Below are positions 1 to 49,478 of a stretch of 49,478 bases of DNA, piece after piece (position 1 is the first letter of the stretch; the number at the start of each line of letters is the position of its first letter). The notes below the pieces were generated by a model, which was given only the letters and a program-made list of their open reading frames with translations, was not told where the DNA came from and did not search any database. This DNA comes from Gemmatimonadales bacterium (lineage in GTDB: Bacteria > Gemmatimonadota > Gemmatimonadetes > Gemmatimonadales > GWC2-71-9): assembly GCA_013813435.1 (NCBI GenBank), contig JACCRS010000151.1, positions 1-49,478 of the forward strand. The letters are read 5' to 3'. The translations under genes and the position numbers were made by a program.

Positions 1-2
1 TG

Positions 3-716
3 ACCGAATGGTTCGAAGAATGGTTTGGCGAAGAGTACCTTCGGCTCTATCCTCACCGCGACGATACTGAGGCGGAGCGGGCAGTCGACCTTATCCGCCG
101 AACTGTGCCCTTCCGAGCCGGCTGGCGGGTGCTCGATGTGGCTTGCGGAGCGGGACGCCATGCCCGGGCGTTTGAAGCTGTCGGTGCCCGCTGCACCGGA
201 CTCGACCTGTCGCAGACCTTGCTCCGTCTCGCTCGCCAGGCCACGAAGGCACCTCTGGTCCGGGCCGACATGCGCCAGCTGCCCATTCGCCCTGGCTCAA
301 TGGACCTCACGGTGAATCTCTTTACCAGCTTCGGCTACTTCGATCAGGACAGCCAACACACGGCAGCACTGGGTGAAATGATCGGCACTGTGCGGCAGGG
401 CGGCTGGTTCGTGATCGATTTCCTCAATCCCGAGGCCGTGCGGCGCCAGCTGGTGCCGGAAGAGACTCTCGAATTGGCGGGATCAACGGTTCGGGTCTCA
501 CGTTCGGTGTCTCCCGACGGCCGTTATGTGTGCAAGAGCATTCGGGCTGCGGAGGGCCGACACTTCCAGGAACGAGTCCGCCTGTTCGAGCCCGAGCAGA
601 TGTCAGAGATGCTGAAGGCAGCGGGCGTTACCGTGCGTTTCAGCTTCGGCGACTACGATGCAGGCCCCTTCACTCTCCACTCCTCGCGAACCATTCTCAT
701 AGGTCAGGTAGGATGA
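3..716 (+). CDS. class I SAM-dependent methyltransferase (5' end outside window)
   Basis: Frame stays open from the window edge (TEWFEEWFGEEYLRLYPHRDD...). SAM motif I VLDVACGAGRH, acidic loop LDLS, MDLTVNLFTSFGYF region. TGA 714-716 overlaps the next ATG (ATGA). Confidence 0.8.
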   Translation, partial: TEWFEEWFGEEYLRLYPHRDDTEAERAVDLIRRTVPFRAGWRVLDVACGAGRHARAFEAVGARCTGLDLSQTLLRLARQATKAPLVRADMRQLPIRPGSMDLTVNLFTSFGYFDQDSQHTAALGEMIGTVRQGGWFVIDFLNPEAVRRQLVPEETLELAGSTVRVSRSVSPDGRYVCKSIRAAEGRHFQERVRLFEPEQMSEMLKAAGVTVRFSFGDYDAGPFTLHSSRTILIGQVG

Positions 717-2242
717 CGTTGCGCTTCGTGCCGACGCCTCTGGTCCCGGTGGTGGAGCTTCCCGCCCCGCGCGAAGCACCCTTCGACCCTGCATTGGTGG
801 ATGCTATCGTCCCGTCGCCCGCACGGGATTCGGTACTCGCCCGGCTTCAGGAACCGGGAGCGTTCGTGGTCACCACAGGACAGCAACCCGGCCTCTTCAC
901 GGGCCCACTTTACACCCTCTACAAGGCGCTATCCGCAGCCTCCCTGGCCCGTGTGCTGGAGCGTCAGTGGCAGCGCCCAGTCGTGCCCGTGTTCTGGGTT
1001 GCGGGCGACGATCACGATTTTGCCGAGGCCAGCCACGCGAGCTGGATTTCCGGCGAAGGTACCCTCGCCACTGCCTCTCTACCTCCTCGGATGCCCGACT
1101 CGCCGCTCACACCGATGTATCGCCAGCCGCTCGGCGCCGAGGTGCAGACCGCCCTGGATGCGTTGGCCGCCGACCTGCAACCATCGGAATTCCGGGACTC
1201 GACCCTTGAGTGGCTGCAGCGTTACTATCGGCCGGATGCGACAGTGGCGGGGAGTTTCGCCGGTGCCCTGGCCGAGCTTTTGTCGCCTCTGGGCGTCGCC
1301 ATTCTGGACAGCACTCATCCGGCACTGAAGCGTTCTGCCGCCCGGCATCTGATCAGAGCTCTGGGTCTTGCCCGCGATCTGGACCGCGATCTCGGAAACC
1401 TGGCCGCCGAGCTGGCCCTGGCGGGGGCCGATCCCGGGGTGGCGGTCGGGGACGGCGCAACGCTGGTAATGCTGGAAGGACGGCAGGGCCGCGACCGGTT
1501 AGTGATGGACGACGGGGGTTTCATTACTCGCCGTGCCCGCGAGCGATTCGACATGTCGGCGCTGCAGCGCATCGCCGCCTCGGAACCGGAGCGCCTGTCG
1601 CCCAACGTGCTGCTAAGGCCGGTAATCGAGAGCGCCCTGCTCCCGACCGTGGCTTACCTGGCCGGCCCCGGCGAGTTGCGCTACCTGGCGCTGACGACAC
1701 CGGTCTACGAGCGCATGCGGATTCCTCGGCAGCTGGCGCTGCCACGATGGTCCGGGATCATGGTCGAGCCTCGCGTCGATCGCGTGCTCCAGAAGTTCAA
1801 CATCGAGCTGGACGAGTTGCTGGAGCCCGCCGGCGCGCTCGAGGCCAGACTGGTTCGCTCCAAGCTGTCGGAAGCGACCGTTCGTACGATCGAGGAACTC
1901 AGGTCGGCCATTGGGTCCGGATACGACGCCCTGGGCACCAGCGCGGCCGAAATCGACCCGACACTCTCCCGTCCGGTGCAGGGCAGCAAGCATCAGGCTC
2001 TGTCCGGGGTGCAGGACATCGAGCGGAAGCTGATTCAACATCTCAAGCGGCGGCAGGAGATCGAACTGGGCCAGATCGCCAAGGCTCGGACCTTCGTGCG
2101 TCCCGACAACAAGCCGCAGGAACGGGTTCTCACGGTCGCACCCTTCCTCGCGCGCTATGGTCCCTCGATTCTGTTGGAGCTCGCTGAGGTTATCGAAGCC
2201 TGGTACGCTTCGGCCCTTGAGGGCGCCCTCAACCCATCGTAG
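713..2242 (+). CDS. bshC: bacillithiol biosynthesis cysteine-adding enzyme BshC
   Basis: MTLRFVPTPL... with hallmark VVTTGQQPGLFTGPLYTLYKALSA and WVAGDDHDF. ~509 aa. ATG 713 chosen because it forms an ATGA overlap with the upstream stop; the tracked ORF start at 530 lies inside the methyltransferase. Confidence 0.8.
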   Translation: MTLRFVPTPLVPVVELPAPREAPFDPALVDAIVPSPARDSVLARLQEPGAFVVTTGQQPGLFTGPLYTLYKALSAASLARVLERQWQRPVVPVFWVAGDDHDFAEASHASWISGEGTLATASLPPRMPDSPLTPMYRQPLGAEVQTALDALAADLQPSEFRDSTLEWLQRYYRPDATVAGSFAGALAELLSPLGVAILDSTHPALKRSAARHLIRALGLARDLDRDLGNLAAELALAGADPGVAVGDGATLVMLEGRQGRDRLVMDDGGFITRRARERFDMSALQRIAASEPERLSPNVLLRPVIESALLPTVAYLAGPGELRYLALTTPVYERMRIPRQLALPRWSGIMVEPRVDRVLQKFNIELDELLEPAGALEARLVRSKLSEATVRTIEELRSAIGSGYDALGTSAAEIDPTLSRPVQGSKHQALSGVQDIERKLIQHLKRRQEIELGQIAKARTFVRPDNKPQERVLTVAPFLARYGPSILLELAEVIEAWYASALEGALNPS

Positions 2243-2252
2243 ACTCGACTTT

Positions 2253-2534
2253 ATGTCGATCATCGCCTTGATCCTGCTGGTTGCGCTCCTCATACCAATC
2301 CTGGGGATAGTGGTCGATTCACCTATCGGCCGCGCGCTGGCGCGGCGCCTGGAGGGTCCCCCGGCGACTCCTCCAGCACTTAGCGATCTGGGGAAAAAGG
2401 TCGAGCTCCTGGAAGCAGAAGTCGATGACCTGATGCGCAGTGTTCAGGCGTTGCAGGATGAGACCGCTTTCCTGCAGCGGCTGCTGGAAGCCCCGTCGCA
2501 GCGCCCCAACCTCCCACCACCCCAGAGTTCCTGA
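2253..2534 (+). CDS. small single-pass membrane protein with C-terminal coiled coil (PspB-like architecture), function unknown
   Basis: ATG 2253 gives MSIIALILLVALLIPILGIVV (TM helix), then the heptad-like KKVELLEAEVDDLMRSVQALQDETAFLQRLLE. No family recognised with certainty. Confidence 0.5.
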   Translation: MSIIALILLVALLIPILGIVVDSPIGRALARRLEGPPATPPALSDLGKKVELLEAEVDDLMRSVQALQDETAFLQRLLEAPSQRPNLPPPQSS

Positions 2535-2569
2535 CAGCGCCGGCTGGCCGGCCCTCACGTCCCGCGGCT

Positions 2570-4099
2570 ATGGTCGCCGCGGGCATTTTCCTGAGCCGGA
2601 TTTTGGGTCTGGTGCGGAACCGGGTGTTCGCCCACTACTTCGGCACATCGGCCTCGGCGGACGCCTTCAACGCCGCATTCAAGCTTCCCAACTTTCTCCA
2701 GAACCTCTTTGGCGAGGGAGTCCTCTCCGCCTCTTTCATTCCAGTGTATGTGCGGCTGCTGCAGCAAGATCGAGATCAGGCCCGGCGGGTGGCTGCTGCA
2801 ATTGGCGCCCTACTAGGCCTGGCAGTATCGGCCGTGGTGCTCGTGGGTGTGCTGGTCACGCCGGCATTGGTTACGATCTTCACTCCCGGCTTTGATGGTG
2901 AGAAGCGTGAGGCCACCATCCGGTTGGCCCGCATCTTTTTCCCCGGAGCAGGACTCCTGGTTCTCTCCGCGTGGTGTCTGGGGGTGCTCAACAGCCACGG
3001 CCGCTTCTTTCTGTCCTATGCGGCGCCGGTCTTTTGGAACCTGGCGATCATCGGCACGCTGCTCATCTTCGGCGAGGCTGCCGGCGGATACCGCCTGGCT
3101 CAGATTGCCGCCTGGGGCTCAGTGGCGGGGAGCGCGCTTCAGTTGGGTGTTCAGCTTCCTGCAGTAGTCAGTCTCCTCGGTGGCGTGCTCCCGTCACTTC
3201 GTAACGGGGCTGAGGCTGTCGGCACGGTGGTCCGCAACTCGCTGCCGGTCTTCGTCGGACGCGGTGTGGTCCAGATCAGCTCCTACATCGACACAGTGAT
3301 CGCCAGCCTGCTGCCCACCGGCGCGGTCGCGGCCATATCATACGCCCAGGTGCTTTACACCCTTCCTGTCAGCCTCTTCGGTATGTCGGTGTCGGCCGCG
3401 GAGTTGCCTGCCATGTCCAGCATCACAGGTGATGAGAGTGAGCGCACCGCGCAACTGCGCGTCAGGCTGGAAGGCGCTCTGGGTCAGATTGCATTTTTGG
3501 TAATTCCCTCCGCGATTGTTTTCCTGGCGTTGGGAGACGTGGTTGCTGGAGCGCTCTACCAGACCGGCGCCTTTACCCGGGAGATGACCGTTTATGTATG
3601 GGCGATCCTGGGGGGGTCGGCTATCGGCCTTCTGGCCTCGACCTGGGGTCGGCTCTACGCCTCGACGTATTACGCGCTGCAGGACACGAGAACTCCGCTC
3701 CGCTTCGCCATGGTCCGCGTGGGCGTGACACTCGGGCTGGGTTACTTATGTGCGCTATACCTGCCGCTGAAGCTTGGAATAGAACCGCGATGGGGTGCAG
3801 CCGGGATTACCCTGGCATCCGGAGCGGCGGCGTGGATCGAGTATCATCTGTTGCGGCGAGGGCTTGCCTCCCGGTTGGGGCCAACCGGTGTTCCCCTGAG
3901 ATTTCTGGCCAAACTTTGGGTCAGTGCCTTGGCAGCTGCGGCAGCCGCGTGGGTGGTGCGGCTGGCGGTGGAAGGGCAGCATCTCCTGGTCGTGGCATTA
4001 TTTTCCCTGGGCATGTACGGTGCCGCCTACCTGGCTATAACCGCTGCCCTGGGAGTGCCCCACGCCCGGCGGCTCCTGAGCCGAGCCGGCTGGCGCTGA
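2570..4099 (+). CDS. murJ: lipid II flippase MurJ/MviN
   Basis: N-terminus SRILGLVRNRVFAHYFGTSASADAFNAAFKLPNFLQNLFGEGVLSASFIPVY is the conserved MurJ signature. Polytopic, 509 aa. Confidence 0.85.
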   Translation: MVAAGIFLSRILGLVRNRVFAHYFGTSASADAFNAAFKLPNFLQNLFGEGVLSASFIPVYVRLLQQDRDQARRVAAAIGALLGLAVSAVVLVGVLVTPALVTIFTPGFDGEKREATIRLARIFFPGAGLLVLSAWCLGVLNSHGRFFLSYAAPVFWNLAIIGTLLIFGEAAGGYRLAQIAAWGSVAGSALQLGVQLPAVVSLLGGVLPSLRNGAEAVGTVVRNSLPVFVGRGVVQISSYIDTVIASLLPTGAVAAISYAQVLYTLPVSLFGMSVSAAELPAMSSITGDESERTAQLRVRLEGALGQIAFLVIPSAIVFLALGDVVAGALYQTGAFTREMTVYVWAILGGSAIGLLASTWGRLYASTYYALQDTRTPLRFAMVRVGVTLGLGYLCALYLPLKLGIEPRWGAAGITLASGAAAWIEYHLLRRGLASRLGPTGVPLRFLAKLWVSALAAAAAAWVVRLAVEGQHLLVVALFSLGMYGAAYLAITAALGVPHARRLLSRAGWR

Positions 4100-4198
4100 A
4101 GCGTCCCGGCGCCGACTCTCACGGTCTGACTTCTCACAAACAGAGAGGGAAGGAGCGCACAGGTTGCTCCAGTGCTGAATTCACCTGCGCGAGCCATC

Positions 4199-6016
4199 AT
4201 GACCACTCCCCCGAACTCAGAGGATCTTCAGCGGAAGCTCGACACCCTTCCGGAGGGACCGGGCGTGTACATCTGGAGAGGAGGCGATGGAGAGGTGCTG
4301 TACGTCGGAAAAGCCAAGCGGCTTCGCAGCAGAGTACGCAGTTACTTCGCCACCGACTTCCCGGACAGCCCCAGGAACCGCCTGCTTCAGCGGCTCATCG
4401 CCGACGTGGACACCATCGTCGTTCCCAGCGAGGCGGGGTCGCTCATTCTCGAGAACAACTTTATCAAGGAGTACCGGCCCCGGTTCAACGTTCGACTCAA
4501 AGATGACAAGAGTTACCCGTCCATAGCAGTGACCCTCAGCGAAACCTTTCCCCGGGTGCTGGTTACCCGCAAGCGCGACATTGCCGGCGCCCGCTATTTC
4601 GGTCCCTATACCGATGTCGGCCAGTTGCGGCGGACCCTCGCGATCATTCGCCGGTTATACACCGTGCGGAGCTGTCAGGACAGGTTGCCTGAGGACCGCC
4701 GCGAGCGTCCCTGCCTCGACTTCTACATCGGACGCTGCCAAGCTCCCTGCATGGGCTGGCAGGATTTGCCCGAGTACCAGCGTATGGTCACAGACGTGGT
4801 CGAGTTCCTCGAGGGTAAGACGCAGGATGTGAGGACGCGAGTCCGTGAAGCTATGCTTTCGGCAAGCGCCCGGGACGACTTCGAGCGCGCCCGGGAGATG
4901 AGGGACGCACTCCGCTGGCTGGACCGTTTGGATGAACCGGTAAGCGTGGAAGTGATGGGAACCGGTGATGCAGACGTTATCGGCTACGCCCGCGATGGTG
5001 ACGACGCAGTTGGCGTACTCTTGCGGGTTCGGGATGGGCGCGTAGTTGGACGGGAGCACCGGTTTCTCGAAGGTGTAGAAGAGGAAGAGCATAGCTCGGT
5101 GTTGAGTGCATTCCTGGTGCGCTACTATGTGCCTGTCGAGGGCAGGGTACGCCGGCTGGTGATTCCGATGCCCCCAGCGGAGTGGGACACGCTGCGTGAA
5201 TTGCTGCCCACAACCGATTGGCTGGTGCCTCAGCGGGGCACAGCCCAGCGCTGGCTCGAGTTGGCGGATCAAAACGCACGGCACCTGCTCGAGAGCCTGC
5301 GGATCGAGTCGTTCGAGACCGAAGAGCGAGCCGAGGACCCGGTCTACGCGCTGGGCCGCGATCTCGGACTCAGCATTGTGCCGCGCAGATTCATCTGCGT
5401 GGACATCTCGCATAACCAGGGGCGGGACAGCGTTGGTTCGCTGGTGTGGTTCGAGGGAGGAAGACCGCGCAAGAGTGAGTACCGCAAGTTCAAGATCAGG
5501 GGAGCCGGCCAGCAGGACGACTACGCCGCCATCCAGGAGGTCCTGACTCGCTACTTCGTCCGGCGCCGGGACGAGCAACTGCCGCTGCCCGACCTGATCG
5601 TCATCGACGGTGGCAAGGGGCAGCTCAGTGCCGCAGTCGAGGTAGCGGCCCAACTCGGCTTGGTAGAGATCCCGATAGTGAGCCTGGCTAAGAGGGAAGA
5701 GGAGGTTTTTCTCCCCGGGCGATCGGAGAGCCTCCGCCTGCCCAGGCGTAGCCCCGCACTCAGGCTGCTGCAACGCGCCCGTGACGAGGCGCATCGGTTC
5801 GGGCTGGCCTATAACCGCAAGCGCCGCACCCACCGCACCATCACTTCGGAGCTTTTGAGCATTCCGGGAGTTGGTCCCACCAAGCGGCGCCAGCTGCTGG
5901 AGCGCTTCGGCAGCCTGGCCGGAGTGAGGTCGGCCTCGATCGCCGAGCTTGCATCGGTGCCAGGTTTTTCGACCCGGCTGGCTGAGCGGATCCTGGAACA
6001 TCTTAGGACGGCATAG
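4199..6016 (+). CDS. uvrC: excinuclease ABC subunit C
   Basis: GIY-YIG region GPGVYIWRGGDGEVLYVGKAKRLRSRVRSYF and IKEYRPRFN, plus a C-terminal (HhH)2 region IPGVGPTKRRQLLERFGS. ATG 4199 preferred; an in-frame GTG at 4172 is also possible. Confidence 0.9.
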   Translation: MTTPPNSEDLQRKLDTLPEGPGVYIWRGGDGEVLYVGKAKRLRSRVRSYFATDFPDSPRNRLLQRLIADVDTIVVPSEAGSLILENNFIKEYRPRFNVRLKDDKSYPSIAVTLSETFPRVLVTRKRDIAGARYFGPYTDVGQLRRTLAIIRRLYTVRSCQDRLPEDRRERPCLDFYIGRCQAPCMGWQDLPEYQRMVTDVVEFLEGKTQDVRTRVREAMLSASARDDFERAREMRDALRWLDRLDEPVSVEVMGTGDADVIGYARDGDDAVGVLLRVRDGRVVGREHRFLEGVEEEEHSSVLSAFLVRYYVPVEGRVRRLVIPMPPAEWDTLRELLPTTDWLVPQRGTAQRWLELADQNARHLLESLRIESFETEERAEDPVYALGRDLGLSIVPRRFICVDISHNQGRDSVGSLVWFEGGRPRKSEYRKFKIRGAGQQDDYAAIQEVLTRYFVRRRDEQLPLPDLIVIDGGKGQLSAAVEVAAQLGLVEIPIVSLAKREEEVFLPGRSESLRLPRRSPALRLLQRARDEAHRFGLAYNRKRRTHRTITSELLSIPGVGPTKRRQLLERFGSLAGVRSASIAELASVPGFSTRLAERILEHLRTA

Positions 6017-6082
6017 GGACAACCTCCCGTTAGACCCCAAAGCCCTACCGAACGATCGGTTACACGCCCATATTCTAAGTCT

Positions 6083-7399
6083 ATGTCCGATGGACGCTTT
6101 GCTATACTCGACCCGGTCTCCGGCATCAGCGGCGACATGATGCTGGGCGCACTCTTGGCGGCGGGAGCTCCCGAGGAATGGCTGCAATCGCTGCCTGCCC
6201 GGCTGGGATTTCCCGAAGTCACGGTGGGCATCACTCCGGTGGATCGCTGCGGCATAAGGGCGATCAAGGTAGAGGTGTGTCTTCCCGACGGCAGCCGGGA
6301 ACAGCCCGCCCGCCCGGTGGACCAGCACTCCCACGAGCACGATCATTTTCACTCCCATGCTGACCACTCGGAAGCCGATCCCCCGCGGCACGGGTCGCAC
6401 CGACATATCGGTGAACTCATCGACATCGTGAAACGGGCGAAGCTCTCCGGGTGGGTCCGGGAGAGGGCGGTGCGTGCGTTTCAGCTGCTTGGCGATGCCG
6501 AAGGACGGGTACATGGACTCCCCGCCGACCGGGTTCCTCTGCACGAGGTCGGTGCGGTGGACGCGCTAATCGATATCGTGGGCGGCATCGAAGGATTCGA
6601 GCAGCTGGGGATCACCCGCATCTACAACCGGCCACTCGCAATCGGAACCGGCTGGGTCCGCGCTGCCCATGGAGTCATACCAGTCCCGGCTCCCGCGACG
6701 ACAATCCTGCTGGAGGGAATTGAGGTGGGCCCTAACGGCCCAGTTACCGGCGAAGCAACCACACCGACGGGGGCCGTGCTGGTGCGGGTGCTTTCAGCCG
6801 GAGCGCCACCCTCCCGGTGGAGGGCGGCCATGGCGGGCGCCTGGGGAGCGGGGGGCCGTAACCCGAAGGACTATCCCAATGCCCTGCGGCTCATATTGGC
6901 TTCAGCTGCAGTGGAGGCGGGTGAGGTGATCCTGGTGTCCACCGATCTGGACGATCTGAGCCCGGAGTACCTCGATCCTATGCGTGAGGCGCTCTTTTTG
7001 GCAGGAGCGCTCGACGTCCAGCTGTGGGGGACACAGATGAAGAAAGGCCGGGCCGGCTTTCGAGTGGAGATCACCGTGGCTCCGGCTGAAGCCGATAAGG
7101 TGACCGAAGCACTCTTTCGTCATAGCACCACAGCGGGAGTTCGGCGATATAGTGCCGAGCGGGTAACCCTGGCTCGGCGTGAAGTCGAGGTCACGACCGC
7201 TGAGGGTGGGGCGGTGCGGGTGAAGGTGCTGGAAGGCCCTGACGGTCCTAGAGTGAAGCCGGAATATGATGACGTGATGGCGCTGGCCCGCCGAACTGGC
7301 AGACCAGCCCACGAGGTGGCAAGGGACTTGCAATCCCGGGCTCTCCATGTGGTGAGCGCCGAGAATTCCGGGCCTGTGGCCCCGAACAAGGAGTCATAA
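6083..7399 (+). CDS. larC: nickel insertion protein LarC (DUF111/UPF0272 family)
   Basis: N-terminal ILDPVSGISGDMMLGALL motif. His-rich metal-binding stretch DQHSHEHDHFHSHADHSEADPPRHGSHRH. 438 aa. Confidence 0.8.
   Translation: MSDGRFAILDPVSGISGDMMLGALLAAGAPEEWLQSLPARLGFPEVTVGITPVDRCGIRAIKVEVCLPDGSREQPARPVDQHSHEHDHFHSHADHSEADPPRHGSHRHIGELIDIVKRAKLSGWVRERAVRAFQLLGDAEGRVHGLPADRVPLHEVGAVDALIDIVGGIEGFEQLGITRIYNRPLAIGTGWVRAAHGVIPVPAPATTILLEGIEVGPNGPVTGEATTPTGAVLVRVLSAGAPPSRWRAAMAGAWGAGGRNPKDYPNALRLILASAAVEAGEVILVSTDLDDLSPEYLDPMREALFLAGALDVQLWGTQMKKGRAGFRVEITVAPAEADKVTEALFRHSTTAGVRRYSAERVTLARREVEVTTAEGGAVRVKVLEGPDGPRVKPEYDDVMALARRTGRPAHEVARDLQSRALHVVSAENSGPVAPNKES
7317..7332 (+). promoter_or_regulatory. 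candidate sigma-54 (-24/-12) promoter upstream of the TPR gene
   Basis: TGGCAAGGGACTTGCA matches TGGCACG-N4-TTGCW at all fixed positions but one, with correct GG-N10-GC spacing. It lies ~70 nt upstream of the 7402 start, inside the 3' end of larC. Confidence 0.3.
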
Positions 7400-7401
7400 T
7401 A

Positions 7402-8829
7402 GTGAGAACGACAATCGTGTCCGCCATGAGTTTGCTGGGGCTGTTCAGCGCCGGAACGGCAATGGCTCAGACGGCTATCAATGAGCGGGTTGCCAAGGCG
7501 ATGCCGTCAAAGTTCACCGCCCCTGACTGCGGTCTCAAGACCGGCCACTTCAAAGTTCAGAGCGGCGCCACCTACCTGAAGACCGGGATCGAGACCGAGG
7601 TGCCGGAGAATCGGACGCGGGCTCTGACAAACGGTAAGAAAGTGCTGCTCGAGGCCCTGGAGCAGAACCAGCAGGAAAAGAACCCGGCACTCTGGTACTA
7701 TCTCGGCAGGATCTATCTCCAACAGGGCGACATTGCCGGCGCAGACACCGCTCTGACCCGAGCGGAGACCCTGATTCCGGCCTGCAAGAAAGAGATCAGC
7801 GATGTTCGCTACGCGGGGTGGGTGCCGTTGGTGAACGCTGGAATCACATTCAACAAGGAAGAGAAGGACGATTCGGCTTTAGCCCTGTATCGGGAAGCAA
7901 GTACTATCTACCGAGACAAGCCGCTGGCCTATCTGAATGCCGGCGTCATCTTCGCCAACGCCAACCAGGCGGACAGCGCCATAGTCTACTTCCAGAAGGC
8001 ATCACAGATCGCGGAGCAGACTAATGCGGTCGAAGACCGGAATGCGGCTACGCGAAACTGGGGTGCCCTGCTTCAACGGGCCGGCCGGCACCAGGAGGCG
8101 ATTCCAGTAATGGAGAAATATGTAGCCTGGGCTCCGAAGGACGTCGAGGTCAAGCGTGCGCTGGCAAGCTCCTACCGGGCTGCGGGGCAGATCGACAAGG
8201 CGAAGGTGATCGAAGATGAAGTTGGAGCCGCTCCCGCTGCGGCGGGGCAGCCGGCGGCGGCGAGCGCCGCTGGTGATCAGATGACTGCGGCGGTGACGCT
8301 TTATAACGAGAAGAAGTATGCCGAGGCGGCAGCCGCGTTCGAGAAGGTCCTTACCGTCGAGCCGAATAATCGTGACGCTTTATACGGACTGGCCAACGCT
8401 TACGTCGGGCTCAAAAGTCCTAAGCTAGCCGAAGCCGCCGCTCGACTGGTAGCAATCGAACCGGTGAATGACGAGGCGGTGCGCCTGCTGGCAAACGGCC
8501 AGCGCATGGCGAAGAAGGAAGCTCAGGCGAACAAGACCGCGATACAGTTGCTGGCTATGCCGACCACAGTCAAGGTGACGCAATTTGCTCCGACAGCAGA
8601 TGGGGCAACCATCACCGGGGCTGCCACTGGCCGCGAAGGAGAAACGGCCCAAGGGAAACCCCTAGTCGCCAAGCCCATAGTTCTGGTATTCGAGTTCCTC
8701 GATGCCAAGGGTGCCGTTCTATCCAGTCAGGAAGCTCAGGTGCCTGGCCTTAAGGCAGGAGAGTCGCACCCTGTCGAGGTCAAGGCGCAGGGGCAGGGCA
8801 TCGCAGCCTGGAGATATAAGCAAAAGTAA
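7402..8829 (+). CDS. secreted tetratricopeptide-repeat protein with C-terminal beta-rich domain
   Basis: RBS AAGGAG before GTG 7402. Signal peptide MRTTIVSAMSLLGLFSAGTAMAQT. Several TPR-like units (WYYLGRIYLQQGDIAGA, ALYGLANAYVGLKSPKLA). The C-terminal ~90 aa are non-TPR. Confidence 0.75.
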   Translation: MRTTIVSAMSLLGLFSAGTAMAQTAINERVAKAMPSKFTAPDCGLKTGHFKVQSGATYLKTGIETEVPENRTRALTNGKKVLLEALEQNQQEKNPALWYYLGRIYLQQGDIAGADTALTRAETLIPACKKEISDVRYAGWVPLVNAGITFNKEEKDDSALALYREASTIYRDKPLAYLNAGVIFANANQADSAIVYFQKASQIAEQTNAVEDRNAATRNWGALLQRAGRHQEAIPVMEKYVAWAPKDVEVKRALASSYRAAGQIDKAKVIEDEVGAAPAAAGQPAAASAAGDQMTAAVTLYNEKKYAEAAAAFEKVLTVEPNNRDALYGLANAYVGLKSPKLAEAAARLVAIEPVNDEAVRLLANGQRMAKKEAQANKTAIQLLAMPTTVKVTQFAPTADGATITGAATGREGETAQGKPLVAKPIVLVFEFLDAKGAVLSSQEAQVPGLKAGESHPVEVKAQGQGIAAWRYKQK

Positions 8830-8840
8830 AAGGGGGAGTC

Positions 8841-9770
8841 ATGGCAGTCCGAGCGGTACCGGCGGTTGGCACCGGCCTCACCACGACCAAAGCGCCGTTC
8901 ATCGAACAGGCTCAGGCGGAGGGACGGCTTTACATACATCAGCCGTACGAGCTCTACTCCGAAGCGAACCACGATGCCTGGCGGAGGCTCTTTTCCCGGA
9001 TGGAGGAGCGCTGGCGCCGATATGCCAACCCGCGCTTCATCCAGGGCATCGATAGCCTGTGCCTCGACCCCAATCGGATGCCACGGCTGGAAGACGTCAA
9101 TCGGTTCCTCAGTCCCCTCACCGGCTTCAAGGCGAAGCCGGTAAGCGGCTACATTCCATCGTTTCTTTTCTTCGATTCTCTCAGGAATCGCGAATTTCCA
9201 ACCACCATTACCATCCGCGACGGCGCCACGCTAGACTACCTGCCGGAGCCCGACATTTTCCACGACATCGCCGGCCATGTGCCGATGCATACCGATCGCG
9301 CGTTCGCGGACACGCTCGTCCGGTTCGGCGACTGCGCCCACACGGCAGCTGAGATCGTCGCCGGCATCGAGGATGAGAAGGAAAAGATTCGGCGGGTTAC
9401 CAGCATCTTCAAAGCACTGGCGCGATTCTTCTGGTTCACTATCGAGTTCGGACTGATGCGCCAGGGCTCGGAGCTCAAGGTATACGGCAGCGGGCTTCTC
9501 AGCTCTTATGGCGAAATCGCGCACTCGGTCGATTCACCCGATGTGCAACGGTATCCAATGCAACTCGAATGGGTGATAAACCAGTACTTCGAGATCGACC
9601 GATATCAGCCATTGCTATTCATCGTGGATTCATTCGATCACCTCTTCGAGCTGGTGGGGGAGCTGGAGGGATGGATGCGCGAAGGCCGGCTGAACAACGT
9701 TGCGCCGGGAGAGCCCGCCATCAGCGAGCCCGACCTGCGGAGCTTTCTGGAGGCGCCGGTAGGGCGGTAG
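8841..9770 (+). CDS. phhA: phenylalanine 4-hydroxylase (pterin-dependent aromatic amino acid hydroxylase)
   Basis: RBS GGGGGAG. Iron-ligand region PDIFHDIAGHVPMH and YGSGLLSSYGE. ~309 aa, typical bacterial PAH size. Confidence 0.85.
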   Translation: MAVRAVPAVGTGLTTTKAPFIEQAQAEGRLYIHQPYELYSEANHDAWRRLFSRMEERWRRYANPRFIQGIDSLCLDPNRMPRLEDVNRFLSPLTGFKAKPVSGYIPSFLFFDSLRNREFPTTITIRDGATLDYLPEPDIFHDIAGHVPMHTDRAFADTLVRFGDCAHTAAEIVAGIEDEKEKIRRVTSIFKALARFFWFTIEFGLMRQGSELKVYGSGLLSSYGEIAHSVDSPDVQRYPMQLEWVINQYFEIDRYQPLLFIVDSFDHLFELVGELEGWMREGRLNNVAPGEPAISEPDLRSFLEAPVGR

Positions 9771-9915
9771 CCACATCGGCGGTAGGACCGGGGCGGTAAG
9801 AACCCGGGCGGTAGGAGCCGAGGCGGTGGGACCGAGCCGGTCGAGGCATACTGCCGCTTTACCTACCGCCTGTTTACTTACCGCCTCTATACCAACCGCC
9901 TCTTCACCTACCCCC
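9763..9915. repeat. inverted arrays of the 9-mer GGCGGTAGG at ~15-bp spacing
   Basis: Five direct copies start at 9763, 9778, 9792, 9807 and 9822 (GGCGGTAG/GGCGGTAGG/GGCGGTAAG/GGCGGTAGG/GGCGGTGGG). Four inverted copies lie at 9862, 9877, 9892 and 9907 (CCTACCGCC/CTTACCGCC/CCAACCGCC/CCTACCCCC). The first copy contains the phhA stop TAG. Confidence 0.75.
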
Positions 9916-9944
9916 CCTCCCGTCTTACATTCCTCCCCGTTCCT

Positions 9945-10016
<72 letters not shown>

Positions 10017-10166
10017 CTTGCAAAACCCATCTGCATCCTAGCCAGGCGCTGGATGCCAGGACATTTCGCTGCACCTCGTGCCTGCTTTTGGTTACATTGT
10101 CCCGCCTCTGTCAGCCATTTTTTTCCGCTTCCGCAGCCCTGAGAGCGCCCTGTCGCATGGACAGAC

Positions 10167-11063
10167 ATGAAAGTCACTAAGCCGATCTTTATTGTTGGCA
10201 CCGGACGCTGCGGCTCGACGGCGTTTCACAATCTGCTGGCCAGGCATCCGGACACCATGTGGCTCTCTGGGTTTGCCGAGAAATTTCCGGATAAGCCAGC
10301 CTGGAATCGCCGGGCGGTTACCGCGGTAGGCAATCCTTTGGTTCGCGGCATGCTCGGGAATAGAATCAAGCCCGGGGAGAACTACGGCTTCTGGTATCGG
10401 CATGCCTATGGCTTTGCCGAGCCGGGCCGGGATATGGTCCGAGCGGATGTAACTCCGCGCGTGCGGAAGCAGGTGCGCAGAGTGATCGAGGCCATGCTGA
10501 CCCCGAGACACAGCCGCATGCTGGTCAAGCTTACCGGCTGGTCACGTATCGGCTTTCTGAACGAGATCTTCGACGACGCCAAGTTCATCCACATCGTCCG
10601 CGATGGCCGGGCGGTTGCCAGCTCGCTGCTGCACATCAGCTCTTGGCAGTGGCGCGGCTGGTACGGGCCGTATAGCTGGCGCTACGGTCCGCTGTCACCG
10701 GAGGATCAAGCCGCCTGGGAAGCCAGCGATCGCTCGTTCGCCGTACTGGCCGGGCTTCAGTGGAGAATCCATACCCGGTCTCTGGAGGCCGCTCGCCAGA
10801 TGATCGACGCCCGGAGATTTCTGGAAGTAAGGTACGAGACTCTCTGCGAGCAGCCACTGGAAACCTGCAGACGGGCGGCGGAGTTCGCCGAGCTCCCCCA
10901 ATCGGCCAGCTTTGAGCAGCACGTCAGATCCGCGCCGATCAAGGACATGACCGCTCGCTGGCGGACCGACCTCAGTGCCGAGCAGCAGGGTGTGCTGACC
11001 ACCCTTCTGCGCGACGACCTTCTCCGCTATGGGTATGAGGTGTCCCCCCCGCGGGTTGACTGA
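10167..11063 (+). CDS. sulfotransferase family protein
   Basis: PAPS 5'-phosphosulfate-binding loop IFIVGTGRCGSTAFHNLL near the N-terminus and a 3'-phosphate-binding-like IHIVRDGRAVASS. No signal peptide. Confidence 0.7.
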   Translation: MKVTKPIFIVGTGRCGSTAFHNLLARHPDTMWLSGFAEKFPDKPAWNRRAVTAVGNPLVRGMLGNRIKPGENYGFWYRHAYGFAEPGRDMVRADVTPRVRKQVRRVIEAMLTPRHSRMLVKLTGWSRIGFLNEIFDDAKFIHIVRDGRAVASSLLHISSWQWRGWYGPYSWRYGPLSPEDQAAWEASDRSFAVLAGLQWRIHTRSLEAARQMIDARRFLEVRYETLCEQPLETCRRAAEFAELPQSASFEQHVRSAPIKDMTARWRTDLSAEQQGVLTTLLRDDLLRYGYEVSPPRVD

Positions 11064-11292
11064 CCTTTCCGCCCTCCAGTGTTTGGCAGGAAGGCCACGG
11101 CTGGGTTAGGATTCCCGTGGCGCAGGTGCAACGACCCCTCGCCGGCCGGCTTGGGACTTGATTCCAAGCTAAATCATTCAAAGAACTTAGGTCGCTTTAC
11201 TACGCCGCGCCCACGGCCCGGGACGTGCATGGGACGGCCTTCCAAGGCGACCTTGATCCTCTTATCGGCAACCGGAAACCCGGCGCGCCACG

Positions 11293-13743
11293 GTGACCAT
11301 GACTCGACTTCAGCCACTCCGGTTCTCGGCTCTGATAGCGTTGCTTGCGGCCAGTTCCCTCCGCTGCAGCGGCGACAATATCGGTCCGCGTCCTGCCACG
11401 ACCATTGCCGACGCCGGTGGAGGCTCACAGACCGGAACCGTAAACCAGCTTCTTTCCAATCCGTTGGTAGTTCTCGTCACCGACAATACCGGAGAACCGG
11501 TAGAAAACGTCAGCGTGAGCTGGAGTGTCCAGGGCGGGGGAAGCGTCTCATCCACCACCGTAACGACTGGCTCGAGCGGCCGCGCCTCAGTGACGCGGGT
11601 CCTCGGTTCCGAGCCTGGTGAGCAAACTACGACCGCATCGGTTGCCGGCCTCAGTGGCTCGCCCATAATCTTTTTGGCAATTGCCACCGATGACCAGAGT
11701 CCGGGCCTCACTGTTACCACCCAGCCTTCAAGCGCGGCTCAGAGCGGAGTGGCGTTTGCGGTACAGCCGGTAATTCAACTGAAGGATGCCGACGGGAACG
11801 ACCTGGCCCAGAGCGGCCTCCAGGTGACAGCAGCGTTTGCCACCGGCGCTGGAACACTCGGCGGCACCTTGACCCGCGCCACCGACGCCAACGGCAGAGC
11901 AACTTTCACCGATCTTCGGATAACCGGAGACGCCGGAAGTTACACCCTGCAGTTTACGGCCCCCGGTACCAACCCGGCACTTTCGACGGCGATCGTGCTA
12001 AGCGGCGCCGCGGGCGGCATCGTGATTACGGCCAACCCACCCGTAGCGGCGCTGGATGGTGAAGTGTTCGATCCAGTCGTTCAGCCGGTTGTGGTTGTGC
12101 GAGACGCAAGCGGCAACCCGGTGAGTGGGGTGGCGGTAACTGCCAGCATCGTATCCGGCGGCGGTACCCTGGAGGGGAACACCACAGCTACCACCGGTCC
12201 CACCGGCCAGGCGAGTTTTGCCGACCTCGGTATCCGCGGCACCGGCGACAATGCTCTCCAGTTCACAGCCGGACCCTCAAGCGTGACCTCTTCACCGGTT
12301 TCGGTGTCAGCCCTGCCGGTCGAGGCAACCAAAGGTAAGTGGGGACCGCTGGTCAGCTGGGACATCGTACCTCTGCACATGAGCCTGATGCCGAGTGGTA
12401 AAATCGTGGCATGGGGCAAGACCGACGCGGCCGACACCATGGGAATGCCGCGGATCTGGGATCCGGCCGCCGGACCACCGAGCAGCGCTCAGATGGTCAT
12501 GACTGATAGCATGCTCTTCTGTGCGGGACACACCCTGATGCCCGATGGCCGGCTGCTGGTTTCGGGTGGTCACCTGCAGGATGACCGCGGCACCGCCACG
12601 ACGACCTTTTTCTCGCCGGAAGGCGCGGTGACGGCGGGGCCCAGCATGGCGTACGCTCGCTGGTACCCCACGGTGACAGTACTGGAGGATGGCCGGGCGC
12701 TGACCATGGGAGGGCGTGACGAAAACAACGCCGTGGTCAAGATCCCTGAACTCTGGGATAACGGTGGTTGGAGCCAGCTCCCCGGGGCCAGCAATGTGGA
12801 GATTCCGTACTACCCGCGGAACTTCGTCGATCCCAAGAATGGGCTGATCTTCTACGCCGGGGAGCGGGTCCAGTCGCGTTGGTTCGATGTAGACGCCACT
12901 GGCGCTGGTGGCCGCGGCGTCTGGACCGCAGGCCCGACCCACAAGTATGCCTTCAACCGGGAATATGGCTCCGCGGTCATGTATGACGTAGGGAAGATTC
13001 TCGTCGTCGGTGGTGGAGGGCACAGGACGTGGCGACAGTCGCCAGACAGCAAGACGGACACTCCGACCGCTACCGCGGAGACGATCGATCTGAACGGCTC
13101 ATCTCCCACATGGCAGTTCACCAGCCCTATGGCGTTCCCGCGGCGCCATATGAACGCGACAATCCTGCCCGATGGGCAGGTGCTTGCGACTGGTGGCACC
13201 AGAGGTGGCGGGTTTGTCAACATCAGTACTGGGTTGGCCGTCAAGGAGGCAGAGCTCTGGAATCCAAGTACCGGCCAGTGGACCACCCTCGCCGCCAACA
13301 GCAAAATGCGGATCTACCACTCCGTCTCTCTGCTGCTGCCCGACGGAACCGTTCTGCACGGCTCCAGTGGTGACGCGATGGCCGATCTGGCTGTGGTTCC
13401 GCCCGAGCGGAACCACGAGATCTTCTCACCACCGTACCTGTTCAAAGGCGCACGTCCGACCATTACGTCGGCTCCCGCCAGCGTCGGCTATGGACAGACG
13501 TTCTCGGTTGTCACACCCAATGCGGCCCAGATAACCGGCGTACGCTGGATCCGTTTAGGATCGGTGACTCACGCGTATGATGCGAGCGCAAGAGCGAATA
13601 CCTTGACCTTTGCGATCAACGGCGGGAACGTGGAAGTGACAGCTCCCTCAGCTGCGAGGCAGGCTCCTCCGGGGCACTATCTACTCTTCGTTCTCAACCG
13701 GAACGGGGTGCCGTCAGCGGGGAAGATCGTACAGGTACGCTGA
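11293..13743 (+). CDS. lipoprotein with N-terminal Ig-like repeats fused to a glyoxal/galactose-oxidase-like copper radical oxidase (kelch propeller + DUF1929)
   Basis: Signal/lipobox LLAASSLRC. Three ~85-aa Ig-like repeats. Oxidase motifs LFCAGH (Cys of the Cys-Tyr crosslink), ARWYPT, IYHS, GSVTHAYD, and the C-terminal HYLLFVLNRNGVPS. The start may be ATG 11299 instead of GTG 11293. Confidence 0.75.
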   Translation: MTMTRLQPLRFSALIALLAASSLRCSGDNIGPRPATTIADAGGGSQTGTVNQLLSNPLVVLVTDNTGEPVENVSVSWSVQGGGSVSSTTVTTGSSGRASVTRVLGSEPGEQTTTASVAGLSGSPIIFLAIATDDQSPGLTVTTQPSSAAQSGVAFAVQPVIQLKDADGNDLAQSGLQVTAAFATGAGTLGGTLTRATDANGRATFTDLRITGDAGSYTLQFTAPGTNPALSTAIVLSGAAGGIVITANPPVAALDGEVFDPVVQPVVVVRDASGNPVSGVAVTASIVSGGGTLEGNTTATTGPTGQASFADLGIRGTGDNALQFTAGPSSVTSSPVSVSALPVEATKGKWGPLVSWDIVPLHMSLMPSGKIVAWGKTDAADTMGMPRIWDPAAGPPSSAQMVMTDSMLFCAGHTLMPDGRLLVSGGHLQDDRGTATTTFFSPEGAVTAGPSMAYARWYPTVTVLEDGRALTMGGRDENNAVVKIPELWDNGGWSQLPGASNVEIPYYPRNFVDPKNGLIFYAGERVQSRWFDVDATGAGGRGVWTAGPTHKYAFNREYGSAVMYDVGKILVVGGGGHRTWRQSPDSKTDTPTATAETIDLNGSSPTWQFTSPMAFPRRHMNATILPDGQVLATGGTRGGGFVNISTGLAVKEAELWNPSTGQWTTLAANSKMRIYHSVSLLLPDGTVLHGSSGDAMADLAVVPPERNHEIFSPPYLFKGARPTITSAPASVGYGQTFSVVTPNAAQITGVRWIRLGSVTHAYDASARANTLTFAINGGNVEVTAPSAARQAPPGHYLLFVLNRNGVPSAGKIVQVR

Positions 13744-13774
13744 GGCCCTGAGCGCAAGAGTTGGGTCATAAGAG

Positions 13775-14788
13775 TTAATCGTCGGATGCTGCCAGGGATC
13801 TGATTCCGGCGAAGACGGCGAGCCCCAGACCGGCCGCGAGCAAAGCCTTCCCTGGCGAAAGCGCCGCCCGGGTGTATGCGCTCGACTGCATCACGTGGCC
13901 GCTATAGTTCCCGCTCTCCATTCCCTCTTCGGGCGCGTGGACGTACAAGTTGTCGGCTCGTTCTCCCGCCGGCACATCCGAGCGCTGTGAGTCGAACATC
14001 GCCCGCTCCATGTAGTAGTCGGTCAGCCGGGGCAGAGCACCACCCAGAGCGGTGAGCAGGCGTCCGCCCCCGCCTACGGTGATGTCGCGAACCGGGTGTT
14101 CAGCGGCGCGGAGGACCGCGTTTGCCACGACTTCGGGGGCGTAAACCGGGGCAGGGGGCTTGGGCTCAACGGCCATGTAGTTCTTAGCGTGCTGGAAATA
14201 CGGCGTGTCGATGGTCGATGGTTTGATGAGCGTGATCGAGATCGGTGCTCCTTCCTCCTCCAGCTCCATTCTTAAGGCATCGGTGAAACCCTTCACCGCG
14301 TGCTTCGATGCCGAATAAGCTCCTTGCAGCGGAATGGCGCGGTCGGATACCACACTGCCGATGTTGATCAACGCCCCGCCGCTGCCCCGGAGCCGAGACA
14401 CCGCCGCACGAGCGCCGTACACCGTGCCCCAGAAGTTGACCTCGAACAGACGCCGCATGTCTTCGATGGCTACTTCGGTCAAATTACCGTAGAACGAGAC
14501 TCCGGCATTGTTGACCCAGGTGTCGATGGTGCCGAACTCCTCGATGGCCGTGGCTGCCAGGCGTTCGACATCCTCCTGGTTGGCGACGTCGGCAACTACC
14601 GAGCGCGCCTTTCCGCCACTCTCCCCGATAGCAGACACCGTTTCCCGGAGCTCCGACTCGTTGCGGGAGCAAAGCACCACACGGGCACCACGCTTTGCAG
14701 CCCGCTTGGCGGTGGCGAGCCCGATCCCGCTGGTGCCGCCGGTGATGACCACAACCTGATCCTCCAACCGCTTCAGTTTGATGCCCAT
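13775..14788 (-). CDS. SDR family oxidoreductase with C-terminal hydrophobic tail
   Basis: ATG 14788 is preceded by GAGGAG. VVVITGGTSGIGLATA (TGxxxGxG), NNAG, YSASKHAV (YxxxK). The C-terminal LLAAGLGLAVFAGI is a likely membrane anchor. Confidence 0.85.
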   Translation of the reverse strand: MGIKLKRLEDQVVVITGGTSGIGLATAKRAAKRGARVVLCSRNESELRETVSAIGESGGKARSVVADVANQEDVERLAATAIEEFGTIDTWVNNAGVSFYGNLTEVAIEDMRRLFEVNFWGTVYGARAAVSRLRGSGGALINIGSVVSDRAIPLQGAYSASKHAVKGFTDALRMELEEEGAPISITLIKPSTIDTPYFQHAKNYMAVEPKPPAPVYAPEVVANAVLRAAEHPVRDITVGGGGRLLTALGGALPRLTDYYMERAMFDSQRSDVPAGERADNLYVHAPEEGMESGNYSGHVMQSSAYTRAALSPGKALLAAGLGLAVFAGIRSLAASDD

Positions 14789-14988
14789 TGCGATCTCCTC
14801 GGTCCCTGACCTGCGGTTGGCGTAGTCGAGCTTCAATAAGTATTAAGAACATACCGGCAGAGCACAACTCGCGCGTTTCTTCTCGTGTGGCGGGAAGTGG
14901 CTCCTAGTCCTTAATTTAGCTTCTGGGTCGTAACATCCTGTCGGGCTTCTCAGGGCCGATTGCCTTAGTGCGATTCGAGTGGTGATGG

Positions 14989-16263
14989 ATGATTCGAGTT
15001 ACCGCGGTATATCCCGATTCGATTGCAGCTGAACTCGGCCTTCAGGAAGGTACCGAGCTCATTTCGGTGAACGGGCGGCAGCTGGAGGACTTTCTCGACT
15101 GGGAGTTCCTGACCGCCGAGGAGGAGTTCGTCCTTCACGTGCGGCAGCCCGGCGGCGAGGAAATCGAGTTCGAGATCGAGCGGCCGTTGGCCGAGTCGAT
15201 AGGGGTGTCGTTGGAACCGGCCCGGATACGGCGCTGTGCCAATCGCTGCGACTTCTGCTTCGTGGATGGACTACCCGACGGGTTGCGCGACGTCCTCTAC
15301 ATCCGTGATGACGACTATCGGCTCTCGTTCCGCTATGGCAATTTCGCCACCCTGACAAACCTGAAGCCACACGACGTTCAGCGCATCATAGAGTATCGGC
15401 TCTCTCCACTCTACGTGTCGGTTCACGCGACTGATCCAGCAGTGCGACGATATCTTCTGCGAAATCCCACGGCGCCGGACGTCATACCGCAGCTCCGAGA
15501 GTTTGCCGAGCACGGCATCGAGTTTCAGACCCAGATTGTCATGTCCCCTGGGGTGAACGACGGCCCGGTGCTGCGTCAAACCCTAACCGATCTCTACGAG
15601 TTCGGCCCCTCGATCCTCGGCTGCTCTGTGGTTCCGGTGGGCCTGACCGAGTACTCCAAGCATCATCTGGTGCGCGAGCCTACCGCTGGTGAATGCCGAG
15701 CAGCCATAGAGATGATCGAGGAGCGGGCAGACGTCGCCCTGGCACAGCGGGGACTTCACTGGGCATTCGGCGCCGATGAGCTCTACGTCCGGGCCGGTGT
15801 CGAGCTGCCCGGGCCCGAGATCTATGACGGCTTCGATCAGGTGGAGAACGGCGTCGGCTCGGTGCGCTGGCTTCAGCAGCGAATCCAGACGTTGTCGAGC
15901 GCGCATGGTTGGCAGGGCAAGCGAATCGGGATCGTTACCGGAACCGCCATGGCGCAGCTCATGCCCATGGTGCTCGGCCCGCTGGCCAAGGCTACGGGGG
16001 CTGAGCTCGAGCTCATTCCAGTAGTGAATACATTGTTCGGGCCCACCGTCACTACTGCCGGGCTTTTACCGGGTGTGGCGATACAGCAGGTGCTGATGGG
16101 GCGCGGCGACCTCGACCTGGCGTTGCTTCCAGGTGAGTCAGTGAACGATGATGATCTCTTTATCGACAGCACGAGCTTTGATAGTCTGATCCAGTCACTG
16201 CCGGTCCAGGTCCGACTCTCACACGACTTCACGGACGTGCTTCGGGTTCCCGTAACGGCATGA
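14989..16263 (+). CDS. PDZ-domain radical-SAM-like protein (DUF512 family)
   Basis: N-terminal PDZ-like VYPDSIAAELGLQEGTELISVNG. CX3CX2C motif CANRCDFC. Its stop overlaps the der ATG (ATGA at 16260-16263). Confidence 0.7.
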   Translation: MIRVTAVYPDSIAAELGLQEGTELISVNGRQLEDFLDWEFLTAEEEFVLHVRQPGGEEIEFEIERPLAESIGVSLEPARIRRCANRCDFCFVDGLPDGLRDVLYIRDDDYRLSFRYGNFATLTNLKPHDVQRIIEYRLSPLYVSVHATDPAVRRYLLRNPTAPDVIPQLREFAEHGIEFQTQIVMSPGVNDGPVLRQTLTDLYEFGPSILGCSVVPVGLTEYSKHHLVREPTAGECRAAIEMIEERADVALAQRGLHWAFGADELYVRAGVELPGPEIYDGFDQVENGVGSVRWLQQRIQTLSSAHGWQGKRIGIVTGTAMAQLMPMVLGPLAKATGAELELIPVVNTLFGPTVTTAGLLPGVAIQQVLMGRGDLDLALLPGESVNDDDLFIDSTSFDSLIQSLPVQVRLSHDFTDVLRVPVTA

Positions 16264-17582
16264 GTAAGCCCACCGTAGCCATCGTGGGGCGCCCGAACGT
16301 CGGAAAGTCCACCCTCTTTAACCGCATTCTTGGCGGACGCCCAGCGATCGTCTCCGACCAGCCAGGTACCACTCGCGACCGGCACTTCGGTGATGCCGAA
16401 TGGCAGGGCCGCCATTTCTGGGTGGTGGATACCGGTGGGCTCTTGCCGGATTCGGACGACTCCATGGACCGAGCTATCCGGACGCAAGTAGAGTTCGCGC
16501 TCGACGAGTCCGATGTGGTGCTCTTCGTGGTTGACGGCCGGGAGGGAGTGAATCCGGTAGATCGCGCCATCGCGGAGCGGCTTCGGAAGGCCGGGCGCCC
16601 GGTGCTTCTGGCGGTCAACAAGCTGGACAACCTGGAGCAGAGTACCGAGCAGTACGCGTTCTATACCCTGGGCTTCGGAGACCCGGCCGGCGTGAGCGCG
16701 GCGATCGGGAAGGGAAGCGGCGATCTACTTGATGCCGTAGTCGAGCGGCTCCCGCCGTTCGACCCCGCTGAAGCCGAAGAGATGATCAACGTGGCGGTCG
16801 TCGGGCGTCCTAATGTAGGAAAGTCGTCCATCGTCAACCGCCTCCTGGGTGAGGAGCGCCATGTCGTGGCCTCCCAGGCAGGGACCACACGCGATGCGAT
16901 AGATTCGATCTTGCGGTTTGAGGGAGAAACCCTCAACTTCATTGACACCGCTGGCTTACGCCGTCGAGCTAAAGTAGAGGATGATTTGGAGTTCTACTCC
17001 AGCCTGCGGACGGAGCGGGCCATTGAGCGAGCCCATGTTGCGGTCCTGGTGGTGGATGCTGCGGTAGGGCTACACAATCAGGATCTCCGCATCGCCAGCC
17101 GGGCCTGGGATGAGGGTGCCGGCTTGATAGTCCTGGTGAACAAGTGGGACCTGGTGGAGGAGAAAGATGCCAACACCGCCCGACAGGGTCAGGAAGCGAT
17201 TATCGCGAAGGCGCCCTTCCTTCGCTATGTGCCGTTCCTGTACGTCAGCGCATTGACGGGGCAGCGGGTGCGGAAAGTTCTTGATCTGATTGTCCAGGTG
17301 GCTGAGGGCCGGGAGCAGCGGGTACCGACCGCCGAAGTCAACAAGGTGCTCGCGTCGCTGGTAGAGCGGAATGCGCCACCCCAGAAACCGGGCGAGGAGG
17401 TGAAGCTGCTCTACGCCTCTCAGATCGCCACCGCCCCACCGACTCTGGCGATTGTCAGCAACCGTCCCGACGAGGTACCCGAGTCATACCAGCGCTATCT
17501 GGCGCATGGTTTTCGGGAGGCGTGGCCCTTCACCGGATCTCCGTTGCGACTCAAGTTCACCCGACGAGGATCTCGACGCTAA
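16260..17582 (+). CDS. der: ribosome biogenesis GTPase Der (EngA)
   Basis: Two tandem G domains, each with a P-loop GRPNVGKST/GRPNVGKSS, DTGG/DTAG and NKxD (NKLD, NKWD), plus a C-terminal KH-like domain. Confidence 0.9.
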   Translation: MSKPTVAIVGRPNVGKSTLFNRILGGRPAIVSDQPGTTRDRHFGDAEWQGRHFWVVDTGGLLPDSDDSMDRAIRTQVEFALDESDVVLFVVDGREGVNPVDRAIAERLRKAGRPVLLAVNKLDNLEQSTEQYAFYTLGFGDPAGVSAAIGKGSGDLLDAVVERLPPFDPAEAEEMINVAVVGRPNVGKSSIVNRLLGEERHVVASQAGTTRDAIDSILRFEGETLNFIDTAGLRRRAKVEDDLEFYSSLRTERAIERAHVAVLVVDAAVGLHNQDLRIASRAWDEGAGLIVLVNKWDLVEEKDANTARQGQEAIIAKAPFLRYVPFLYVSALTGQRVRKVLDLIVQVAEGREQRVPTAEVNKVLASLVERNAPPQKPGEEVKLLYASQIATAPPTLAIVSNRPDEVPESYQRYLAHGFREAWPFTGSPLRLKFTRRGSRR

Positions 17583-18202
17583 TGCCGCTAGAAGTGCCCT
17601 GGCTTCTTGCCTCCTACTTCATCGGGGCCATACCGACGAGCTATCTGCTCAGTCGTCTTTTTGCGGGGATCGATCTCCGCCAGCACGGCAGCGGCAATCT
17701 AGGCGCCACCAACCTCTATCGCGTACTGGGCTGGAGGTATGCAGTTCCAGCCGCTGCTGTCGATATCGCGAAAGGCTTCGTTCCCGTCGTCCTGTTTGCC
17801 CGACAAGTATCGGACTCGCAGCTGTTCGCACTGGCCTGCGGAGTGGCGGCGATCGTCGGCCATGTGTTCTCGGTGTTCGTGCGACTGAAGGGCGGGAAGG
17901 GGGTCGCCACGGCCGCTGGTGTGATGCTGGGTCTGGCGCCGGTTGCATTGGCGGTGTCGGCCCTGGTCTGGGCAGCGCTGGTCCGACTTACCGGTTATGT
18001 GTCACTCGGCAGCATTACCGCGGCGGCGGTGCTCCCAATCTCGGTCTACGCTCTGGAAGATTCGAGCAGCCCGGCGCTGCTCTGGATAGCGGCGGCGATA
18101 GCCGCCGGTGTCATCGTCCTCCACCGGCACAACATCCAGCGGTTGCTCAAAGGAACCGAGAACCGTTTTGGGCGCAGGGCAGCAAGCACGCCGCACCCAT
18201 GA
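17582..18202 (+). CDS. plsY: glycerol-3-phosphate acyltransferase PlsY
   Basis: MPLEVPWLLASYFIGAIPTSYLL...HGSGNLGATN...KGGKGVATAAG, typical PlsY motifs. ATG 17582 shares 1 nt with the der TAA. Confidence 0.85.
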   Translation: MPLEVPWLLASYFIGAIPTSYLLSRLFAGIDLRQHGSGNLGATNLYRVLGWRYAVPAAAVDIAKGFVPVVLFARQVSDSQLFALACGVAAIVGHVFSVFVRLKGGKGVATAAGVMLGLAPVALAVSALVWAALVRLTGYVSLGSITAAAVLPISVYALEDSSSPALLWIAAAIAAGVIVLHRHNIQRLLKGTENRFGRRAASTPHP

Positions 18203-19197
18203 CACTCATCGCGGTTCTCGGGGCCGGGAGCTGGGGTACCACGCTGGCCAACCTCCTTGCCATCAAAGGCGACACGGTGCGTCTCTGGGCATTCGAGCCC
18301 GAGGCAGTGGAGACGATCAACCGGCGGCACGAGAACACGATGTTCCTTCCAGGTATCTCGCTCTCCCCCGGACTCCGGGCCTATGGAGACGCGCGAGAAG
18401 CGGTAGCAGATGCAACCGTAATTGTATCGGCGGCACCCAGCCACGCGGTTCGATCGGTAGTCCGAGGGCTGAAGGGTCACGTAAGACAGGGGGCCCTCGT
18501 GGTTAGCGCCACGAAGGGAATCGAGACCGACACCCTCGCTCTGATGTCGGGGGTGTTCCAGGAGTGTTTGCCGGAACTTCGATTCGCCGCGCTCTCCGGG
18601 CCCAGCTTTGCGGCCGAGGTGTGCCAAGGGCAGCCTACGCTGGTCGTGGCCGCGTCACGAGACGAAGCAACGGCCCGGGAAGCCCAGCGGATCTTCGCCA
18701 CCCCCCGCTTTCGGGTCTATTGGCACGACGACGTGGTTGGGGTAGAGCTCGCCGGCGCGCTCAAGAACGTCATTGCCATAGCCGCAGGGATTCTGGAGGG
18801 CCTCGGCATGGGTCACAATCCTCGCGCCGCGCTGATCACTCGCGGGCTGGCCGAGATCACCCGTTTGGGCATGGCTTTAGGCGCTAGCCCTCTCACCTTC
18901 GCCGGCCTTGCCGGTATGGGGGATCTCATCCTAACCACAACCGGGAGCCTCAGCCGCAACCGCTCGCTAGGGATGGCGGTGGCTGAGGGGCAGACACTCG
19001 AGATGTACCGTGCAGCTCACCGGAGTGTCGCCGAGGGGGCTAACACATCCAAGGCTGGTACCGCCCTGGGGGTTCAGATGGGCGTGGAGCTTCCCATCAT
19101 CGAGAAAGTCTGTGAAGTTCTGTTCAGGGGAAAACCTGTTCGCGAGGGAATAGCCGAGCTCATGGCACGGGAACTCAAGTCGGAGCAGTGGAGATGA
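18199..19197 (+). CDS. gpsA: NAD(P)H-dependent glycerol-3-phosphate dehydrogenase
   Basis: MTLIAVLGAGSWGTTLANLL Rossmann motif, GALKNVIAIAAG. ATG 18199 overlaps the plsY TGA (ATGA). The upstream part of tracked ORF 17452.. overlaps plsY out of frame and is rejected. Confidence 0.9.
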   Translation: MTLIAVLGAGSWGTTLANLLAIKGDTVRLWAFEPEAVETINRRHENTMFLPGISLSPGLRAYGDAREAVADATVIVSAAPSHAVRSVVRGLKGHVRQGALVVSATKGIETDTLALMSGVFQECLPELRFAALSGPSFAAEVCQGQPTLVVAASRDEATAREAQRIFATPRFRVYWHDDVVGVELAGALKNVIAIAAGILEGLGMGHNPRAALITRGLAEITRLGMALGASPLTFAGLAGMGDLILTTTGSLSRNRSLGMAVAEGQTLEMYRAAHRSVAEGANTSKAGTALGVQMGVELPIIEKVCEVLFRGKPVREGIAELMARELKSEQWR

Positions 19198-19619
19198 CCA
19201 GCACCCGGCCAGTAGTACAGGAATTCTATTCGATTGGTGAAGTCTGCTCGCTTACCGACCTCAAACCTCACGTTCTGCGATATTGGGAAAGCCAGTTCCG
19301 GTTTCTGAACCCCGCTAAGAATCGCTCCGGAAACAGGGTGTACAAGGGCCGGGAGGTCGAGCTGATCATGCTGGTGAAGCACCTTCTCTACACCGAGAAG
19401 TTCACCATCGATGGAGCTCGCCAGAGAATCGACCACTATCGGCGCACTGGAGAGCTCAAGGTCTCGGCTCGGCGGGCGTTCGAGGCCGAGCTGGCTCAGG
19501 AGATCCGGACGACGGTGGAGGAGGTGCTGGGAATCCTGGACGGGAAGATGGGGCAAAGGCACAGTGGGGCAACGGGGCGGCAGGGCAGGAACAGTACACC
19601 ACCTGAACCAACGCCGTAG
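19194..19619 (+). CDS. MerR family transcriptional regulator
   Basis: HTH region FYSIGEVCSLTDLKPHVLRYWESQF...NRSGNRVYKGREVELI. ATG 19194 overlaps the gpsA TGA (ATGA). Confidence 0.75.
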   Translation: MTSTRPVVQEFYSIGEVCSLTDLKPHVLRYWESQFRFLNPAKNRSGNRVYKGREVELIMLVKHLLYTEKFTIDGARQRIDHYRRTGELKVSARRAFEAELAQEIRTTVEEVLGILDGKMGQRHSGATGRQGRNSTPPEPTP

Positions 19620-19657
19620 GTGTCAGCCGACCCGCCGCGCTGTCTCGCCGCCCCGCT

Positions 19658-20407
19658 ATGAACATATTGGTCAGCAATGACGATGGCGTACTCGCTCCCG
19701 GTATCGCGCTTCTGGCTGACGTGTGCCGGGAGGTTGGCAACGTTACGGTAGTGGCCCCGGATCGAGAGCAGAGCGGCACCTCACACTCGCTCACGCTGCA
19801 TCGCCCGCTCCGGCCGATGCGCCGGCCCGACGGCGGCTGGCAGATCGACGGCACACCCACCGATTGTGCCATGCTTGCAATTCAGGCACTAATGCCCGAG
19901 CGCCCGGACTTTGTGTTCTCTGGCGTGAATCACGGTCCCAATATGGGTGAGGACGTGCTCTACTCCGGAACGGTTGCGGCGGCCATGGAGGCAGTAACCC
20001 TCGGAGTTCCGGGGATTGCTATATCCTTCGCCGGCAATCAGCCCGAGACCATGGCGACATACCGGGCGCTGTTACTTGAGCTGGTTCAGCGCGTCACGCG
20101 GGTACGCGACTTTCCGGAGCAGATGCTGCTCAACATAAATCTTCCGAGGGTCCCCGCCTCAGAGGTCAAGGGAATTCAGGTAACCAAGCTCGGCAGCCGT
20201 TTCTTCTCCGAGTCGCTGACGAGGATGAAAGATCCCTGGGGACGGGAGATCTTCTGGATCGGTGGGGGGACCATCACCTGGACCGGCGGAGAGAACTCCG
20301 ATCATCTTGCGGTCGCCGAAGGATTCGTGTCGGTTACGCCGCTGCATATGGATCTGACCAACTACTCTCTGCTGGAAACGGTGCGGGGATGGTCGCTGGA
20401 GGGGTAG
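19658..20407 (+). CDS. surE: 5'/3'-nucleotidase SurE
   Basis: MNILVSNDDGVLAPGI and SGVNHGPNMGEDVLYSGTVAAAMEA are SurE signatures. Confidence 0.9.
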   Translation: MNILVSNDDGVLAPGIALLADVCREVGNVTVVAPDREQSGTSHSLTLHRPLRPMRRPDGGWQIDGTPTDCAMLAIQALMPERPDFVFSGVNHGPNMGEDVLYSGTVAAAMEAVTLGVPGIAISFAGNQPETMATYRALLLELVQRVTRVRDFPEQMLLNINLPRVPASEVKGIQVTKLGSRFFSESLTRMKDPWGREIFWIGGGTITWTGGENSDHLAVAEGFVSVTPLHMDLTNYSLLETVRGWSLEG

Positions 20408-21057
20408 GGGAGGGGGACAGCTACGGCGGCTATCGCACCCGGCTGGTCGAAACCCTCCAAAGCAAGGGAGTGAGAGACCTTTCGGTGCTGCGAGCCATCC
20501 AGATGGTGCCGCGGCACCTTTTTGTGCCGGAGAGCGTCCGGCACCGCGCGTACGACGACGCGGCACTGCCCATCGGCAGCGGGCAGACGATCTCGCAGCC
20601 GTATGTGCAGGCGCGTTATCTGGAGCTCATTGGTCTGACGGGCCAGGAGAAGGTACTCGAGATCGGCACCGGTTCAGGTTATCAGACCGCCTTGCTTTCG
20701 CTGGTAGCCAGCATGGTGTTCAGCGTAGAGCGGGTGGCTGGTCTAGCTCAAAGTGCCCGCACCGCCCTTGCGACGGCTGGGATTCGGAACGTCACGGTGC
20801 TGGTAGGTGATGGCTCTCTGGGGTGGCGTCCCTTCGCTCCATACGACGCTATCCTGGTCTCCGCGGCCTCGCCAGAGGTGCCGGCACCTCTGGTTGACCA
20901 GTTGGCGCCTGGGGGGCGGATGGTCATCCCTCTGGGCGATCGATCATCACAGGTCCTGACGCTCGTAGAGCGCCTTGCTGACGGCGTCCGGACCAGCACC
21001 ATCGCCGATGTCCGGTTCGTGCCCCTGGTCGGCGAGTTCGGCTTTCGCCAAGAATAG
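20389..21057 (+). CDS. pcm: protein-L-isoaspartate O-methyltransferase
   Basis: [21 protein letters not shown] motif [15 protein letters not shown], classic surE-pcm adjacency. The exact start is uncertain (GTG 20389 overlaps surE by 19 nt). Confidence 0.85.
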
Positions 21058-21075
21058 AGCCTACGGAGACTACGC

Positions 21076-21717
21076 ATGGATCTGCTCCACAGCATCGTCG
21101 ACCTCTTTCTGCACCTGGACCAGCACCTGGGACAGTTGATCTCACAGTATGGAACCTGGACTCATCTAATCCTGTTCTTAATTGTTTTCTGCGAAACGGG
21201 ACTCGTCATCACACCGTTTCTGCCGGGCGATTCGCTGCTCTTCGCAGCCGGCACGTTCGCGGCGCTTGGCGCACTGGACCTGTGGATCGTCGTAGTCCTG
21301 TTGATCGTGGCTGCCATCATCGGCGACACCGTGAACTACTGGATCGGCTCGTACATTGGACCCCGGGCGTTCAGGGGAGACATGCGTTTCTTGCGGAAGG
21401 AGTATCTCGACCGAACTCACGCCTTCTACGAAAAACACGGGGGGAAAACGATAATTCTGGCGCGGTTCGTTCCGATCATCCGAACTTTCGCTCCGTTCGT
21501 TGCCGGGGTCGGGGCCATGAGTTATGGGAAGTTCATCACCTACAACGTTGTCGGTGCCGTGCTCTGGGTGGGGCTCTTCGTTCTGGGCGGTTACTTCTTC
21601 GGCAACATCCCTGTGGTCCGGGAGAACTTCACGATCGTGATCCTTGCGATCATCGCAATCTCAGTACTGCCAATTGCGGTCGAAGCCTTGCGCGCCCGGC
21701 GGAGCCGACCCGCGTGA
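21076..21717 (+). CDS. DedA family membrane protein
   Basis: [22 protein letters not shown] and [18 protein letters not shown] motifs. Polytopic. Confidence 0.8.
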
Positions 21718-21983
21718 CCAGGCGGTTCGTGGTTTTCGGGACGGTACAGGGGGTGGGATTTCGCTGGTTCGTCGCCCGGCACGCAAAAGCACTCGGATTT
21801 CGGGGGTATGCTCGAAACCTTCCGGATGGAAGCGTGGAAGTGGTGGCGGACGGGCGGGAGGAATCGCTCCCGGAACTGGAGCGCCTGCTACAAGCCGGCC
21901 CTGCCAACGCTCAGGTTGAGCGGGTCGAGCAATCTCTCGAAGCGGGCAGGATTCCAACCGGAAAGAGCTTTGATGTGCTCTGA
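21714..21983 (+). CDS. acyP: acylphosphatase
   Basis: GTG 21714 overlaps the dedA TGA (GTGA). [13 protein letters not shown]...[13 protein letters not shown] signature. 89 aa. Confidence 0.8.
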
Positions 21984-22013
21984 TCCCGATTTCACCCCAG
22001 ATTCCCAGCCTGA

Positions 22014-22541
22014 ATGACCTCAGTGGCGAAACGGGTGCGGGAGTGCCTTCGCGCCATTCCGGATTACCCAAAAGCCGGGATCCTCTTCCAGGACATCACT
22101 CCGGTGCTCCGCGATGGGCAGCTACTGGCAGACGTGGTTGCCGAAATGATACGCCCATTTCGCGGCCGCGATGTAACCCACGTGTTGGGAATCGAAGCCC
22201 GAGGCTTCATCCTGGGGGGGGCGGCCGCAATAGCGCTGGGCGCCGGCTTCGTTCCCGCGAGGAAGCCCGGCAAGTTGCCCTGGGAGCGGGCGACCGAATC
22301 CTACGATCTCGAGTACGGAAGCGATTCCCTGGAGGCCCATCGGGATTCCTGGCCCCGGGGAAGCCGGGTCCTGGTAGTCGACGATGTGTTAGCGACCGGC
22401 GGCACGGCCCGGGCGGCGGGGCAGCTCACGCTGACCCTGGGTGGGGAGCTGGTAGGATGGAGCTTTCTACTTGAGATCGGAGGACTGGCGGGAGGTGAGC
22501 GGCTCTCAGGGGCCCTATGGCGCGCTTTGGTGACGATCTAA
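22014..22541 (+). CDS. apt: adenine phosphoribosyltransferase
   Basis: IPDYPKAGILFQDITP, PRPP-binding VLVVDDVLATGGTA. 175 aa. Confidence 0.9.
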   Translation: MTSVAKRVRECLRAIPDYPKAGILFQDITPVLRDGQLLADVVAEMIRPFRGRDVTHVLGIEARGFILGGAAAIALGAGFVPARKPGKLPWERATESYDLEYGSDSLEAHRDSWPRGSRVLVVDDVLATGGTARAAGQLTLTLGGELVGWSFLLEIGGLAGGERLSGALWRALVTI

Positions 22542-22672
22542 AAGGCAGGCTTGCCTACGCGGCTGCGAATGTGGCACCTTTCCGGCCGGCCGTATGAACG
22601 CATTAGATCGATAGGTGAGAAGCTAGTTGAAGCCGCTTTAGTAGAACCTGACCTGCCAAGCACTTACGTTTA

Positions 22673-22746
22673 GCCCCCGTAGCTCAGATGGATAGAGCAG
22701 CAGTTTCCTAAACTGTTGGCCGCGTGTTCGAGTCACGCCGGGGGCA
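22673..22746 (+). tRNA. tRNA-Arg (anticodon CCT)
   Basis: 74-nt cloverleaf: acceptor GCCCCCG/CGGGGGC, D-arm GCTC-AGATGGATA-GAGC, anticodon stem GCAGT/ACTGT with loop TTCCTAA, T-arm GCGTG-TTCGAGT-CACGC, discriminator A. Confidence 0.9.
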
Positions 22747-22855
22747 CTCCCGAAGACGTCCGCGACGGCAGTTTCAGTTCAGTATCGCCGTCCGCCGTAT
22801 TATCATAGAACGCTGAAGCAAAGCTTCGAGCGTCCATCAACCTCAGGCAAAGAAC

Positions 22856-23518
22856 GTGATGGCAACAACGGTGGAAGCGACCCGGACCCAGCCAGCTGCC
22901 GCACCAGCCTCTATTCCTTGGCACCACAACCGCCAGCGGTACATTGCTGCCGGCCTGGTCATCCTCGCGCTCAGCGCGCTGGCAGTCTGGTTTGTGGTGG
23001 CGAGCGGAAGGCGCAAGGAGGAGTTCGCGGCGCGCAGTCTCAATCAAGCTCGCGTCGCCGCGGAGGCAGGGAACCTTCCACTGGCTTCGAGTGAGCTGCA
23101 AAAGCTCATCGCTGCCTACAAGGGCACCGACGCGGCAAGCGAAGCGGTCATAACGCTGAACCAGGTGCGTATGATCAATGGGCAGAGTGAGCTCGCGGCG
23201 GTGGGACTTCGGGAGTTCCTCAACGGCAAACCCTCGGAGCAGTACCGAACTCCGGCTTCCGGGTTGTTGGCTGCCGCCCTGGAGAACTCGAAGCGCTGGG
23301 TCGAGGCCGGGAATACCTACACGGAGGCCTCCAACGCGGCCGAGGTGGAGTACCTGAAGGCGAAATACCTGGTGGATGCCGGGAGGGCGTTTCGCCACGG
23401 AGGGAGGGCCGAGGAGGCCGCCCGCGCCTATAGGACATTGCTGGAGAAGTATCCCAAGTCGCCCAGCGTGACCGAAGCCAAGGTGCGCCTGGCCGAGCTT
23501 ACCGATGGAAAGATGTAG
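22856..23518 (+). CDS. membrane-anchored TPR-like protein (YfgM-like architecture)
   Basis: Short N-terminal segment, one TM helix (YIAAGLVILALSALAVWFVV), then a helical TPR-like periplasmic part ending AKVRLAELTDGKM. Family assignment is tentative. Confidence 0.55.
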   Translation: MMATTVEATRTQPAAAPASIPWHHNRQRYIAAGLVILALSALAVWFVVASGRRKEEFAARSLNQARVAAEAGNLPLASSELQKLIAAYKGTDAASEAVITLNQVRMINGQSELAAVGLREFLNGKPSEQYRTPASGLLAAALENSKRWVEAGNTYTEASNAAEVEYLKAKYLVDAGRAFRHGGRAEEAARAYRTLLEKYPKSPSVTEAKVRLAELTDGKM

Positions 23519-23589
23519 CTGGGCCTGATTGGCGGTTTTTTTGATGACATTGGAAAAACGACGTATAAGATAGATTATGTTAAGTAGGG

Positions 23590-23628
23590 TTGGGGAAAAC
23601 TGTGGAGAACTGTGGAATTCTTCCCCAA
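23590..23628. terminator. hairpin in an AT-rich convergent spacer; possible terminator of the long minus-strand array
   Basis: TTGGGGAA (23590-23597) pairs with TTCCCCAA (23621-23628). The loop carries the direct repeat AACTGTGGA-G-AACTGTGGA. It lies ~40 nt past the dapF stop. No clear U-tract. Confidence 0.3.
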
Positions 23629-23669
23629 TCTGGCTATAAGCTATTGGTAACGCAGGAGTTGGACGTTCC

Positions 23670-24485
23670 TCACTTCTCCGCCGCCTTCCCCTCCCACACT
23701 CCACGGAAAAGCAGCCGCCCTTCACCACCCAGCCAAATTTCAGTAGCGCGTGACCCTTCCAGCTCGGCTCTGACGCGCAACTCTGGCCCCCCCCTGCTGC
23801 GGAACGACATCGGAAGAGTGCCCTCCCCGCGGGCCGCTAGTGCCAAAGCCGCTGCTACTGTTCCGGTTCCGCAGGCCAACGTTTCGCCTTCCACACCGCG
23901 TTCGAAGGTTCGGATGAGCCAAGGACCGGGCGGATCAGGCTGAGGGCAGACGAAGTTCACGTTAGCACCGACCGGTCCTGCCCCAGGGTGGGACCGCAGA
24001 AATCGGCCTCGACCCAAGACATCAATGGACTCGATGTCGTCCACCCGGACCACCAGATGAGGCACCCCGACTGCGCCGAGCGATAGCCAGTATTCCCCCG
24101 TACTCGGCTCGAGGCCGGGGGGTTCTCGAGGCAGTTCTACGTCGGGGAGATTGATCTCCGCCAAGTCAGCATGTGCCAGGGAGATTACCCGCACCAGCCC
24201 GGCATCGGTGAGCAAGGAGAACTCGCCCGGTGGTACCATTTCCAGCTCGACCGAAAGCCGCCCGCTACAAAGCGCGGCATTGCCGCACATGGCACCGTGG
24301 GATCCGTCAGAGTTCCAGTACGACATGCGGACGGCTCCGGGCGTCCCTGGCGTGAGGATTACCAGACCATCGGCCCCAATCCCATTGCGGCGGTCGCAGA
24401 TGGCCCGCACCCGGGAAGGAGCCCAACGCTCCGGGGTTGTGGCGCGGCCATCGAGCACCACAAAATCGTTGCCCGAGCCGGTCAT
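23670..24485 (-). CDS. dapF: diaminopimelate epimerase
   Basis: MTGSGNDFVVLDG, catalytic-Cys motifs MCGNAALC and LACGTGTVAAA. ATG 24485 lies downstream of GAGGAA and just after the upstream stop; the longer tracked ORF overlaps the preceding gene. Confidence 0.85.
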   Translation of the reverse strand: MTGSGNDFVVLDGRATTPERWAPSRVRAICDRRNGIGADGLVILTPGTPGAVRMSYWNSDGSHGAMCGNAALCSGRLSVELEMVPPGEFSLLTDAGLVRVISLAHADLAEINLPDVELPREPPGLEPSTGEYWLSLGAVGVPHLVVRVDDIESIDVLGRGRFLRSHPGAGPVGANVNFVCPQPDPPGPWLIRTFERGVEGETLACGTGTVAAALALAARGEGTLPMSFRSRGGPELRVRAELEGSRATEIWLGGEGRLLFRGVWEGKAAEK

Positions 24486-24505
24486 CTTGTAGAACAGGGT
24501 TCCTC

Positions 24506-25249
24506 TCAGATCCGGCCCATGAGGGATTGAAGACGTAGCCACCAGACCATCCAGATGGCCTCCCGCACGATGCGTTTGTTCATCTTGCTCTGCCCCTCGA
24601 CCCGGTCGGTAAACACGATGGGGATCTCCATCAGGCGGTAGCCCTTCTTCCACGCCCGAAAGCTCATCTCGATCTGGAAGGAGTAGCCGTTGGAGCGCAC
24701 CTTCTCGAAATCGATGGCCTCGAGCACCTCCCGACGAAAGCACTTGAAACCGCCGGTCGAATCCTCCAGCGGCAGTCCGGTAATCCAGCGGGCGTACTGA
24801 TTTGCGCCGATCGAGAGCAAGAGCCGGGAGATTGGCCAATTGATCACGTTCACGCCGGTCCGATAGCGGGAGCCGATGACCAGATCGGCATCGTTGGCCG
24901 CGCGCATGAAGTCGCCCAGAAATTTGGGATCGTGCGAAAAGTCCGCATCCATCTCGAAAATGAGGTCGTACCTACGCTCCAGGGCCCAGCGGAACCCAGC
25001 CAGATACGCCTTTCCCAACCCTGACTTCGCGGGACGGTGCAGCACATGCACGCGTTGCGTCGACGCCGCCAGTTCGTCGGCCAGGTGACCAGTGCCGTCC
25101 GGCGAATTGTCGTCCACCACAAGAACTTCCAGCCGGGGGTCCTGTTGCAGGATAGCGGGCACCACGAGCGGAAGGTTGACCCGCTCGTTGTAGGTGGGCA
25201 CTACCACGAGAAGTCGCTCAGCCACGAGGGCGGCGGAGGTACAGGACAC
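24506..25249 (-). CDS. GT2 polyprenol-phosphate mannosyl/glycosyl-transferase (Ppm1/DPM1-like, soluble)
   Basis: LLVVVPTYNERVNLPLVV...VLVVDDNSPDGTG...FEMDADFSHDP, a GT-A DxD fold. No C-terminal TM helices. It overlaps the preceding YfhO-like gene by 32 nt. Confidence 0.8.
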   Translation of the reverse strand: MSCTSAALVAERLLVVVPTYNERVNLPLVVPAILQQDPRLEVLVVDDNSPDGTGHLADELAASTQRVHVLHRPAKSGLGKAYLAGFRWALERRYDLIFEMDADFSHDPKFLGDFMRAANDADLVIGSRYRTGVNVINWPISRLLLSIGANQYARWITGLPLEDSTGGFKCFRREVLEAIDFEKVRSNGYSFQIEMSFRAWKKGYRLMEIPIVFTDRVEGQSKMNKRIVREAIWMVWWLRLQSLMGRI

Positions 25250-27593
25250 CTCCGAGCAGGGTCACCAGGATGACGGCTCCCCAGGTAAGCAGGGTGAGCG
25301 TGGCCGCAAGACGCACGATCGCGGGACGATACCGCATCACCACCCGATGTTCCCCGCTTCGCGTCAGAGGCACTGCCATGAGAGCGTGGTTAGCCCGAAG
25401 CACGGGCGCTGGAACTCCATCTATCTCCGCCTTCCAGGACGGGTGGTAAGAGCGGCTTACGTGCAGCAGTGCCGGGCCGGTGACGCGTACCCGTACGGCT
25501 AGCGTATCGTCACCGTTGCCTTCGATGGTTGCCGTGCCGGTGCCGCCCGCCTGGCCCAGGGCCAGAACGGGCTCTTCCACAATGGTGACCTTGCCAGGAT
25601 CGAAGGTCGGCGACCAGAGACTCGATATCCTGCGTGCCGAATCGGGCTCCACCTGAACTTCGGGTACGACAGCAACGCCTGGCAGCGCCGCGTCGTTGGC
25701 GTACACCGCCACCCGCTCATCCGAGCCCAATAGACGGAACCCCGGAAGCTCCACCTGCCCCGGCAGGAGAACGTAGCGGGCGGCCAGGGCGCGCAATGCG
25801 GCACTGCTGAGAAACCCAACCCAGTACTGCTCTAGCTCGGTGGTGGTGCGGGCAGACTGCCGAGAGGTGTAACGGGTGAGGTCGTTGTACCAACGCAGTT
25901 GGTTGCCATGATAGCCAAACACCTCGGGAACTCCGTAGCTCGCCAGAAATCCTTCGGGGTAGACGCCACCCACGCTGAGCACACGCTCTCCTGGAACCAG
26001 GCGGGCTCGCAGTGCCTCTATTCCTTGATCCTGAGGGAAGAACTCTTCGTAGCGGACAATCTGAATGTAGCGGTGGTCGACCCGCATCAGGTCCAGCGCG
26101 GTGAGCACCGTGAAGATGATGACGACGTGTGTCGTCCGGAGCGTACCGCGGCCCCAGAGATACACGGCGGCCCAGGCCGCCGCGCAGATCAGTGCCACGA
26201 TCAGGGCACCCGCAGCCAGCCTCGGAACGTTGGCGGCGAACGCAACCGCCCTGTCACCCCCATCGGCACCGCCGAAGATGGAGCTCCAGATCGCATAGAG
26301 GCCTGTGCCGGAGGCCAACGTCAACACCGCGATCAGCAAAGCGGTCCCCGCACCAGTGGCGAGACCGGCTGACATGGCGCGGCGGGCCCGGATATCGCCC
26401 TCGGCCAGGGCTCGCTCAATCAGCAGGGCCGCGAGGAGGGTCAAGGCAACGATGGCCAGATATGTGGCCAAGCTCGGCGCCCGGAAATTCTTGAGGCCAG
26501 GCACGACCGAGTAAAGCAGTCGGAACGCGGGTGTGCCCGAGCCGAGGGCGTACAGCAGTGCCACCGCGGCGAGCGTGGCCAGGCCCCAGCGTCTTCGATC
26601 TCCTTTCAGCCCAGCCAACGCGGCAACGCCCAACACCAGCACCAGCGCGCCCCCGTACTCGGAGTTGTGCTTGAACGGGTTCTTCCCCCAATACGTCTGC
26701 GATTGCACGTCGGTTCCGGAAAACTCAGGGACGAACAGGGATACCGCCTCCTCCGCATGCAGCGACCAGCTGGCCGAGTACTCGAACCCACGTCCTGGGC
26801 CGGCCCGGGGAGAGTCTTCTCGGAGATATCGATACATCGGCAGCAGCACTACCGCTGCAATGCCTGCGGCCGTTACTACAGCGACCATGCCACCGGCGAG
26901 CCCGTGGGCCAGAAAAGCACCTCCCTGGCGTCGTCCATTCCATAGCGTAGCCAGGGCGTAAACCGCCAGCGTGATATAGGCGTAATACGCGAGCTGTGGA
27001 TGAGCCACCACCATCAGCCCCGCAACCACCCCGAGCCAGAGAAACCGCACCCAGGAATGACGTCCCAGCGCTGTCACCAGCAGCCAGAGTGCGGCCGGAA
27101 ACAAGGCGGTGACGTACATCTTGCCGTCCTGCCCGCCCCAAACAAGGCTCACTAGATTGGCGGAGAGCAGATACGCCGAGCCGGCGAAGAGCGCCACCAT
27201 GCGTCTGGTACCGAAAGCGCGAGCGGCGAGGTACATGAATACCCCGGCGAGGTAGACGTGCAGAATCAGCTTCCACGCCAGGGCAGCGGTCAGGGGCAGC
27301 AGGAAGTGCAGTATCGAAGCCGGATAAAGAATGTCGCCGCTGCCGGCTTCGACGGTGGGCACTCCGCCGAAGAGGTACGGATTCCAGAGCGGCAGACGGC
27401 CAAGTGCGCGGATGTGCTCGACGAAGAACTTGCGGAACATGACGCCGGCCGCGATGGTGTCCTGACCCAGGAGCATCGTGCCCTCACCGCTCACGAGGTA
27501 CTCGCGAAACAAGATCAGGGTAAGGGCACCCATTACCACAAACGGAACCCATCGAGGGATCTGGTCCAGCTCGGACGGCTGCGGCTGCTCCAC
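25218..27593 (-). CDS. YfhO-like polytopic membrane protein (GT-C-type glycosyltransferase candidate)
   Basis: 791 aa. The N-terminal two thirds are multi-TM (LWNPYLFGGVPTVEAGSGDILYP near the first loop), followed by a soluble C-terminal domain and a final TM. GTG 27593 directly abuts the upstream TGA. Family call by architecture/motif only. Confidence 0.5.
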   Translation of the reverse strand: MEQPQPSELDQIPRWVPFVVMGALTLILFREYLVSGEGTMLLGQDTIAAGVMFRKFFVEHIRALGRLPLWNPYLFGGVPTVEAGSGDILYPASILHFLLPLTAALAWKLILHVYLAGVFMYLAARAFGTRRMVALFAGSAYLLSANLVSLVWGGQDGKMYVTALFPAALWLLVTALGRHSWVRFLWLGVVAGLMVVAHPQLAYYAYITLAVYALATLWNGRRQGGAFLAHGLAGGMVAVVTAAGIAAVVLLPMYRYLREDSPRAGPGRGFEYSASWSLHAEEAVSLFVPEFSGTDVQSQTYWGKNPFKHNSEYGGALVLVLGVAALAGLKGDRRRWGLATLAAVALLYALGSGTPAFRLLYSVVPGLKNFRAPSLATYLAIVALTLLAALLIERALAEGDIRARRAMSAGLATGAGTALLIAVLTLASGTGLYAIWSSIFGGADGGDRAVAFAANVPRLAAGALIVALICAAAWAAVYLWGRGTLRTTHVVIIFTVLTALDLMRVDHRYIQIVRYEEFFPQDQGIEALRARLVPGERVLSVGGVYPEGFLASYGVPEVFGYHGNQLRWYNDLTRYTSRQSARTTTELEQYWVGFLSSAALRALAARYVLLPGQVELPGFRLLGSDERVAVYANDAALPGVAVVPEVQVEPDSARRISSLWSPTFDPGKVTIVEEPVLALGQAGGTGTATIEGNGDDTLAVRVRVTGPALLHVSRSYHPSWKAEIDGVPAPVLRANHALMAVPLTRSGEHRVVMRYRPAIVRLAATLTLLTWGAVILVTLLGGVLYLRRPRG

Positions 27594-28532
27594 TCAGGCC
27601 TCTCGAACCGAGGGGGGGTTCGGCGCGTCACGCCGAAACAGAAGGGGGATGGCGGGTAGCACTTCGGTTGCGGTGAGCAGGAGCCGGCTTGCGATCGCCA
27701 GCGCGGCTGCTGGTTTGAGTCCTATATCACCGGCAAGCAGAAGGAGAAAGACCGATTCCCTGGGGCCGAGACCGCCCGGCGCGAACAAGGCAAGAAAGCC
27801 TGCGAGGTACGAGCAGGTGAACACTCCCACCGCCTGAGGCAGATTCAGGGCAACACCGGGCAGCAGTCCGCGGGCGAGCAGCAGCAGCGCCAACCCATAC
27901 CCGCACCATGCTATTACATTGGCGACAAACGCTACCGCTACCATGGTGGGAGCGATGGCGCGGAGGGTGGGCCACGAGCTCGGAAGCAGGCGTCCGATGC
28001 GGTCGAGCGCCGGCTGTGAGGTGAGGGTCGCAACGCCGAGAAGGGACAGGACAATAACCACCCCCGCGATGGGCTCGGCCCCCTGCCCCACTGTCTGAAA
28101 GGCGTCGCGCGCGGTCAGGGAGATAACTGCGGCACCGCTTGCGAGGGCCAGTACCTGAAGTACTAACGCGCCTGCCACGGCCACCGCTGGATCGACCCCG
28201 GAACGCTGGGCTAGCACCGCGGCACCGGCGACAGCCCACACTTTTCCCGGCACGTACTTGCCCAGGCTGGCCAGAAACCAGATGCGCGTCGCCGTCATGA
28301 AGGGGAGCGGCTCTCCCATGCTGAGCACCACCCGGCGCCACGCCTCGATCAGCATCGCATAGCTGGCGAAGACCACGAGCACGCTGGCGGCTATCCATTG
28401 GGGCGAGAGTTGCCATTCGATCGGCTGCGCCCGCAGGCTCTGCCAATTGAGGGCCAAAGACCGGACGGCGACCCCCACAAGCAGCGCACCCGCGACGAAC
28501 TGAAAGGCGCGCCAGATTCTACGCTGCACCAT
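27594..28532 (-). CDS. UPF0104 / lysyl-PG-synthase (MprF) transmembrane-domain-type flippase-like protein
   Basis: Polytopic, with the family-typical LGKYVPGKVW and FAPGGLGPRESVFLLLL motifs. ATG 28532 (MVQRRIW) is preferred over 28580. Confidence 0.65.
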   Translation of the reverse strand: MVQRRIWRAFQFVAGALLVGVAVRSLALNWQSLRAQPIEWQLSPQWIAASVLVVFASYAMLIEAWRRVVLSMGEPLPFMTATRIWFLASLGKYVPGKVWAVAGAAVLAQRSGVDPAVAVAGALVLQVLALASGAAVISLTARDAFQTVGQGAEPIAGVVIVLSLLGVATLTSQPALDRIGRLLPSSWPTLRAIAPTMVAVAFVANVIAWCGYGLALLLLARGLLPGVALNLPQAVGVFTCSYLAGFLALFAPGGLGPRESVFLLLLAGDIGLKPAAALAIASRLLLTATEVLPAIPLLFRRDAPNPPSVREA

Positions 28533-29982
28533 TGGACCGATCCCGGTGCGCCTGCGCTGGTACTGCGTTGCCTGATGCATCTTCTATGGCGGAGGGGTGG
28601 TCGCCGGGCAAGGCCGTCAGCAGAACTTGCCCGTCGGCCGTGACTCTCGCGGCCCGCACCGAGCGGCGAAACCGGCGCCATTCGACCACCTTTTTTGCCG
28701 AAGCAAAATATGGCCGGTCGTGCGCCAGCGTCTCCAGCAGGGACACAAAGGCGGGCTCCGCCCCGGGGAATCCCAGCGCCTCTGTAAGGTTAGGATGCCA
28801 CAGGCCCACCCAGGCACCCTCCACCGCCCTGCACTGGCGCGAGAGCTCGATTCCATCCTGCACCCAAAGGGGGGCCTCCTCTATCCCGGCATATTTACTC
28901 AGGGCACGGTCCATCCACACCAGGGGCAGGAGGTCGAGCGGCAGTATGACCTGGCGCGCTGCGTCCCACGCGGGCACCACATCGGCTACCCCCAAGCGGA
29001 AACCGTTTCGATCAGGGAACCCATAGGTGGCATCGTAATCGAAGCCCGCCTCGACCATGGCGCGCTGGGTGGAGCCAGGGCGCATCCGAAGAAAATGCTG
29101 CCGCACACCTTCGATTGGCTTCTCCACCAGGCGGCCGAGCCAGCGGCGTTGAGACGCCATGCGCACAGCATCTCCTCCGGTTTCGAAGCTGCCGTGGAGG
29201 CCGATCTCGTGGCCCGCGCGGGTCACCGCCGAGAGTATCCGGTGAGTCGCGGGCGCATCGGGATGGTAGGTGCAGTCTCCGGACACCATGGATCGGAGCG
29301 AGGGCTGGGCGCATATGACAAACCAGGTGGCGGGGATCCCATGGTGGGCTTCGATCTGAAGCACGCCGTTAACACCTTTGCTGATCGGATCGCGGCCGAT
29401 GCTGCGGCGGGCCGCCCGTGCTACGCGAGCACTGAGCCGCCAAGCTCCCTTCCTTCCGAGCTCCGCCATGCGGAGCAGCGGCAGGAAGCCCCACCACTCC
29501 ACCACATCGAGATCGTGCGTGATTACCACCGCCCACCGGCGGTTGTCGGGCCATGGCACCAACAGTCGCACCGGCCGCCGCCCGGCAACCGCGACCGCCG
29601 CACGGCGCAACTCCGCCGCGAGCACCGAAACCAGCGGTTCGCGGCTCCGGCCCGCCGCTACGAGCGGATTTTCCCCTGCCGGCACCCGGCCATGCCGGTC
29701 GGCGGCCAGGGACCGCTGCTCGACGGCGCCACCCGCAACTTCGGCAACCGCGGCTAACGCAGCGATGGTAATACCTACCTCTCCACTTGCGCGATGAAGC
29801 GCTGCACCCGGCGCCAGATCAGCCACCGGACTGCCGGATGAAGCATGTTCCAGCACGGTGATGCGGACCACGTCGACTTCGGCTTGCTCCGCAACCAGCA
29901 GGCGCGAGAGATCGATCAGAACATCGAGACCGAATCGCTCTGCGGGCTCCAGTCGGTTTCCCGGCACCTCTATCCGGATCAT
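28519..29982 (-). CDS. CE4-like polysaccharide deacetylase family protein with ~150-aa unknown N-terminal region
   Basis: VVITHDLDVV (TxDxD-type motif 1) and HEIGLHGSFE (His-His motif 2). ATG 29982 forms an ATGA overlap with the upstream LbH gene stop. Confidence 0.6.
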   Translation of the reverse strand: MIRIEVPGNRLEPAERFGLDVLIDLSRLLVAEQAEVDVVRITVLEHASSGSPVADLAPGAALHRASGEVGITIAALAAVAEVAGGAVEQRSLAADRHGRVPAGENPLVAAGRSREPLVSVLAAELRRAAVAVAGRRPVRLLVPWPDNRRWAVVITHDLDVVEWWGFLPLLRMAELGRKGAWRLSARVARAARRSIGRDPISKGVNGVLQIEAHHGIPATWFVICAQPSLRSMVSGDCTYHPDAPATHRILSAVTRAGHEIGLHGSFETGGDAVRMASQRRWLGRLVEKPIEGVRQHFLRMRPGSTQRAMVEAGFDYDATYGFPDRNGFRLGVADVVPAWDAARQVILPLDLLPLVWMDRALSKYAGIEEAPLWVQDGIELSRQCRAVEGAWVGLWHPNLTEALGFPGAEPAFVSLLETLAHDRPYFASAKKVVEWRRFRRSVRAARVTADGQVLLTALPGDHPSAIEDASGNAVPAQAHRDRSNGAA

Positions 29983-30443
29983 GGCCACCCCGCATCGGGC
30001 ACGAGCTCACGAACCGTCCGGGCGGGTTGTCCTGCTACGACATGGAGCGAGGGCACGTCGGAAAGCACCACGCTGTTGGCTCCTATCACCGCCCCTCGCC
30101 CGATGCGAACTCCGGGCAGCACCACACAGCCGGAGCCGAGCCACGCGTCATCTTCGATTACGATAGGTCCACGCGAGAGAGGTGCAAAACCGCGGATGCG
30201 AGAGTGGTTCGGGTGGGAGGAGGTTACCAGGGTGACGCGCGGAGCGATGCTTACCCGGTTACCGATGGTGATATTCCCCCGCTCTTCCAGCTCTTCTACG
30301 ATGAGCAGGTCGTCCGCTATGTAGACCTCACGTCCGATCGTGAAGCCACACGACCGGAGCAAGCTTACGCGCCAGGCCGGGAAGAAAGCGTTCCGAGCCC
30401 AGCGCTTCAAGAGTTTCTTTCGAAGGCGCCACGCGAAGCTCAC
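29979..30443 (-). CDS. left-handed beta-helix (hexapeptide-repeat) acyl/acetyltransferase
   Basis: ITIGNRVSIAPRVTLV...IVIEDDAWLGSGCVVLPGVRIGRGAVIGANSVV, hexapeptide repeats as in WcaF/LacA-type O-acetyltransferases. Confidence 0.8.
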   Translation of the reverse strand: MSFAWRLRKKLLKRWARNAFFPAWRVSLLRSCGFTIGREVYIADDLLIVEELEERGNITIGNRVSIAPRVTLVTSSHPNHSRIRGFAPLSRGPIVIEDDAWLGSGCVVLPGVRIGRGAVIGANSVVLSDVPSLHVVAGQPARTVRELVPDAGWP

Positions 30444-30446
30444 GAG

Positions 30447-31490
30447 TTATCCCAGGTAGCGGTAGAGGCCCGAGCCAAGACGCGCGACGCTGGCCGGCAG
30501 GTGGGACCAGAGCGCGGCGGCCGTGGCCATCGGGCCGCGGTTACGCGGAGCGAGGTTCAGACCAGCGGGCGCGGGCCAGTAATCATAGGCCAGCGGTAAG
30601 GCCTGTCCACCCCAGCGCCGCTTGAACTCGACGAGGCCTTCCTGCTCTGGCGCCGCGCGACCCATGTCGAAGCGGCAGCCGGCCGCGATAGCATCCTGGA
30701 TTGCAGCCCATAGCAAGAGGTGGTTTGGCCGATGCTCGAGCTGCGCCGGATCGGAAGCGCCAAAGGCGTAGATCCATGACCGGGCACCTTTCCAGGTGGT
30801 AATGGCGGCCGCTGGAGCCCCGCTGCTCGGGAGCGCGAGATATAAGTCGGCCAGGCCCGCTGCCTGCAGCCGGCGGCACCCCTCGATGAAAAACCGCCGC
30901 GGCGGCGCCGGCAGGCCGTGCCCGTGCGCGGTGCGCTCCTCCAGCTCGGCCATGATGAGCCAATCGCTGGTAGACTCTCCGCGGCGAATTACAAGACCGG
31001 ATTTCCGGCCTTTCTTGATGCTGCGCTGGGTGCTGCCGGCATGCAGCTGCCGCCAGACGAAAGGTTCCCCGCCGTCGGTTGGAATTTCATAGGTTGCATA
31101 ACGAGAGGCGCGCTGAAATTCCGGAGCGGGCGGGTATTCCCCTCTGGATTTAAGCTCGACCCGGGAGACACCGCGCTCTCGGGCCCGGTCCACCACCGCT
31201 TGGGACAGGGCGGCAGCGGTGGCAGCATCGTTAGCCAGTGGACCGGATGCATAGCTGAATGGCAGGCTGACGAACCTTCGGGGTCCAATCAGCGGCGGGA
31301 TTTCGGCTACCGCGAGGATACCGCACAGTCCGCCGCCTGTGGTCGCCGAGTAGTAATCGAGCCGGAGCCGGTAAATGTCGGCCAGGCATTGGGCCCATTC
31401 CGGGCGATGATAGAACGTGCCATGCGCTACGGCAAAGGCACGCCAGTCCTCCGGCGGTTCAACGCCGCGGCTTATGGTCAGCGACGGCAT
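30447..31490 (-). CDS. FemAB-like tandem-GNAT acyl/aminoacyl-transferase
   Basis: 347 aa. FYHRPEWAQCL near the N-terminus and LVEFKRRWGG near the C-terminus (FemAB-family FKxxFG-like motif). Confidence 0.6.
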   Translation of the reverse strand: MPSLTISRGVEPPEDWRAFAVAHGTFYHRPEWAQCLADIYRLRLDYYSATTGGGLCGILAVAEIPPLIGPRRFVSLPFSYASGPLANDAATAAALSQAVVDRARERGVSRVELKSRGEYPPAPEFQRASRYATYEIPTDGGEPFVWRQLHAGSTQRSIKKGRKSGLVIRRGESTSDWLIMAELEERTAHGHGLPAPPRRFFIEGCRRLQAAGLADLYLALPSSGAPAAAITTWKGARSWIYAFGASDPAQLEHRPNHLLLWAAIQDAIAAGCRFDMGRAAPEQEGLVEFKRRWGGQALPLAYDYWPAPAGLNLAPRNRGPMATAAALWSHLPASVARLGSGLYRYLG

Positions 31491-32667
31491 CGTACACTTC
31501 CAGGAAGCTGGCTATGGCGGCATCGGGGGAATAGGTGCGGAGGGCATGCTCCCGCCCTTCCAGCGCCAGCCGTTCGCGGAGAGAAACGTCGGTGAGCAGA
31601 CGCTGGATCTGGTCTGCGAGGTCATCCGGATCGCCGTCTCGGGCAATGAGTCCGGTTCGCTCATGGATCACGACCTCTGGTATGCCGCCCGCGGCGGTTC
31701 CCACGACCGCCGCGCCCGCCAGAATAGCCTCCACCAGGGTCAGGCCGAGCCCTTCGGCGTTACCGCGGCTGGGCAAGACGGTGACCATACTCGCGCCGTA
31801 TTCCGCGGCCATTCGAGGCTGGGAAACGAACGGCGCCCAGGTGACACGGCTGGAGATACCGAGCGAACGCGCCAGGACTTCGAGCTTCGATCTGAGCGGA
31901 CCCTCGCCCAGGATCTTGAGCTCGCAGGCTACGCCTCTGCGCCCGAGCTCCGCCGTCGCTCTGAGCAGTACATCCACTCCCTTGCTCGGCACCAGGTTGC
32001 CGGCGTAGAGGATGCGAGGCGGTTGCTGCTTTGGTGTTCGGGCACCCTGACTGAACGCCGCAACGTCCAATGGCATCGGCATTACCTGGATCTCGGTACC
32101 GAGGGCGGGTAGCAGCCTGCGAAGGTCGTCCGCCAGAAATTTCGAGACCGTAGTAATTCGAGCTGCGCGCCGGAATGCGGGCAGGGCAATCCTTCGCATG
32201 AGACTCGACCGCTCCAGCAAGCGGACGTCCGAGCCGTGACAGGTTATAAGGTACGGTGCCGGCTCACGACTGACGAACCATCCCGCCGGCAGCCACCAGT
32301 GGGCATGAACCACGTCAGGCGCGAACCGGAGCGTCGCGGTGTGGACCGCGCGAGCGAAGGCCAGGAGAAAACCCGGGAAGGCGAGCGCGGCCAAGGGAGA
32401 GCGTAATGTCCTACCGTGGAGGTTGCCGGTATATGCAACCCGCTCAAGCGCTTCAGGACCGTACCGGAAGCGGCGGATCCGAAGTCCCGCAACCTGCTCT
32501 TCCCCAGCAGTACCCGGCGCATGGGGCGCGATGACCTCGAGCTGATGTCCCCGGGCTGCCGCGCCCTGTGCCAGCCGGGCCACGAAGGCGCCGGCAGGGT
32601 CGCCGGAAAAGCGGGGGTAGTTGTGGGTAACCGTCAGGATACGGAGGCGCTTACCTGGCGAGGGCAT
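31459..32667 (-). CDS. glycosyltransferase family 4 (GT-B)
   Basis: RILTVTHNYPRFSGDPAGAFV N-terminus, and a C-terminal EGLGLTLVEAILAGAAVVGTAAGGIPEVV (E-x7-E region). ATG 32667 preferred. Confidence 0.8.
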   Translation of the reverse strand: MPSPGKRLRILTVTHNYPRFSGDPAGAFVARLAQGAAARGHQLEVIAPHAPGTAGEEQVAGLRIRRFRYGPEALERVAYTGNLHGRTLRSPLAALAFPGFLLAFARAVHTATLRFAPDVVHAHWWLPAGWFVSREPAPYLITCHGSDVRLLERSSLMRRIALPAFRRAARITTVSKFLADDLRRLLPALGTEIQVMPMPLDVAAFSQGARTPKQQPPRILYAGNLVPSKGVDVLLRATAELGRRGVACELKILGEGPLRSKLEVLARSLGISSRVTWAPFVSQPRMAAEYGASMVTVLPSRGNAEGLGLTLVEAILAGAAVVGTAAGGIPEVVIHERTGLIARDGDPDDLADQIQRLLTDVSLRERLALEGREHALRTYSPDAAIASFLEVYDAVADHKPRR

Positions 32668-33787
32668 TTCGATACCATCCCTCGCACAGCCCGGCGACAT
32701 GGTCCGGTGCCAGGCGTGCGCGCCAGGACTCGCCGACGAGGCGCCCCATGGCCAGACGATCGGGGTCGCCCTGGAGGTCCAGCACGCTGTCAGCCAGTGC
32801 CTCGGGCGATGGCAGGGTAAGCCGGCCCGGGCCTGACTCCGGCACGATACTCACCGCGGCGCCGCTGTCCCAGCTTGCCACTACCGGCACGCCACAGGCT
32901 AGCGCCTCTATGGTGGCAAGTGCTACACCATCTTCCCGGGCGGTAAAGAGCATGACATCGGCGCGCTCGAGATATGTTCGCGCCTCCGCTCCTGAGGTGG
33001 CCCCCACAAATCGAACCAGCGATGAGATCCCCAGGCGCGACGCACGCTGCTCCAGAGCTCCACGCTCGGGTCCATCTCCGACGATGGTGAGGGGAAAGCC
33101 GTGGCCGCTGGAAGCGAGTAGTGCCACCGTATCGAGCGCCAGATCGACCCGCTTCGATGGTGCCAGCCGGGAGATGACTACCGCACCGCCGCCACCTCGG
33201 GTCCAGGGATACCCGCGGGTGTCGGCCGGCATCGGGTGAATGTACGGAGTGTCCACGAAGCGGCCCACCGCAGCCTGAACCCAGTTGCCCACCTCCCTCG
33301 AAACCGCAGTGACGATAGACGCCCGCTGGAGCAGGGGACGTGCGAGCGATCGGGCAACGCGTGACCGTTGAAGCAGGGAGCCGTCGGCTCCGTAAACCGT
33401 TACCACCAAGGGAACGCCGGAGGGAGCTGCCAGTCCGGCCGGCAGCCAGGAGTGCGCGTGCAGAACGTCGGCGCCGGCCGCGATCTCATCTCGGAGCACC
33501 GCCCTCATCGCACGCCGGAGCCGGCGGAGCGCCAGCCACCCGACGGGACTTCTCAGGGCTGCGGCAACTTTATGATCGCTCGAGAGCCGGTCGCGAACCG
33601 ATCTGCCGACGCGAACTCTTGCAACCGGAACTCCGTCCACCTCGATCTCGCCGCCCTCACCGCTCGGAGTAACAACGCGAACCGAGATCCCGCGGCGTTT
33701 GAGGGCTGACGCAAGCGTGCTGAGCGGGGCGCCGGAGAGATCGCCAGGCCTGCGGAGGTAATCGTGGGTCAGGAGGACGACCCGCAC
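32651..33787 (-). CDS. glycosyltransferase family 4 (GT-B), paralogue of the next gene
   Basis: VRVVLLTHDYLRRPGDLSGAP N-terminus, DGVALATIEALACGVPVVASWDSGA C-terminal motif. Confidence 0.8.
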   Translation of the reverse strand: MRVVLLTHDYLRRPGDLSGAPLSTLASALKRRGISVRVVTPSGEGGEIEVDGVPVARVRVGRSVRDRLSSDHKVAAALRSPVGWLALRRLRRAMRAVLRDEIAAGADVLHAHSWLPAGLAAPSGVPLVVTVYGADGSLLQRSRVARSLARPLLQRASIVTAVSREVGNWVQAAVGRFVDTPYIHPMPADTRGYPWTRGGGGAVVISRLAPSKRVDLALDTVALLASSGHGFPLTIVGDGPERGALEQRASRLGISSLVRFVGATSGAEARTYLERADVMLFTAREDGVALATIEALACGVPVVASWDSGAAVSIVPESGPGRLTLPSPEALADSVLDLQGDPDRLAMGRLVGESWRARLAPDHVAGLCEGWYRNALAR

Positions 33788-33790
33788 CGG

Positions 33791-34747
33791 TCAATCCCGG
33801 ACGTCGGGCTTCTCGAGCCGCGCGAGACCTCGGCCGATCTCCCGGGTTTCCTCGCGCATTCCGGCGATTATCTCACCCAGAAAGCCGAATCCGAAGAGGA
33901 CTATGCCGCTGATAACCATCATCTCAACGAGATTGAGGAGCGGCCGGAGACCAATACCGTAGGCAAAGCGGAGGACCAGCGCAGCGATCCCGGCCAGAAA
34001 GCCGATGACGAAGACGATGGCGCCACCGACCCCGAAGAAAAGCATCGGCTTCCGCCCGAACCGCAGCTGGAACCAGACCGATATCAGGTCAAAGAGTCCA
34101 ACGGGTATCCGCCTCCAGTTGAACTTGGAGATTCCCGCCCTGCGGGGGTAGAGCGGAACCGGCAGCGAGGTGAGCCGGTAACCGTCGGCGGCGGCTATGA
34201 CCACCATGTAGCGATGCCAATCGGGCCGGAGCGGCACGCCCAGCATTACCTCGCGCCGGTAGGCCTTGACTGAATTAAGATCGGTTACCCGGACCCCAAA
34301 GAGCCATCGACAAAGGCTGTTGTAGATCCGGGAGACGAAAGCCTTCTCGTATCTGCCCTGTTTGGTTCCGGTGACGATATCGGCACGGCCGTCCAGAATC
34401 GGCGCCACCAGGCCGGGGATGTCCTCGGGCAGGTACTGCAGATCAGCCGGATAGAAGACAAAGACGTCGCCCCTAGCAACTTCACCCGCGGATCTGAGGC
34501 TATCCGCGATTCCACGCTGCCGGCGATGATTGATTACTCGGAGAAAAGAGTATCGCAGCTCCAGCTCCCGAAGCACCCCATCGCTGCCGTCGCGAGAGCC
34601 ATCGTTGACGATGATCACCTCGAATGAGAAGCCAGCGGGCGCAAGCGCCGCCTCGCAGCGCTGCAAGAGCTCGGGAAGGTTTGCCGCCTCGTCCTTAGCC
34701 GGGACGAGCACGCTCACATCCAGCGTCTCGACCGGAACGATGGTCAT
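33791..34747 (-). CDS. GT2 polyprenyl-phosphate glycosyltransferase (ArnC/GtrB-like, two C-terminal TM helices)
   Basis: VSVLVPAKDEAANL...EVIIVNDGSRDGS...FYPADLQY, a GT-A core followed by two hydrophobic helices (MLFFGVGGAIVFVIGFLAGIAALVL; MMVISGIVLFGFGFLGEIIAG). The ATG overlaps the rpoN TGA (ATGA). Confidence 0.75.
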   Translation of the reverse strand: MTIVPVETLDVSVLVPAKDEAANLPELLQRCEAALAPAGFSFEVIIVNDGSRDGSDGVLRELELRYSFLRVINHRRQRGIADSLRSAGEVARGDVFVFYPADLQYLPEDIPGLVAPILDGRADIVTGTKQGRYEKAFVSRIYNSLCRWLFGVRVTDLNSVKAYRREVMLGVPLRPDWHRYMVVIAAADGYRLTSLPVPLYPRRAGISKFNWRRIPVGLFDLISVWFQLRFGRKPMLFFGVGGAIVFVIGFLAGIAALVLRFAYGIGLRPLLNLVEMMVISGIVLFGFGFLGEIIAGMREETREIGRGLARLEKPDVRD

Positions 34748-36285
34748 ACCCGCTTCCGCATGCGCGCCGGAAGGATGCCCAGCTGATCGCGGTACTTGGC
34801 GACCGTACGGCGGGCGATCTGGATTCCCTGCTCCTGAAAGAGATGAACAATCTGCTGGTCGGTGAGCGGCTTGGCGCTGTTCTCCTCGCCCACCATTTTC
34901 TCCAGCTTGGCGCGGATGGAGCGGGCGCTCGCATCTTCCCCCGATGCGGTGGAGAGCGCGCTGGAAAAGAAGAACTTGAGCGGGAGAACACCGCGAGGGG
35001 TCTGCACGAACTTCTCGTTCGTCACCCGGCTCACGGTGGACTCATGCATGTTGATGACCTCCGCGACTTCGCGGAGGGTAAGAGGCTTTAGATACTCGAT
35101 GCCCTTTTCAAAGAAGTCGCGTTGCCGATCGACGATGAAATTCATGACCTTGAGCATGGTCTGGCGGCGCTGCTCGATGGCCTGGATCATCCAGTTGGCG
35201 CTGTTCATCTTCGAGGCGATGAACTCGCGGTTCTCGGGCGTCATCTTTTTCTTGTCGCGCGCGATCTCCTGATAGGAACGGCTCAACCGCAGCCGAGGCA
35301 TGCCTGTGTCGTTGAGAAATACATGATAGCGAGTCCCGATCTTATCAACGATGAGATCCGGAATGATGTAGCCATCGCTCTGCTGCGAATACTTGAGACC
35401 GGGCTTGGGGTCAAGCCGGGAGAGCTGATCGGCTGCGGTCTGTACCGCGCCAGGTTCGACCCCGAACCGCTTGGCAAGGTCGTTCCATCGATGGGCGATC
35501 AGATCGGGAAATGCCTCGGCTACGAGGCGATAGGTTAGAGACGAGGTGTCCGCCAGCTCCACCAGCTGAATCAGGAGGCACTCGCGCAAGTCCCGGGCAC
35601 CAGTGCCCGAGGGATCCAGGCGCTGGATGACCGTGAGCATCTCCTCGGCTTCCTGAAGGGTGTAAAAGGGGGGAGAGGACGAAGAGGACGGAGCAGATGC
35701 GTTGGCTGAGCCGCCGGCTGCCGACGGGATCTCGAAAGTCTCAAGCCCTCCATCTTCTCCGCCATCTCCGTCTTCTCCGCTAACTCTTACGTGCCCCGAG
35801 AGGAGCAGATTCACCGAGTTGAGAATGTCCTCGAGCGGCGCCGCGAGGTATCCCTCCTCGTTGACATTGCCCAGGAACTCCTCGGCGAGCAGCAGTTGGC
35901 GCGGCGTTAAGACGAGCATCTGGAGCTGGTCCCGCAGATGATCGATGAGGTTGCGGGACTCGACCGTGACGGGCTCGGTGTACTCCAGCTGCTCGTATTG
36001 CTCCCGAGTGCCGCCCACCTCGAAGCCGTTAAGAAGTATCTCCTCCCAGTCCACCTCGTCCTGCTTGTCTTTCTGCTCCTTCTCCTCTTTAGCGGTTGCC
36101 GGTTCCGGCTGCGCCTCCTCTTCCGGCTCCAACAGCTCGAGGAACGGATTGGCCAGCAGTTCCTGCTTCAGGTGTTGCTGGAGGTCCATCATAGGCATGT
36201 ACAGCATGTCCATGGCCTGATAGAGCCGGGGATTGACCCTCAGCTCCTGGCGCATGCTGGTATGCTGTGACAGGCCGGTTCTCAT
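34744..36285 (-). CDS. rpoN: RNA polymerase sigma-54 factor
   Basis: N-terminal Gln/Leu-rich region I, acidic region II, C-terminal HTH and RpoN box ARRTVAKYR. Confidence 0.9.
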
Positions 36286-37442
36286 GCAGCCGCCTCGAGT
36301 CGGGCGCGGAGACGCGCCGTGAGCGTCGGCCCCAGGTAAAGCTGGGCAACCCGGTCGTCGTAGACCAGATCACGCACGGTGCCTGCGGCCTGAACTTTTC
36401 CTTCGAAGATGATGTAGGCCCGATCTACGATGTCGAGAGTCTGCTCCACGTTGTGATCCGTAATCAGCACGCCGATGCCACGATGCCTCAAGCCGGCGAC
36501 GATGGTTTGGATGTCGTGCACAGCGATCGGATCGACGCCGGCAAATGGCTCGTCCAGCAACATGAACTTGGGGTCCGACACCAGGGCCCGGGTTATCTCG
36601 AGCCGCCGCCGCTCGCCGCCACTCAGGGTATATGCCTTGCTTTTGCGGAGATGCTTGATCGAGAGCTCGTCCAGCATGCGGTCCAGACGGCTATAGCGTT
36701 CGTCCCGGCTCAGCCCCCGCGTCTCCAGAATGGCTAAAATGTTCTCCTCGACTGTCATCTTGCGGAAGACCGAGGGCTCCTGGGCCAGGTAGCCGATGCC
36801 ATTTCGGGCCCGTTGGTACATCGGCGCGTCGGTAAGCTCAACTCCATCCAGCCGCACGCGGCCCTGGTCGGGGCGGATAAGTCCCGTAATAAGGTAGAAG
36901 GTCGTTGTCTTTCCCGCGCCATTTGGTCCCAAAAGGCCGACGATCTCACCTTGCTCCACCCGCACAGTCACGTCGTCTACCACCCGCCGACCCTTGAAGC
37001 TCTTGCTCAGGTCGAGTCCTTCCAGCAGGCTGGTCTGGGCGCCATTTCTGGGATAGGTCTTGGCCCGCCGCACGGCACGCCGGGCCGAGCCGAGCAACGC
37101 CTCGTAAACCGTTTGCCGCTCTTCCACCGTTGGGCCCCACCACGCCACCCGCGGCCGCACCGTCTGCCAGTAGCCTGCGCTGGTATCGAGAATCCAACCC
37201 TCGGTTGCCAGCCGTGGCAGCACGGAACCATTCAGGTGGTGCCGCACCTCATCGCCGGAGACTTCCTGGTCCGCATCTCCGGTGGGCTGGTAGCAGGCCA
37301 GGTAAGCCTCGCGGTAGCTGTGCACCAGGTCGGCGAACGCGATGGTTTCAGTCGGGCCCACGGCCTGGACAATCGCTGCCAGTCCAATCGGCACCGAGGG
37401 ATCGCGATCGCCGAGCGCGGCGACCCACTCTGGCGCGGTCAT
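36282..37442 (-). CDS. lptB: LPS export ABC transporter ATP-binding protein LptB with a ~135-aa N-terminal extension of unknown function
   Basis: Walker [10 protein letters not shown] at residues 172-180 (residues 36-44 in E. coli LptB), [11 protein letters not shown] signature, [11 protein letters not shown] Walker B, C-terminal LYLGPT. The ATG overlaps the lptA-like stop (ATGA). Confidence 0.8.
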
Positions 37443-38869
37443 CCGCCTTCGTCCGTTCCCGGCAGCGAATCGGCTTGCGTCGCGCTCGAGTCCGGCCGGG
37501 CCGGGGCGTCCGCCGCTTCCAGCTGGATACCATCCACCTGGCCCCGGATGTCCACCCGGTCGACGCCACCCTGCCCGGCCGGGCTCATCGTCATGACGAT
37601 AACGTCACCCCGGGCGTAGTTAATTGACGGCCTATCCGGATGCCTGGCATTTGCCTCGATGTGGTACGACTGGGCCCCCTTCCGCGCCACGATGCGGCTC
37701 AGGGCGGCACGGGCGGTGCCCGCCGAATCCCGCTGGACGAAGCTGGCGACCACGCTATCTCCTCGAATCCAGTCGCGTTGCTTGCTGGCCGCCTCGACGG
37801 TGCCTCCCAGCCAGGCGGCGCCGAAACCGCGCACCTCCTTGAGTCGCTGGGCCGGGGTATCGAGCGCCAAGGAATCGGCACGCATGGCGTAGGCCGGCGA
37901 GGTTGCATAGGGGCGGATAGAATCGCCCCAGGCCAGCGTCTGCTCCAGCTTTCTGTTGTTCAAATCGAGTCCGATCGTGTCAGCCACCAGGTCCCACTCT
38001 CTACTCACCGCGTGGCCGTTGCCCCTGGCGAGCACGTACGTGAGCTCCCGCTGGTCGAGCTTCAGATCGAGCCGTCGGCCAGACAGGTTAAAGCTGTCAC
38101 GGCCCAAGCCGCGCATCACGGGATTCCCGCCGATGAGGGTGCCATCGCTTCCCTTGCCGGTGTCCAGCCGGAGCGAGTCTCCCTTGGCGGCAAAATCGCT
38201 GCGGTCGATCGTGACCTTGCCGCCACCCCATAGCCGGTCGTTGCCCTTAAGCCGAACCCGGTCGGCGACGATGATGTACGGCTCACCCGGCCTGGCACCG
38301 GGAGCCGCAGCTGTGTACTCAATGCGGGGGCGTCCGGTCGAAAACATCTCCAGCGTGTCCCGGACACCCTTCACCACCCGGAAATAGTCGAGCGCGGGCC
38401 CGGTAAGGGTCGAGCCGTTCCTGATGTTTCTGGTGGTGACGCGTCCGCGGGCCTCCCACTTCTCGCCCTTCTTGTAGTAGGTGCCCCGGTCGGCATCCAT
38501 TGTGAGGGTGGAGTCGCGGTATTTCACATTACCTATGAACTGGACAACATCGCCGCCATAGGCCGCCACGCTGTCACTCTGCATGGTGAGTTGCTGGCCC
38601 CGGCAGCTGAGCCGAACGTTGCCCCCGGCGAAATAGTTGGTGCCGGCGGGTGTCTCGTTCACGCTGCCCTGACGATCGACGTTGTCAATCTGGAAAACGC
38701 ACCGATCGGACTGGCCGTGCGCAGCCGCTACCTGCGTCATGAGAGCGAGGAGGGCCAGTCCGAGCGGGTAAGCGGGTAAGCGGGTAAGTGGGTAAGCAAG
38801 GGCACGCCGCAGCGCCCTGGTCCACCGAGAGCGTACCCGCGTACCCGCGTACCCGCTTACCCGCCTCAT
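37439..38869 (-). CDS. elongated LptA/OstA-family periplasmic protein (476 aa)
   Basis: Signal-peptide core [17 protein letters not shown]. Repeated OstA-like beta-jellyroll segments ([34 protein letters not shown]). Positioned between lptC and lptB. Confidence 0.65.
38764..38864. repeat. inverted tandem-octamer repeat (long hairpin) at the lptC/lptA junction
   Basis: Plus strand: (GCGGGTAA)x3-GTGGGTAA-GC at 38764-38797 and GC-(GTACCCGC)x3-TTACCCGC at 38831-38864. The arms are reverse complements apart from about one position per unit. The 33-nt spacer contains AGGGC..GCCCT. Confidence 0.85.
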
Positions 38870-39405
38870 TGACCCGGCAACAGCAGACCCTCACCCGAAA
38901 CTCCTCGAGGACGGTCCGTCACGACGTTCCTGAAATCCGGATCCGAGCGGAAGCTGTTTCCCTCCAGATGCTCGGCACCGCGGTCGAATGAGAACTGCTG
39001 ATCCGTCATGATCTGGTTGGTGGCGTTGTCATAACGCAATGACTCGGTGCTGAGCCGGCGGCCATCGGGCGCTACTACCAGGACATTCCCGGTGGCTTGC
39101 ATGGAGCCGTCCTGCCAACGATAGGTCCCCCCTCGAGCCGTGAGCGTGGAGCCTTCCTCGCCCTTGAGATCGAAGAACACCACCTTGAGCTTACGCAGTT
39201 CGGTTACCTGAGTAGGCTCGTAATAGAAAGCCGTGTCGGCTTCCACTCGGCTGCGCCGTACCCCGTCGTTTGTCACGTAGTGGGAGAAGCCCTCCAACAC
39301 CTGGTCGGCGCTGTCAGTGGCCTGCACGGTCGTGGTTGGCCTCACACCAGAGTCCTCGCACGCCAACGCCGCCACCGAAGAAAGTACTATTAGAAGACGG
39401 CGCAT
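38866..39405 (-). CDS. lptC: LPS export system protein LptC-like (lipoprotein)
   Basis: ATG 39405 gives MRRLLIVLSSVAALAC (lipobox-like), then a beta-rich ~160-aa domain. Located directly upstream of the lptA-like gene and lptB. The longer tracked ORF overlaps kdsC and is rejected. Confidence 0.6.
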   Translation of the reverse strand: MRRLLIVLSSVAALACEDSGVRPTTTVQATDSADQVLEGFSHYVTNDGVRRSRVEADTAFYYEPTQVTELRKLKVVFFDLKGEEGSTLTARGGTYRWQDGSMQATGNVLVVAPDGRRLSTESLRYDNATNQIMTDQQFSFDRGAEHLEGNSFRSDPDFRNVVTDRPRGVSGEGLLLPGQ

Positions 39406-39481
39406 TTGCACAACGGGACGCGGGACCTCCGCGCCCTCGGGCTCCAGCAGCGGGCGCCCCACCTCGATCACTGCCGAAAAG

Positions 39482-40042
39482 TCAAGCCGCACCCGCGGTC
39501 TGCTCCCCAAAGTAGCGCGCGAGTATTTCGCCCCAGTCGCCGCGCGCGCGGAGAATGGTTTCGACGATCTCGCGGACCGCACCGTGACCACCGCCAGCGC
39601 GCGTGACATGTGTCGCAACAGCTTTGACGTCAGGCACCGCATTCGCGACTGCGATGGGGAGCCCAACCTTTCGAAGTACCGGCAGATCAGCGAGGTCGTC
39701 TCCGACGAAGGCAGCATCAGACCATTCGATGCCACGGCGTTTCAACACCTCGGCGAATGCAGCGGCCTTGCCGGGCCCAGGGACCTGGAGCAGCTCTTCC
39801 ACTTTCAGCTCCGCCGCCCGGAGTGCCGTAGCCTCGGATGCCCTGCCACTCAGCCACACAACCGGAAGCCCCGCGGTCCGGAGGAGAATGAGTCCCAGCC
39901 CATCCTGAATGTCGAAGCGCTTGAGCTCAACCCGCTCACCCGCCACCGGTCCAATGAAGACTCCGTTGTCAGTCAGCACCCCATCCACGTCCAGGCCGAT
40001 CAACCGGATTCTACGAGCGGCTGCGGTGCTGAGGGTGTTCAT
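39482..40042 (-). CDS. kdsC: 3-deoxy-D-manno-octulosonate 8-phosphate phosphatase (HAD-IIIA)
   Basis: IRLIGLDVDGVLTDNG (DxDGxxT), FVGDDLADLPV. ATG 40042 overlaps the kdsA stop (ATGA). Confidence 0.8.
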   Translation of the reverse strand: MNTLSTAAARRIRLIGLDVDGVLTDNGVFIGPVAGERVELKRFDIQDGLGLILLRTAGLPVVWLSGRASEATALRAAELKVEELLQVPGPGKAAAFAEVLKRRGIEWSDAAFVGDDLADLPVLRKVGLPIAVANAVPDVKAVATHVTRAGGGHGAVREIVETILRARGDWGEILARYFGEQTAGAA

Positions 40043-40838
40043 ACTCGGGCCCGGCCCCAGATCTCGAGCGTTTGCGCCACCAGCTCCGCCATCCCGTCGA
40101 GTGGCCATTGAGTGGCGGCGTCACTGAGTGCCGTCCCTGGATCGGGGTGGGTCTCAATGAAAAACCCATCGGCACCTGCGGCAGCGGCCGCGGCAAGCAG
40201 TGGCGGGATGAACTCGCGCTGACCCCCGCTGGCTCCCCCCTCGCCGAGCCCGGGCTGCTGCACCGAATGCGTGGCGTCGAAAATCACCGGCGCGCGGGTG
40301 GCTTGCCGCAAGCGGGCAAAGTTGCGCATATCCACCACCAGATCTCCATAGCCGAAGAAAGTGCCACGTTCAGTTACGGCGACCTCGGCGGCACCGGCGC
40401 TGCGCACCTTTTCCACGGCCCCTCGCATGGCGTCCGCCTGTATCCACTGGCCCTTCTTGATGTTTACGGGGTTGCCCGTCCGCCCGGCGGCGATCAGTAG
40501 GTCGGTCTGGCGGCAGAGAAAGGCTGGTATCTGGAGCACGTCGACTACCTGAGCAACCGGTGCGGCATGCTGGACCTCATGGATATCAGTAAGTACCGGC
40601 AGTCCACTGGAGACCTTGGCCCGCTCCAGCGCTCGGAGACCCTCGTCCAGTCCGGGGCCGCGACTGGCCCCCAGCCGGGAACGGTTGGCCTTGTCGAAAC
40701 TGGCCTTCAGGCAGACCGGGATTCCCAGATCGCGCTCGATACCAGCAAGCGTATCGGCAACACGGGACAGTAGATCTCCCCCCTCGATGACGCAGGGCCC
40801 GGCGATCAGGAATGGTGCACGCGAAAATGACCAGCTCA

Positions 40839-40839
<1 letters not shown>
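40039..40839 (-). CDS. kdsA: 3-deoxy-8-phosphooctulonate synthase
   Basis: FLIAGPCVIE, KASFDKANRSS-like KASFDKANRSR, QIPAFLCRQTDL, THSVQ motifs. ATG 40839 shares 1 nt with the pyrG TGA. Confidence 0.9.
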
Positions 40840-43255
<2,416 letters not shown>

Positions 43256-43348
43256 GGAAGCTAATAAGGAGGGAGGCCCGAGTCAAAAGTTGTGCCGTGC
43301 CAGTGGGACGGCAGAAGTTAGCGGCCTAGAGGATTGCAGGTCAAAGAC

Positions 43349-43963
43349 TTAGAGAGGCATGACGGGAGATTTGAGATTGGTCATACCGGCCAGGGAAAGA
43401 AAGTTGGCGAGCAGGAGCTTGCCGTGCATTGTCGCCACCGATTCCGGGTGGAACTGTACGCCGTATATGGGGACGGTTCGGTGACAGAGCGCCATGATCT
43501 CCCGGCCCGGCTCACGATCGCTCGACCACGCCACTGTCTCGAGCTCATCCGGCAACCCATCCGGAGATACTACGAGAGAGTGGTAGCGCATCACCTCGAC
43601 CGGCGAAGGAATGCTTTGGAACAACGCGTGCCCGGTGTGAACCACTTCGGCGGTCTTACCGTGCATCAGGCGGTCGGCGCGCACCACCTTACCGCCGAAT
43701 GCTTCACCAATGGCCTGATGGCCGAGACAGACACCGAGGAGAGGGACTCGTCCTGCCGCGGCCTGCACCAACGGAACCGAGATACCGGCTTCACGCGGAG
43801 TGCGGGGACCGGGCGAGATTATGATAGCTTCCGGCCGCAAGGCAAGTGCCTCTTCAGGCGTCAGCGAATCATTGCGATACACTACCGGCTCGGCACCGAG
43901 CTCACCGGCATACTGAACCAGGTTATAGGTGAAGCTGTCGTAGTTGTCGAGAACCAGCAGCAT
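43349..43963 (-). CDS. anthranilate/aminodeoxychorismate synthase component II (glutamine amidotransferase)
   Basis: [18 protein letters not shown], catalytic [18 protein letters not shown]. TrpG and PabA cannot be distinguished by eye. Confidence 0.85.
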
Positions 43964-43973
43964 TCCGCCGAAG

Positions 43974-44639
43974 CTACCGGGAACGCGTCGAGTCCGCCAT
44001 CCGGCTGGGTACCCCCTTTGCCGAGTCCGCCCGGCGCATCCCCTCCGCCCGGAGCGAATCGCCCATCCGAGCGCGCAACACCGGGGCCGAGTCCACGCTC
44101 AGCTCGGTGCTCGCTTCGAGGGAATCGATCTCGGCTTCCGAGATCGGGGTCGAATCCCCGTCGAAGTTGAGGTCTTGAAGCTCGTCAATGAGATCTTGCG
44201 GAAGGTAGAGCGGCACGCTGACTTCTCCCGGGCGAAAAACGGCCTGCCCGTATTCCACCAGGGCGGTGTCGGAGCCGGCAGGGGCACACCAGAACGTGCT
44301 CTCCGAAAGTCTGCGATGGCCGTCCTTGCTGTCGAGGTTGGCTGCCAAGCGACACCCCTCGAGGCCCCGGGCAAGCAGAGAGTCGCTGAGCTTGACCTCC
44401 AGGCGAACGCTGCTCACGCTCTGGGGCGCCGTCCGCTCGAAGGTGACCCGTTCGAGCGTCCCCAATTTGTCCCCGCCCAGCCGGAATGGAATGAACGCCA
44501 GCGGGATGCTCAGCGGCCCGCTGCCCTCTACCACCCCCCTGACACCGCCGATTCCCCGATTTATCAGCGCGCGGGCGACCATGCCCACGGTGAAGATGAC
44601 CAGTGCACCGAGGGCGATGCGCACCCAGTAATTTCTCAT
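43974..44639 (-). CDS. hypothetical N-terminally membrane-anchored protein
   Basis: ATG 44639 is preceded by GGAGGG 9 nt upstream. [22 protein letters not shown] is a TM helix. No recognisable motif in the remaining ~195 aa. Confidence 0.55.
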
Positions 44640-44732
44640 GAGATTCCGCCCTCCAGTACAGCGGGTGATATGTTTCGCCCTACGTGACGACCTGAAAATC
44701 TGGAAAGTTTCAGCGGCGACTCCGGGAGGCAT

Positions 44733-45470
44733 GTGATCGAAGTCGAGGGGCTGCACAAACTGTATGGTGACTTCCCCGCCGTCCAGGGGCTGTCGTTCCG
44801 GGTAGGTGCCGGCGAGGTCCTCGGCCTAATCGGCCCGAACGGGGCTGGGAAGACGACAACTATCCGGAGCATTGCAGGGATCATCATTCCCAGCGGTGGG
44901 CAGATCCGGATTGCCGGCCATGACCTGGCTAAGGATCCAGTCGGCGCCAAAACCGAGCTGGCCTTCATTCCGGATGAGCCCCACCTGTTCGAGTATCTCA
45001 CCGTGGAGGAGCATCTCCGCTTCGTAGGACGGCTGTATGGTGTCACCGGCATTAGCGCACGAATCCCCGGCCTGCTCGAGGAAATGGATCTGGGCGACAA
45101 ACGCGGCGCATTGCCGGGCGAACTGTCGCGAGGTATGAAGCAGAAGCTTGCCATCGCCTGCGGACTGCTCCACGAGCCTAAGGCTCTTCTCCTGGACGAG
45201 CCTCTGACTGGCCTCGACCCCGTCGGCATCCGCCGAATGAAGTCGACCATCATGAGGCGAGCGGCGGGAGGTACGGCAGTCATATTAAGCTCACATCTCC
45301 TCCATCTGGTAGAGGAGATCTGTACCCGATTGCTTGTCCTGCAGCATGGGCGGGTGGTGGCGTTCGGCACCATGGCCGAGATCATTGCCAGCCGCCCGGG
45401 GCTCCGGACCCGGAGCCTGGAAGACGTATTCCTGGCGCTCATCGGCCAGGAGGAGGCGACAGACGCGTGA
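44733..45470 (+). CDS. ABC transporter ATP-binding protein
   Basis: Walker [10 protein letters not shown], signature LSRGMKQKLAI, Walker B LLLDEPLTGLDP. GTGA overlap with the downstream permease. Confidence 0.9.
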   Translation: MIEVEGLHKLYGDFPAVQGLSFRVGAGEVLGLIGPNGAGKTTTIRSIAGIIIPSGGQIRIAGHDLAKDPVGAKTELAFIPDEPHLFEYLTVEEHLRFVGRLYGVTGISARIPGLLEEMDLGDKRGALPGELSRGMKQKLAIACGLLHEPKALLLDEPLTGLDPVGIRRMKSTIMRRAAGGTAVILSSHLLHLVEEICTRLLVLQHGRVVAFGTMAEIIASRPGLRTRSLEDVFLALIGQEEATDA

Positions 45471-47188
45471 TCCGGGTCTTCGGATATCTGGCCTGGTGTA
45501 CAGCATACAATCGAACCGCTCGGCAGCTCCGTCACCTGCGAAGTCCGCGATATGTGGCGGCTCTCTTGTTTGGTATAGCGTACCTGTGGTTCATGGTGGT
45601 TGCCCAGCGTCCGGCTCCAGCCGCCGGCGAGCTCGCCGATACTCGCTGGGTCGAGCTCGTAGGGGCGATCGCCTTGCTCGGTGCAGTGGCATGGGGCTGG
45701 ATTTTCGGGGTGGAGCGCCGGGTGCTGACATTCACCCCCGCGGAGGTGACATTCTTGTTTTCCGGCCCGGTGTCTCGCCGGGGTTTGATCCAGTTCAAGC
45801 TGCTTCACAGTCAGCTCTTTATTCTCTTCAACGCCTTCCTGTGGACCCTGATTCTATCGCGAGAACGATTCGGAGTCTCACCGTGGCTACGAGTCATCTC
45901 CATATGGGTGCTCCTCACCACGCTGTCGTTTCACCGTCTGGGCGCCTCGTTCGTTCGGACCAGCCTCGCCGAGCACGGACGCCTGGGTCTTCGCCACCGG
46001 GTGGTCTCGCTCGTGGTCCTGGGTGGTGTTCTCATCGCGTGGACATGGAGCATCGCCGAGGCGCTTCCGCACCTTGCCGACCGCAGCGGCGACAGTCCGT
46101 TCGCTTTCCTTCCGGCACTCGGTGAGGCGGGGGGCCAGCCGCTACCTGCCGCACTGACCTACCCATTCCGGGTGATGATTCGACCTCTGATCGCCAACAG
46201 TGTCGCGGCGTGGGCGAATGCTCTGTGGCCCGCGCTCACTCTCCTGGTGCTGCACTATATCTGGGTGGTGCGCTCCGACACCGCCTTCGAAGAAGCCGCA
46301 GCCGCGGTCTCACTGCAGAAGGCTCAGTCGCTCTCCGGTCGAGCGGGACGGACCAACACCTCCCTCGCTCCCGCGAGGGTAACTCCACCGCTGCTTCGGT
46401 TGGCACCACAGGGATGGCCCGCCGGTGCCATCCTCTGGAAGAACCTGGTGGCGGTTACCCGGACGCGGCGCCTCAGGAAAGCTGCGCTAGCGCTGCTTGG
46501 GGGAGGGGCGATCGTGGCGATGCTTTCGTTCGAGCCGGAAGGAATGCTGGCGGAGATAGCGGGGTGGTTTGCCATAACCTGGGCCGCCGCTATGGGGGTG
46601 ATAGGTCCACAGTGGGTTCGGAATGATCTCCGCGGTGATTTAATGAAACTCGATCTGCTGCGAAGCTATCCTTTGCGCGGATGGTCGGTGGTTATAGCGG
46701 AAGCCACCGCTTCCGCTCTGCTCCTTACCGTCATTCAGCTGAGTCTGTTGTTGATCGCCTACCTGGCATTTCTGGGCAACGATTTCATGGTGCCGGCTCT
46801 CCGAGATCGGAGCCTGCTGTTACTGGCCGCCTTCGCATTCCTGCCGGGAGTCAACCTGCTGGGCATGCTGATCCAGAATGGGGCTGCACTGCTCTACCCG
46901 GCGTGGGTGCGCTTGGGCTCGGGCCGGCCCGGTGGAGTTGAGGCACTGGGTCAGAACCTGCTCATGATGGTGATGTTCGTGGCGCTGCTCCTGGCCCTGT
47001 TGCTGCTGCCGGTGGCCCTCGGAGGGGGGACCTTTCTACTGCTCCGCACAGCTTTGAACTATTGGGCCGCCCTTCCAGCCACAGTGCTTACTCTGGCCAC
47101 CATGGCATTTGAGGCCGCTTTGGTAGTCGAGTGGCTGGGGGGCGTATTCGAGCGAACCGACCCGGCAACCGCGGGGATAGGGAACTAG
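45467..47188 (+). CDS. large polytopic membrane protein, putative ABC exporter permease partner
   Basis: 573 aa with many TM helices, translationally coupled to the ATPase. Resemblance to the 'putative ABC exporter' family is by architecture only. Confidence 0.6.
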   Translation: MIRVFGYLAWCTAYNRTARQLRHLRSPRYVAALLFGIAYLWFMVVAQRPAPAAGELADTRWVELVGAIALLGAVAWGWIFGVERRVLTFTPAEVTFLFSGPVSRRGLIQFKLLHSQLFILFNAFLWTLILSRERFGVSPWLRVISIWVLLTTLSFHRLGASFVRTSLAEHGRLGLRHRVVSLVVLGGVLIAWTWSIAEALPHLADRSGDSPFAFLPALGEAGGQPLPAALTYPFRVMIRPLIANSVAAWANALWPALTLLVLHYIWVVRSDTAFEEAAAAVSLQKAQSLSGRAGRTNTSLAPARVTPPLLRLAPQGWPAGAILWKNLVAVTRTRRLRKAALALLGGGAIVAMLSFEPEGMLAEIAGWFAITWAAAMGVIGPQWVRNDLRGDLMKLDLLRSYPLRGWSVVIAEATASALLLTVIQLSLLLIAYLAFLGNDFMVPALRDRSLLLLAAFAFLPGVNLLGMLIQNGAALLYPAWVRLGSGRPGGVEALGQNLLMMVMFVALLLALLLLPVALGGGTFLLLRTALNYWAALPATVLTLATMAFEAALVVEWLGGVFERTDPATAGIGN

Positions 47189-47283
47189 GGGTTGGAGCCG
47201 GGAGAGGGAGTTGGGGTGACGGCTGAGAACCAGGAGCTGGGGAGCTCTCTCCGTCCTCCTCGCTCCTGGCTATCAGCGCGCTT

Positions 47284-47766
47284 TCAGGTGGGGCCGGTGC
47301 CACCCATCGGCCGGGCGTCGGGACGCTGGCGGCGCACAGCCTGATCCAGGGCGGAGACCGATTGGTTTAGAGTTCGCTTCACTTCGTCCCAAGTACTCTC
47401 CGTGGCGGCTCCCAAGCGTTCGAGATCCCGCGTTACTGTTTGGCGAGCCTGTCTAATGTTCACCAGGGCACTGTCACGCGCCTTGTCGGCGCCTCGCCTG
47501 GTATCTCGCTGCAGCCCGGCTATCTCCTCATCGAGACCCTTGAGCCGCAGGTCCATGTCGCGGCGGAAATCGCTTCTCTGAGCGTAGGCATAGTCCCGAG
47601 CATCACGCGCTTCCTCGCGCACCTCGGCGGAGCCTTCCCGAGCCGCATCCCGAACGTCTTCGGCTGCCGCATCCGCGTTGTTGGAAGCTTCCTGACGGTC
47701 GCGAGGGCTGCAAGCAAGCGCTGCAACCATCAGTGCCGCCGCCGCAGCGCAAGTGATCTGCCTCAT
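47284..47766 (-). CDS. helical lipoprotein of unknown function
   Basis: RBS GGAGGA 6 nt before ATG 47766. MRQITCAAAAALMVAALAC lipobox. The rest is charged and helical (AAEDVRDAAREGSAEVREEARDARD). Confidence 0.6.
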   Translation of the reverse strand: MRQITCAAAAALMVAALACSPRDRQEASNNADAAAEDVRDAAREGSAEVREEARDARDYAYAQRSDFRRDMDLRLKGLDEEIAGLQRDTRRGADKARDSALVNIRQARQTVTRDLERLGAATESTWDEVKRTLNQSVSALDQAVRRQRPDARPMGGTGPT

Positions 47767-47846
47767 GTCAGTTCCTCCTGGTCGTTGGAGCGTGTGGGAA
47801 TACGCCGCAGAATAGCGTCCGCCAGGAAAGACTGTGGTGAGGTAGG

Positions 47847-48344
47847 TCACGTGAGGGAGCTAGCCGCAAATGTGGATGCATTGACGTTAAAGTTGATGAG
47901 AAGACCGAGCCAGAGATTCTGAAGTCTGAGGTAAGTTAGAAGCTGCGCGGTATGGATGGACGTCAGCTTATCAACGGCTTTCACCTCCACCACTACGCTT
48001 TTGTCGATTAGCAGGTCGAGCTTCACATGGCAGTCCAGACTCTTCCCTTTATAGCTCACCGGGACGCTGACTTGACGCTCTACGCCTACGCCCTTTAACC
48101 ACAACTCCCTGCAGAGCGCCAACTCGTACACCGACTCCAAGAGCCCCGGACCGATAACACGATGCACTTCAATAGCCGCTCCGATGATATCGTGCGACAG
48201 CCCCAGGGCATTCGCCTTCGTGACCCCTCGCTCCGCTCGGGGCGGGCTCTTCGTGCTCTTCGTCCCTTCGTGGTGAAATGTCACACCCAACTTTGGGATC
48301 CATGACGTACCTGCGATAACCGGATTCAGGCATTGATGAGCCAC
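47847..48344 (-). CDS. GxxExxY family protein (PD-(D/E)XK-like)
   Basis: GPGLLESVYELAL (GxxExxY), DLLIDKSVVVEVKAV, TYLRLQNLWLGLLINFN. The N-terminal HHEGTKSTK tag is typical of the family. The true start is probably an internal TTG/GTG near 48290. Confidence 0.7.
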   Translation of the reverse strand: MAHQCLNPVIAGTSWIPKLGVTFHHEGTKSTKSPPRAERGVTKANALGLSHDIIGAAIEVHRVIGPGLLESVYELALCRELWLKGVGVERQVSVPVSYKGKSLDCHVKLDLLIDKSVVVEVKAVDKLTSIHTAQLLTYLRLQNLWLGLLINFNVNASTFAASSLT

Positions 48345-48367
48345 GCGCCGCGACCTGGTTCAACCCG

Positions 48368-49288
48368 TTACGCGCGGGGATGAAACTGCTTGTGGACCGA
48401 GCGCAGATACTCGCGATCGACGTGGGTGTAGATCTGGGTAGTGGATAGGTCGGCATGTCCCAGCATCTCCTGCACGGCCCGAAGATCGGCGCCGCCCTCG
48501 AGCAGATGAGTGGCAAAGCTGTGTCTGAGCGTGTGAGGTGTGACTCGTTTCGTGATCCCGGCTCGCTGAGTTGCCCGGCGGACGATCCCCCACGCACCCA
48601 CACGAGAGAGGGGTTGGCCCCGTGCATTCAGCAGAACCTTGCTCTTGCTCTTGCCGCGGTCGAGTGCAGGACGCATCTGATGGAGGTAGACCGAGGCGGC
48701 GCCGATCAGGCTGCGGCCGATCGGCACCAATCGCTCCTTGCCGCCTTTGCCGAAAACCCGAACCAGGTTCTCGGCGAGGAGGAGGTCGGTCAACGCCAGC
48801 GCACACAGTTCGGAAACGCGAAGTCCGGCTCCGTAAGCGAGCTCCAGCAGGGCACGGTCCCGCCAGGCCAGCGGGTGCTCGAGATTGGGCGCAGCGAGCA
48901 ACGCCTCGACTTCTGGTACGCTGAGCGTGTCGGGAAGCACCCGGCCCCGACGCGGGCTCTCCAGGCGATCGCTGGTATCATTCGCAACCCTTCCCTCCCC
49001 CACGAGATAGCCGAAGTAGGTTCTGATGGCCGATACCGAGCGACGAATCGACGCCGCGCTCAGCCCCAGATCTTTCAGCAGGTAGACAAAGTCGCGCAGG
49101 AGGGTGCGGGTCAGCCGGCTGGGCTCGCGTATCCCGCGAGAGGTGGCAAAATCGCCCAGCCGGCGGAGGTCTCGAAGGTAGGACTCGACGGTGTTGGCAC
49201 TGTGACCGGCTTCGAGCGCGAGAAAGTCGCGAAACCCTTCCAGCCAGAAGTCGTGGTCGATCTGAGCGCGCAGCTCGCGCACACTCAC
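48368..49288 (-). CDS. site-specific tyrosine recombinase, XerC/XerD family
   Basis: AYGAGLRVSEL, HTLRHSFATHLLEGGADLRAVQEMLGHADLSTTQIYTHV (R-H-R-Y catalytic set). Confidence 0.9.
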   Translation of the reverse strand: MSVRELRAQIDHDFWLEGFRDFLALEAGHSANTVESYLRDLRRLGDFATSRGIREPSRLTRTLLRDFVYLLKDLGLSAASIRRSVSAIRTYFGYLVGEGRVANDTSDRLESPRRGRVLPDTLSVPEVEALLAAPNLEHPLAWRDRALLELAYGAGLRVSELCALALTDLLLAENLVRVFGKGGKERLVPIGRSLIGAASVYLHQMRPALDRGKSKSKVLLNARGQPLSRVGAWGIVRRATQRAGITKRVTPHTLRHSFATHLLEGGADLRAVQEMLGHADLSTTQIYTHVDREYLRSVHKQFHPRA

Positions 49289-49476
49289 GTGCGGGCCGGC
49301 GTCTGAAGCCTCCCTCGCACCTCGATGAGATCGCTCTGCGCGATGCCCAGAAGCTCGCCGGCAAGGTGCATCAAGCGCTCCTCATGATGGCCGATGGCGC
49401 CATCACTGAACGCCACGGTCCACATTCGTTCCACGAGAGCGAGCCGCTCGTTCTGGCCGAAACGCTGCCGCAGTCG
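49285..49476 (-). CDS. TerB-like protein, C-terminal fragment (5' end outside window)
   Basis: Own translation of the minus strand: ...RLALVERMWTVAFSDGAIGHHEERLMHLAGELLGIAQSDLIEVRGRLQTPART*. This resembles the TerB-family ADG...E...L pattern. The TGA overlaps the Xer GTG (GTGA). Confidence 0.5.
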   Translation of the reverse strand, partial: RLRQRFGQNERLALVERMWTVAFSDGAIGHHEERLMHLAGELLGIAQSDLIEVRGRLQTPART

Positions 49477-49478
49477 GC

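Follow-up and report, generated by a model that had tools for sequence, protein, structure and literature searches.

A soil Gemmatimonadales genome carries nine co-directional minus-strand open reading frames (ORFs), abutting or overlapping and flanked by rpoN and dapF, at positions 24506-34747 of the window, the whole 49,478-nucleotide stretch of DNA analysed here. These nine genes are a real, conserved unit. With somewhat less than even confidence, we read them as a composite glycoconjugate pathway, made up of a five-gene core and a four-gene Vim-type insert. The product is best read as an amino-sugar-containing glycolipid or lipid-linked glycan, which would be built and undergo an N-acyl swap in the cytoplasm, be flipped, and then be extended by a GT-C enzyme. 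Gene content, protein families, folds, modularity and conservation in two phyla are seen directly in the data set out below.

Organisation of the locus

All nine minus-strand ORFs reported in the first-pass annotation lie where it had placed them (Table 1), and each of its nine family assignments is upheld, whether by profile search, by hydropathy or by the predicted fold. Because the junctions range from -62 to +3 nt and promoter- and terminator-like sites are no more frequent in the cluster than in shuffled sequence, co-transcription of the nine genes is plausible. Read from the GTG at 24542, dapF encodes 290 aa, the length seen in its homologues. Upstream, profile searches recovered the expected kds, pyrG, lpt and rpoN context in the order kdsB-pyrG-kdsA-kdsC-lptC-ORF-lptB-rpoN, the ORF between lptC and lptB being of 476 aa and without a Pfam match. 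As had been noted before, there are no Wzx, Wzy, Wzz or WaaL genes among the ORFs scanned, in which MurJ is the only MOP-family protein.

Table 1. Genes of the cluster and its two neighbours, in the order of transcription
Gene	Coordinates	Strand	Predicted type and remarks	Junction with next gene (nt)
rpoN (sigma-54)	34744..36285	-	upstream neighbour; TIGR02395 2.5e-124, above cut-off; ATGA overlap with G1	-4 (ATGA)
G1 (core)	33791..34747	-	GT2 with two C-terminal TM helices; putative polyprenyl-phosphate sugar synthase, ArnC/GtrB/AglJ type	+3
G2	32651..33787	-	GT4 glycosyltransferase; Pfam GT4 families	-17 or -50
G3 (cassette)	31459..32700	-	GT4 in VimF position; alternative start 32667	-32
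G4 (cassette)	30447..31490	-	FemAB-family (VimA-like) putative acyl/aminoacyl transferase	+3
G5 (cassette)	29979..30443	-	small left-handed beta-helix (LbH) putative acetyltransferase, LacA/WcaF type	-4 or -10
G6 (cassette)	28519..29988	-	VimE-like divergent CE4, putative de-N-acetylase; lineage-specific N-terminal domain	-14 (ATG at 28532) or -62
G7 (core)	27594..28532	-	MprF-TM/UPF0104 (PplT) flippase-like membrane protein	0
G8 (core)	25218..27593	-	YfhO/DUF6541-type putative GT-C glycosyltransferase	-8 or -32
G9 (core)	24506..25249	-	small soluble GT2; putative polyprenyl-phosphate hexose synthase, DPM/Ppm1/PpgS type	-37 (dapF GTG at 24542) or +20
dapF	23670..24542	-	downstream neighbour; Pfam DAP_epimerase 2.8e-33; follows GT2s in relatives too	

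A core and a cassette

The cluster was compared with about 170 related loci (L-numbers) in two sets, both biased, one picked through the CE4 gene and the other through similarity to the Zixibacteria YfhO protein. In the CE4-selected set, GT2tm, GT4, CE4, Mprf, YfhO and GT2s genes lie between rpoN and dapF in 46 of the 48 Gemmatimonadota loci that hold both flanking genes. The arrangement is not due to chance.

The core, G1, G2, G7, G8 and G9 (GT2tm-GT4-Mprf-YfhO-GT2s), is found again both in Gemmatimonadota and in genomes resembling Zixibacteria. Its five genes are contiguous, with no extra gene, in L151, L147, L166, L169 and L114, and it is also present in the Zixibacteria-like loci L091, L092, L095 and L134. 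G9 is 64-69% and G1 42-59% identical to orthologues in the distant loci L091, L095, L102, L147 and L151, Zixibacteria-like ones included. Many relatives carry the core without CE4, FemAB-like and small LbH genes. The CE4 gene is present in only 2 of the 39 loci bearing the G1/G7/G8/G9 core, and the whole G3-G6 cassette is missing from a close relative (L114) in which G1, G8 and G9 are 77-92% identical to those of the window. The CE4 step is therefore accessory, and an Arn-like logic is not the conserved one.

The cassette, G3 to G6, comprises the GT4, FemAB-like, small LbH and VimE-like CE4 genes. As Fem-LbH-CE4-GT4 it stands alone in L088 and beside GT2/PMT_2 genes in L082; it lies within the core in L084 and L090, and adjoins the core on the opposite strand in L049, L055, L060 and L075. 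In L084, from Zixibacteria, the same set of eight genes, in unchanged order, is found between amino-sugar and PMT_2 genes on one side and accA/mreCD on the other.

Are these two unrelated neighbours, the Vim-like cassette feeding another polysaccharide and the core acting independently? Most core loci are without the cassette, and the cassette is found on its own in L088 and within polysaccharide loci of the Wzy or Wzz type in L081 and L086. We nevertheless find this very improbable: in each of two phyla the cassette sits within the core, with GT2tm on one side and Mprf on the other; even when inverted it directly adjoins the core; the sole core GT4 of L084 and L090 directly follows the CE4 gene; and the junctions in the window overlap.

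Proteins of the core

The two GT2 proteins both match Pfam Glycos_transf_2 (G1, 6.7e-22; G9, 3.8e-31). G1 has C-terminal hydrophobic helices at residues 240-258 and 276-294 by hydropathy, and matches at full length the PDB structures of ArnC (9bhc, 1.4e-24, over residues 10-302) and GtrB (5ekp, 5e-19); its NCBIfam matches to ArnC (4.2e-25) and AglJ (7e-19) are far under cut-off. G9, in which hydropathy finds no TM helix, matches the catalytic domain of Pyrococcus DPM synthase (PDB 5mlz, 5.6e-30) and, under cut-off, the NCBIfam models AglJ and PpgS. The Zixibacteria orthologues (L084) are 50% identical for G1 and 68% for G9. G2, 59% identical to the sole GT4 of the core-only close relative L114, probably serves as the core GT4 in this clade; a second GT4 is present in 15 of the 48 loci, and G2 and G3 share 31% identity.

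G7 is 312 aa from the ATG at 28532, within an ORF that reaches 28580. It matches Pfam LPG_synthase_TM above cut-off (2.3e-9, 37.6 bits against 33.4), has about eight hydrophobic helices by hydropathy and a PGGLGPRE motif, and contains no Lys-PG synthase domain. GpgF and HexF belong to the same family (PMC12713373, PMC10128005). Since UPF0104 domains in archaea are also fused to AglD-type Dol-P-sugar synthases (PMC5898192), G7 could flip a polyprenyl-phosphate sugar instead of a glycerolipid.

G8 matches Pfam YfhO (1.8e-11) and DUF6541 (5.4e-8). Hydropathy gives it at least 11 TM helices and a periplasmic domain spanning about 480-765, with one last TM helix after it. The best Foldseek matches of its predicted model, which is of low confidence (pLDDT 62.7) and without a resolved first periplasmic loop, are ArnT (5f15, 2.8e-4), AftD, EmbA/B/C, AftA, AglB and PglB. 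D45 and D156 are invariant among 12 divergent orthologues, and identity to the Zixibacteria orthologue (L084) is 37%.

These components could also point to protein glycosylation of the archaeal Agl or Pgf kind, in which G1 would prime polyprenyl phosphate, the GT4s extend the glycan (adding the Vim-type sugar in clusters that have the cassette) and G7 flip it; G8 would then attach it, or sugars derived from G9, to proteins of the periplasm or cell surface, for example the propeller lipoproteins encoded in the locus of some relatives. Both G1 and G9 match AglJ and PgfS, archaeal glycosylation contexts repeatedly combine a UPF0104 protein, an AglD-like GT2 and a PMT/STT3-like GT-C (PMC5898192), and streptococcal GtrB/YfhO-type enzymes are described as O-glycosylating proteins (PMC11092751). 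In 16 of the 48 loci, GT2tm and CE4 are separated by YncE-like beta-propeller/Big_2 genes, many of whose products have lipoprotein-type signal peptides. However, neither the window's cluster nor the second locus set has a propeller gene inside it; G8 matches PgfM1 and PgfM2 weakly, at about 1e-3 and at the C-terminal end only; and en bloc glycan transfer is not known for YfhO enzymes. We regard this scheme as decidedly unlikely.

Proteins of the cassette

G4 matches Pfam Acetyltransf_6 (7.1e-13) and, over residues 16-346, the FemAB-family model TIGR03019 (6.6e-31, 107.6 bits; cut-off 260), which VimA also matches (PMC7468200). A FemAB-like gene is present in 26 of the 48 loci, each time with its LbH partner (26 of 26). 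That partner, G5, matches Pfam Hexapep (7.4e-15) and, under cut-off, the NCBIfam galactoside O-acetyltransferase (1.4e-23) and WcaF-family (1.7e-22) models; in L082 and L084 the gene that separates Fem from CE4 shares 53-59% identity with it. G3 matches Pfam Glycos_transf_1 (9.6e-35) and, under cut-off, EpsE, BshA, MshA and GlcNAc-PG synthase in NCBIfam; in both L082 and L084, the GT4 that comes after CE4 is 32-33% identical to it.

A Pfam search with G6 gave no match, PF01522 included. VimE is the sole model matched by G6 (1.5e-20, 73 bits; cut-off 440) and by ten more distant family members. Its AF2 model (pLDDT 79.7, pTM 0.86) retrieves CE4 deacetylases with Foldseek: 3rxz (3e-11), 3s6o, 1z7a, PuuE and chitin deacetylases. 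H158, D159, D161, E261, H265, R296, H298 and H398 are invariant in 12 distant homologues; of the HEIGLHG motif highlighted earlier, E261 and H265 are thus family-wide and H260 is not conserved.

VimE-like genes adjoin a trio of sugar 3-dehydrogenase, aminotransferase and N-acetyltransferase genes in L084, L086 and L089. Such diamino-sugar genes, which other lineages have next to the cassette, occur neither in the window nor in any of the 80 Gemmatimonadota loci, so a Vim-type substrate is not established for this cluster.

Proposed pathway

The roles proposed for all nine proteins are predictions from distant family membership, their NCBIfam equivalog-level matches all lying far under cut-off; the substrates, order of steps, direction of flipping and final acceptor are likewise predicted. 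The core would glycosylate outside the cytoplasmic membrane from lipid-linked sugars. On the cytoplasmic side, G1 and G9 would charge polyprenyl phosphate with sugars and the core GT4 would make an acceptor or primer; G7 would flip the lipid-linked intermediate, and G8 would transfer sugars from polyprenyl-phosphate donors in the periplasm. G3 to G6 would form a Vim-type tailoring cassette, in which G6 may remove the N-acetyl group from an amino sugar, G4 add an amino acid to the freed amine, G5 acetylate the aminoacylated product and G3 install the tailored sugar. In the most likely route, a glycolipid containing HexNAc would be assembled by the GT4s on the inner leaflet and undergo its N-acyl swap on that side. 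G7 would then flip it, the role proposed for GpgF and HexF, and G8 would extend it using the sugars that G1 and G9 supply. That one GT-C should be served by two predicted polyprenyl-phosphate sugar synthases counts against this composite reading.

Comparison with known systems

The first-pass annotation saw here the Arn logic of GT2, CE4, flippase and GT-C. Its likenesses between parts hold: ArnC structures match G1 full-length, G8 has a GT-C fold with ArnT as best match, G7 is a flippase candidate, and G6 has the CE4 fold, to whose family ArnD belongs. G1 would then make polyprenyl-phosphate-HexNAc, G6 deacetylate it on the carrier, G4 and G5 re-acylate it, G7 flip it, and G8 place this one modified sugar on lipid A or the LPS core. 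In most Gemmatimonadota-like loci lptC-lptA-lptB-rpoN precedes the module, and the Vim product of Porphyromonas gingivalis ends on LPS (PMC13086638). The sequence of steps itself fails in the relatives that carry the core without CE4, L114 among them. Moreover, the CE4 gene moves with the GT4, FemAB-like and LbH genes and not with G1, as its lone and inverted cassettes attest; G6 matches the VimE model and not ArnD; the conserved core GT4 would be left without a role; and no ArnA- or ArnB-like gene is present among the ORFs scanned. An LPS acceptor, argued earlier from position, is not established, because the Zixibacteria module adjoins neither lpt/rpoN nor kds. Decoration of lipid A or LPS in the Arn manner is therefore unlikely.

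For the composite pathway that we prefer, precedents exist piece by piece. The core shares its GT2-TM and YfhO parts (G1 and G8) with three-component glycosylation by CsbB/YfhO, a pairing described for teichoic acids (PMC5836110, PMC8035078). The cassette matches vimA-vimE-vimF of P. gingivalis, an operon of the Wbp/Vim pathway (PMC7468200, PMC13086638), with the same Fem-CE4-GT4 order. A GT4, a deacetylase and a UPF0104 protein together make GlcN-PG in gpgSDF (PMC12713373) and aminohexosyl-hexosyl-diradylglycerol in hexSDF (PMC10128005). The earlier statement that no characterised pathway has this composition is therefore true of the whole composite only, and not of its parts, each of which is of a known type. 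What the cluster would combine is a widely conserved five-gene kit for glycosylation beyond the inner membrane and an optional four-gene, Vim-type kit for swapping the acetyl group of an amino sugar for an amino acid.

Organisation of the cluster

The minus-strand genes of this region run kdsB, pyrG, kdsA, kdsC, lptC, a 476-aa ORF, lptB, rpoN, the nine genes under study (G1 to G9, numbered from the rpoN side) and dapF. Within G1-G9, neighbouring genes overlap by up to 62 nt or are separated by at most 3 nt; rpoN and G1 share an ATGA overlap, and G7 and G8 abut with a gap of 0. ORFs, families and junctions were all checked, and the cluster recorded in the first-pass annotation is real. A regulatory-site scan found promoter-like and terminator-like sites within the region at a frequency not above that of shuffled sequence, and a consensus scan found no sigma-54 promoter match near the cluster.

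The G+C content of the window is about 62%, and its homologues assign it to Gemmatimonadales (phylum Gemmatimonadota). Long shadow ORFs, such as the one antisense to G6, are typical of high G+C and misled simple ORF calling in related loci. GC3-based gene calling on the loci missed real genes and was replaced by length-greedy ORFs, and then by family HMMs on six-frame ORFs.

Coordinates of features in the window and in homologous loci (L numbers) compared with it
Sequence	Positions	Strand	Feature
Window	530-2242	+	bshC homologue (bacillithiol biosynthesis)
Window	2570-4099	+	MurJ lipid II flippase
Window	9945-10017	+	tRNA-Gly(CCC)
Window	10167-11063	+	Sulfotransferase
Window	10167-13743		Sulfotransferase and 816-aa protein, as a pair
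Window	22673-22747	+	tRNA-Arg(CCT)
Window	22856-23518	+	TPR/YfiO(BamD)-like protein, convergent to dapF
Window	24506-34747	-	G1-G9
Window	28597-29757	+	386-aa ORF antisense to G6
Window	33791-34747	-	G1, GT2
Window	36282-37442	-	LptB, 386 aa
Window	37439-38869	-	476-aa ORF
Window	48368-49288	-	Tyrosine recombinase, XerC/XerD type
L002	6287-7333		YncE-like beta-propeller/Big_2 region between GT2tm and CE4
L072	4008-8131		YncE-like beta-propeller/Big_2 region between GT2tm and CE4
L033	8794-9873	-	Hexapeptide-repeat acyltransferase, about 360 aa
L038	8761-9897	-	Hexapeptide-repeat acyltransferase, about 360 aa
L044	7927-8997	-	Hexapeptide-repeat acyltransferase, about 360 aa
L084	1076-4095		Genes upstream of the module

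Several neighbouring features deserve a brief record. LptB has an N-terminal extension of about 150 aa, its ABC domain beginning only at residue 156. In most Gemmatimonadota loci this extension falls within family HMM coverage; lower-GC relatives, L102 and L135 among them, lack it (HMM coverage 0.65). The 476-aa ORF has no Pfam match and occupies the place expected of LptA between lptC and lptB, a position kept across related loci (family lptAx). The TPR/YfiO-like gene likewise keeps its position in most related loci (family c8). MurJ is the sole MOP-family protein of the window. The sulfotransferase gene is followed on the plus strand by that of an 816-aa protein with Big_1, kelch, glyoxal-oxidase and GO-like E-set domains, possibly secreted and active in the oxidation of carbohydrates. 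The recombinase, near the window end, has Phage_integrase and N-terminal SAM-like domains. Apart from the two tRNAs, no Rfam family reached threshold in the window.

Products of the core genes

Five of the genes, G1, G2, G7, G8 and G9, are treated here as the core. G1 (GT2tm) combines a Pfam GT2 domain with two C-terminal hydrophobic helices, the architecture of polyprenyl-phosphate sugar synthases of the Gtr/CsbB type, of which it is a predicted member. It aligns over its full length with the solved ArnC and GtrB structures, and scores 88 bits against the NCBIfam ArnC model (cut-off 529). G2, like G3 of the insert, is a GT4 enzyme, and the two are 31% identical. G7 (Mprf) is a stand-alone LPG_synthase_TM/UPF0104 protein of 312-328 aa with about eight TM helices and this single domain (PF03706, above cut-off); a Pfam search found it to lack the C-terminal Lys-PG synthase domain (DUF2156) present in MprF, and a PDB sequence search with G7 gave no match.

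G8 (YfhO) matches Pfam YfhO and DUF6541, both above cut-off, and has at least 11 TM helices and a large periplasmic domain. A PDB sequence search returned a chance-level match only (E = 1). The best Foldseek matches are all GT-C proteins (ArnT, AftD, EmbA/B/C, AftA, AglB and PglB), which is suggestive only because the AF2 model is poor (pLDDT 62.7). All of 12 divergent orthologues keep D45, which lies in the first periplasmic loop, and D156. G8 would be a polytopic GT-C encoded together with a GT2tm. The last core product, G9 (GT2s), is a 247-aa GT2 without a TM helix; it matches the dolichol-phosphate mannose synthase of Pyrococcus, in the catalytic domain of that enzyme, at 5.6e-30.

Products of the inserted genes

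G4 (Fem) is a FemAB-family protein with an Acetyltransf_6 domain; it matches TIGR03019 over its full length but below cut-off, and a PDB sequence search gave a chance-level match only (E = 0.024). G5 is a small (154-aa) hexapeptide-repeat (LbH) acetyltransferase of the LacA/WcaF type. G6 (CE4) has no Pfam match, with none to ArnD/PF01522, and none to TIGR03006. Its sole NCBIfam match is the VimE deacetylase (1.5e-20, 73 bits; cut-off 440), at family and not equivalog level. For the AF2 model of G6 (pLDDT 79.7, pTM 0.86) the structural matches are CE4 polysaccharide deacetylases and PuuE, with 3rxz in first place (3e-11). Across 12 distant members the invariant residues are H158-D159-x-D161, E261/H265, R296/H298 and H398; this pattern marks a divergent CE4 active site. 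In the HEIGLHG motif on which the CE4-like call had partly been based, E261 and H265 are thus conserved, but H260 is not. Profile-HMM searches agreed with the original family calls, and for the CE4 fold of G6 so did AF2 with Foldseek.

G3, G4, G5 and G6 are adjacent in the window, which places a VimA-type gene, a VimE-like gene and a GT4 (in the VimF position) together. The GT4 and CE4 also adjoin G7, giving the grouping of UPF0104 protein, glycosyltransferase and de-N-acetylase known from GpgSDF and HexSDF.

A conserved core and a variable insert

A genome scan with G6 gave 80 loci, all from Gemmatimonadota (set 1), which were annotated with purpose-built family HMMs on six-frame ORFs. Counts were restricted to the 48 loci holding both rpoN and dapF, and in all of these, picked as they were through the CE4 gene, the module adjoins LPS-transport genes. 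GT2tm, CE4, YfhO and GT2s were each present in 48/48, and GT4 and Mprf each in 47/48; two GT4 genes were found in 15/48. Fem and the small LbH each occur in 26/48, and one without the other in 0/48. Lineages lacking this pair carry, on the opposite strand beside CE4, a longer LbH acyltransferase (L033, L038 and L044), an arrangement that hints at another way of re-acylating the same amine. CE4-GT4-Mprf is the order in many relatives. In L049, L055, L060 and L075, rpoN-GT2tm-Mprf-YfhO-GT2s-dapF is contiguous and GT4-Fem-LbH-CE4 adjoins it on the opposite strand, and this inversion was the first sign of two modules.

The second set was drawn from metagenomes, which were scanned with an alignment of YfhO proteins whose first member is the Zixibacteria one. 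Among the 39 set-2 loci holding GT2tm and YfhO, GT4 was found in 31, Mprf in 32 and GT2s in 34, whereas only 2 had CE4 and Fem; the frequencies in both sets are not population estimates, because each set is biased by its selection (through G6 or YfhO). In L151, L147, L166, L169 and L114, rpoN-GT2tm-GT4-Mprf-YfhO-GT2s-dapF is contiguous with no space for a further gene. The last of these is a close relative of the window (identity 90% for G1, 77% for G8, 92% for G9 and 85% for rpoN); it has one GT4, 59% identical to G2, and lacks G3-G6. Core-only loci occur among the Zixibacteria-like set as well (L091, L092, L095 and L134), while L090 has Fem-LbH-CE4 between GT2tm and GT4, as in the Zixibacteria locus L084. 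G9-type small GT2 proteins are 64-69% identical in distant loci, the Zixibacteria-like ones included. We conclude that the nine genes of the window are a five-gene core (G1, G2, G7, G8 and G9) with a four-gene insert (G3-G6), and that the module is kept across Gemmatimonadota and Zixibacteria-like loci; conservation of gene order in relatives, on which the initial proposal had been made to depend, is borne out.

The G6 family beyond Gemmatimonadota

A full-library profile search for the G6 family yielded 7190 representative clusters. Gemmatimonadota orthologues score at least 390 bits and the next tier at most 215 bits. In 6 of the 9 second-tier members for which context was retrieved, a DUF7033 N-terminal domain replaces the Gemmatimonadota one, and 10/10 tested match VimE only, below cut-off. 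The cassette stands in varied company. L088 has Fem-LbH-CE4-GT4 on its own; in L082 these four genes have GT2, PMT_2 and methyltransferase genes as neighbours, and the LbH is 53% identical to G5; L081 has Fem-CE4-GT4 x3 with a Wzy_C protein. In L086 and L089 the CE4 lies beside a sugar 3-dehydrogenase, an LbH N-acetyltransferase and a DegT aminotransferase, to which L086 adds an AsnB-like amidotransferase.

L084, from candidate division Zixibacteria, has eight genes in the order of the window: GT2tm (50% identical to G1), Fem (32%), LbH (59%), CE4 (28%), GT4 (33% to G3), Mprf (28%), YfhO (37%) and GT2s (68% to G9). Upstream lie homologues of UDP-GlcNAc 3-dehydrogenase, a NeuD/PglB-type N-acetyltransferase and DegT aminotransferase, followed by a second GT2/PMT_2 pair; by homology, the first three would together lead to a 2,3-diacetamido sugar. 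Downstream are accA and mreCD, not lpt or rpoN.

Possible pathway and acceptor

Families, folds, modular structure and cross-phylum conservation are matters of observation; the pathway is a proposal. G6 would de-N-acetylate an amino sugar, G4 would re-acylate it with an amino acid and G5 would acetylate the product. The strict co-occurrence of Fem and LbH suggests that G5 caps the new residue. G3 would install the tailored sugar, G1 and G9 would supply polyprenyl-phosphate sugars, G7 would act as flippase and G8 as periplasmic transferase. The route that we tentatively favour, at somewhat under an even chance, is a glycolipid built on the inner leaflet, flipped and then extended; every pairing in it has an experimentally studied precedent.

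The first-pass annotation had instead read the cluster as an Arn-like decoration of lipid A or LPS, in which a single sugar passes from GT2 through CE4 and flippase to GT-C. The components and the resemblance in outline stand; CE4 as a conserved step does not, being absent from 37/39 set-2 loci. This single-sugar route fits less well because the CE4 is accessory and the core GT4 would be left without a role, and we consider it unlikely. Protein glycosylation of the Agl/Pgf type is hinted at by 16/48 set-1 loci, in which one to four YncE-like beta-propeller/Big_2 proteins are encoded inside the locus, between GT2tm and CE4. Signal peptides of lipoprotein type are found in many of these, and others show a conserved N-terminal domain of cytoplasmic appearance (MPPLxL...). 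They may be what the glycosylation enzymes act on, or cargo without any relation to them; we regard protein glycosylation of this type as quite unlikely. Or are two unrelated systems merely adjacent? With the cassette lying within the core in two phyla, this explanation is improbable.

What would the acceptor be? Lipid A or LPS had been proposed from position, and placement after lptC-lptA-lptB-rpoN is indeed kept in Gemmatimonadota-like lineages; the Zixibacteria module is not beside lpt or rpoN. Weak lptB matches beside the module in L103, L105 and L111 (88-143 bits, against 468-690 for true LptB) are generic ABC ATPases. LPS is a possible acceptor, by analogy with A-LPS and otherwise from synteny alone. 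More speculatively, and as something of a long shot, the core after lptB-rpoN might make a lineage-wide envelope lipoglycan or glycolipid distinct from LPS, to which the cassette, where present, adds an aminoacyl-amino-sugar handle for covalent attachment of surface proteins, as T9SS cargo is attached to A-LPS. The beta-propeller lipoproteins encoded within the locus in some relatives are among the candidates for such proteins.

Two other readings were rejected. A bacillithiol link was considered for the GT4/deacetylase pair and the bshC homologue, but G3 falls well below the BshA cut-off and the pair lies among membrane glycosylation genes. No clear bshA or bshB copy was found within the window. 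The GT4-conflict Pfam matches that might indicate a defence system lie beneath stronger generic GT4 matches.

Significance

Gemmatimonadota abound in soil, and the chemistry of their envelope has hardly been studied. The 64-69% identity of the small GT2 in distant loci, with the presence of the module in 48 loci (picked through CE4), indicates a component basic to the envelope, not an antigen of particular strains. The cluster would join three-component glycosylation to a UPF0104 flippase and a portable Vim-type cassette; its parts are familiar and it is not a categorically new system. Its worth is as a well-defined, lineage-wide genetic target, without a new principle. Three testable ideas follow: that MprF-like (UPF0104) flippases act with GT-C enzymes in diderm bacteria, that the Vim-type swap of acetyl for amino acid is a portable cassette for various glycan pathways well beyond Bacteroidota, and that cassette gain and loss among close relatives may generate surface diversity.

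Comparison with known systems

No description of the G1-G9 composite was found in the literature searched, nor anything relevant on Gemmatimonas envelope lipids or on T9SS in Gemmatimonadota or Zixibacteria. The Arn pathway (ArnC, ArnD, ArnE/F and ArnT) and its GlcN/GalN analogues, LgmABC of Bordetella and FlmF2/NaxD/FlmK of Francisella, share the outline of GT2 synthase, deacylase before transfer, flippase and GT-C. The parts are non-orthologous, and here the CE4 is accessory and the core has a GT4. The cluster has no ArnE/F-like small membrane protein, and G8 is by Pfam a YfhO, not PMT_2/ArnT. Neither ArnA-like nor DegT-type aminotransferase genes were present in the window ORFs scanned, and a tblastn search with a DegT protein had no match in either the window or the 80 loci.

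Mycobacterial PIM/lipomannan synthesis uses the GT4 enzymes PimA and PimB', the acyltransferase PatA, Ppm1 and the GT-C PimE. As in the route proposed here, a GT4-built glycolipid is acylated, flipped and extended by a GT-C with polyprenyl-phosphate sugar from a small soluble GT2; the likeness is at superfamily level and with another phylum, and inositol-lipid genes are absent here.

The Gtr (GtrA/GtrB/GtrC) and CsbB-GtcA-YfhO systems, the latter of Bacillus and Listeria, share with the window a GT2tm, a YfhO GT-C and a flippase candidate in one cluster (PMC5836110, PMC8035078, PMC11127046); the GT2-TM and YfhO pair glycosylates teichoic acids (PMC5836110, PMC8035078). Systems of this type transfer one sugar from a polyprenyl-phosphate donor to an extracytoplasmic polymer. 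Their flippase is GtrA/GtcA; here no GtrA-like ORF occurs in the cluster and the MprF-TM/UPF0104 protein G7 is the only candidate. Unlike them, the cluster has a second, soluble DPM-like GT2 and a conserved GT4, and unlike the CsbB-GtcA-YfhO hosts, its host is a diderm without teichoic acids.

The insert resembles the Wbp/Vim system of Porphyromonas gingivalis and Tannerella forsythia, where a FemAB/TIGR03019-like enzyme, a VimE-like CE4 and a GT4 are likewise side by side. The P. gingivalis vimA-vimE-vimF operon finishes the linking sugar. The CE4 enzyme VimE is proposed to strip the 2-N-acetyl group, VimA, which matches TIGR03019, adds Ser or Gly, and the glycosyltransferase VimF is proposed to transfer the sugar (PMC7468200; PMC13086638). 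The same logic is proposed here, and the order in Zixibacteria-like relatives is identical to vimA-vimE-vimF; Fem-(LbH)-CE4-GT4 is found in L082, L084 and L088. An extra small LbH acetyltransferase, always with the Fem gene, is one difference. WbpA/B/E/D, for 2,3-diacetamido sugar supply, are absent from the window and the 80 Gemmatimonadota loci and present by the cassette in L084, L086 and L089. For other bacteria, vimA and vimE homologues had earlier been recorded both beside Wbp genes and within PEP-CTERM loci (PMC7468200; PMC13086638). The window does not resemble a PEP-CTERM/exosortase EPS locus, G4 falling below the TIGR03019 cut-off and no exosortase (EpsH/XrtA), rhombosortase or T9SS gene being found in the window ORFs scanned.

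In P. aeruginosa, gpgSDF encodes a GT4, a deacetylase and a UPF0104 protein that make GlcN-phosphatidylglycerol (PMC12713373), and in C. difficile, hexSDF encodes a synthase, a polysaccharide deacetylase and an MprF-like protein that make an aminohexosyl glycolipid (PMC10128005). Both systems, like the window, group the genes for a glycosyltransferase, a de-N-acetylase and a stand-alone MprF-like/UPF0104 flippase, and their product is, as proposed here, an amino-sugar membrane glycolipid. Orthology was not found, G3 scoring 49.9 bits against the GpgS model NF053787 (cut-off 480) and GpgD being COG3233 whereas G6 is VimE-like. The amine left free in those systems is probably re-acylated here, and a GT-C and two polyprenyl-phosphate sugar synthases are added.

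For UPF0104 as a family, a general role as flippase has been predicted (Makarova et al. 2015, PMC5898192; see also the PplT preprint). Its archaeal contexts, which are predicted only and lack FemAB-like or LbH genes, are of two kinds (PMC5898192): with GT2 and GT-C, and with deacetylase and glycosyltransferase. The present cluster merges both, the AglD-like GT2/UPF0104/PMT-STT3-like GT-C neighbourhood with that of deacetylase, glycosyltransferase and UPF0104.

Follow-up and report, generated by a model that had tools for sequence, protein, structure and literature searches.

A nine-gene operon of Gemmatimonadales, best read as a cell-envelope sugar modification locus that joins two known kinds of module

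Introduction

Of the Vim proteins, VimE is a deacetylase, VimA a TIGR03019-like aminoacyl transferase and VimF a glycosyltransferase; in the Wbp/Vim pathway it is proposed that an amino sugar is de-N-acetylated and that its amine is then aminoacylated (PMC7468200). The Fem-like enzyme Orf11 carries out a Gly-tRNA-dependent aminoacylation of an amino-sugar amine (PMC12945691). The trio of a glycosyltransferase, a deacetylase and an MprF-type flippase is established for the HexSDF and GpgSDF cationic lipids (PMC10128005, PMC12713373). Stand-alone UPF0104 proteins are ubiquitous and are paired with many enzymes (preprint 10.1101/2022.03.11.483950).

We analyzed 49,478 nucleotides of DNA from a Gemmatimonadales bacterium (contig JACCRS010000151.1 of GCA_013813435.1), hereafter the window. 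A preliminary description had read four of its genes as the two halves of MprF with a deacetylase and a hexapeptide acyltransferase between them, and had proposed that an amino sugar on a glycolipid is de-N-acetylated, re-acylated or aminoacylated on the freed amine and flipped. This interpretation is partly supported. The locus is best read as a nine-gene operon for cell-envelope sugar modification. It joins modules of two kinds that were known before, in a combination that is new and uncharacterised, and it is not one MprF enzyme split over two genes.

Results

An ORF check confirmed the four genes, all on the minus strand: a UPF0104 membrane protein (27594-28532), a CE4-fold protein (28519-29988), a left-handed beta-helix (LbH) protein (29979-30443) and a Fem-type protein (30447-31490). 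They overlap or are separated by at most 3 nt. The true unit comprises nine genes, all of them on the minus strand, which encode an ArnC-like GT2 (GT2a), two GT4s (GT4a and GT4b), Fem, LbH, CE4, UPF0104, a YfhO-like protein and a Dpm1-like GT2 (GT2b); the junctions between them range from -50 to +3 nt. A promoter and terminator scan of the operon gave no signal above shuffled controls. The operon lies directly 3' of kdsB-pyrG-kdsA-kdsC-lptC-(476-aa ORF)-lptB-rpoN, appears to be co-transcribed downstream of these genes and is followed by dapF. A copy of murJ is present elsewhere in the window, and the window ORFs scanned include none of the Wbp genes (WbpA/B/E). No signal peptide or transmembrane (TM) segment occurs in any soluble enzyme of the operon; the suggested order of modification in the cytoplasm followed by flipping is therefore topologically sensible.

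The product of 30447-31490 is a predicted tandem-GNAT aminoacyltransferase of the Fem/VimA type. It matches PF13480 (E 7e-13) and, over its full length, TIGR03019 pepcterm_femAB (E 6.6e-31, 108 bits versus a cut-off of 260). The anticipated dual-GNAT fold is present in its AlphaFold2 model (pLDDT 79.6, pTM 0.77), for which the best structural matches in Foldseek are FemX, Sba18/Sbb17 and FemA (E 3e-12 to 1e-9). Sba18/Sbb17, near the top of these matches with TMt 0.67-0.70, are related aminoacyl-tRNA-dependent peptide synthases. The MprF synthase domains are second-tier matches, with TM values of 0.42-0.47 versus 0.52-0.61 for Fem and Sba18/Sbb17. A profile of the family searched against PDB sequences found FemX_Sa (E 2.3e-26), FemX_Wv (2.6e-23) and Sba18/Sbb17 (1e-11), and it matched none of the MprF chains. 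Phe289-Lys290 is invariant in the family, and Lys290 aligns with Lys305 of FemX_Wv, a catalytic residue (PMC12945691). Thus, by profile and by fold, the protein is a Fem-superfamily member of the PF13480/TIGR03019 lineage, and the proposal that the locus contains the two halves of MprF is not supported. Nor is the separate UPF0104 copy a sign of a split MprF, because stand-alone UPF0104 proteins are ubiquitous.

The CE4-fold protein (28519-29988, 489 aa, cytoplasmic) is a predicted VimE-like de-N-acetylase. No Pfam model matches it; its sole NCBIfam match is the VimE deacetylase NF053580 (E 1.5e-20, 73 bits versus an equivalog cut-off of 440), with residues 96-402 aligned to profile positions 110-410 of 431 and with extensions of about 140 extra residues at the N-terminus and about 50 at the C-terminus. 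Since this match and that of the Fem protein to TIGR03019 are far below the equivalog cut-offs, orthology with the Vim proteins is not established. The AlphaFold2 model (pLDDT 81, pTM 0.87) resembles the CE4 polysaccharide deacetylases 3rxz (E 2.4e-11, TMt 0.65) and 3s6o, and ArnD (8t0j; E 2.6e-7, TMt 0.61) is one of its top five structural neighbours. The designation as a CE4-like deacetylase consequently holds by fold, but not by Pfam. H158-D159-x-D161, H215, E261, H265 and W397-H398 are invariant in the family, and the motifs THDLD and GHEIGLHG align with TFDVD and GHEIAHHG of 3rxz. Where classical CE4 enzymes have the second metal-binding His of motif 2, this protein seems to carry a different residue (HGSFE), so that catalytic details may differ from theirs.

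A Fem transferase next to a deacetylase could also act on peptidoglycan, with Fem adding a branch amino acid to a precursor and the CE4 protein serving as a PgdA-like GlcNAc deacetylase. Classical Fem transferases act on peptidoglycan precursors, some homologues carry the JGI name "serine/alanine adding enzyme", dapF is the next gene downstream and murJ is in the window. We nevertheless consider this very improbable. The Fem protein is far nearer to TIGR03019, a family of exopolysaccharide loci, than to the FemX equivalog NF047883, which gave no match at E<=0.01, and its invariant GT4 and LbH partners are typical of glycan loci. PgdA-type deacetylases are extracytoplasmic, whereas the CE4 protein has neither signal peptide nor TM segment. 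To our knowledge, moreover, interpeptide bridges are no feature of DAP-type Gram-negative peptidoglycan.

Between the Fem and CE4 genes lies the expected hexapeptide acyltransferase (29979-30443), a predicted acetyltransferase whose matches to Hexapep (E 7e-15), LacA (1.4e-23) and WcaF (1.7e-22) place it nearest to the O-acetyltransferases of the LacA/WcaF type. Upstream of Fem, GT4b (31459-32700; Glycos_transf_1, E 1e-34) is a GT4 glycosyltransferase; among solved structures it is nearest to BshA, MshA and PimA-type GT4s (E 4e-19). VimF is likewise a member of family GT4. An assignment of GT4b as BshA was rejected (104 bits versus a cut-off of 274). GT4a (32651-33787; Glycos_transf_1 and Glyco_transf_4), a GT-B, retaining-type GT4, is accessory: it is present solely in the closest clade of the window and is absent where Fem is about 50% identical.

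The membrane protein encoded at 27594-28532 is a stand-alone UPF0104/PplT/MprF-type flippase-like protein. As had been predicted, it belongs to UPF0104: it matches PF03706 (LPG_synthase_TM) over nearly its full length (37.6 bits, gathering cut-off 33.4; E 2.3e-9), and so do 10 of 11 Gemmatimonadota orthologues (best E 4.5e-12). Hydropathy indicates about eight TM segments, and LGKYVPGKVW and APGGLG(V/P)RE are conserved. The longest ORF extends to 28580; the start at 28532, which the preliminary description had used, is supported by an orthologue (L012) that begins at the equivalent of this ATG. Its profile matched no PDB sequence.

The three remaining genes encode putative parts of a lipid-carrier system. 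GT2a (33791-34747), whose first 4 nt overlap the stop of rpoN, is an ArnC/GtrB/DPMS-type polyprenyl-phosphate glycosyltransferase that ends in two TM helices (PF00535, E 6.7e-22; NCBIfam ArnC, 4e-25); in the PDB it matches ArnC (9bhc) over its full length (E 1.4e-24), GtrB (5e-19) and DPMS (2e-17). The YfhO-like protein (25218-27593) has about 13 TM segments, a large periplasmic domain and a C-terminal TM segment. Its assignment is based on a match of the C-terminal 66 residues to PF09586 YfhO (43.6 bits) and on DUF6541 (32 bits), and a GT-C glycosyltransferase fold is presumed; PgfM1/PgfM2 models match weakly and PDB sequences gave no match. GT2b (24506-25249; PF00535, E 3.8e-31), a soluble GT2 of the Dpm1/PpgS/AglJ type, matches AglJ, PpgS and dolichyl-P-hexose transferase models (E 1e-12 to 1e-14) and is a candidate second polyprenyl-phosphate sugar synthase. 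In one relative (L001, the same as L012) YfhO and GT2b are a single fusion protein of 1027 aa, of which GT2b forms the C-terminal part.

Orthologues of Fem and CE4 with 65-99% identity fall into hundreds of protein clusters, and all organism names given are Gemmatimonadales. We found the arrangement at 39 loci in Gemmatimonadota genomes, far more than chance would give; as had been foreseen, the four genes occur together elsewhere in this phylum. The invariant block, however, is GT4-Fem-LbH-CE4 and not the four genes first singled out. GT4b is immediately upstream of Fem in every locus whose contig reaches that far, LbH is directly 3' of Fem in 38/38 Gemmatimonadota loci with a contig extending beyond Fem, and CE4 is present in 33/33 with sufficient contig. 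All 28 loci with UPF0104 have it beside GT2a or YfhO. Other loci lack the gene, namely L024, a fully covered Gemmatimonadota locus, and all Fem loci examined outside the phylum; in the partly covered L037 none was detected. In five Gemmatimonadaceae loci rpoN-GT2a-UPF0104-YfhO-GT2b-dapF form an operon of their own, whose transcription converges with that of the Fem block. The two groups of genes remain within about 12 kb across at least four different arrangements; as this proximity is conserved within one phylum, it could partly reflect inherited gene order.

Outside the phylum, the gene after Fem encodes an LbH homologue in both Armatimonadota (47% identity) and Zixibacteria (55%). In Zixibacteria, the nearest outgroup, the neighbours of Fem-LbH are a GT4, a GT2a orthologue with 40% identity and a polytopic membrane protein of large size, which suggests that the two modules cooperate. 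Armatimonadota have Fem-LbH-GT4-GT4 after an exosortase gene and Zhuqueibacterota a CE4 deacetylase before Fem; both contexts match a module of the PEP-CTERM type.

Discussion

We favor, with a probability of roughly 0.45, the combination of a Vim/PEP-CTERM-type N-aminoacyl amino-sugar module with a lipid-carrier glycosylation module of the Arn/CsbB-YfhO type that includes UPF0104 as flippase. The first, all cytoplasmic, would consist of GT4a, GT4b, Fem, LbH and CE4. A GT4 enzyme would add a sugar residue, probably an N-acetyl-hexosamine, from which the VimE-like protein would strip the N-acetyl group; the Fem-type transferase would aminoacylate the exposed amine, with aminoacyl-tRNA as the most likely donor, and the LbH enzyme would attach an acetyl group. 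The chemistry originally proposed, de-N-acetylation followed by aminoacylation, has precedents in VimE/VimA, HexSDF and GpgSDF. The amino sugar may be linked to UDP, to polyprenyl phosphate or to a glycolipid when it is modified; the glycolipid first suggested is no more likely an acceptor than a nucleotide sugar or an undecaprenyl-phosphate sugar.

The original idea is at its strongest as a cationic-lipid pathway in which GT4b, alone or together with GT4a, attaches HexNAc to a membrane lipid, for example phosphatidylglycerol (PG) or a glycosyl-diacylglycerol, CE4 de-N-acetylates it like HexD and GpgD, Fem aminoacylates it, LbH acetylates it and UPF0104 flips it, as proposed for HexF and GpgF, while GT2a, YfhO and GT2b are merely an adjacent, separate system. 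The order GT4-GT4-Fem-LbH-CE4-UPF0104, with UPF0104 directly after CE4 and a 14-nt overlap between them in the window's own lineage, mirrors hexSDF and gpgSDF (PMC10128005, PMC12713373); GpgS is a GT4 and GpgF a COG0392/UPF0104 protein (PMC12713373). The modifying enzymes are all cytoplasmic, and canonical MprF is reported to make lysine-modified lipids other than Lys-PG as well (PMC13370385). Both GT4s match the GlcNAc-PG synthase NF053787 weakly (E 2e-13 and 6e-9), but this is generic GT4 similarity (50 versus 480 bits), weaker than that to EpsE, BshA and MshA. The CE4 protein matches neither GpgD-type (COG3233/DUF2334) nor HexD-type (PF01522) models, UPF0104 has no NCBIfam match, and this gene is transcribed with GT2a and YfhO in the five Gemmatimonadaceae loci and is absent from L024 and from the Fem loci examined outside the phylum. 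We regard this pathway as rather unlikely; the adjacency and overlap of CE4 and UPF0104 would equally fit a HexSDF/GpgSDF-like role of UPF0104 within the first of our two modules.

All genes would be used in one pathway if GT2a made Und-P-HexNAc, CE4 de-N-acetylated it like ArnD, Fem and LbH aminoacylated and acetylated it, UPF0104 flipped it, and YfhO handed the sugar, once modified, to a periplasmic acceptor built by the GT4s, such as lipid A or LPS core. ArnC is the best match of GT2a overall, ArnD ranks among the neighbours of the CE4 model, the operon is directly behind Kdo and Lpt genes, and the Zixibacteria GT2a orthologue co-occurs with Fem-LbH. The CE4 model, however, is fitted better by soluble enzymes of the 3rxz/3s6o type than by ArnD, and at family level the protein matches only the model of a UDP-sugar deacetylase, VimE. 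Such a linear route would not need as many as two GT2 synthases and two GT4s, and the Gemmatimonadaceae CE4/Fem block is transcribed apart from GT2a-UPF0104-YfhO. We also know of no Fem enzyme for a polyprenyl-monophosphate sugar, and consider a single linear route unlikely.

In the two-module reading, both modules probably decorate one envelope glycoconjugate; given the Kdo, Lpt and RpoN genes nearby, the leading candidate for it is LPS or another glycolipid of the outer membrane. The second module, GT2a, UPF0104, the YfhO-like GT-C and GT2b, would load a sugar onto polyprenyl phosphate at the cytoplasmic face, flip it and transfer it to a periplasmic acceptor. It would be of the Arn, Gtr or CsbB-GtcA-YfhO type, with the difference that an MprF-type flippase-like UPF0104 protein here replaces ArnEF, GtrA or GtcA.

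Gene organization of the locus

The window has a G+C content of ~63%, and the organism names on its close homologues are all Gemmatimonadales. An unbroken run of minus-strand genes extends from 24506 to 43255. According to Pfam, the first four in transcription order encode a KdsB-type cytidylyltransferase, a CTP synthase, a KdsA-type synthase and a KdsC-like HAD phosphatase; these are followed by LptC, a 476-aa ORF, an ABC ATPase at the LptB position and sigma-54. The next nine genes encode GT2a, an ArnC-like GT2 (33791-34747); two GT4 glycosyltransferases, GT4a (32651-33787) and GT4b (31459-32700); a Fem-like tandem-GNAT protein (30447-31490); LbH, a hexapeptide acetyltransferase (29979-30443); a 489-aa CE4 protein (28519-29988); UPF0104, a PF03706 membrane protein (27594-28532); a YfhO-like membrane protein of 791 aa (25218-27593); and GT2b, a soluble Dpm1-like GT2 (24506-25249). 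DapF comes after GT2b.

A preliminary description had singled out the Fem, LbH, CE4 and UPF0104 genes as a unit. All four are present at 27594-31490, co-directional and tightly packed. From lptB to GT2b, neighboring genes either overlap, by up to 50 nt, or are no more than 3 nt apart. In consensus scans, terminator-like sites between the operon genes did not exceed those in shuffled controls, and the few promoter-like matches did not include any at an operon boundary. Hence the four genes exist where the preliminary description put them, but they are the central part of a glycan operon of nine genes rather than a unit by themselves.

Several other features of the window were recorded. The ABC ATPase at the LptB position (36282-37442, minus strand) has ~150 extra residues on the N-terminal side of its ABC domain, which begins at residue 156 of 386. 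Close relatives retain this extension (386 aa in the homologous locus L001), while the distant locus L024 matches residues 133-383 only. The 476-aa ORF (37439-38869, minus strand) between lptC and lptB occupies the expected place of lptA and has no Pfam match; L001 has two genes (215 and 223 aa) in this interval, also without Pfam matches. On the plus strand, a sulfotransferase gene (PF13469) is followed by one for an 816-aa galactose-oxidase/glyoxal-oxidase-like protein with Big_1 and Kelch domains (10167-13743). The longest ORF for GpsA (glycerol-3-phosphate dehydrogenase; 17452-19197, plus strand) has ~250 N-terminal residues without a domain match and overlaps the end of the EngA/Der GTPase gene; its true start is probably further downstream. 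At the window edge (47847-49288, minus strand), a tyrosine recombinase of the phage integrase family lies beside a PD-(D/E)XK nuclease-family protein.

The GNAT protein resembles Fem enzymes

The preliminary description interpreted the GNAT and UPF0104 proteins as the two halves of MprF, encoded separately on either side of the deacetylase and LbH genes. An AlphaFold2 model computed from 46 orthologues (pLDDT 79.6, pTM 0.77) contains two GNAT lobes, as had been anticipated, together with conserved C-terminal helices. A Foldseek search of the PDB with this model placed Fem or Fem-like enzymes in all of the best 11 positions, with Weissella FemX at the top (E 3e-12, TM 0.52-0.60), along with S. 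aureus FemX (8e-11) and FemA (1.5e-9). The highest TM-scores normalised by target length (0.67-0.70) belong to Sba18 and Sbb17, peptide synthases that depend on aminoacyl-tRNA. MprF synthase domains do not come up before rank 15 (E 5e-7 to 6e-6, TM 0.38-0.47), and other tandem GNATs lie between the two groups.

The same picture emerges from the amino acid sequences. A profile of 50 diverse family members matched S. aureus FemX (2.3e-26), Weissella FemX (2.6e-23), Sbb17/Sba18 (1e-11) and FemA (3e-4) among PDB sequences, but no MprF chain. The profile motif 'LleFKr' aligns with 'LYVFKH' of FemX_Wv, which ends at residue 306, and Lys290, invariant across the 50 members, falls on Lys305. Lys305 is the catalytic residue of FemX, and Phe304-Lys305 is the conserved motif in FemX_Wv (PMC12945691). 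A Pfam scan of the window protein returned PF13480 alone and no LPG_synthase_C/DUF2156. The best full-length family model is TIGR03019 (E 6.6e-31), although the score of 108 bits is below the cut-off of 260. Together, the fold ranking, the FemX profile matches without an MprF chain, the Lys290 alignment and the TIGR03019 match indicate that the window GNAT protein, as modelled, is a Fem/VimA-type enzyme and not an MprF synthase domain. Its donor is probably an aminoacyl-tRNA.

Among 1.8 billion representative proteins, a scan detected 4696 relatives at E≤1e-3 and 55 at E≤1e-30; hence the Gemmatimonadota proteins form a distinct clade in a large family. Fem-type enzymes that depend on aminoacyl-tRNA have barely been characterised outside peptidoglycan synthesis. 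The gene partners of the window enzyme, namely GT4, LbH and CE4, argue for a glycan rather than peptidoglycan as the acceptor, and we consider a peptidoglycan role for the operon very improbable.

The deacetylase, the acetyltransferase and the GT4 proteins

The CE4 protein has no Pfam match, including none to DUF2334 or PF01522. Its sole NCBIfam match is the VimE model NF053580, which covers it nearly full length (E 1.5e-20) with 73 bits against a cut-off of 440. The AlphaFold2 model (pLDDT 81, pTM 0.87) matches CE4 deacetylases, i.e., 3rxz (E 2.4e-11), 3s6o, ArnD (E 2.6e-7) and chitin and peptidoglycan deacetylases. In an alignment with 3rxz, the invariant 'THDLD' and 'GHEIGLHG' correspond to its motifs 1 and 2; in motif 2, another residue seems to stand in place of the second His. 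The CE4 core does not include about 140 residues at the N terminus and 50 at the C terminus. The predicted structure confirms the CE4 fold of the 489-aa protein.

The nearest relatives of LbH in an NCBIfam comparison are O-acetyltransferases. The window GT4 proteins reach 50 bits with the GlcNAc-PG synthase model, which has a cut-off of 480. A bacillithiol role for GT4b was rejected: its likeness to BshA is weak (104 bits against a cut-off of 274), the operon deacetylase is of the CE4 type and not the LmbE type, and bshC lies on the opposite strand at a distance of 28 kb, with no connection found between it and the operon. The BshC homologue itself, the cysteine-adding enzyme of bacillithiol synthesis (530-2242, plus strand; PF10079, E 1.5e-66), implies that this Gemmatimonadales genome encodes bacillithiol synthesis.

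The membrane proteins and the GT2 enzymes

The assignment of the TM protein to UPF0104 held up. It matches PF03706 across 271 residues with 37.6 bits (gathering cut-off 33.4). Matches to PF03706 were also obtained for 10 of 11 orthologues; the window protein has no NCBIfam match. A profile of the 11 orthologues did not match any MprF chain in the PDB sequences, even at E 10. Therefore, the protein is a distant PF03706 member related to MprF through Pfam alone.

GT2a aligns with ArnC (9bhc) end to end, residues 9-303 on query residues 10-302 (E 1.4e-24), and with GtrB at 5e-19; its hydropathy profile has two C-terminal hydrophobic segments, as in the ArnC/GtrB class. The hydropathy of the YfhO-like protein indicates ~13 hydrophobic segments together with a loop domain of 280 residues and a terminal helix. 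This protein exceeds the cut-off of PF09586 (YfhO), but over its last 66 residues only; DUF6541 scores 32 bits, and no PDB sequence matched. Single-sequence PDB searches with Fem, CE4, UPF0104 and YfhO gave nothing useful, so that profiles were needed. In the window, separate genes with a 32-nt overlap encode the YfhO-like protein and GT2b (24506-27593). One Gemmatimonadales relative (L001, 12390-15473, on the same contig as L012) has the two fused into a single 1027-aa protein, which ties a polyprenyl-phosphate sugar synthase to the presumed GT-C enzyme. Pfam and NCBIfam revealed no dedicated flippase of the GtrA/GtcA or ArnE/F type; the sole candidate is UPF0104, from another family.

Conservation of gene order

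A scan of 185,579 species genomes with an alignment of the closer Fem sequences returned 49 loci, mostly from Gemmatimonadota (39 loci), onto which the window proteins were mapped. The block GT4b-Fem-LbH-CE4 is intact in the Gemmatimonadota loci wherever the contig allows (LbH in 38/38, CE4 in 33/33); Gemmatimonas MAGs are represented by the orthologous blocks in L025, L026 and L036. UPF0104 is present in 28 of the 39, and four arrangements can be described. About 21 loci resemble the window, with the order CE4-UPF0104-YfhO. In five Gemmatimonadaceae loci, rpoN-GT2a-UPF0104-YfhO-GT2b-dapF is a separate operon convergent with the Fem block, and two loci have the order rpoN-GT2a-UPF0104-GT4b-Fem-LbH-CE4. 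In L024 and L037, YfhO comes straight after CE4, without an intervening UPF0104; L024, where both sides are covered, lacks UPF0104, while the L037 contig starts inside Fem, so that a copy further upstream is possible. UPF0104 adjoins GT2a or YfhO in all of its loci but CE4 only in the window's own arrangement. It does not occur within 10 kb of Fem in the examined loci of non-Gemmatimonadota relatives (24-34% identity). The four genes of the preliminary description do occur together across Gemmatimonadota, but the invariant block is GT4b-Fem-LbH-CE4. The two supposed MprF halves, which two genes separate in the window, are not a conserved, exclusive pair.

Outside the phylum, Fem genes have other neighbors. 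The order is exosortase-Fem-LbH-GT4-GT4 in Armatimonadota, and a PF01522/TIGR03006-like deacetylase, Fem and an ATP-grasp enzyme in Zhuqueibacterota. In two Terriglobales genomes (L044, 8995-12068; L048, 8991-12070), Fem lies between a class IV aminotransferase and a phosphopantetheine-carrier/thioesterase gene, a context that looks like natural-product or lipopeptide synthesis and not glycan synthesis. The Rokubacteria contig L043 has two Fem-like paralogues 3.3 kb apart (7272-8360 and 11659-12822); a 481-aa ORF without Pfam or NCBIfam match, near the window's CE4 protein in size, directly follows the first.

In the nearest outgroup, a Zixibacteria genome, the neighbors of Fem-LbH (55% identity for LbH) are a GT4, an orthologue of GT2a (40% identity, E 4e-64), a polytopic membrane protein of 725 aa with no similarity to YfhO, and a DegT aminotransferase. 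A 323-aa ORF upstream of Fem has CE4-like motifs by eye, but hhalign gives 22% probability (E 1e-3), which is suggestive only. The Zixibacteria GT2a orthologue (L051, 12769-14526, minus strand) carries a C-terminal tail of ~260 residues in which Arg, Asp, Glu and Pro are extremely abundant ('RRDDRRDERRDERPQERRD...'); the Gemmatimonadales protein lacks this tail.

Fem-LbH, GT4 and CE4 thus form one module, and GT2a, UPF0104, YfhO and GT2b form another. Because several rearrangements have not parted the modules, and GT2a is found with Fem-LbH in a second phylum as well, they probably cooperate.

A proposed two-module model

From the folds, families, catalytic Lys, topology and synteny we infer a model in which both modules act on one glycoconjugate; we give it a probability of about 0.45. 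In the cytoplasm, a GT4 enzyme of the first module would install a sugar, probably an N-acetyl-hexosamine. CE4 would free the hexosamine amine, Fem would place an amino acid on it, probably from aminoacyl-tRNA, and LbH would acetylate. The carrier of the amino sugar during its modification may be UDP, polyprenyl phosphate or a glycolipid. The second module would transfer a sugar onto polyprenyl phosphate, to be flipped by UPF0104 and transferred by YfhO in the periplasm. A literature search on Gemmatimonas polar lipids found nothing relevant.

On its own, the operon reveals no new principle; it is valuable as a tractable way into poorly understood families, namely the TIGR03019 Fem-like, UPF0104 flippase-like and diderm YfhO proteins. 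The donor and exact acceptor of VimA are still inferred, and the TIGR03019 proteins of exosortase loci have no assigned reaction. Stand-alone UPF0104/PplT proteins occur almost everywhere, frequently as fusions with GT-A or GT-B domains, but lipid translocation has been shown only for MprF's own domain (preprint 10.1101/2022.03.11.483950). The operon unites the Fem and UPF0104 questions in a tightly coupled set of genes, conserved phylum-wide, beside LPS transport genes. Since Gemmatimonadota has culturable members (Gemmatimonas, such as G. aurantiaca and G. phototrophica), it offers a concrete genetic handle on three questions: how general the VimE-to-VimA chemistry is, whether UPF0104 cargo includes polyprenyl-phosphate sugars or glycolipids, and what YfhO-type GT-C enzymes do in diderm bacteria.

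Comparison with known systems

The first module resembles the Wbp/Vim pathway of Porphyromonas gingivalis and Tannerella forsythia, with its deacetylase VimE, aminoacyl transferase VimA and glycosyltransferase VimF (PMC7468200). In both cases a CE4-type de-N-acetylase lies beside a TIGR03019-like Fem-type protein and a glycosyltransferase, and both groups of organisms belong to the FCB superphylum. VimE is proposed to remove the 2-N-acetyl group of di-N-acetyl-glucuronic acid; VimA is TIGR03019-like, and its exchange between species shifts the amino acid from Ser to Gly (PMC7468200, PMC13086638). The proposed chemistry, loss of the N-acetyl group followed by transfer of Ser or Gly (in Vim) to the amine, is that of the de-N-acetylation and aminoacylation scheme in the preliminary description. 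However, the window matches to the VimE and TIGR03019 models are far below the equivalog cut-offs, LbH always lies between Fem and CE4, and the module is joined to an ArnC-like GT2, UPF0104 and YfhO, none of which is in the described Vim operon. Wbp enzymes supply UDP-2,3-diacetamido-glucuronate; no Wbp-type dehydrogenase, oxidoreductase or aminotransferase (WbpA/B/E/D) was found among the window ORFs scanned, and such genes may lie elsewhere in the genome. The Vim 'linking sugar' ties T9SS cargo to A-LPS (PMC7468200, PMC13086638), with the aminoacyl sugar as acceptor for the PorU sortase of the T9SS, and a T9SS is possibly present in Gemmatimonadetes (PMC11285876). In a conceivable but unlikely variant, the aminoacyl sugar would be the Gemmatimonadota counterpart of the P. 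gingivalis linking sugar; the Vim pathway and sortase-type cargo anchoring would then reach beyond Bacteroidota.

PEP-CTERM/exosortase EPS loci also carry a FemAB family protein (TIGR03019, the best full-length family of the window protein) and an XrtA-system polysaccharide deacetylase (TIGR03006). Fem relatives adjoin an exosortase (L046) or a TIGR03006-like deacetylase (L042), with LbH and GT4 genes. In contrast, the window protein scores below the TIGR03019 cut-off, its locus is set in a kds-lpt-rpoN string, and no exosortase, Wzx/Wzy or chain-length determinant occurs among the window ORFs scanned.

The operons HexSDF of C. difficile (PMC10128005) and GpgSDF of P. aeruginosa (PMC12713373) encode a synthase, a deacetylase and an MprF-like flippase; their products are an aminohexosyl glycolipid and GlcN-PG. 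The trio is genetically established, with a putative flippase step (PMC10128005, PMC12713373). An N-acetyl-hexosaminyl lipid is made, deacetylated to a cationic amine and presumably flipped. The preliminary description envisaged a pathway of this kind with Fem added. In architecture the window agrees: GT4a/GT4b (GpgS is also a GT4), CE4 and stand-alone UPF0104 genes are co-directional and overlapping. However, the two acyltransferases between synthase and deacetylase mean that the amine would be re-acylated and not left free. The deacetylase is of a different CE4 subfamily, and in sister lineages UPF0104 goes with GT2a and YfhO. The GT4 score, the lack of DUF2334/PF01522 and the lack of an NCBIfam match for UPF0104 do not support orthology to GpgS/GpgD/GpgF or HexD. 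We judge such a lipid pathway unlikely.

MprF and the window share a PF03706 flippase-type TM domain, a tandem GNAT that uses (in the window, probably) aminoacyl-tRNA, and the transfer, proposed here, of an amino acid to an envelope molecule. They differ in that the window GNAT is of the Fem/VimA type (PF13480) and not PF09924/DUF2156, the proteins are unfused, and the amino acid would be expected to form an amide with a sugar amine instead of an ester with PG glycerol. The interpretation in the preliminary description is partly supported: the suggested chemistry and flipping are reasonable and have precedents, but the evidence does not point to an MprF split into two genes. It is conceivable, although unlikely, that Gemmatimonadota assembled an MprF-like strategy from separate parts: Fem would aminoacylate a lipid-linked hexosamine, with aminoacyl-tRNA as donor and the de-N-acetylated amine of a glycolipid or undecaprenyl-phosphate sugar as acceptor, UPF0104 would flip it to the periplasmic face, and YfhO could pass it to LPS. 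If true, the outer envelope would carry an N-aminoacyl-aminosugar decoration that has not been described before.

The second module would follow the lipid-carrier scheme of Arn, Gtr and CsbB/GtcA/YfhO, in which a polyprenyl-phosphate GT2 is combined with a small flippase and a GT-C enzyme (PMC7389260, PMC8035078, PMC11127046, PMC12690121). Elements in common are a GT2 carrying two TM helices at its C terminus (ArnC E 1e-24), a de-N-acylase of CE4 fold that has ArnD among its structural neighbors, a small flippase-like membrane protein, a large polytopic YfhO-like protein as the presumed transferase, and adjacent LPS genes. Among the differences, the flippase candidate is UPF0104 and not of the GtrA or SMR type, and the window has two GT2 synthases and an extra Fem/LbH/GT4 block. 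YfhO systems have been characterised in Gram-positives rather than diderms. We judge a single Arn-like route on undecaprenyl phosphate unlikely.

Finally, the proposed Fem reaction has a precedent in streptothricin-type antibiotic pathways. The Fem-like Orf11 transfers Gly from Gly-tRNA to an amine of the amino-sugar-containing streptothrisamine, and Sba18 and Sbb17 were crystallised with streptothrisamine bound (PDB 9wqy, 9wqw, 9wqx) (PMC12945691). These proteins share the double-GNAT fold and the conserved F-K motif with the window Fem; however, they are natural-product enzymes, the window context is the envelope, and sequence identity is only 17-19%. A described analogue therefore exists for every part of the operon. 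What is new is the combination, together with its location immediately after the Kdo/Lpt/RpoN genes and its conservation throughout a phylum that has been little studied.

Follow-up and report, generated by a model that had tools for sequence, protein, structure and literature searches.

An inverted octamer-repeat element at the overlap of lptC-like and LptA-like genes in a Gemmatimonadales genome and its probable translation as a signal-peptide extension

Genes and hairpins at the lptC/lptA-like junction

The window analysed here was the whole 49,478-bp contig C97 of an uncultured Gemmatimonadales MAG (2.86 Mb in 255 contigs, 63.8% G+C, 94% complete), and every genome with which it was compared was likewise a MAG. 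On the minus strand, a 476-aa ORF was located between a gene encoding an LptC-like protein and a downstream gene encoding an LptB-like ABC ATPase, and a repeat element followed directly on the overlap of this ORF with the LptC-like gene. The features of this junction, named in the orientation of the mRNA where arms are concerned, are as follows.

38866–39735, minus strand: LptC-like gene as listed among the ORFs (PF06835 LptC, E 4.1e-12, residues 114–263 of the listed ORF)
38866–38869, minus strand: ATGA overlap of the lptC-like TGA (38866–38868) and the LptA-like ATG (38867–38869), from the ORF list and the sequence
37439–38869, minus strand: gene for an LptA/OstA-like secreted protein of 476 aa, from the ORF list; the element corresponds to codons 2–36, in the signal peptide
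38831–38864, minus strand: 5′ arm of hairpin H1, G-rich, GCGGGTAA followed by three GCGGGTAC and GC; codons 2–13
38798–38830, minus strand: spacer (loop) of H1, 33 nt, locus-specific, with a small inner AGGGC/GCCCU stem
38764–38797, minus strand: 3′ arm of H1, C-rich, GC followed by TTACCCAC and three TTACCCGC; about codons 25–36
38702–38767, minus strand: hairpin H2, directly after H1, an inverted repeat with arms CCGCTCGGACTGGCC (codons P-LGLA) and GGCCAGTCCGATCGG (codons GQSDR)

The true start of the LptC-like gene is probably near 39420. For the 476-aa protein, profile searches gave no Pfam, NCBIfam or PDB match at threshold, the profile search of PDB sequences being empty, and an AlphaFold model of the mature protein (pLDDT 39.8) was unusable. 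The label LptA was therefore given on the basis of the gene context, LptC on one side and the LptB-like ATPase on the other, together with weak matches among the orthologues, which were to OstA_2 in 10 of 25 (best E 0.0028) and to LptD_N in 3 of 25. The gene, a part of the Kdo/Lpt operon, was conserved in 28 of 31 relatives, and it is presumed to be essential because of this position and conservation. Its product was predicted to possess a hydrophobic core of 17 residues, with the mature part starting near QSDRCVFQI. As the original prediction had stated, translation from the ATG at 38869 encountered no in-frame ATG, GTG or TTG before the hydrophobic core; the only candidates were CTG codons 20 and 38, while the ATG at codon 44 falls inside the core. 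In single species, a signal peptide could also arise from an internal start within the spacer, be it near-cognate (CTG 20 in the window) or GTG (codon 14 in the relative L021). No Shine-Dalgarno-like sequence was seen close upstream of the LptA-like AUG in the window, and the junction had neither an intrinsic terminator nor a promoter pattern, with no U-tract after the stem.

A repeat search detected period-8 direct repeat families at 38763–38794 and 38831–38862, as well as the inverted repeat H1, the arms of which (38764–38797 and 38831–38864) are 34 nt each, 88% complementary and 33 nt apart, this copy having 4 + 4 units. Written on the given strand, the first arm is (GCGGGTAA)x3-GTGGGTAA-GC and the second, its near-complement, is GC-(GTACCCGC)x3-TTACCCGC. 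Allowing up to 3 mismatches, an 18-mer probe of two units had 6 matches in the window, compared with 0.02 expected from shuffles. H1 begins 1–2 nt past the lptC TGA and about 5 nt past the LptA-like AUG (+6). The minus-strand RNA of 38740–38890 folded at -86.8 kcal/mol versus a shuffle mean of -64.6 (z = -5.85), none of 200 shuffles being as low; in this minimum-free-energy fold the 3′ arm paired with the 5′ arm and the inner AGGGC/GCCCU stem was included. The repeat search, the ORF list and the fold thus bear out what had been predicted from the window, namely an octamer hairpin at the lptC stop and the lptA start, with a 33-nt spacer carrying its own small stem and about one mismatch per 8-nt unit. 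Part of these mismatches is explained by the avoidance of stop codons described below.

The H1 arm fits the motif (G3N5)x4. G4-aware folding kept the hairpin in the full context and predicted no G4 for the isolated window arm, while a G4 was predicted for the GGGG-type arm of L021 at -28.5 kcal/mol. A search of Rfam returned only sub-threshold look-alikes of microRNA precursors (mir-3622, 35 bits versus a gathering score of 78), an identity that was rejected, the matches being of the generic long-hairpin kind.

A family of octamer arrays past stop codons

A scan of the genome revealed no fewer than 36 inverted pairs, arranged as (GCGGGNNN)n-spacer-(NNNCCCGC)n, in addition to many single arrays, several of which were at contig ends. 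The spacers of 36 pairs of forward and reverse arrays were 7–137 nt long, and one more pair was separated by 526 nt. While the arms were common to many loci, the spacers were unrelated between copies, even those with an identical arm type, and the H1 spacer could be aligned neither with those of other family copies nor with those of the orthologous elements. Unit variants included GCGGGGCA, GCGGGTAA, GCGGGACA, GCGGGGCG, GCGGGGAA, GCGGGTAG and GCGGGTCA. The distribution of unit numbers (2 units, 51; 3 units, 51; 4 units, 41; 5 units, 8; 6 units, 3; 8 units, 1) fell steeply beyond 4. The (GCGGGNNN)n pattern with four cores had 22 + 22 matches in this genome (G000), compared with 2 + 0 for a reversed control. 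A likeness between the junction element and the arrays at 9763–9915 of the window, pointed out earlier, is real; the latter use GGCGGTA(N) units at a phasing of about 15 nt, and pure GGCGGTAN octamer arrays were found on other contigs.

The arrays were oriented with the G-rich strand 5′ to 3′, and ORFs of at least 100 codons whose stop ends upstream were counted. A long-ORF stop was located within 12 nt upstream in 38 of 120 oriented arrays, at a distance of 0–3 nt in 32 of those 38, compared with 3.5% for random positions. A corresponding count for C-rich arms just upstream of gene starts did not discriminate (32% versus 31% in controls). In view of the stop-codon counts, a site immediately past a stop, as at lptC, is the rule for the family; the element, originally regarded as a special feature of the junction, is instead one copy of a genome-wide family. 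Since the lptC stop overlaps the next start, the same rule also places the element inside codons 2–36 of the LptA-like gene. Among uncultured soil Gemmatimonadales, the family was restricted to a single genus, and to only part of it; it was not found in 12 genomes from other genera of the order. H1 is a copy of this lineage-restricted family of G-rich octamer arrays, which usually have 3–4 units and lie at the edges of intergenic regions.

Reading frame, stop codons and descent at orthologous junctions

The junction was compared in about 60 species-level genomes, in which about 58 junctions were scored, and in most of these the overlap (ATGA or GTGA) was kept, with M-[KR]-R after it. Fifteen other genomes, obtained in different studies and with different assemblers, possessed a full inverted octamer element at exactly this junction. 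Distant and some close relatives had an ordinary signal peptide (e.g. MKRGIGAVLVLLGWLPASAAAQSDKCVFQI), that of the outgroups and the element-free sisters following ATGA or GTGA with a length of 22–35 aa (25–30 aa in the outgroups). The presence of the element in independent assemblies bears on a possible assembly artefact, in which the inverted repeat would stem from a chimeric or a fold-back join; the MAG is fragmented into 255 contigs, and many arrays are at contig ends. With a full element at the same site in 15 independently assembled genomes, and the window copy lying mid-contig (49 kb) and within an ORF that is intact and conserved, the probability of such an artefact is practically negligible.

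The 15 full elements were of the unit types GGCA/TGCC, GTAA/TTAC, GGAA/TTCC and GTCA/TGTC, and their spacers were unalignable. Apart from M-[KR]-R, the encoded residues were unconserved and varied with the unit type. The distance between the coupled start and the conserved CVFQI motif was 171 nt in seven full-element genomes and 159, 168, 174, 192 or 201 nt in the others. All 13 of the directly scorable full-element orthologues were in frame with the coupled start and free of stops. In L035 and L078, the two that are out of frame overall, the frame was kept from the start across the whole element as far as the hydrophobic core, and the break came only downstream of it. Frameshifts were also seen in two assemblies of the “MFD” series, to which these belong, that have no element, suggesting that the breaks are assembly indels.

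Stop codons gave a second line of evidence. Three or more tandem GCGGGTAA or GCGGGTAG units contain a stop in every frame. In four lineages with TA-type arms, the in-frame TAN at the junction was TAC (the window, L077 and L078) or TAT (L028), a non-stop codon in 4 of 4; out-of-frame TAN at the junction was TAA or TAG in 7 of 12, and the GCGGGTAN units genome-wide had A in 31, G in 27 and C in 5, so that 58 of 63 were TAA or TAG. The A-to-C mismatch in the mRNA 5′ arm of H1 is accordingly attributed to in-frame stop avoidance (TAA to TAC), which accounts for part of the arm mismatches.

A comparable situation was seen at a second locus, C81:16584, in a DUF4139-like gene. Here G010 had ATGA and a signal peptide of 24 aa with no element, while G000, G002 and G008 possessed an in-frame, stop-free element; the in-frame unit of G000 was GGG AAA, where other units are of the TAA type (GGG TAA). 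In a read-through test, copies elsewhere in G000 were likewise read through behind coupled starts.

Judged from these comparisons of sequence, the frame from the coupled start appears to be under purifying selection for a length that is a multiple of 3 and for the absence of stops. The frame kept over at least six lengths and the stop avoidance in the 5′ arm together indicate that translation starts at the coupled ATG and runs through the element, lengthening the signal-peptide n-region by about 27–30 residues. The long Arg-rich n-region made from the repeat, one of two possibilities raised originally, is thereby supported, the frame being kept without stops in 15 of 15 full orthologous elements. 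The alternative is that the element is a short untranslated 5′ leader, the true LptA-like start being in or after the spacer, for example at CTG 20 or 38. The hairpin loop would then expose the start codon, and a start at CTG 20 would yield an acceptable signal peptide. This arrangement is nevertheless very unlikely, because the distance from the coupled start to the core was a multiple of 3 in 15 of 15 despite the different lengths, and because stop avoidance was specific to the 5′ arm, which is upstream of any such start and would be left unconstrained by it. Moreover, no internal start codon was conserved among the orthologues, and the second locus behaved alike.

The unit length of 8 nt cannot be divided by 3; homogeneous arrays and unit numbers that vary between species are further features of the element. 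It had been proposed on the first ground that slippage would frameshift the gene as in a contingency locus, switching the LptA-like gene on and off. The orthologues did not uphold this proposal: none had a frame-breaking number of units, all orthologous elements were in frame, and the two out-of-frame assemblies broke outside the element, downstream of it. Switching is further at odds with a presumably essential Kdo/Lpt operon gene and with arrays as short as 3–4 units, and comparable Xanthomonas repeats have been judged unlikely to be phase-variable (PMC4692102). A contingency locus is thus highly improbable.

In a quick IQ-TREE phylogeny built from the mature proteins (63 rows), all full elements fell within one clade of 30 rows (SH-aLRT 99), with none in the 33 rows outside. 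Within this clade, they were scattered across all subclades, and sisters possessed remnants consisting of the G-rich arm only (L026, L029), the C-rich arm only (L024, L036) or one unit of each (L038), or had none; L036 differed from its close sister L032 by an in-frame deletion of 66 nt. About half of the clade was without one arm or both, with H2 and the gene intact. The simplest reading of this pattern would be one old insertion, common to a clade of 30 or more species-level genomes, with one arm or both then lost repeatedly through in-frame deletion, a single origin being supported by the clade pattern and the common length of 171 nt. Repeated insertion at a preferred site could also account for the distribution, since the spacers are unalignable.

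RNA structure, proposed explanation and relation to known repeats

All 15 full-element loci folded arm on arm, the segment from start to motif ranging from -67 to -125 kcal/mol. RNAalifold on 11 loci recovered the H1 stem with 12 pairs changed on both sides at variable unit positions (AU to CG at 5:5, GC to UA). Because arms and units are common throughout the family, this covariation may equally reflect concerted evolution; that is, concerted evolution at the DNA level or replacement by other copies could have produced it without selection on RNA structure.

H2, the arms of which (38702–38716 and 38753–38767) flank the hydrophobic-core codons, was locus-specific, its 10-mers not being a repeat. 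Most members of the 30-row clade, those with H1 as well as those without, possessed it with 11 of 11 pairs and a loop of 32–37 nt, and its sequence occurred in no fewer than 7 versions. Pairing occurred in 73% of cells versus 17–42% in slid controls, and covariation exceeded that of all 500 shuffles; these figures came from counting the named structure, since RNAalifold on 30 H2 sequences returned no structure owing to register shifts. The conservation and covariation of H2 imply that the 5′ end of the mRNA is structured throughout the clade.

The second possibility in the original prediction, that the hairpin gates the access of ribosomes to the LptA-like gene, is plausible from the position and fold of H1. 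In a stronger form, H1 on H2 would be a selected cis-regulatory RNA that gates or attenuates translation, or a site of RNase processing or stability that sets LptC:LptA, with coding as a side effect. Consistent with such a role, the arms were pair-perfect in 15 species while the spacer had diverged past alignment, with the 12 two-sided pairs noted above; H1 starts 5 nt past an AUG that has no Shine-Dalgarno-like sequence close upstream; and the adjoining H2 was independently conserved and covarying. The same arms are present at dozens of unrelated loci, however, which makes the arm sequence a property of the family and not of the locus, and concerted evolution can imitate covariation. No terminator-like or promoter-like pattern was present, and about half of the 30-row clade had lost one arm or both with H2 and the gene intact. 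This loss argues against a strong gating function, and any effect of H1 on expression should therefore be modulatory and dispensable. Selection for a cis-regulatory RNA as the main cause of the element is thus unlikely, though it carries some weight.

The explanation that we consider probable is that H1 is a post-stop copy of the family, located inside codons 2–36 of the LptA-like gene by way of the ATGA overlap, translated as an n-region extension, old and repeatedly lost. The element would have landed past the lptC stop, as members of the family do, and it may have survived because a Sec n-region tolerates extra residues that are mostly basic or neutral. Slippage within arms and template switching between arms could keep the arms homogeneous while the spacer decays, and selection on structure possibly helps to keep them repeat-perfect. 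With a stem about 5 nt past the AUG and no Shine-Dalgarno sequence near, free 30S initiation would be blocked, and synthesis of the LptA-like protein would rely on ribosomes fresh from termination at the lptC stop that have melted the stem. Such stem-dependent reinitiation would give tighter translational coupling and damped expression.

In a wider form of this explanation, post-stop octamer hairpins would be a lineage-wide signal acting on terminating ribosomes and enforcing termination-reinitiation coupling at gene overlaps, repeatedly co-opted as signal-peptide material (the LptA-like gene, the DUF4139-like gene and others), with H1 and H2 setting the stoichiometry of the LPS-transport bridge. 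This extension is speculative and quite unlikely.

Translation of H1 from the coupled start would provide a comparative case, from uncultured genomes only, of a selfish-looking repeat hairpin that is translated, based on frame conservation, stop avoidance and in-frame decay products. It would explain the exact position of the element at the stop/start junction, and it suggests that a Sec signal peptide tolerates an n-region of about double length. For annotation, such hairpins at ATGA junctions of these genomes should be regarded as probably coding and not as intergenic. The effect of post-stop G-rich repeats on translation could also be studied in two natural allelic series, which range from the full hairpin through one arm to none.

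Among known repeats, the closest are tandem arrays of G-rich heptamers, namely GGGNATC in Xanthomonas and GGGGA(C/T)T in Nostoc (Rehm et al. 2015, PLoS One, PMC4692102). As in those repeats, short G-tract units in tandem are dispersed genome-wide and arrays of about four units are preferred, the G-rich strand is the sense strand near or overlapping a stop codon, many convergent pairs have stem-loop potential, and there is no mobile-element gene. A sense-strand G-rich array within 50 bp past a stop, by which the heptamer repeats are recognized, was found for the family and for H1. The family described here differs in its 8-nt unit with a GCGGG core, its Gemmatimonadales host and its tighter anchoring at 0–3 nt past the stop, and no G4 was predicted for the GGG-type arm of the window. 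The heptamer repeats show under-representation within coding sequence and translated copies were not described in that report (PMC4692102), whereas the present copy is in frame inside a signal peptide and is kept across species. The family is therefore closest to this class, as its octamer counterpart in a new phylum.

Palindromic or MITE-like repeats inside genes include RPE of Rickettsia, ERIC/RU and QMITE (reviewed in PMC10969869). As with RPE, in-frame and stop-free copies in tolerant parts of proteins, amounting to translational fusions, were seen at the lptC/lptA-like junction and at C81:16584, a likeness of behaviour and not of descent. RPE are about 150 bp long with an internal sequence common to the family and are inserted anywhere in an ORF, whereas here only the octamer arms are common, the spacer is locus-specific, and residence in coding sequence results from a post-stop site at overlapping genes. 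The two are likened by behaviour alone, and a sequence relationship is not expected. Identity as a MITE was rejected, since the spacers were unrelated among copies with the same arms and among orthologues, and no target-site duplications were evident at the junction.

The family also resembles REP/BIME, which are extragenic, GC-rich hairpin repeats that lie at gene 3′ ends and are often arranged as inverted pairs, but differs in that a single arm is a tandem array and not a palindrome, and in that the present copy is intragenic. Liang, Rudd and Deutscher reportedly found in 2015 that terminating ribosomes are stalled by REPs located up to about 15 nt from a stop codon. The REP/REPIN unit, an imperfect palindrome of 20–40 nt with a GTAG/CGTC tag, was not recognized here: the palindrome exists only between arms, and most unit types (GGCA, GACA, GGAA) were without GTAG. 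Apart from a weak match on C14, a Y1 transposase gene (PF01797, 96.7 bits) was located at C178:2445–2783 with no adjoining arrays, in a genome that is 94% complete and in which another copy could be missing. A link to REP/RAYT was rejected on the ground that this sole clear Y1 transposase was not flanked by arrays.

Extended signal peptides of autotransporter and two-partner secretion proteins exceed 50 residues and carry an N-terminal extension, which has a conserved amino-acid motif, before an ordinary n-h-c signal. The predicted LptA-like signal is similar in being a Sec signal longer than 50 residues that begins with an N-terminal extension, but the residues here follow the unit type and are unconserved save for M-[KR]-R. 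Taken together, the family type (Rehm et al. 2015) and in-frame palindromic repeats (RPE) are already known; what appears to be new, on comparative sequence grounds, is the combination of a post-stop repeat hairpin forced into a gene by overlap, translated as a signal-peptide extension and carrying a codon-level signature across many species.

Octamer arrays within reading frames

Besides the inverted tandem-octamer hairpin that occupies codons 2-36 of the LptA-like gene, octamer arrays were found in frame at other places in the genome:

C81:16584-18032, gene for a DUF4139-like secreted protein of 483 aa, starting at an ATGA overlap
C169:6202, in-frame octamer array
C190:13122, in-frame octamer array
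C235:6945, in-frame octamer array
C124:6373-6404, in-frame octamer array

In the DUF4139-like gene, the frame of the signal peptide runs through a complete octamer hairpin, and in this genome the in-frame unit reads GGG AAA instead of TAA. The element at this locus was in frame and stop-free in this genome and in those of two relatives, G002 and G008, and was absent from that of a third, G010. Three of the four arrays on C169, C190, C235 and C124 formed gene N-termini at putative starts behind GTGA/TTGA overlaps; these genes presumably encode proteins resembling GatA, LysA and MobA, while the remaining array lies within an apparent Pro/Ala linker of what we take, from the sequence, to be a 2-oxoacid dehydrogenase E2-like gene.

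Features at the LptA-like gene

Two further features of the window, both on the minus strand, were located beside the octamer element or the LptA-like gene:

38702-38767, minus strand, second hairpin (H2), directly adjoining the octamer hairpin on its downstream side
36282-37442, minus strand, LptB-like ABC ATPase ORF of 386 aa

H2 pairs the LGLA codons with the GQSD codons and thereby encloses the hydrophobic core of the signal peptide. It was kept with compensatory changes, such as GGA/TCC to GCT/AGC, across the 30-genome clade that holds all full octamer elements at this junction, and was also present in members of the clade that lack the octamers. The 10-mers of H2 do not form a dispersed repeat. 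The ABC domain of the LptB-like ORF begins at residue 156, so the ORF is extended at its N-terminus by about 140 aa. This extension begins where the ORF overlaps the LptA-like gene (ATGA), and sequence similar to it occurs in close relatives.

Unit turnover and arm mismatches

In a search of G012, a relative of the same genus, GCGGGNNN arrays were absent, while the reversed control pattern (GGGCGNNN...) matched 38 + 35 times; thus, G012 has a different octamer family, and the unit sequence turns over between species. The GCGGGTCA-type arm was regularly partnered by TGTCCCGC (contigs C129, C147, C148, C166 and C168, and the lptC/lptA-like junction L042 of a relative), the exact complement of which is GCGGGACA. 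This pairing leaves an identical T-T (U-U) mismatch in each unit, and does so at many loci whose spacers are unrelated. Stop avoidance, that is, replacement of an in-frame TAA/TAG of the unit that keeps the frame open, does not account for this recurrent mismatch.

Related repeats and a gene between octamer arms

Further repeat loci were observed:

Window 9763-9915, arrays in opposed orientation, built from units that contain GGCGGTA(N) at a phasing of about 15 nt
C178:1100-1190, distinct palindromic repeat of CTAGAC/GTCTAG units
C214:269-882, inverted octamer arrays of 5 + 6 units with a 526-nt spacer

The opposed arrays begin immediately after a TAG stop, with a tRNA gene downstream, and contigs C1, C48, C73 and C206 carry arrays of pure GGCGGTAN octamers; together these look like a sister sub-family obeying the same post-stop rule as the octamer family, whose arrays often lie 0-3 nt after a stop codon. 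The CTAGAC/GTCTAG repeat is flanked by genes which, judged by their sequences, we assume to be atpE-like and atpF-like, and the same contig carries an octamer pair 2 nt past the TAG stop of an atpB-like gene. On C214, an entire small gene occupies the "loop" of the octamer hairpin, the spacer encoding a PF05635 protein (E 4.7e-29) of the 23S rRNA intervening-sequence/four-helix-bundle family.
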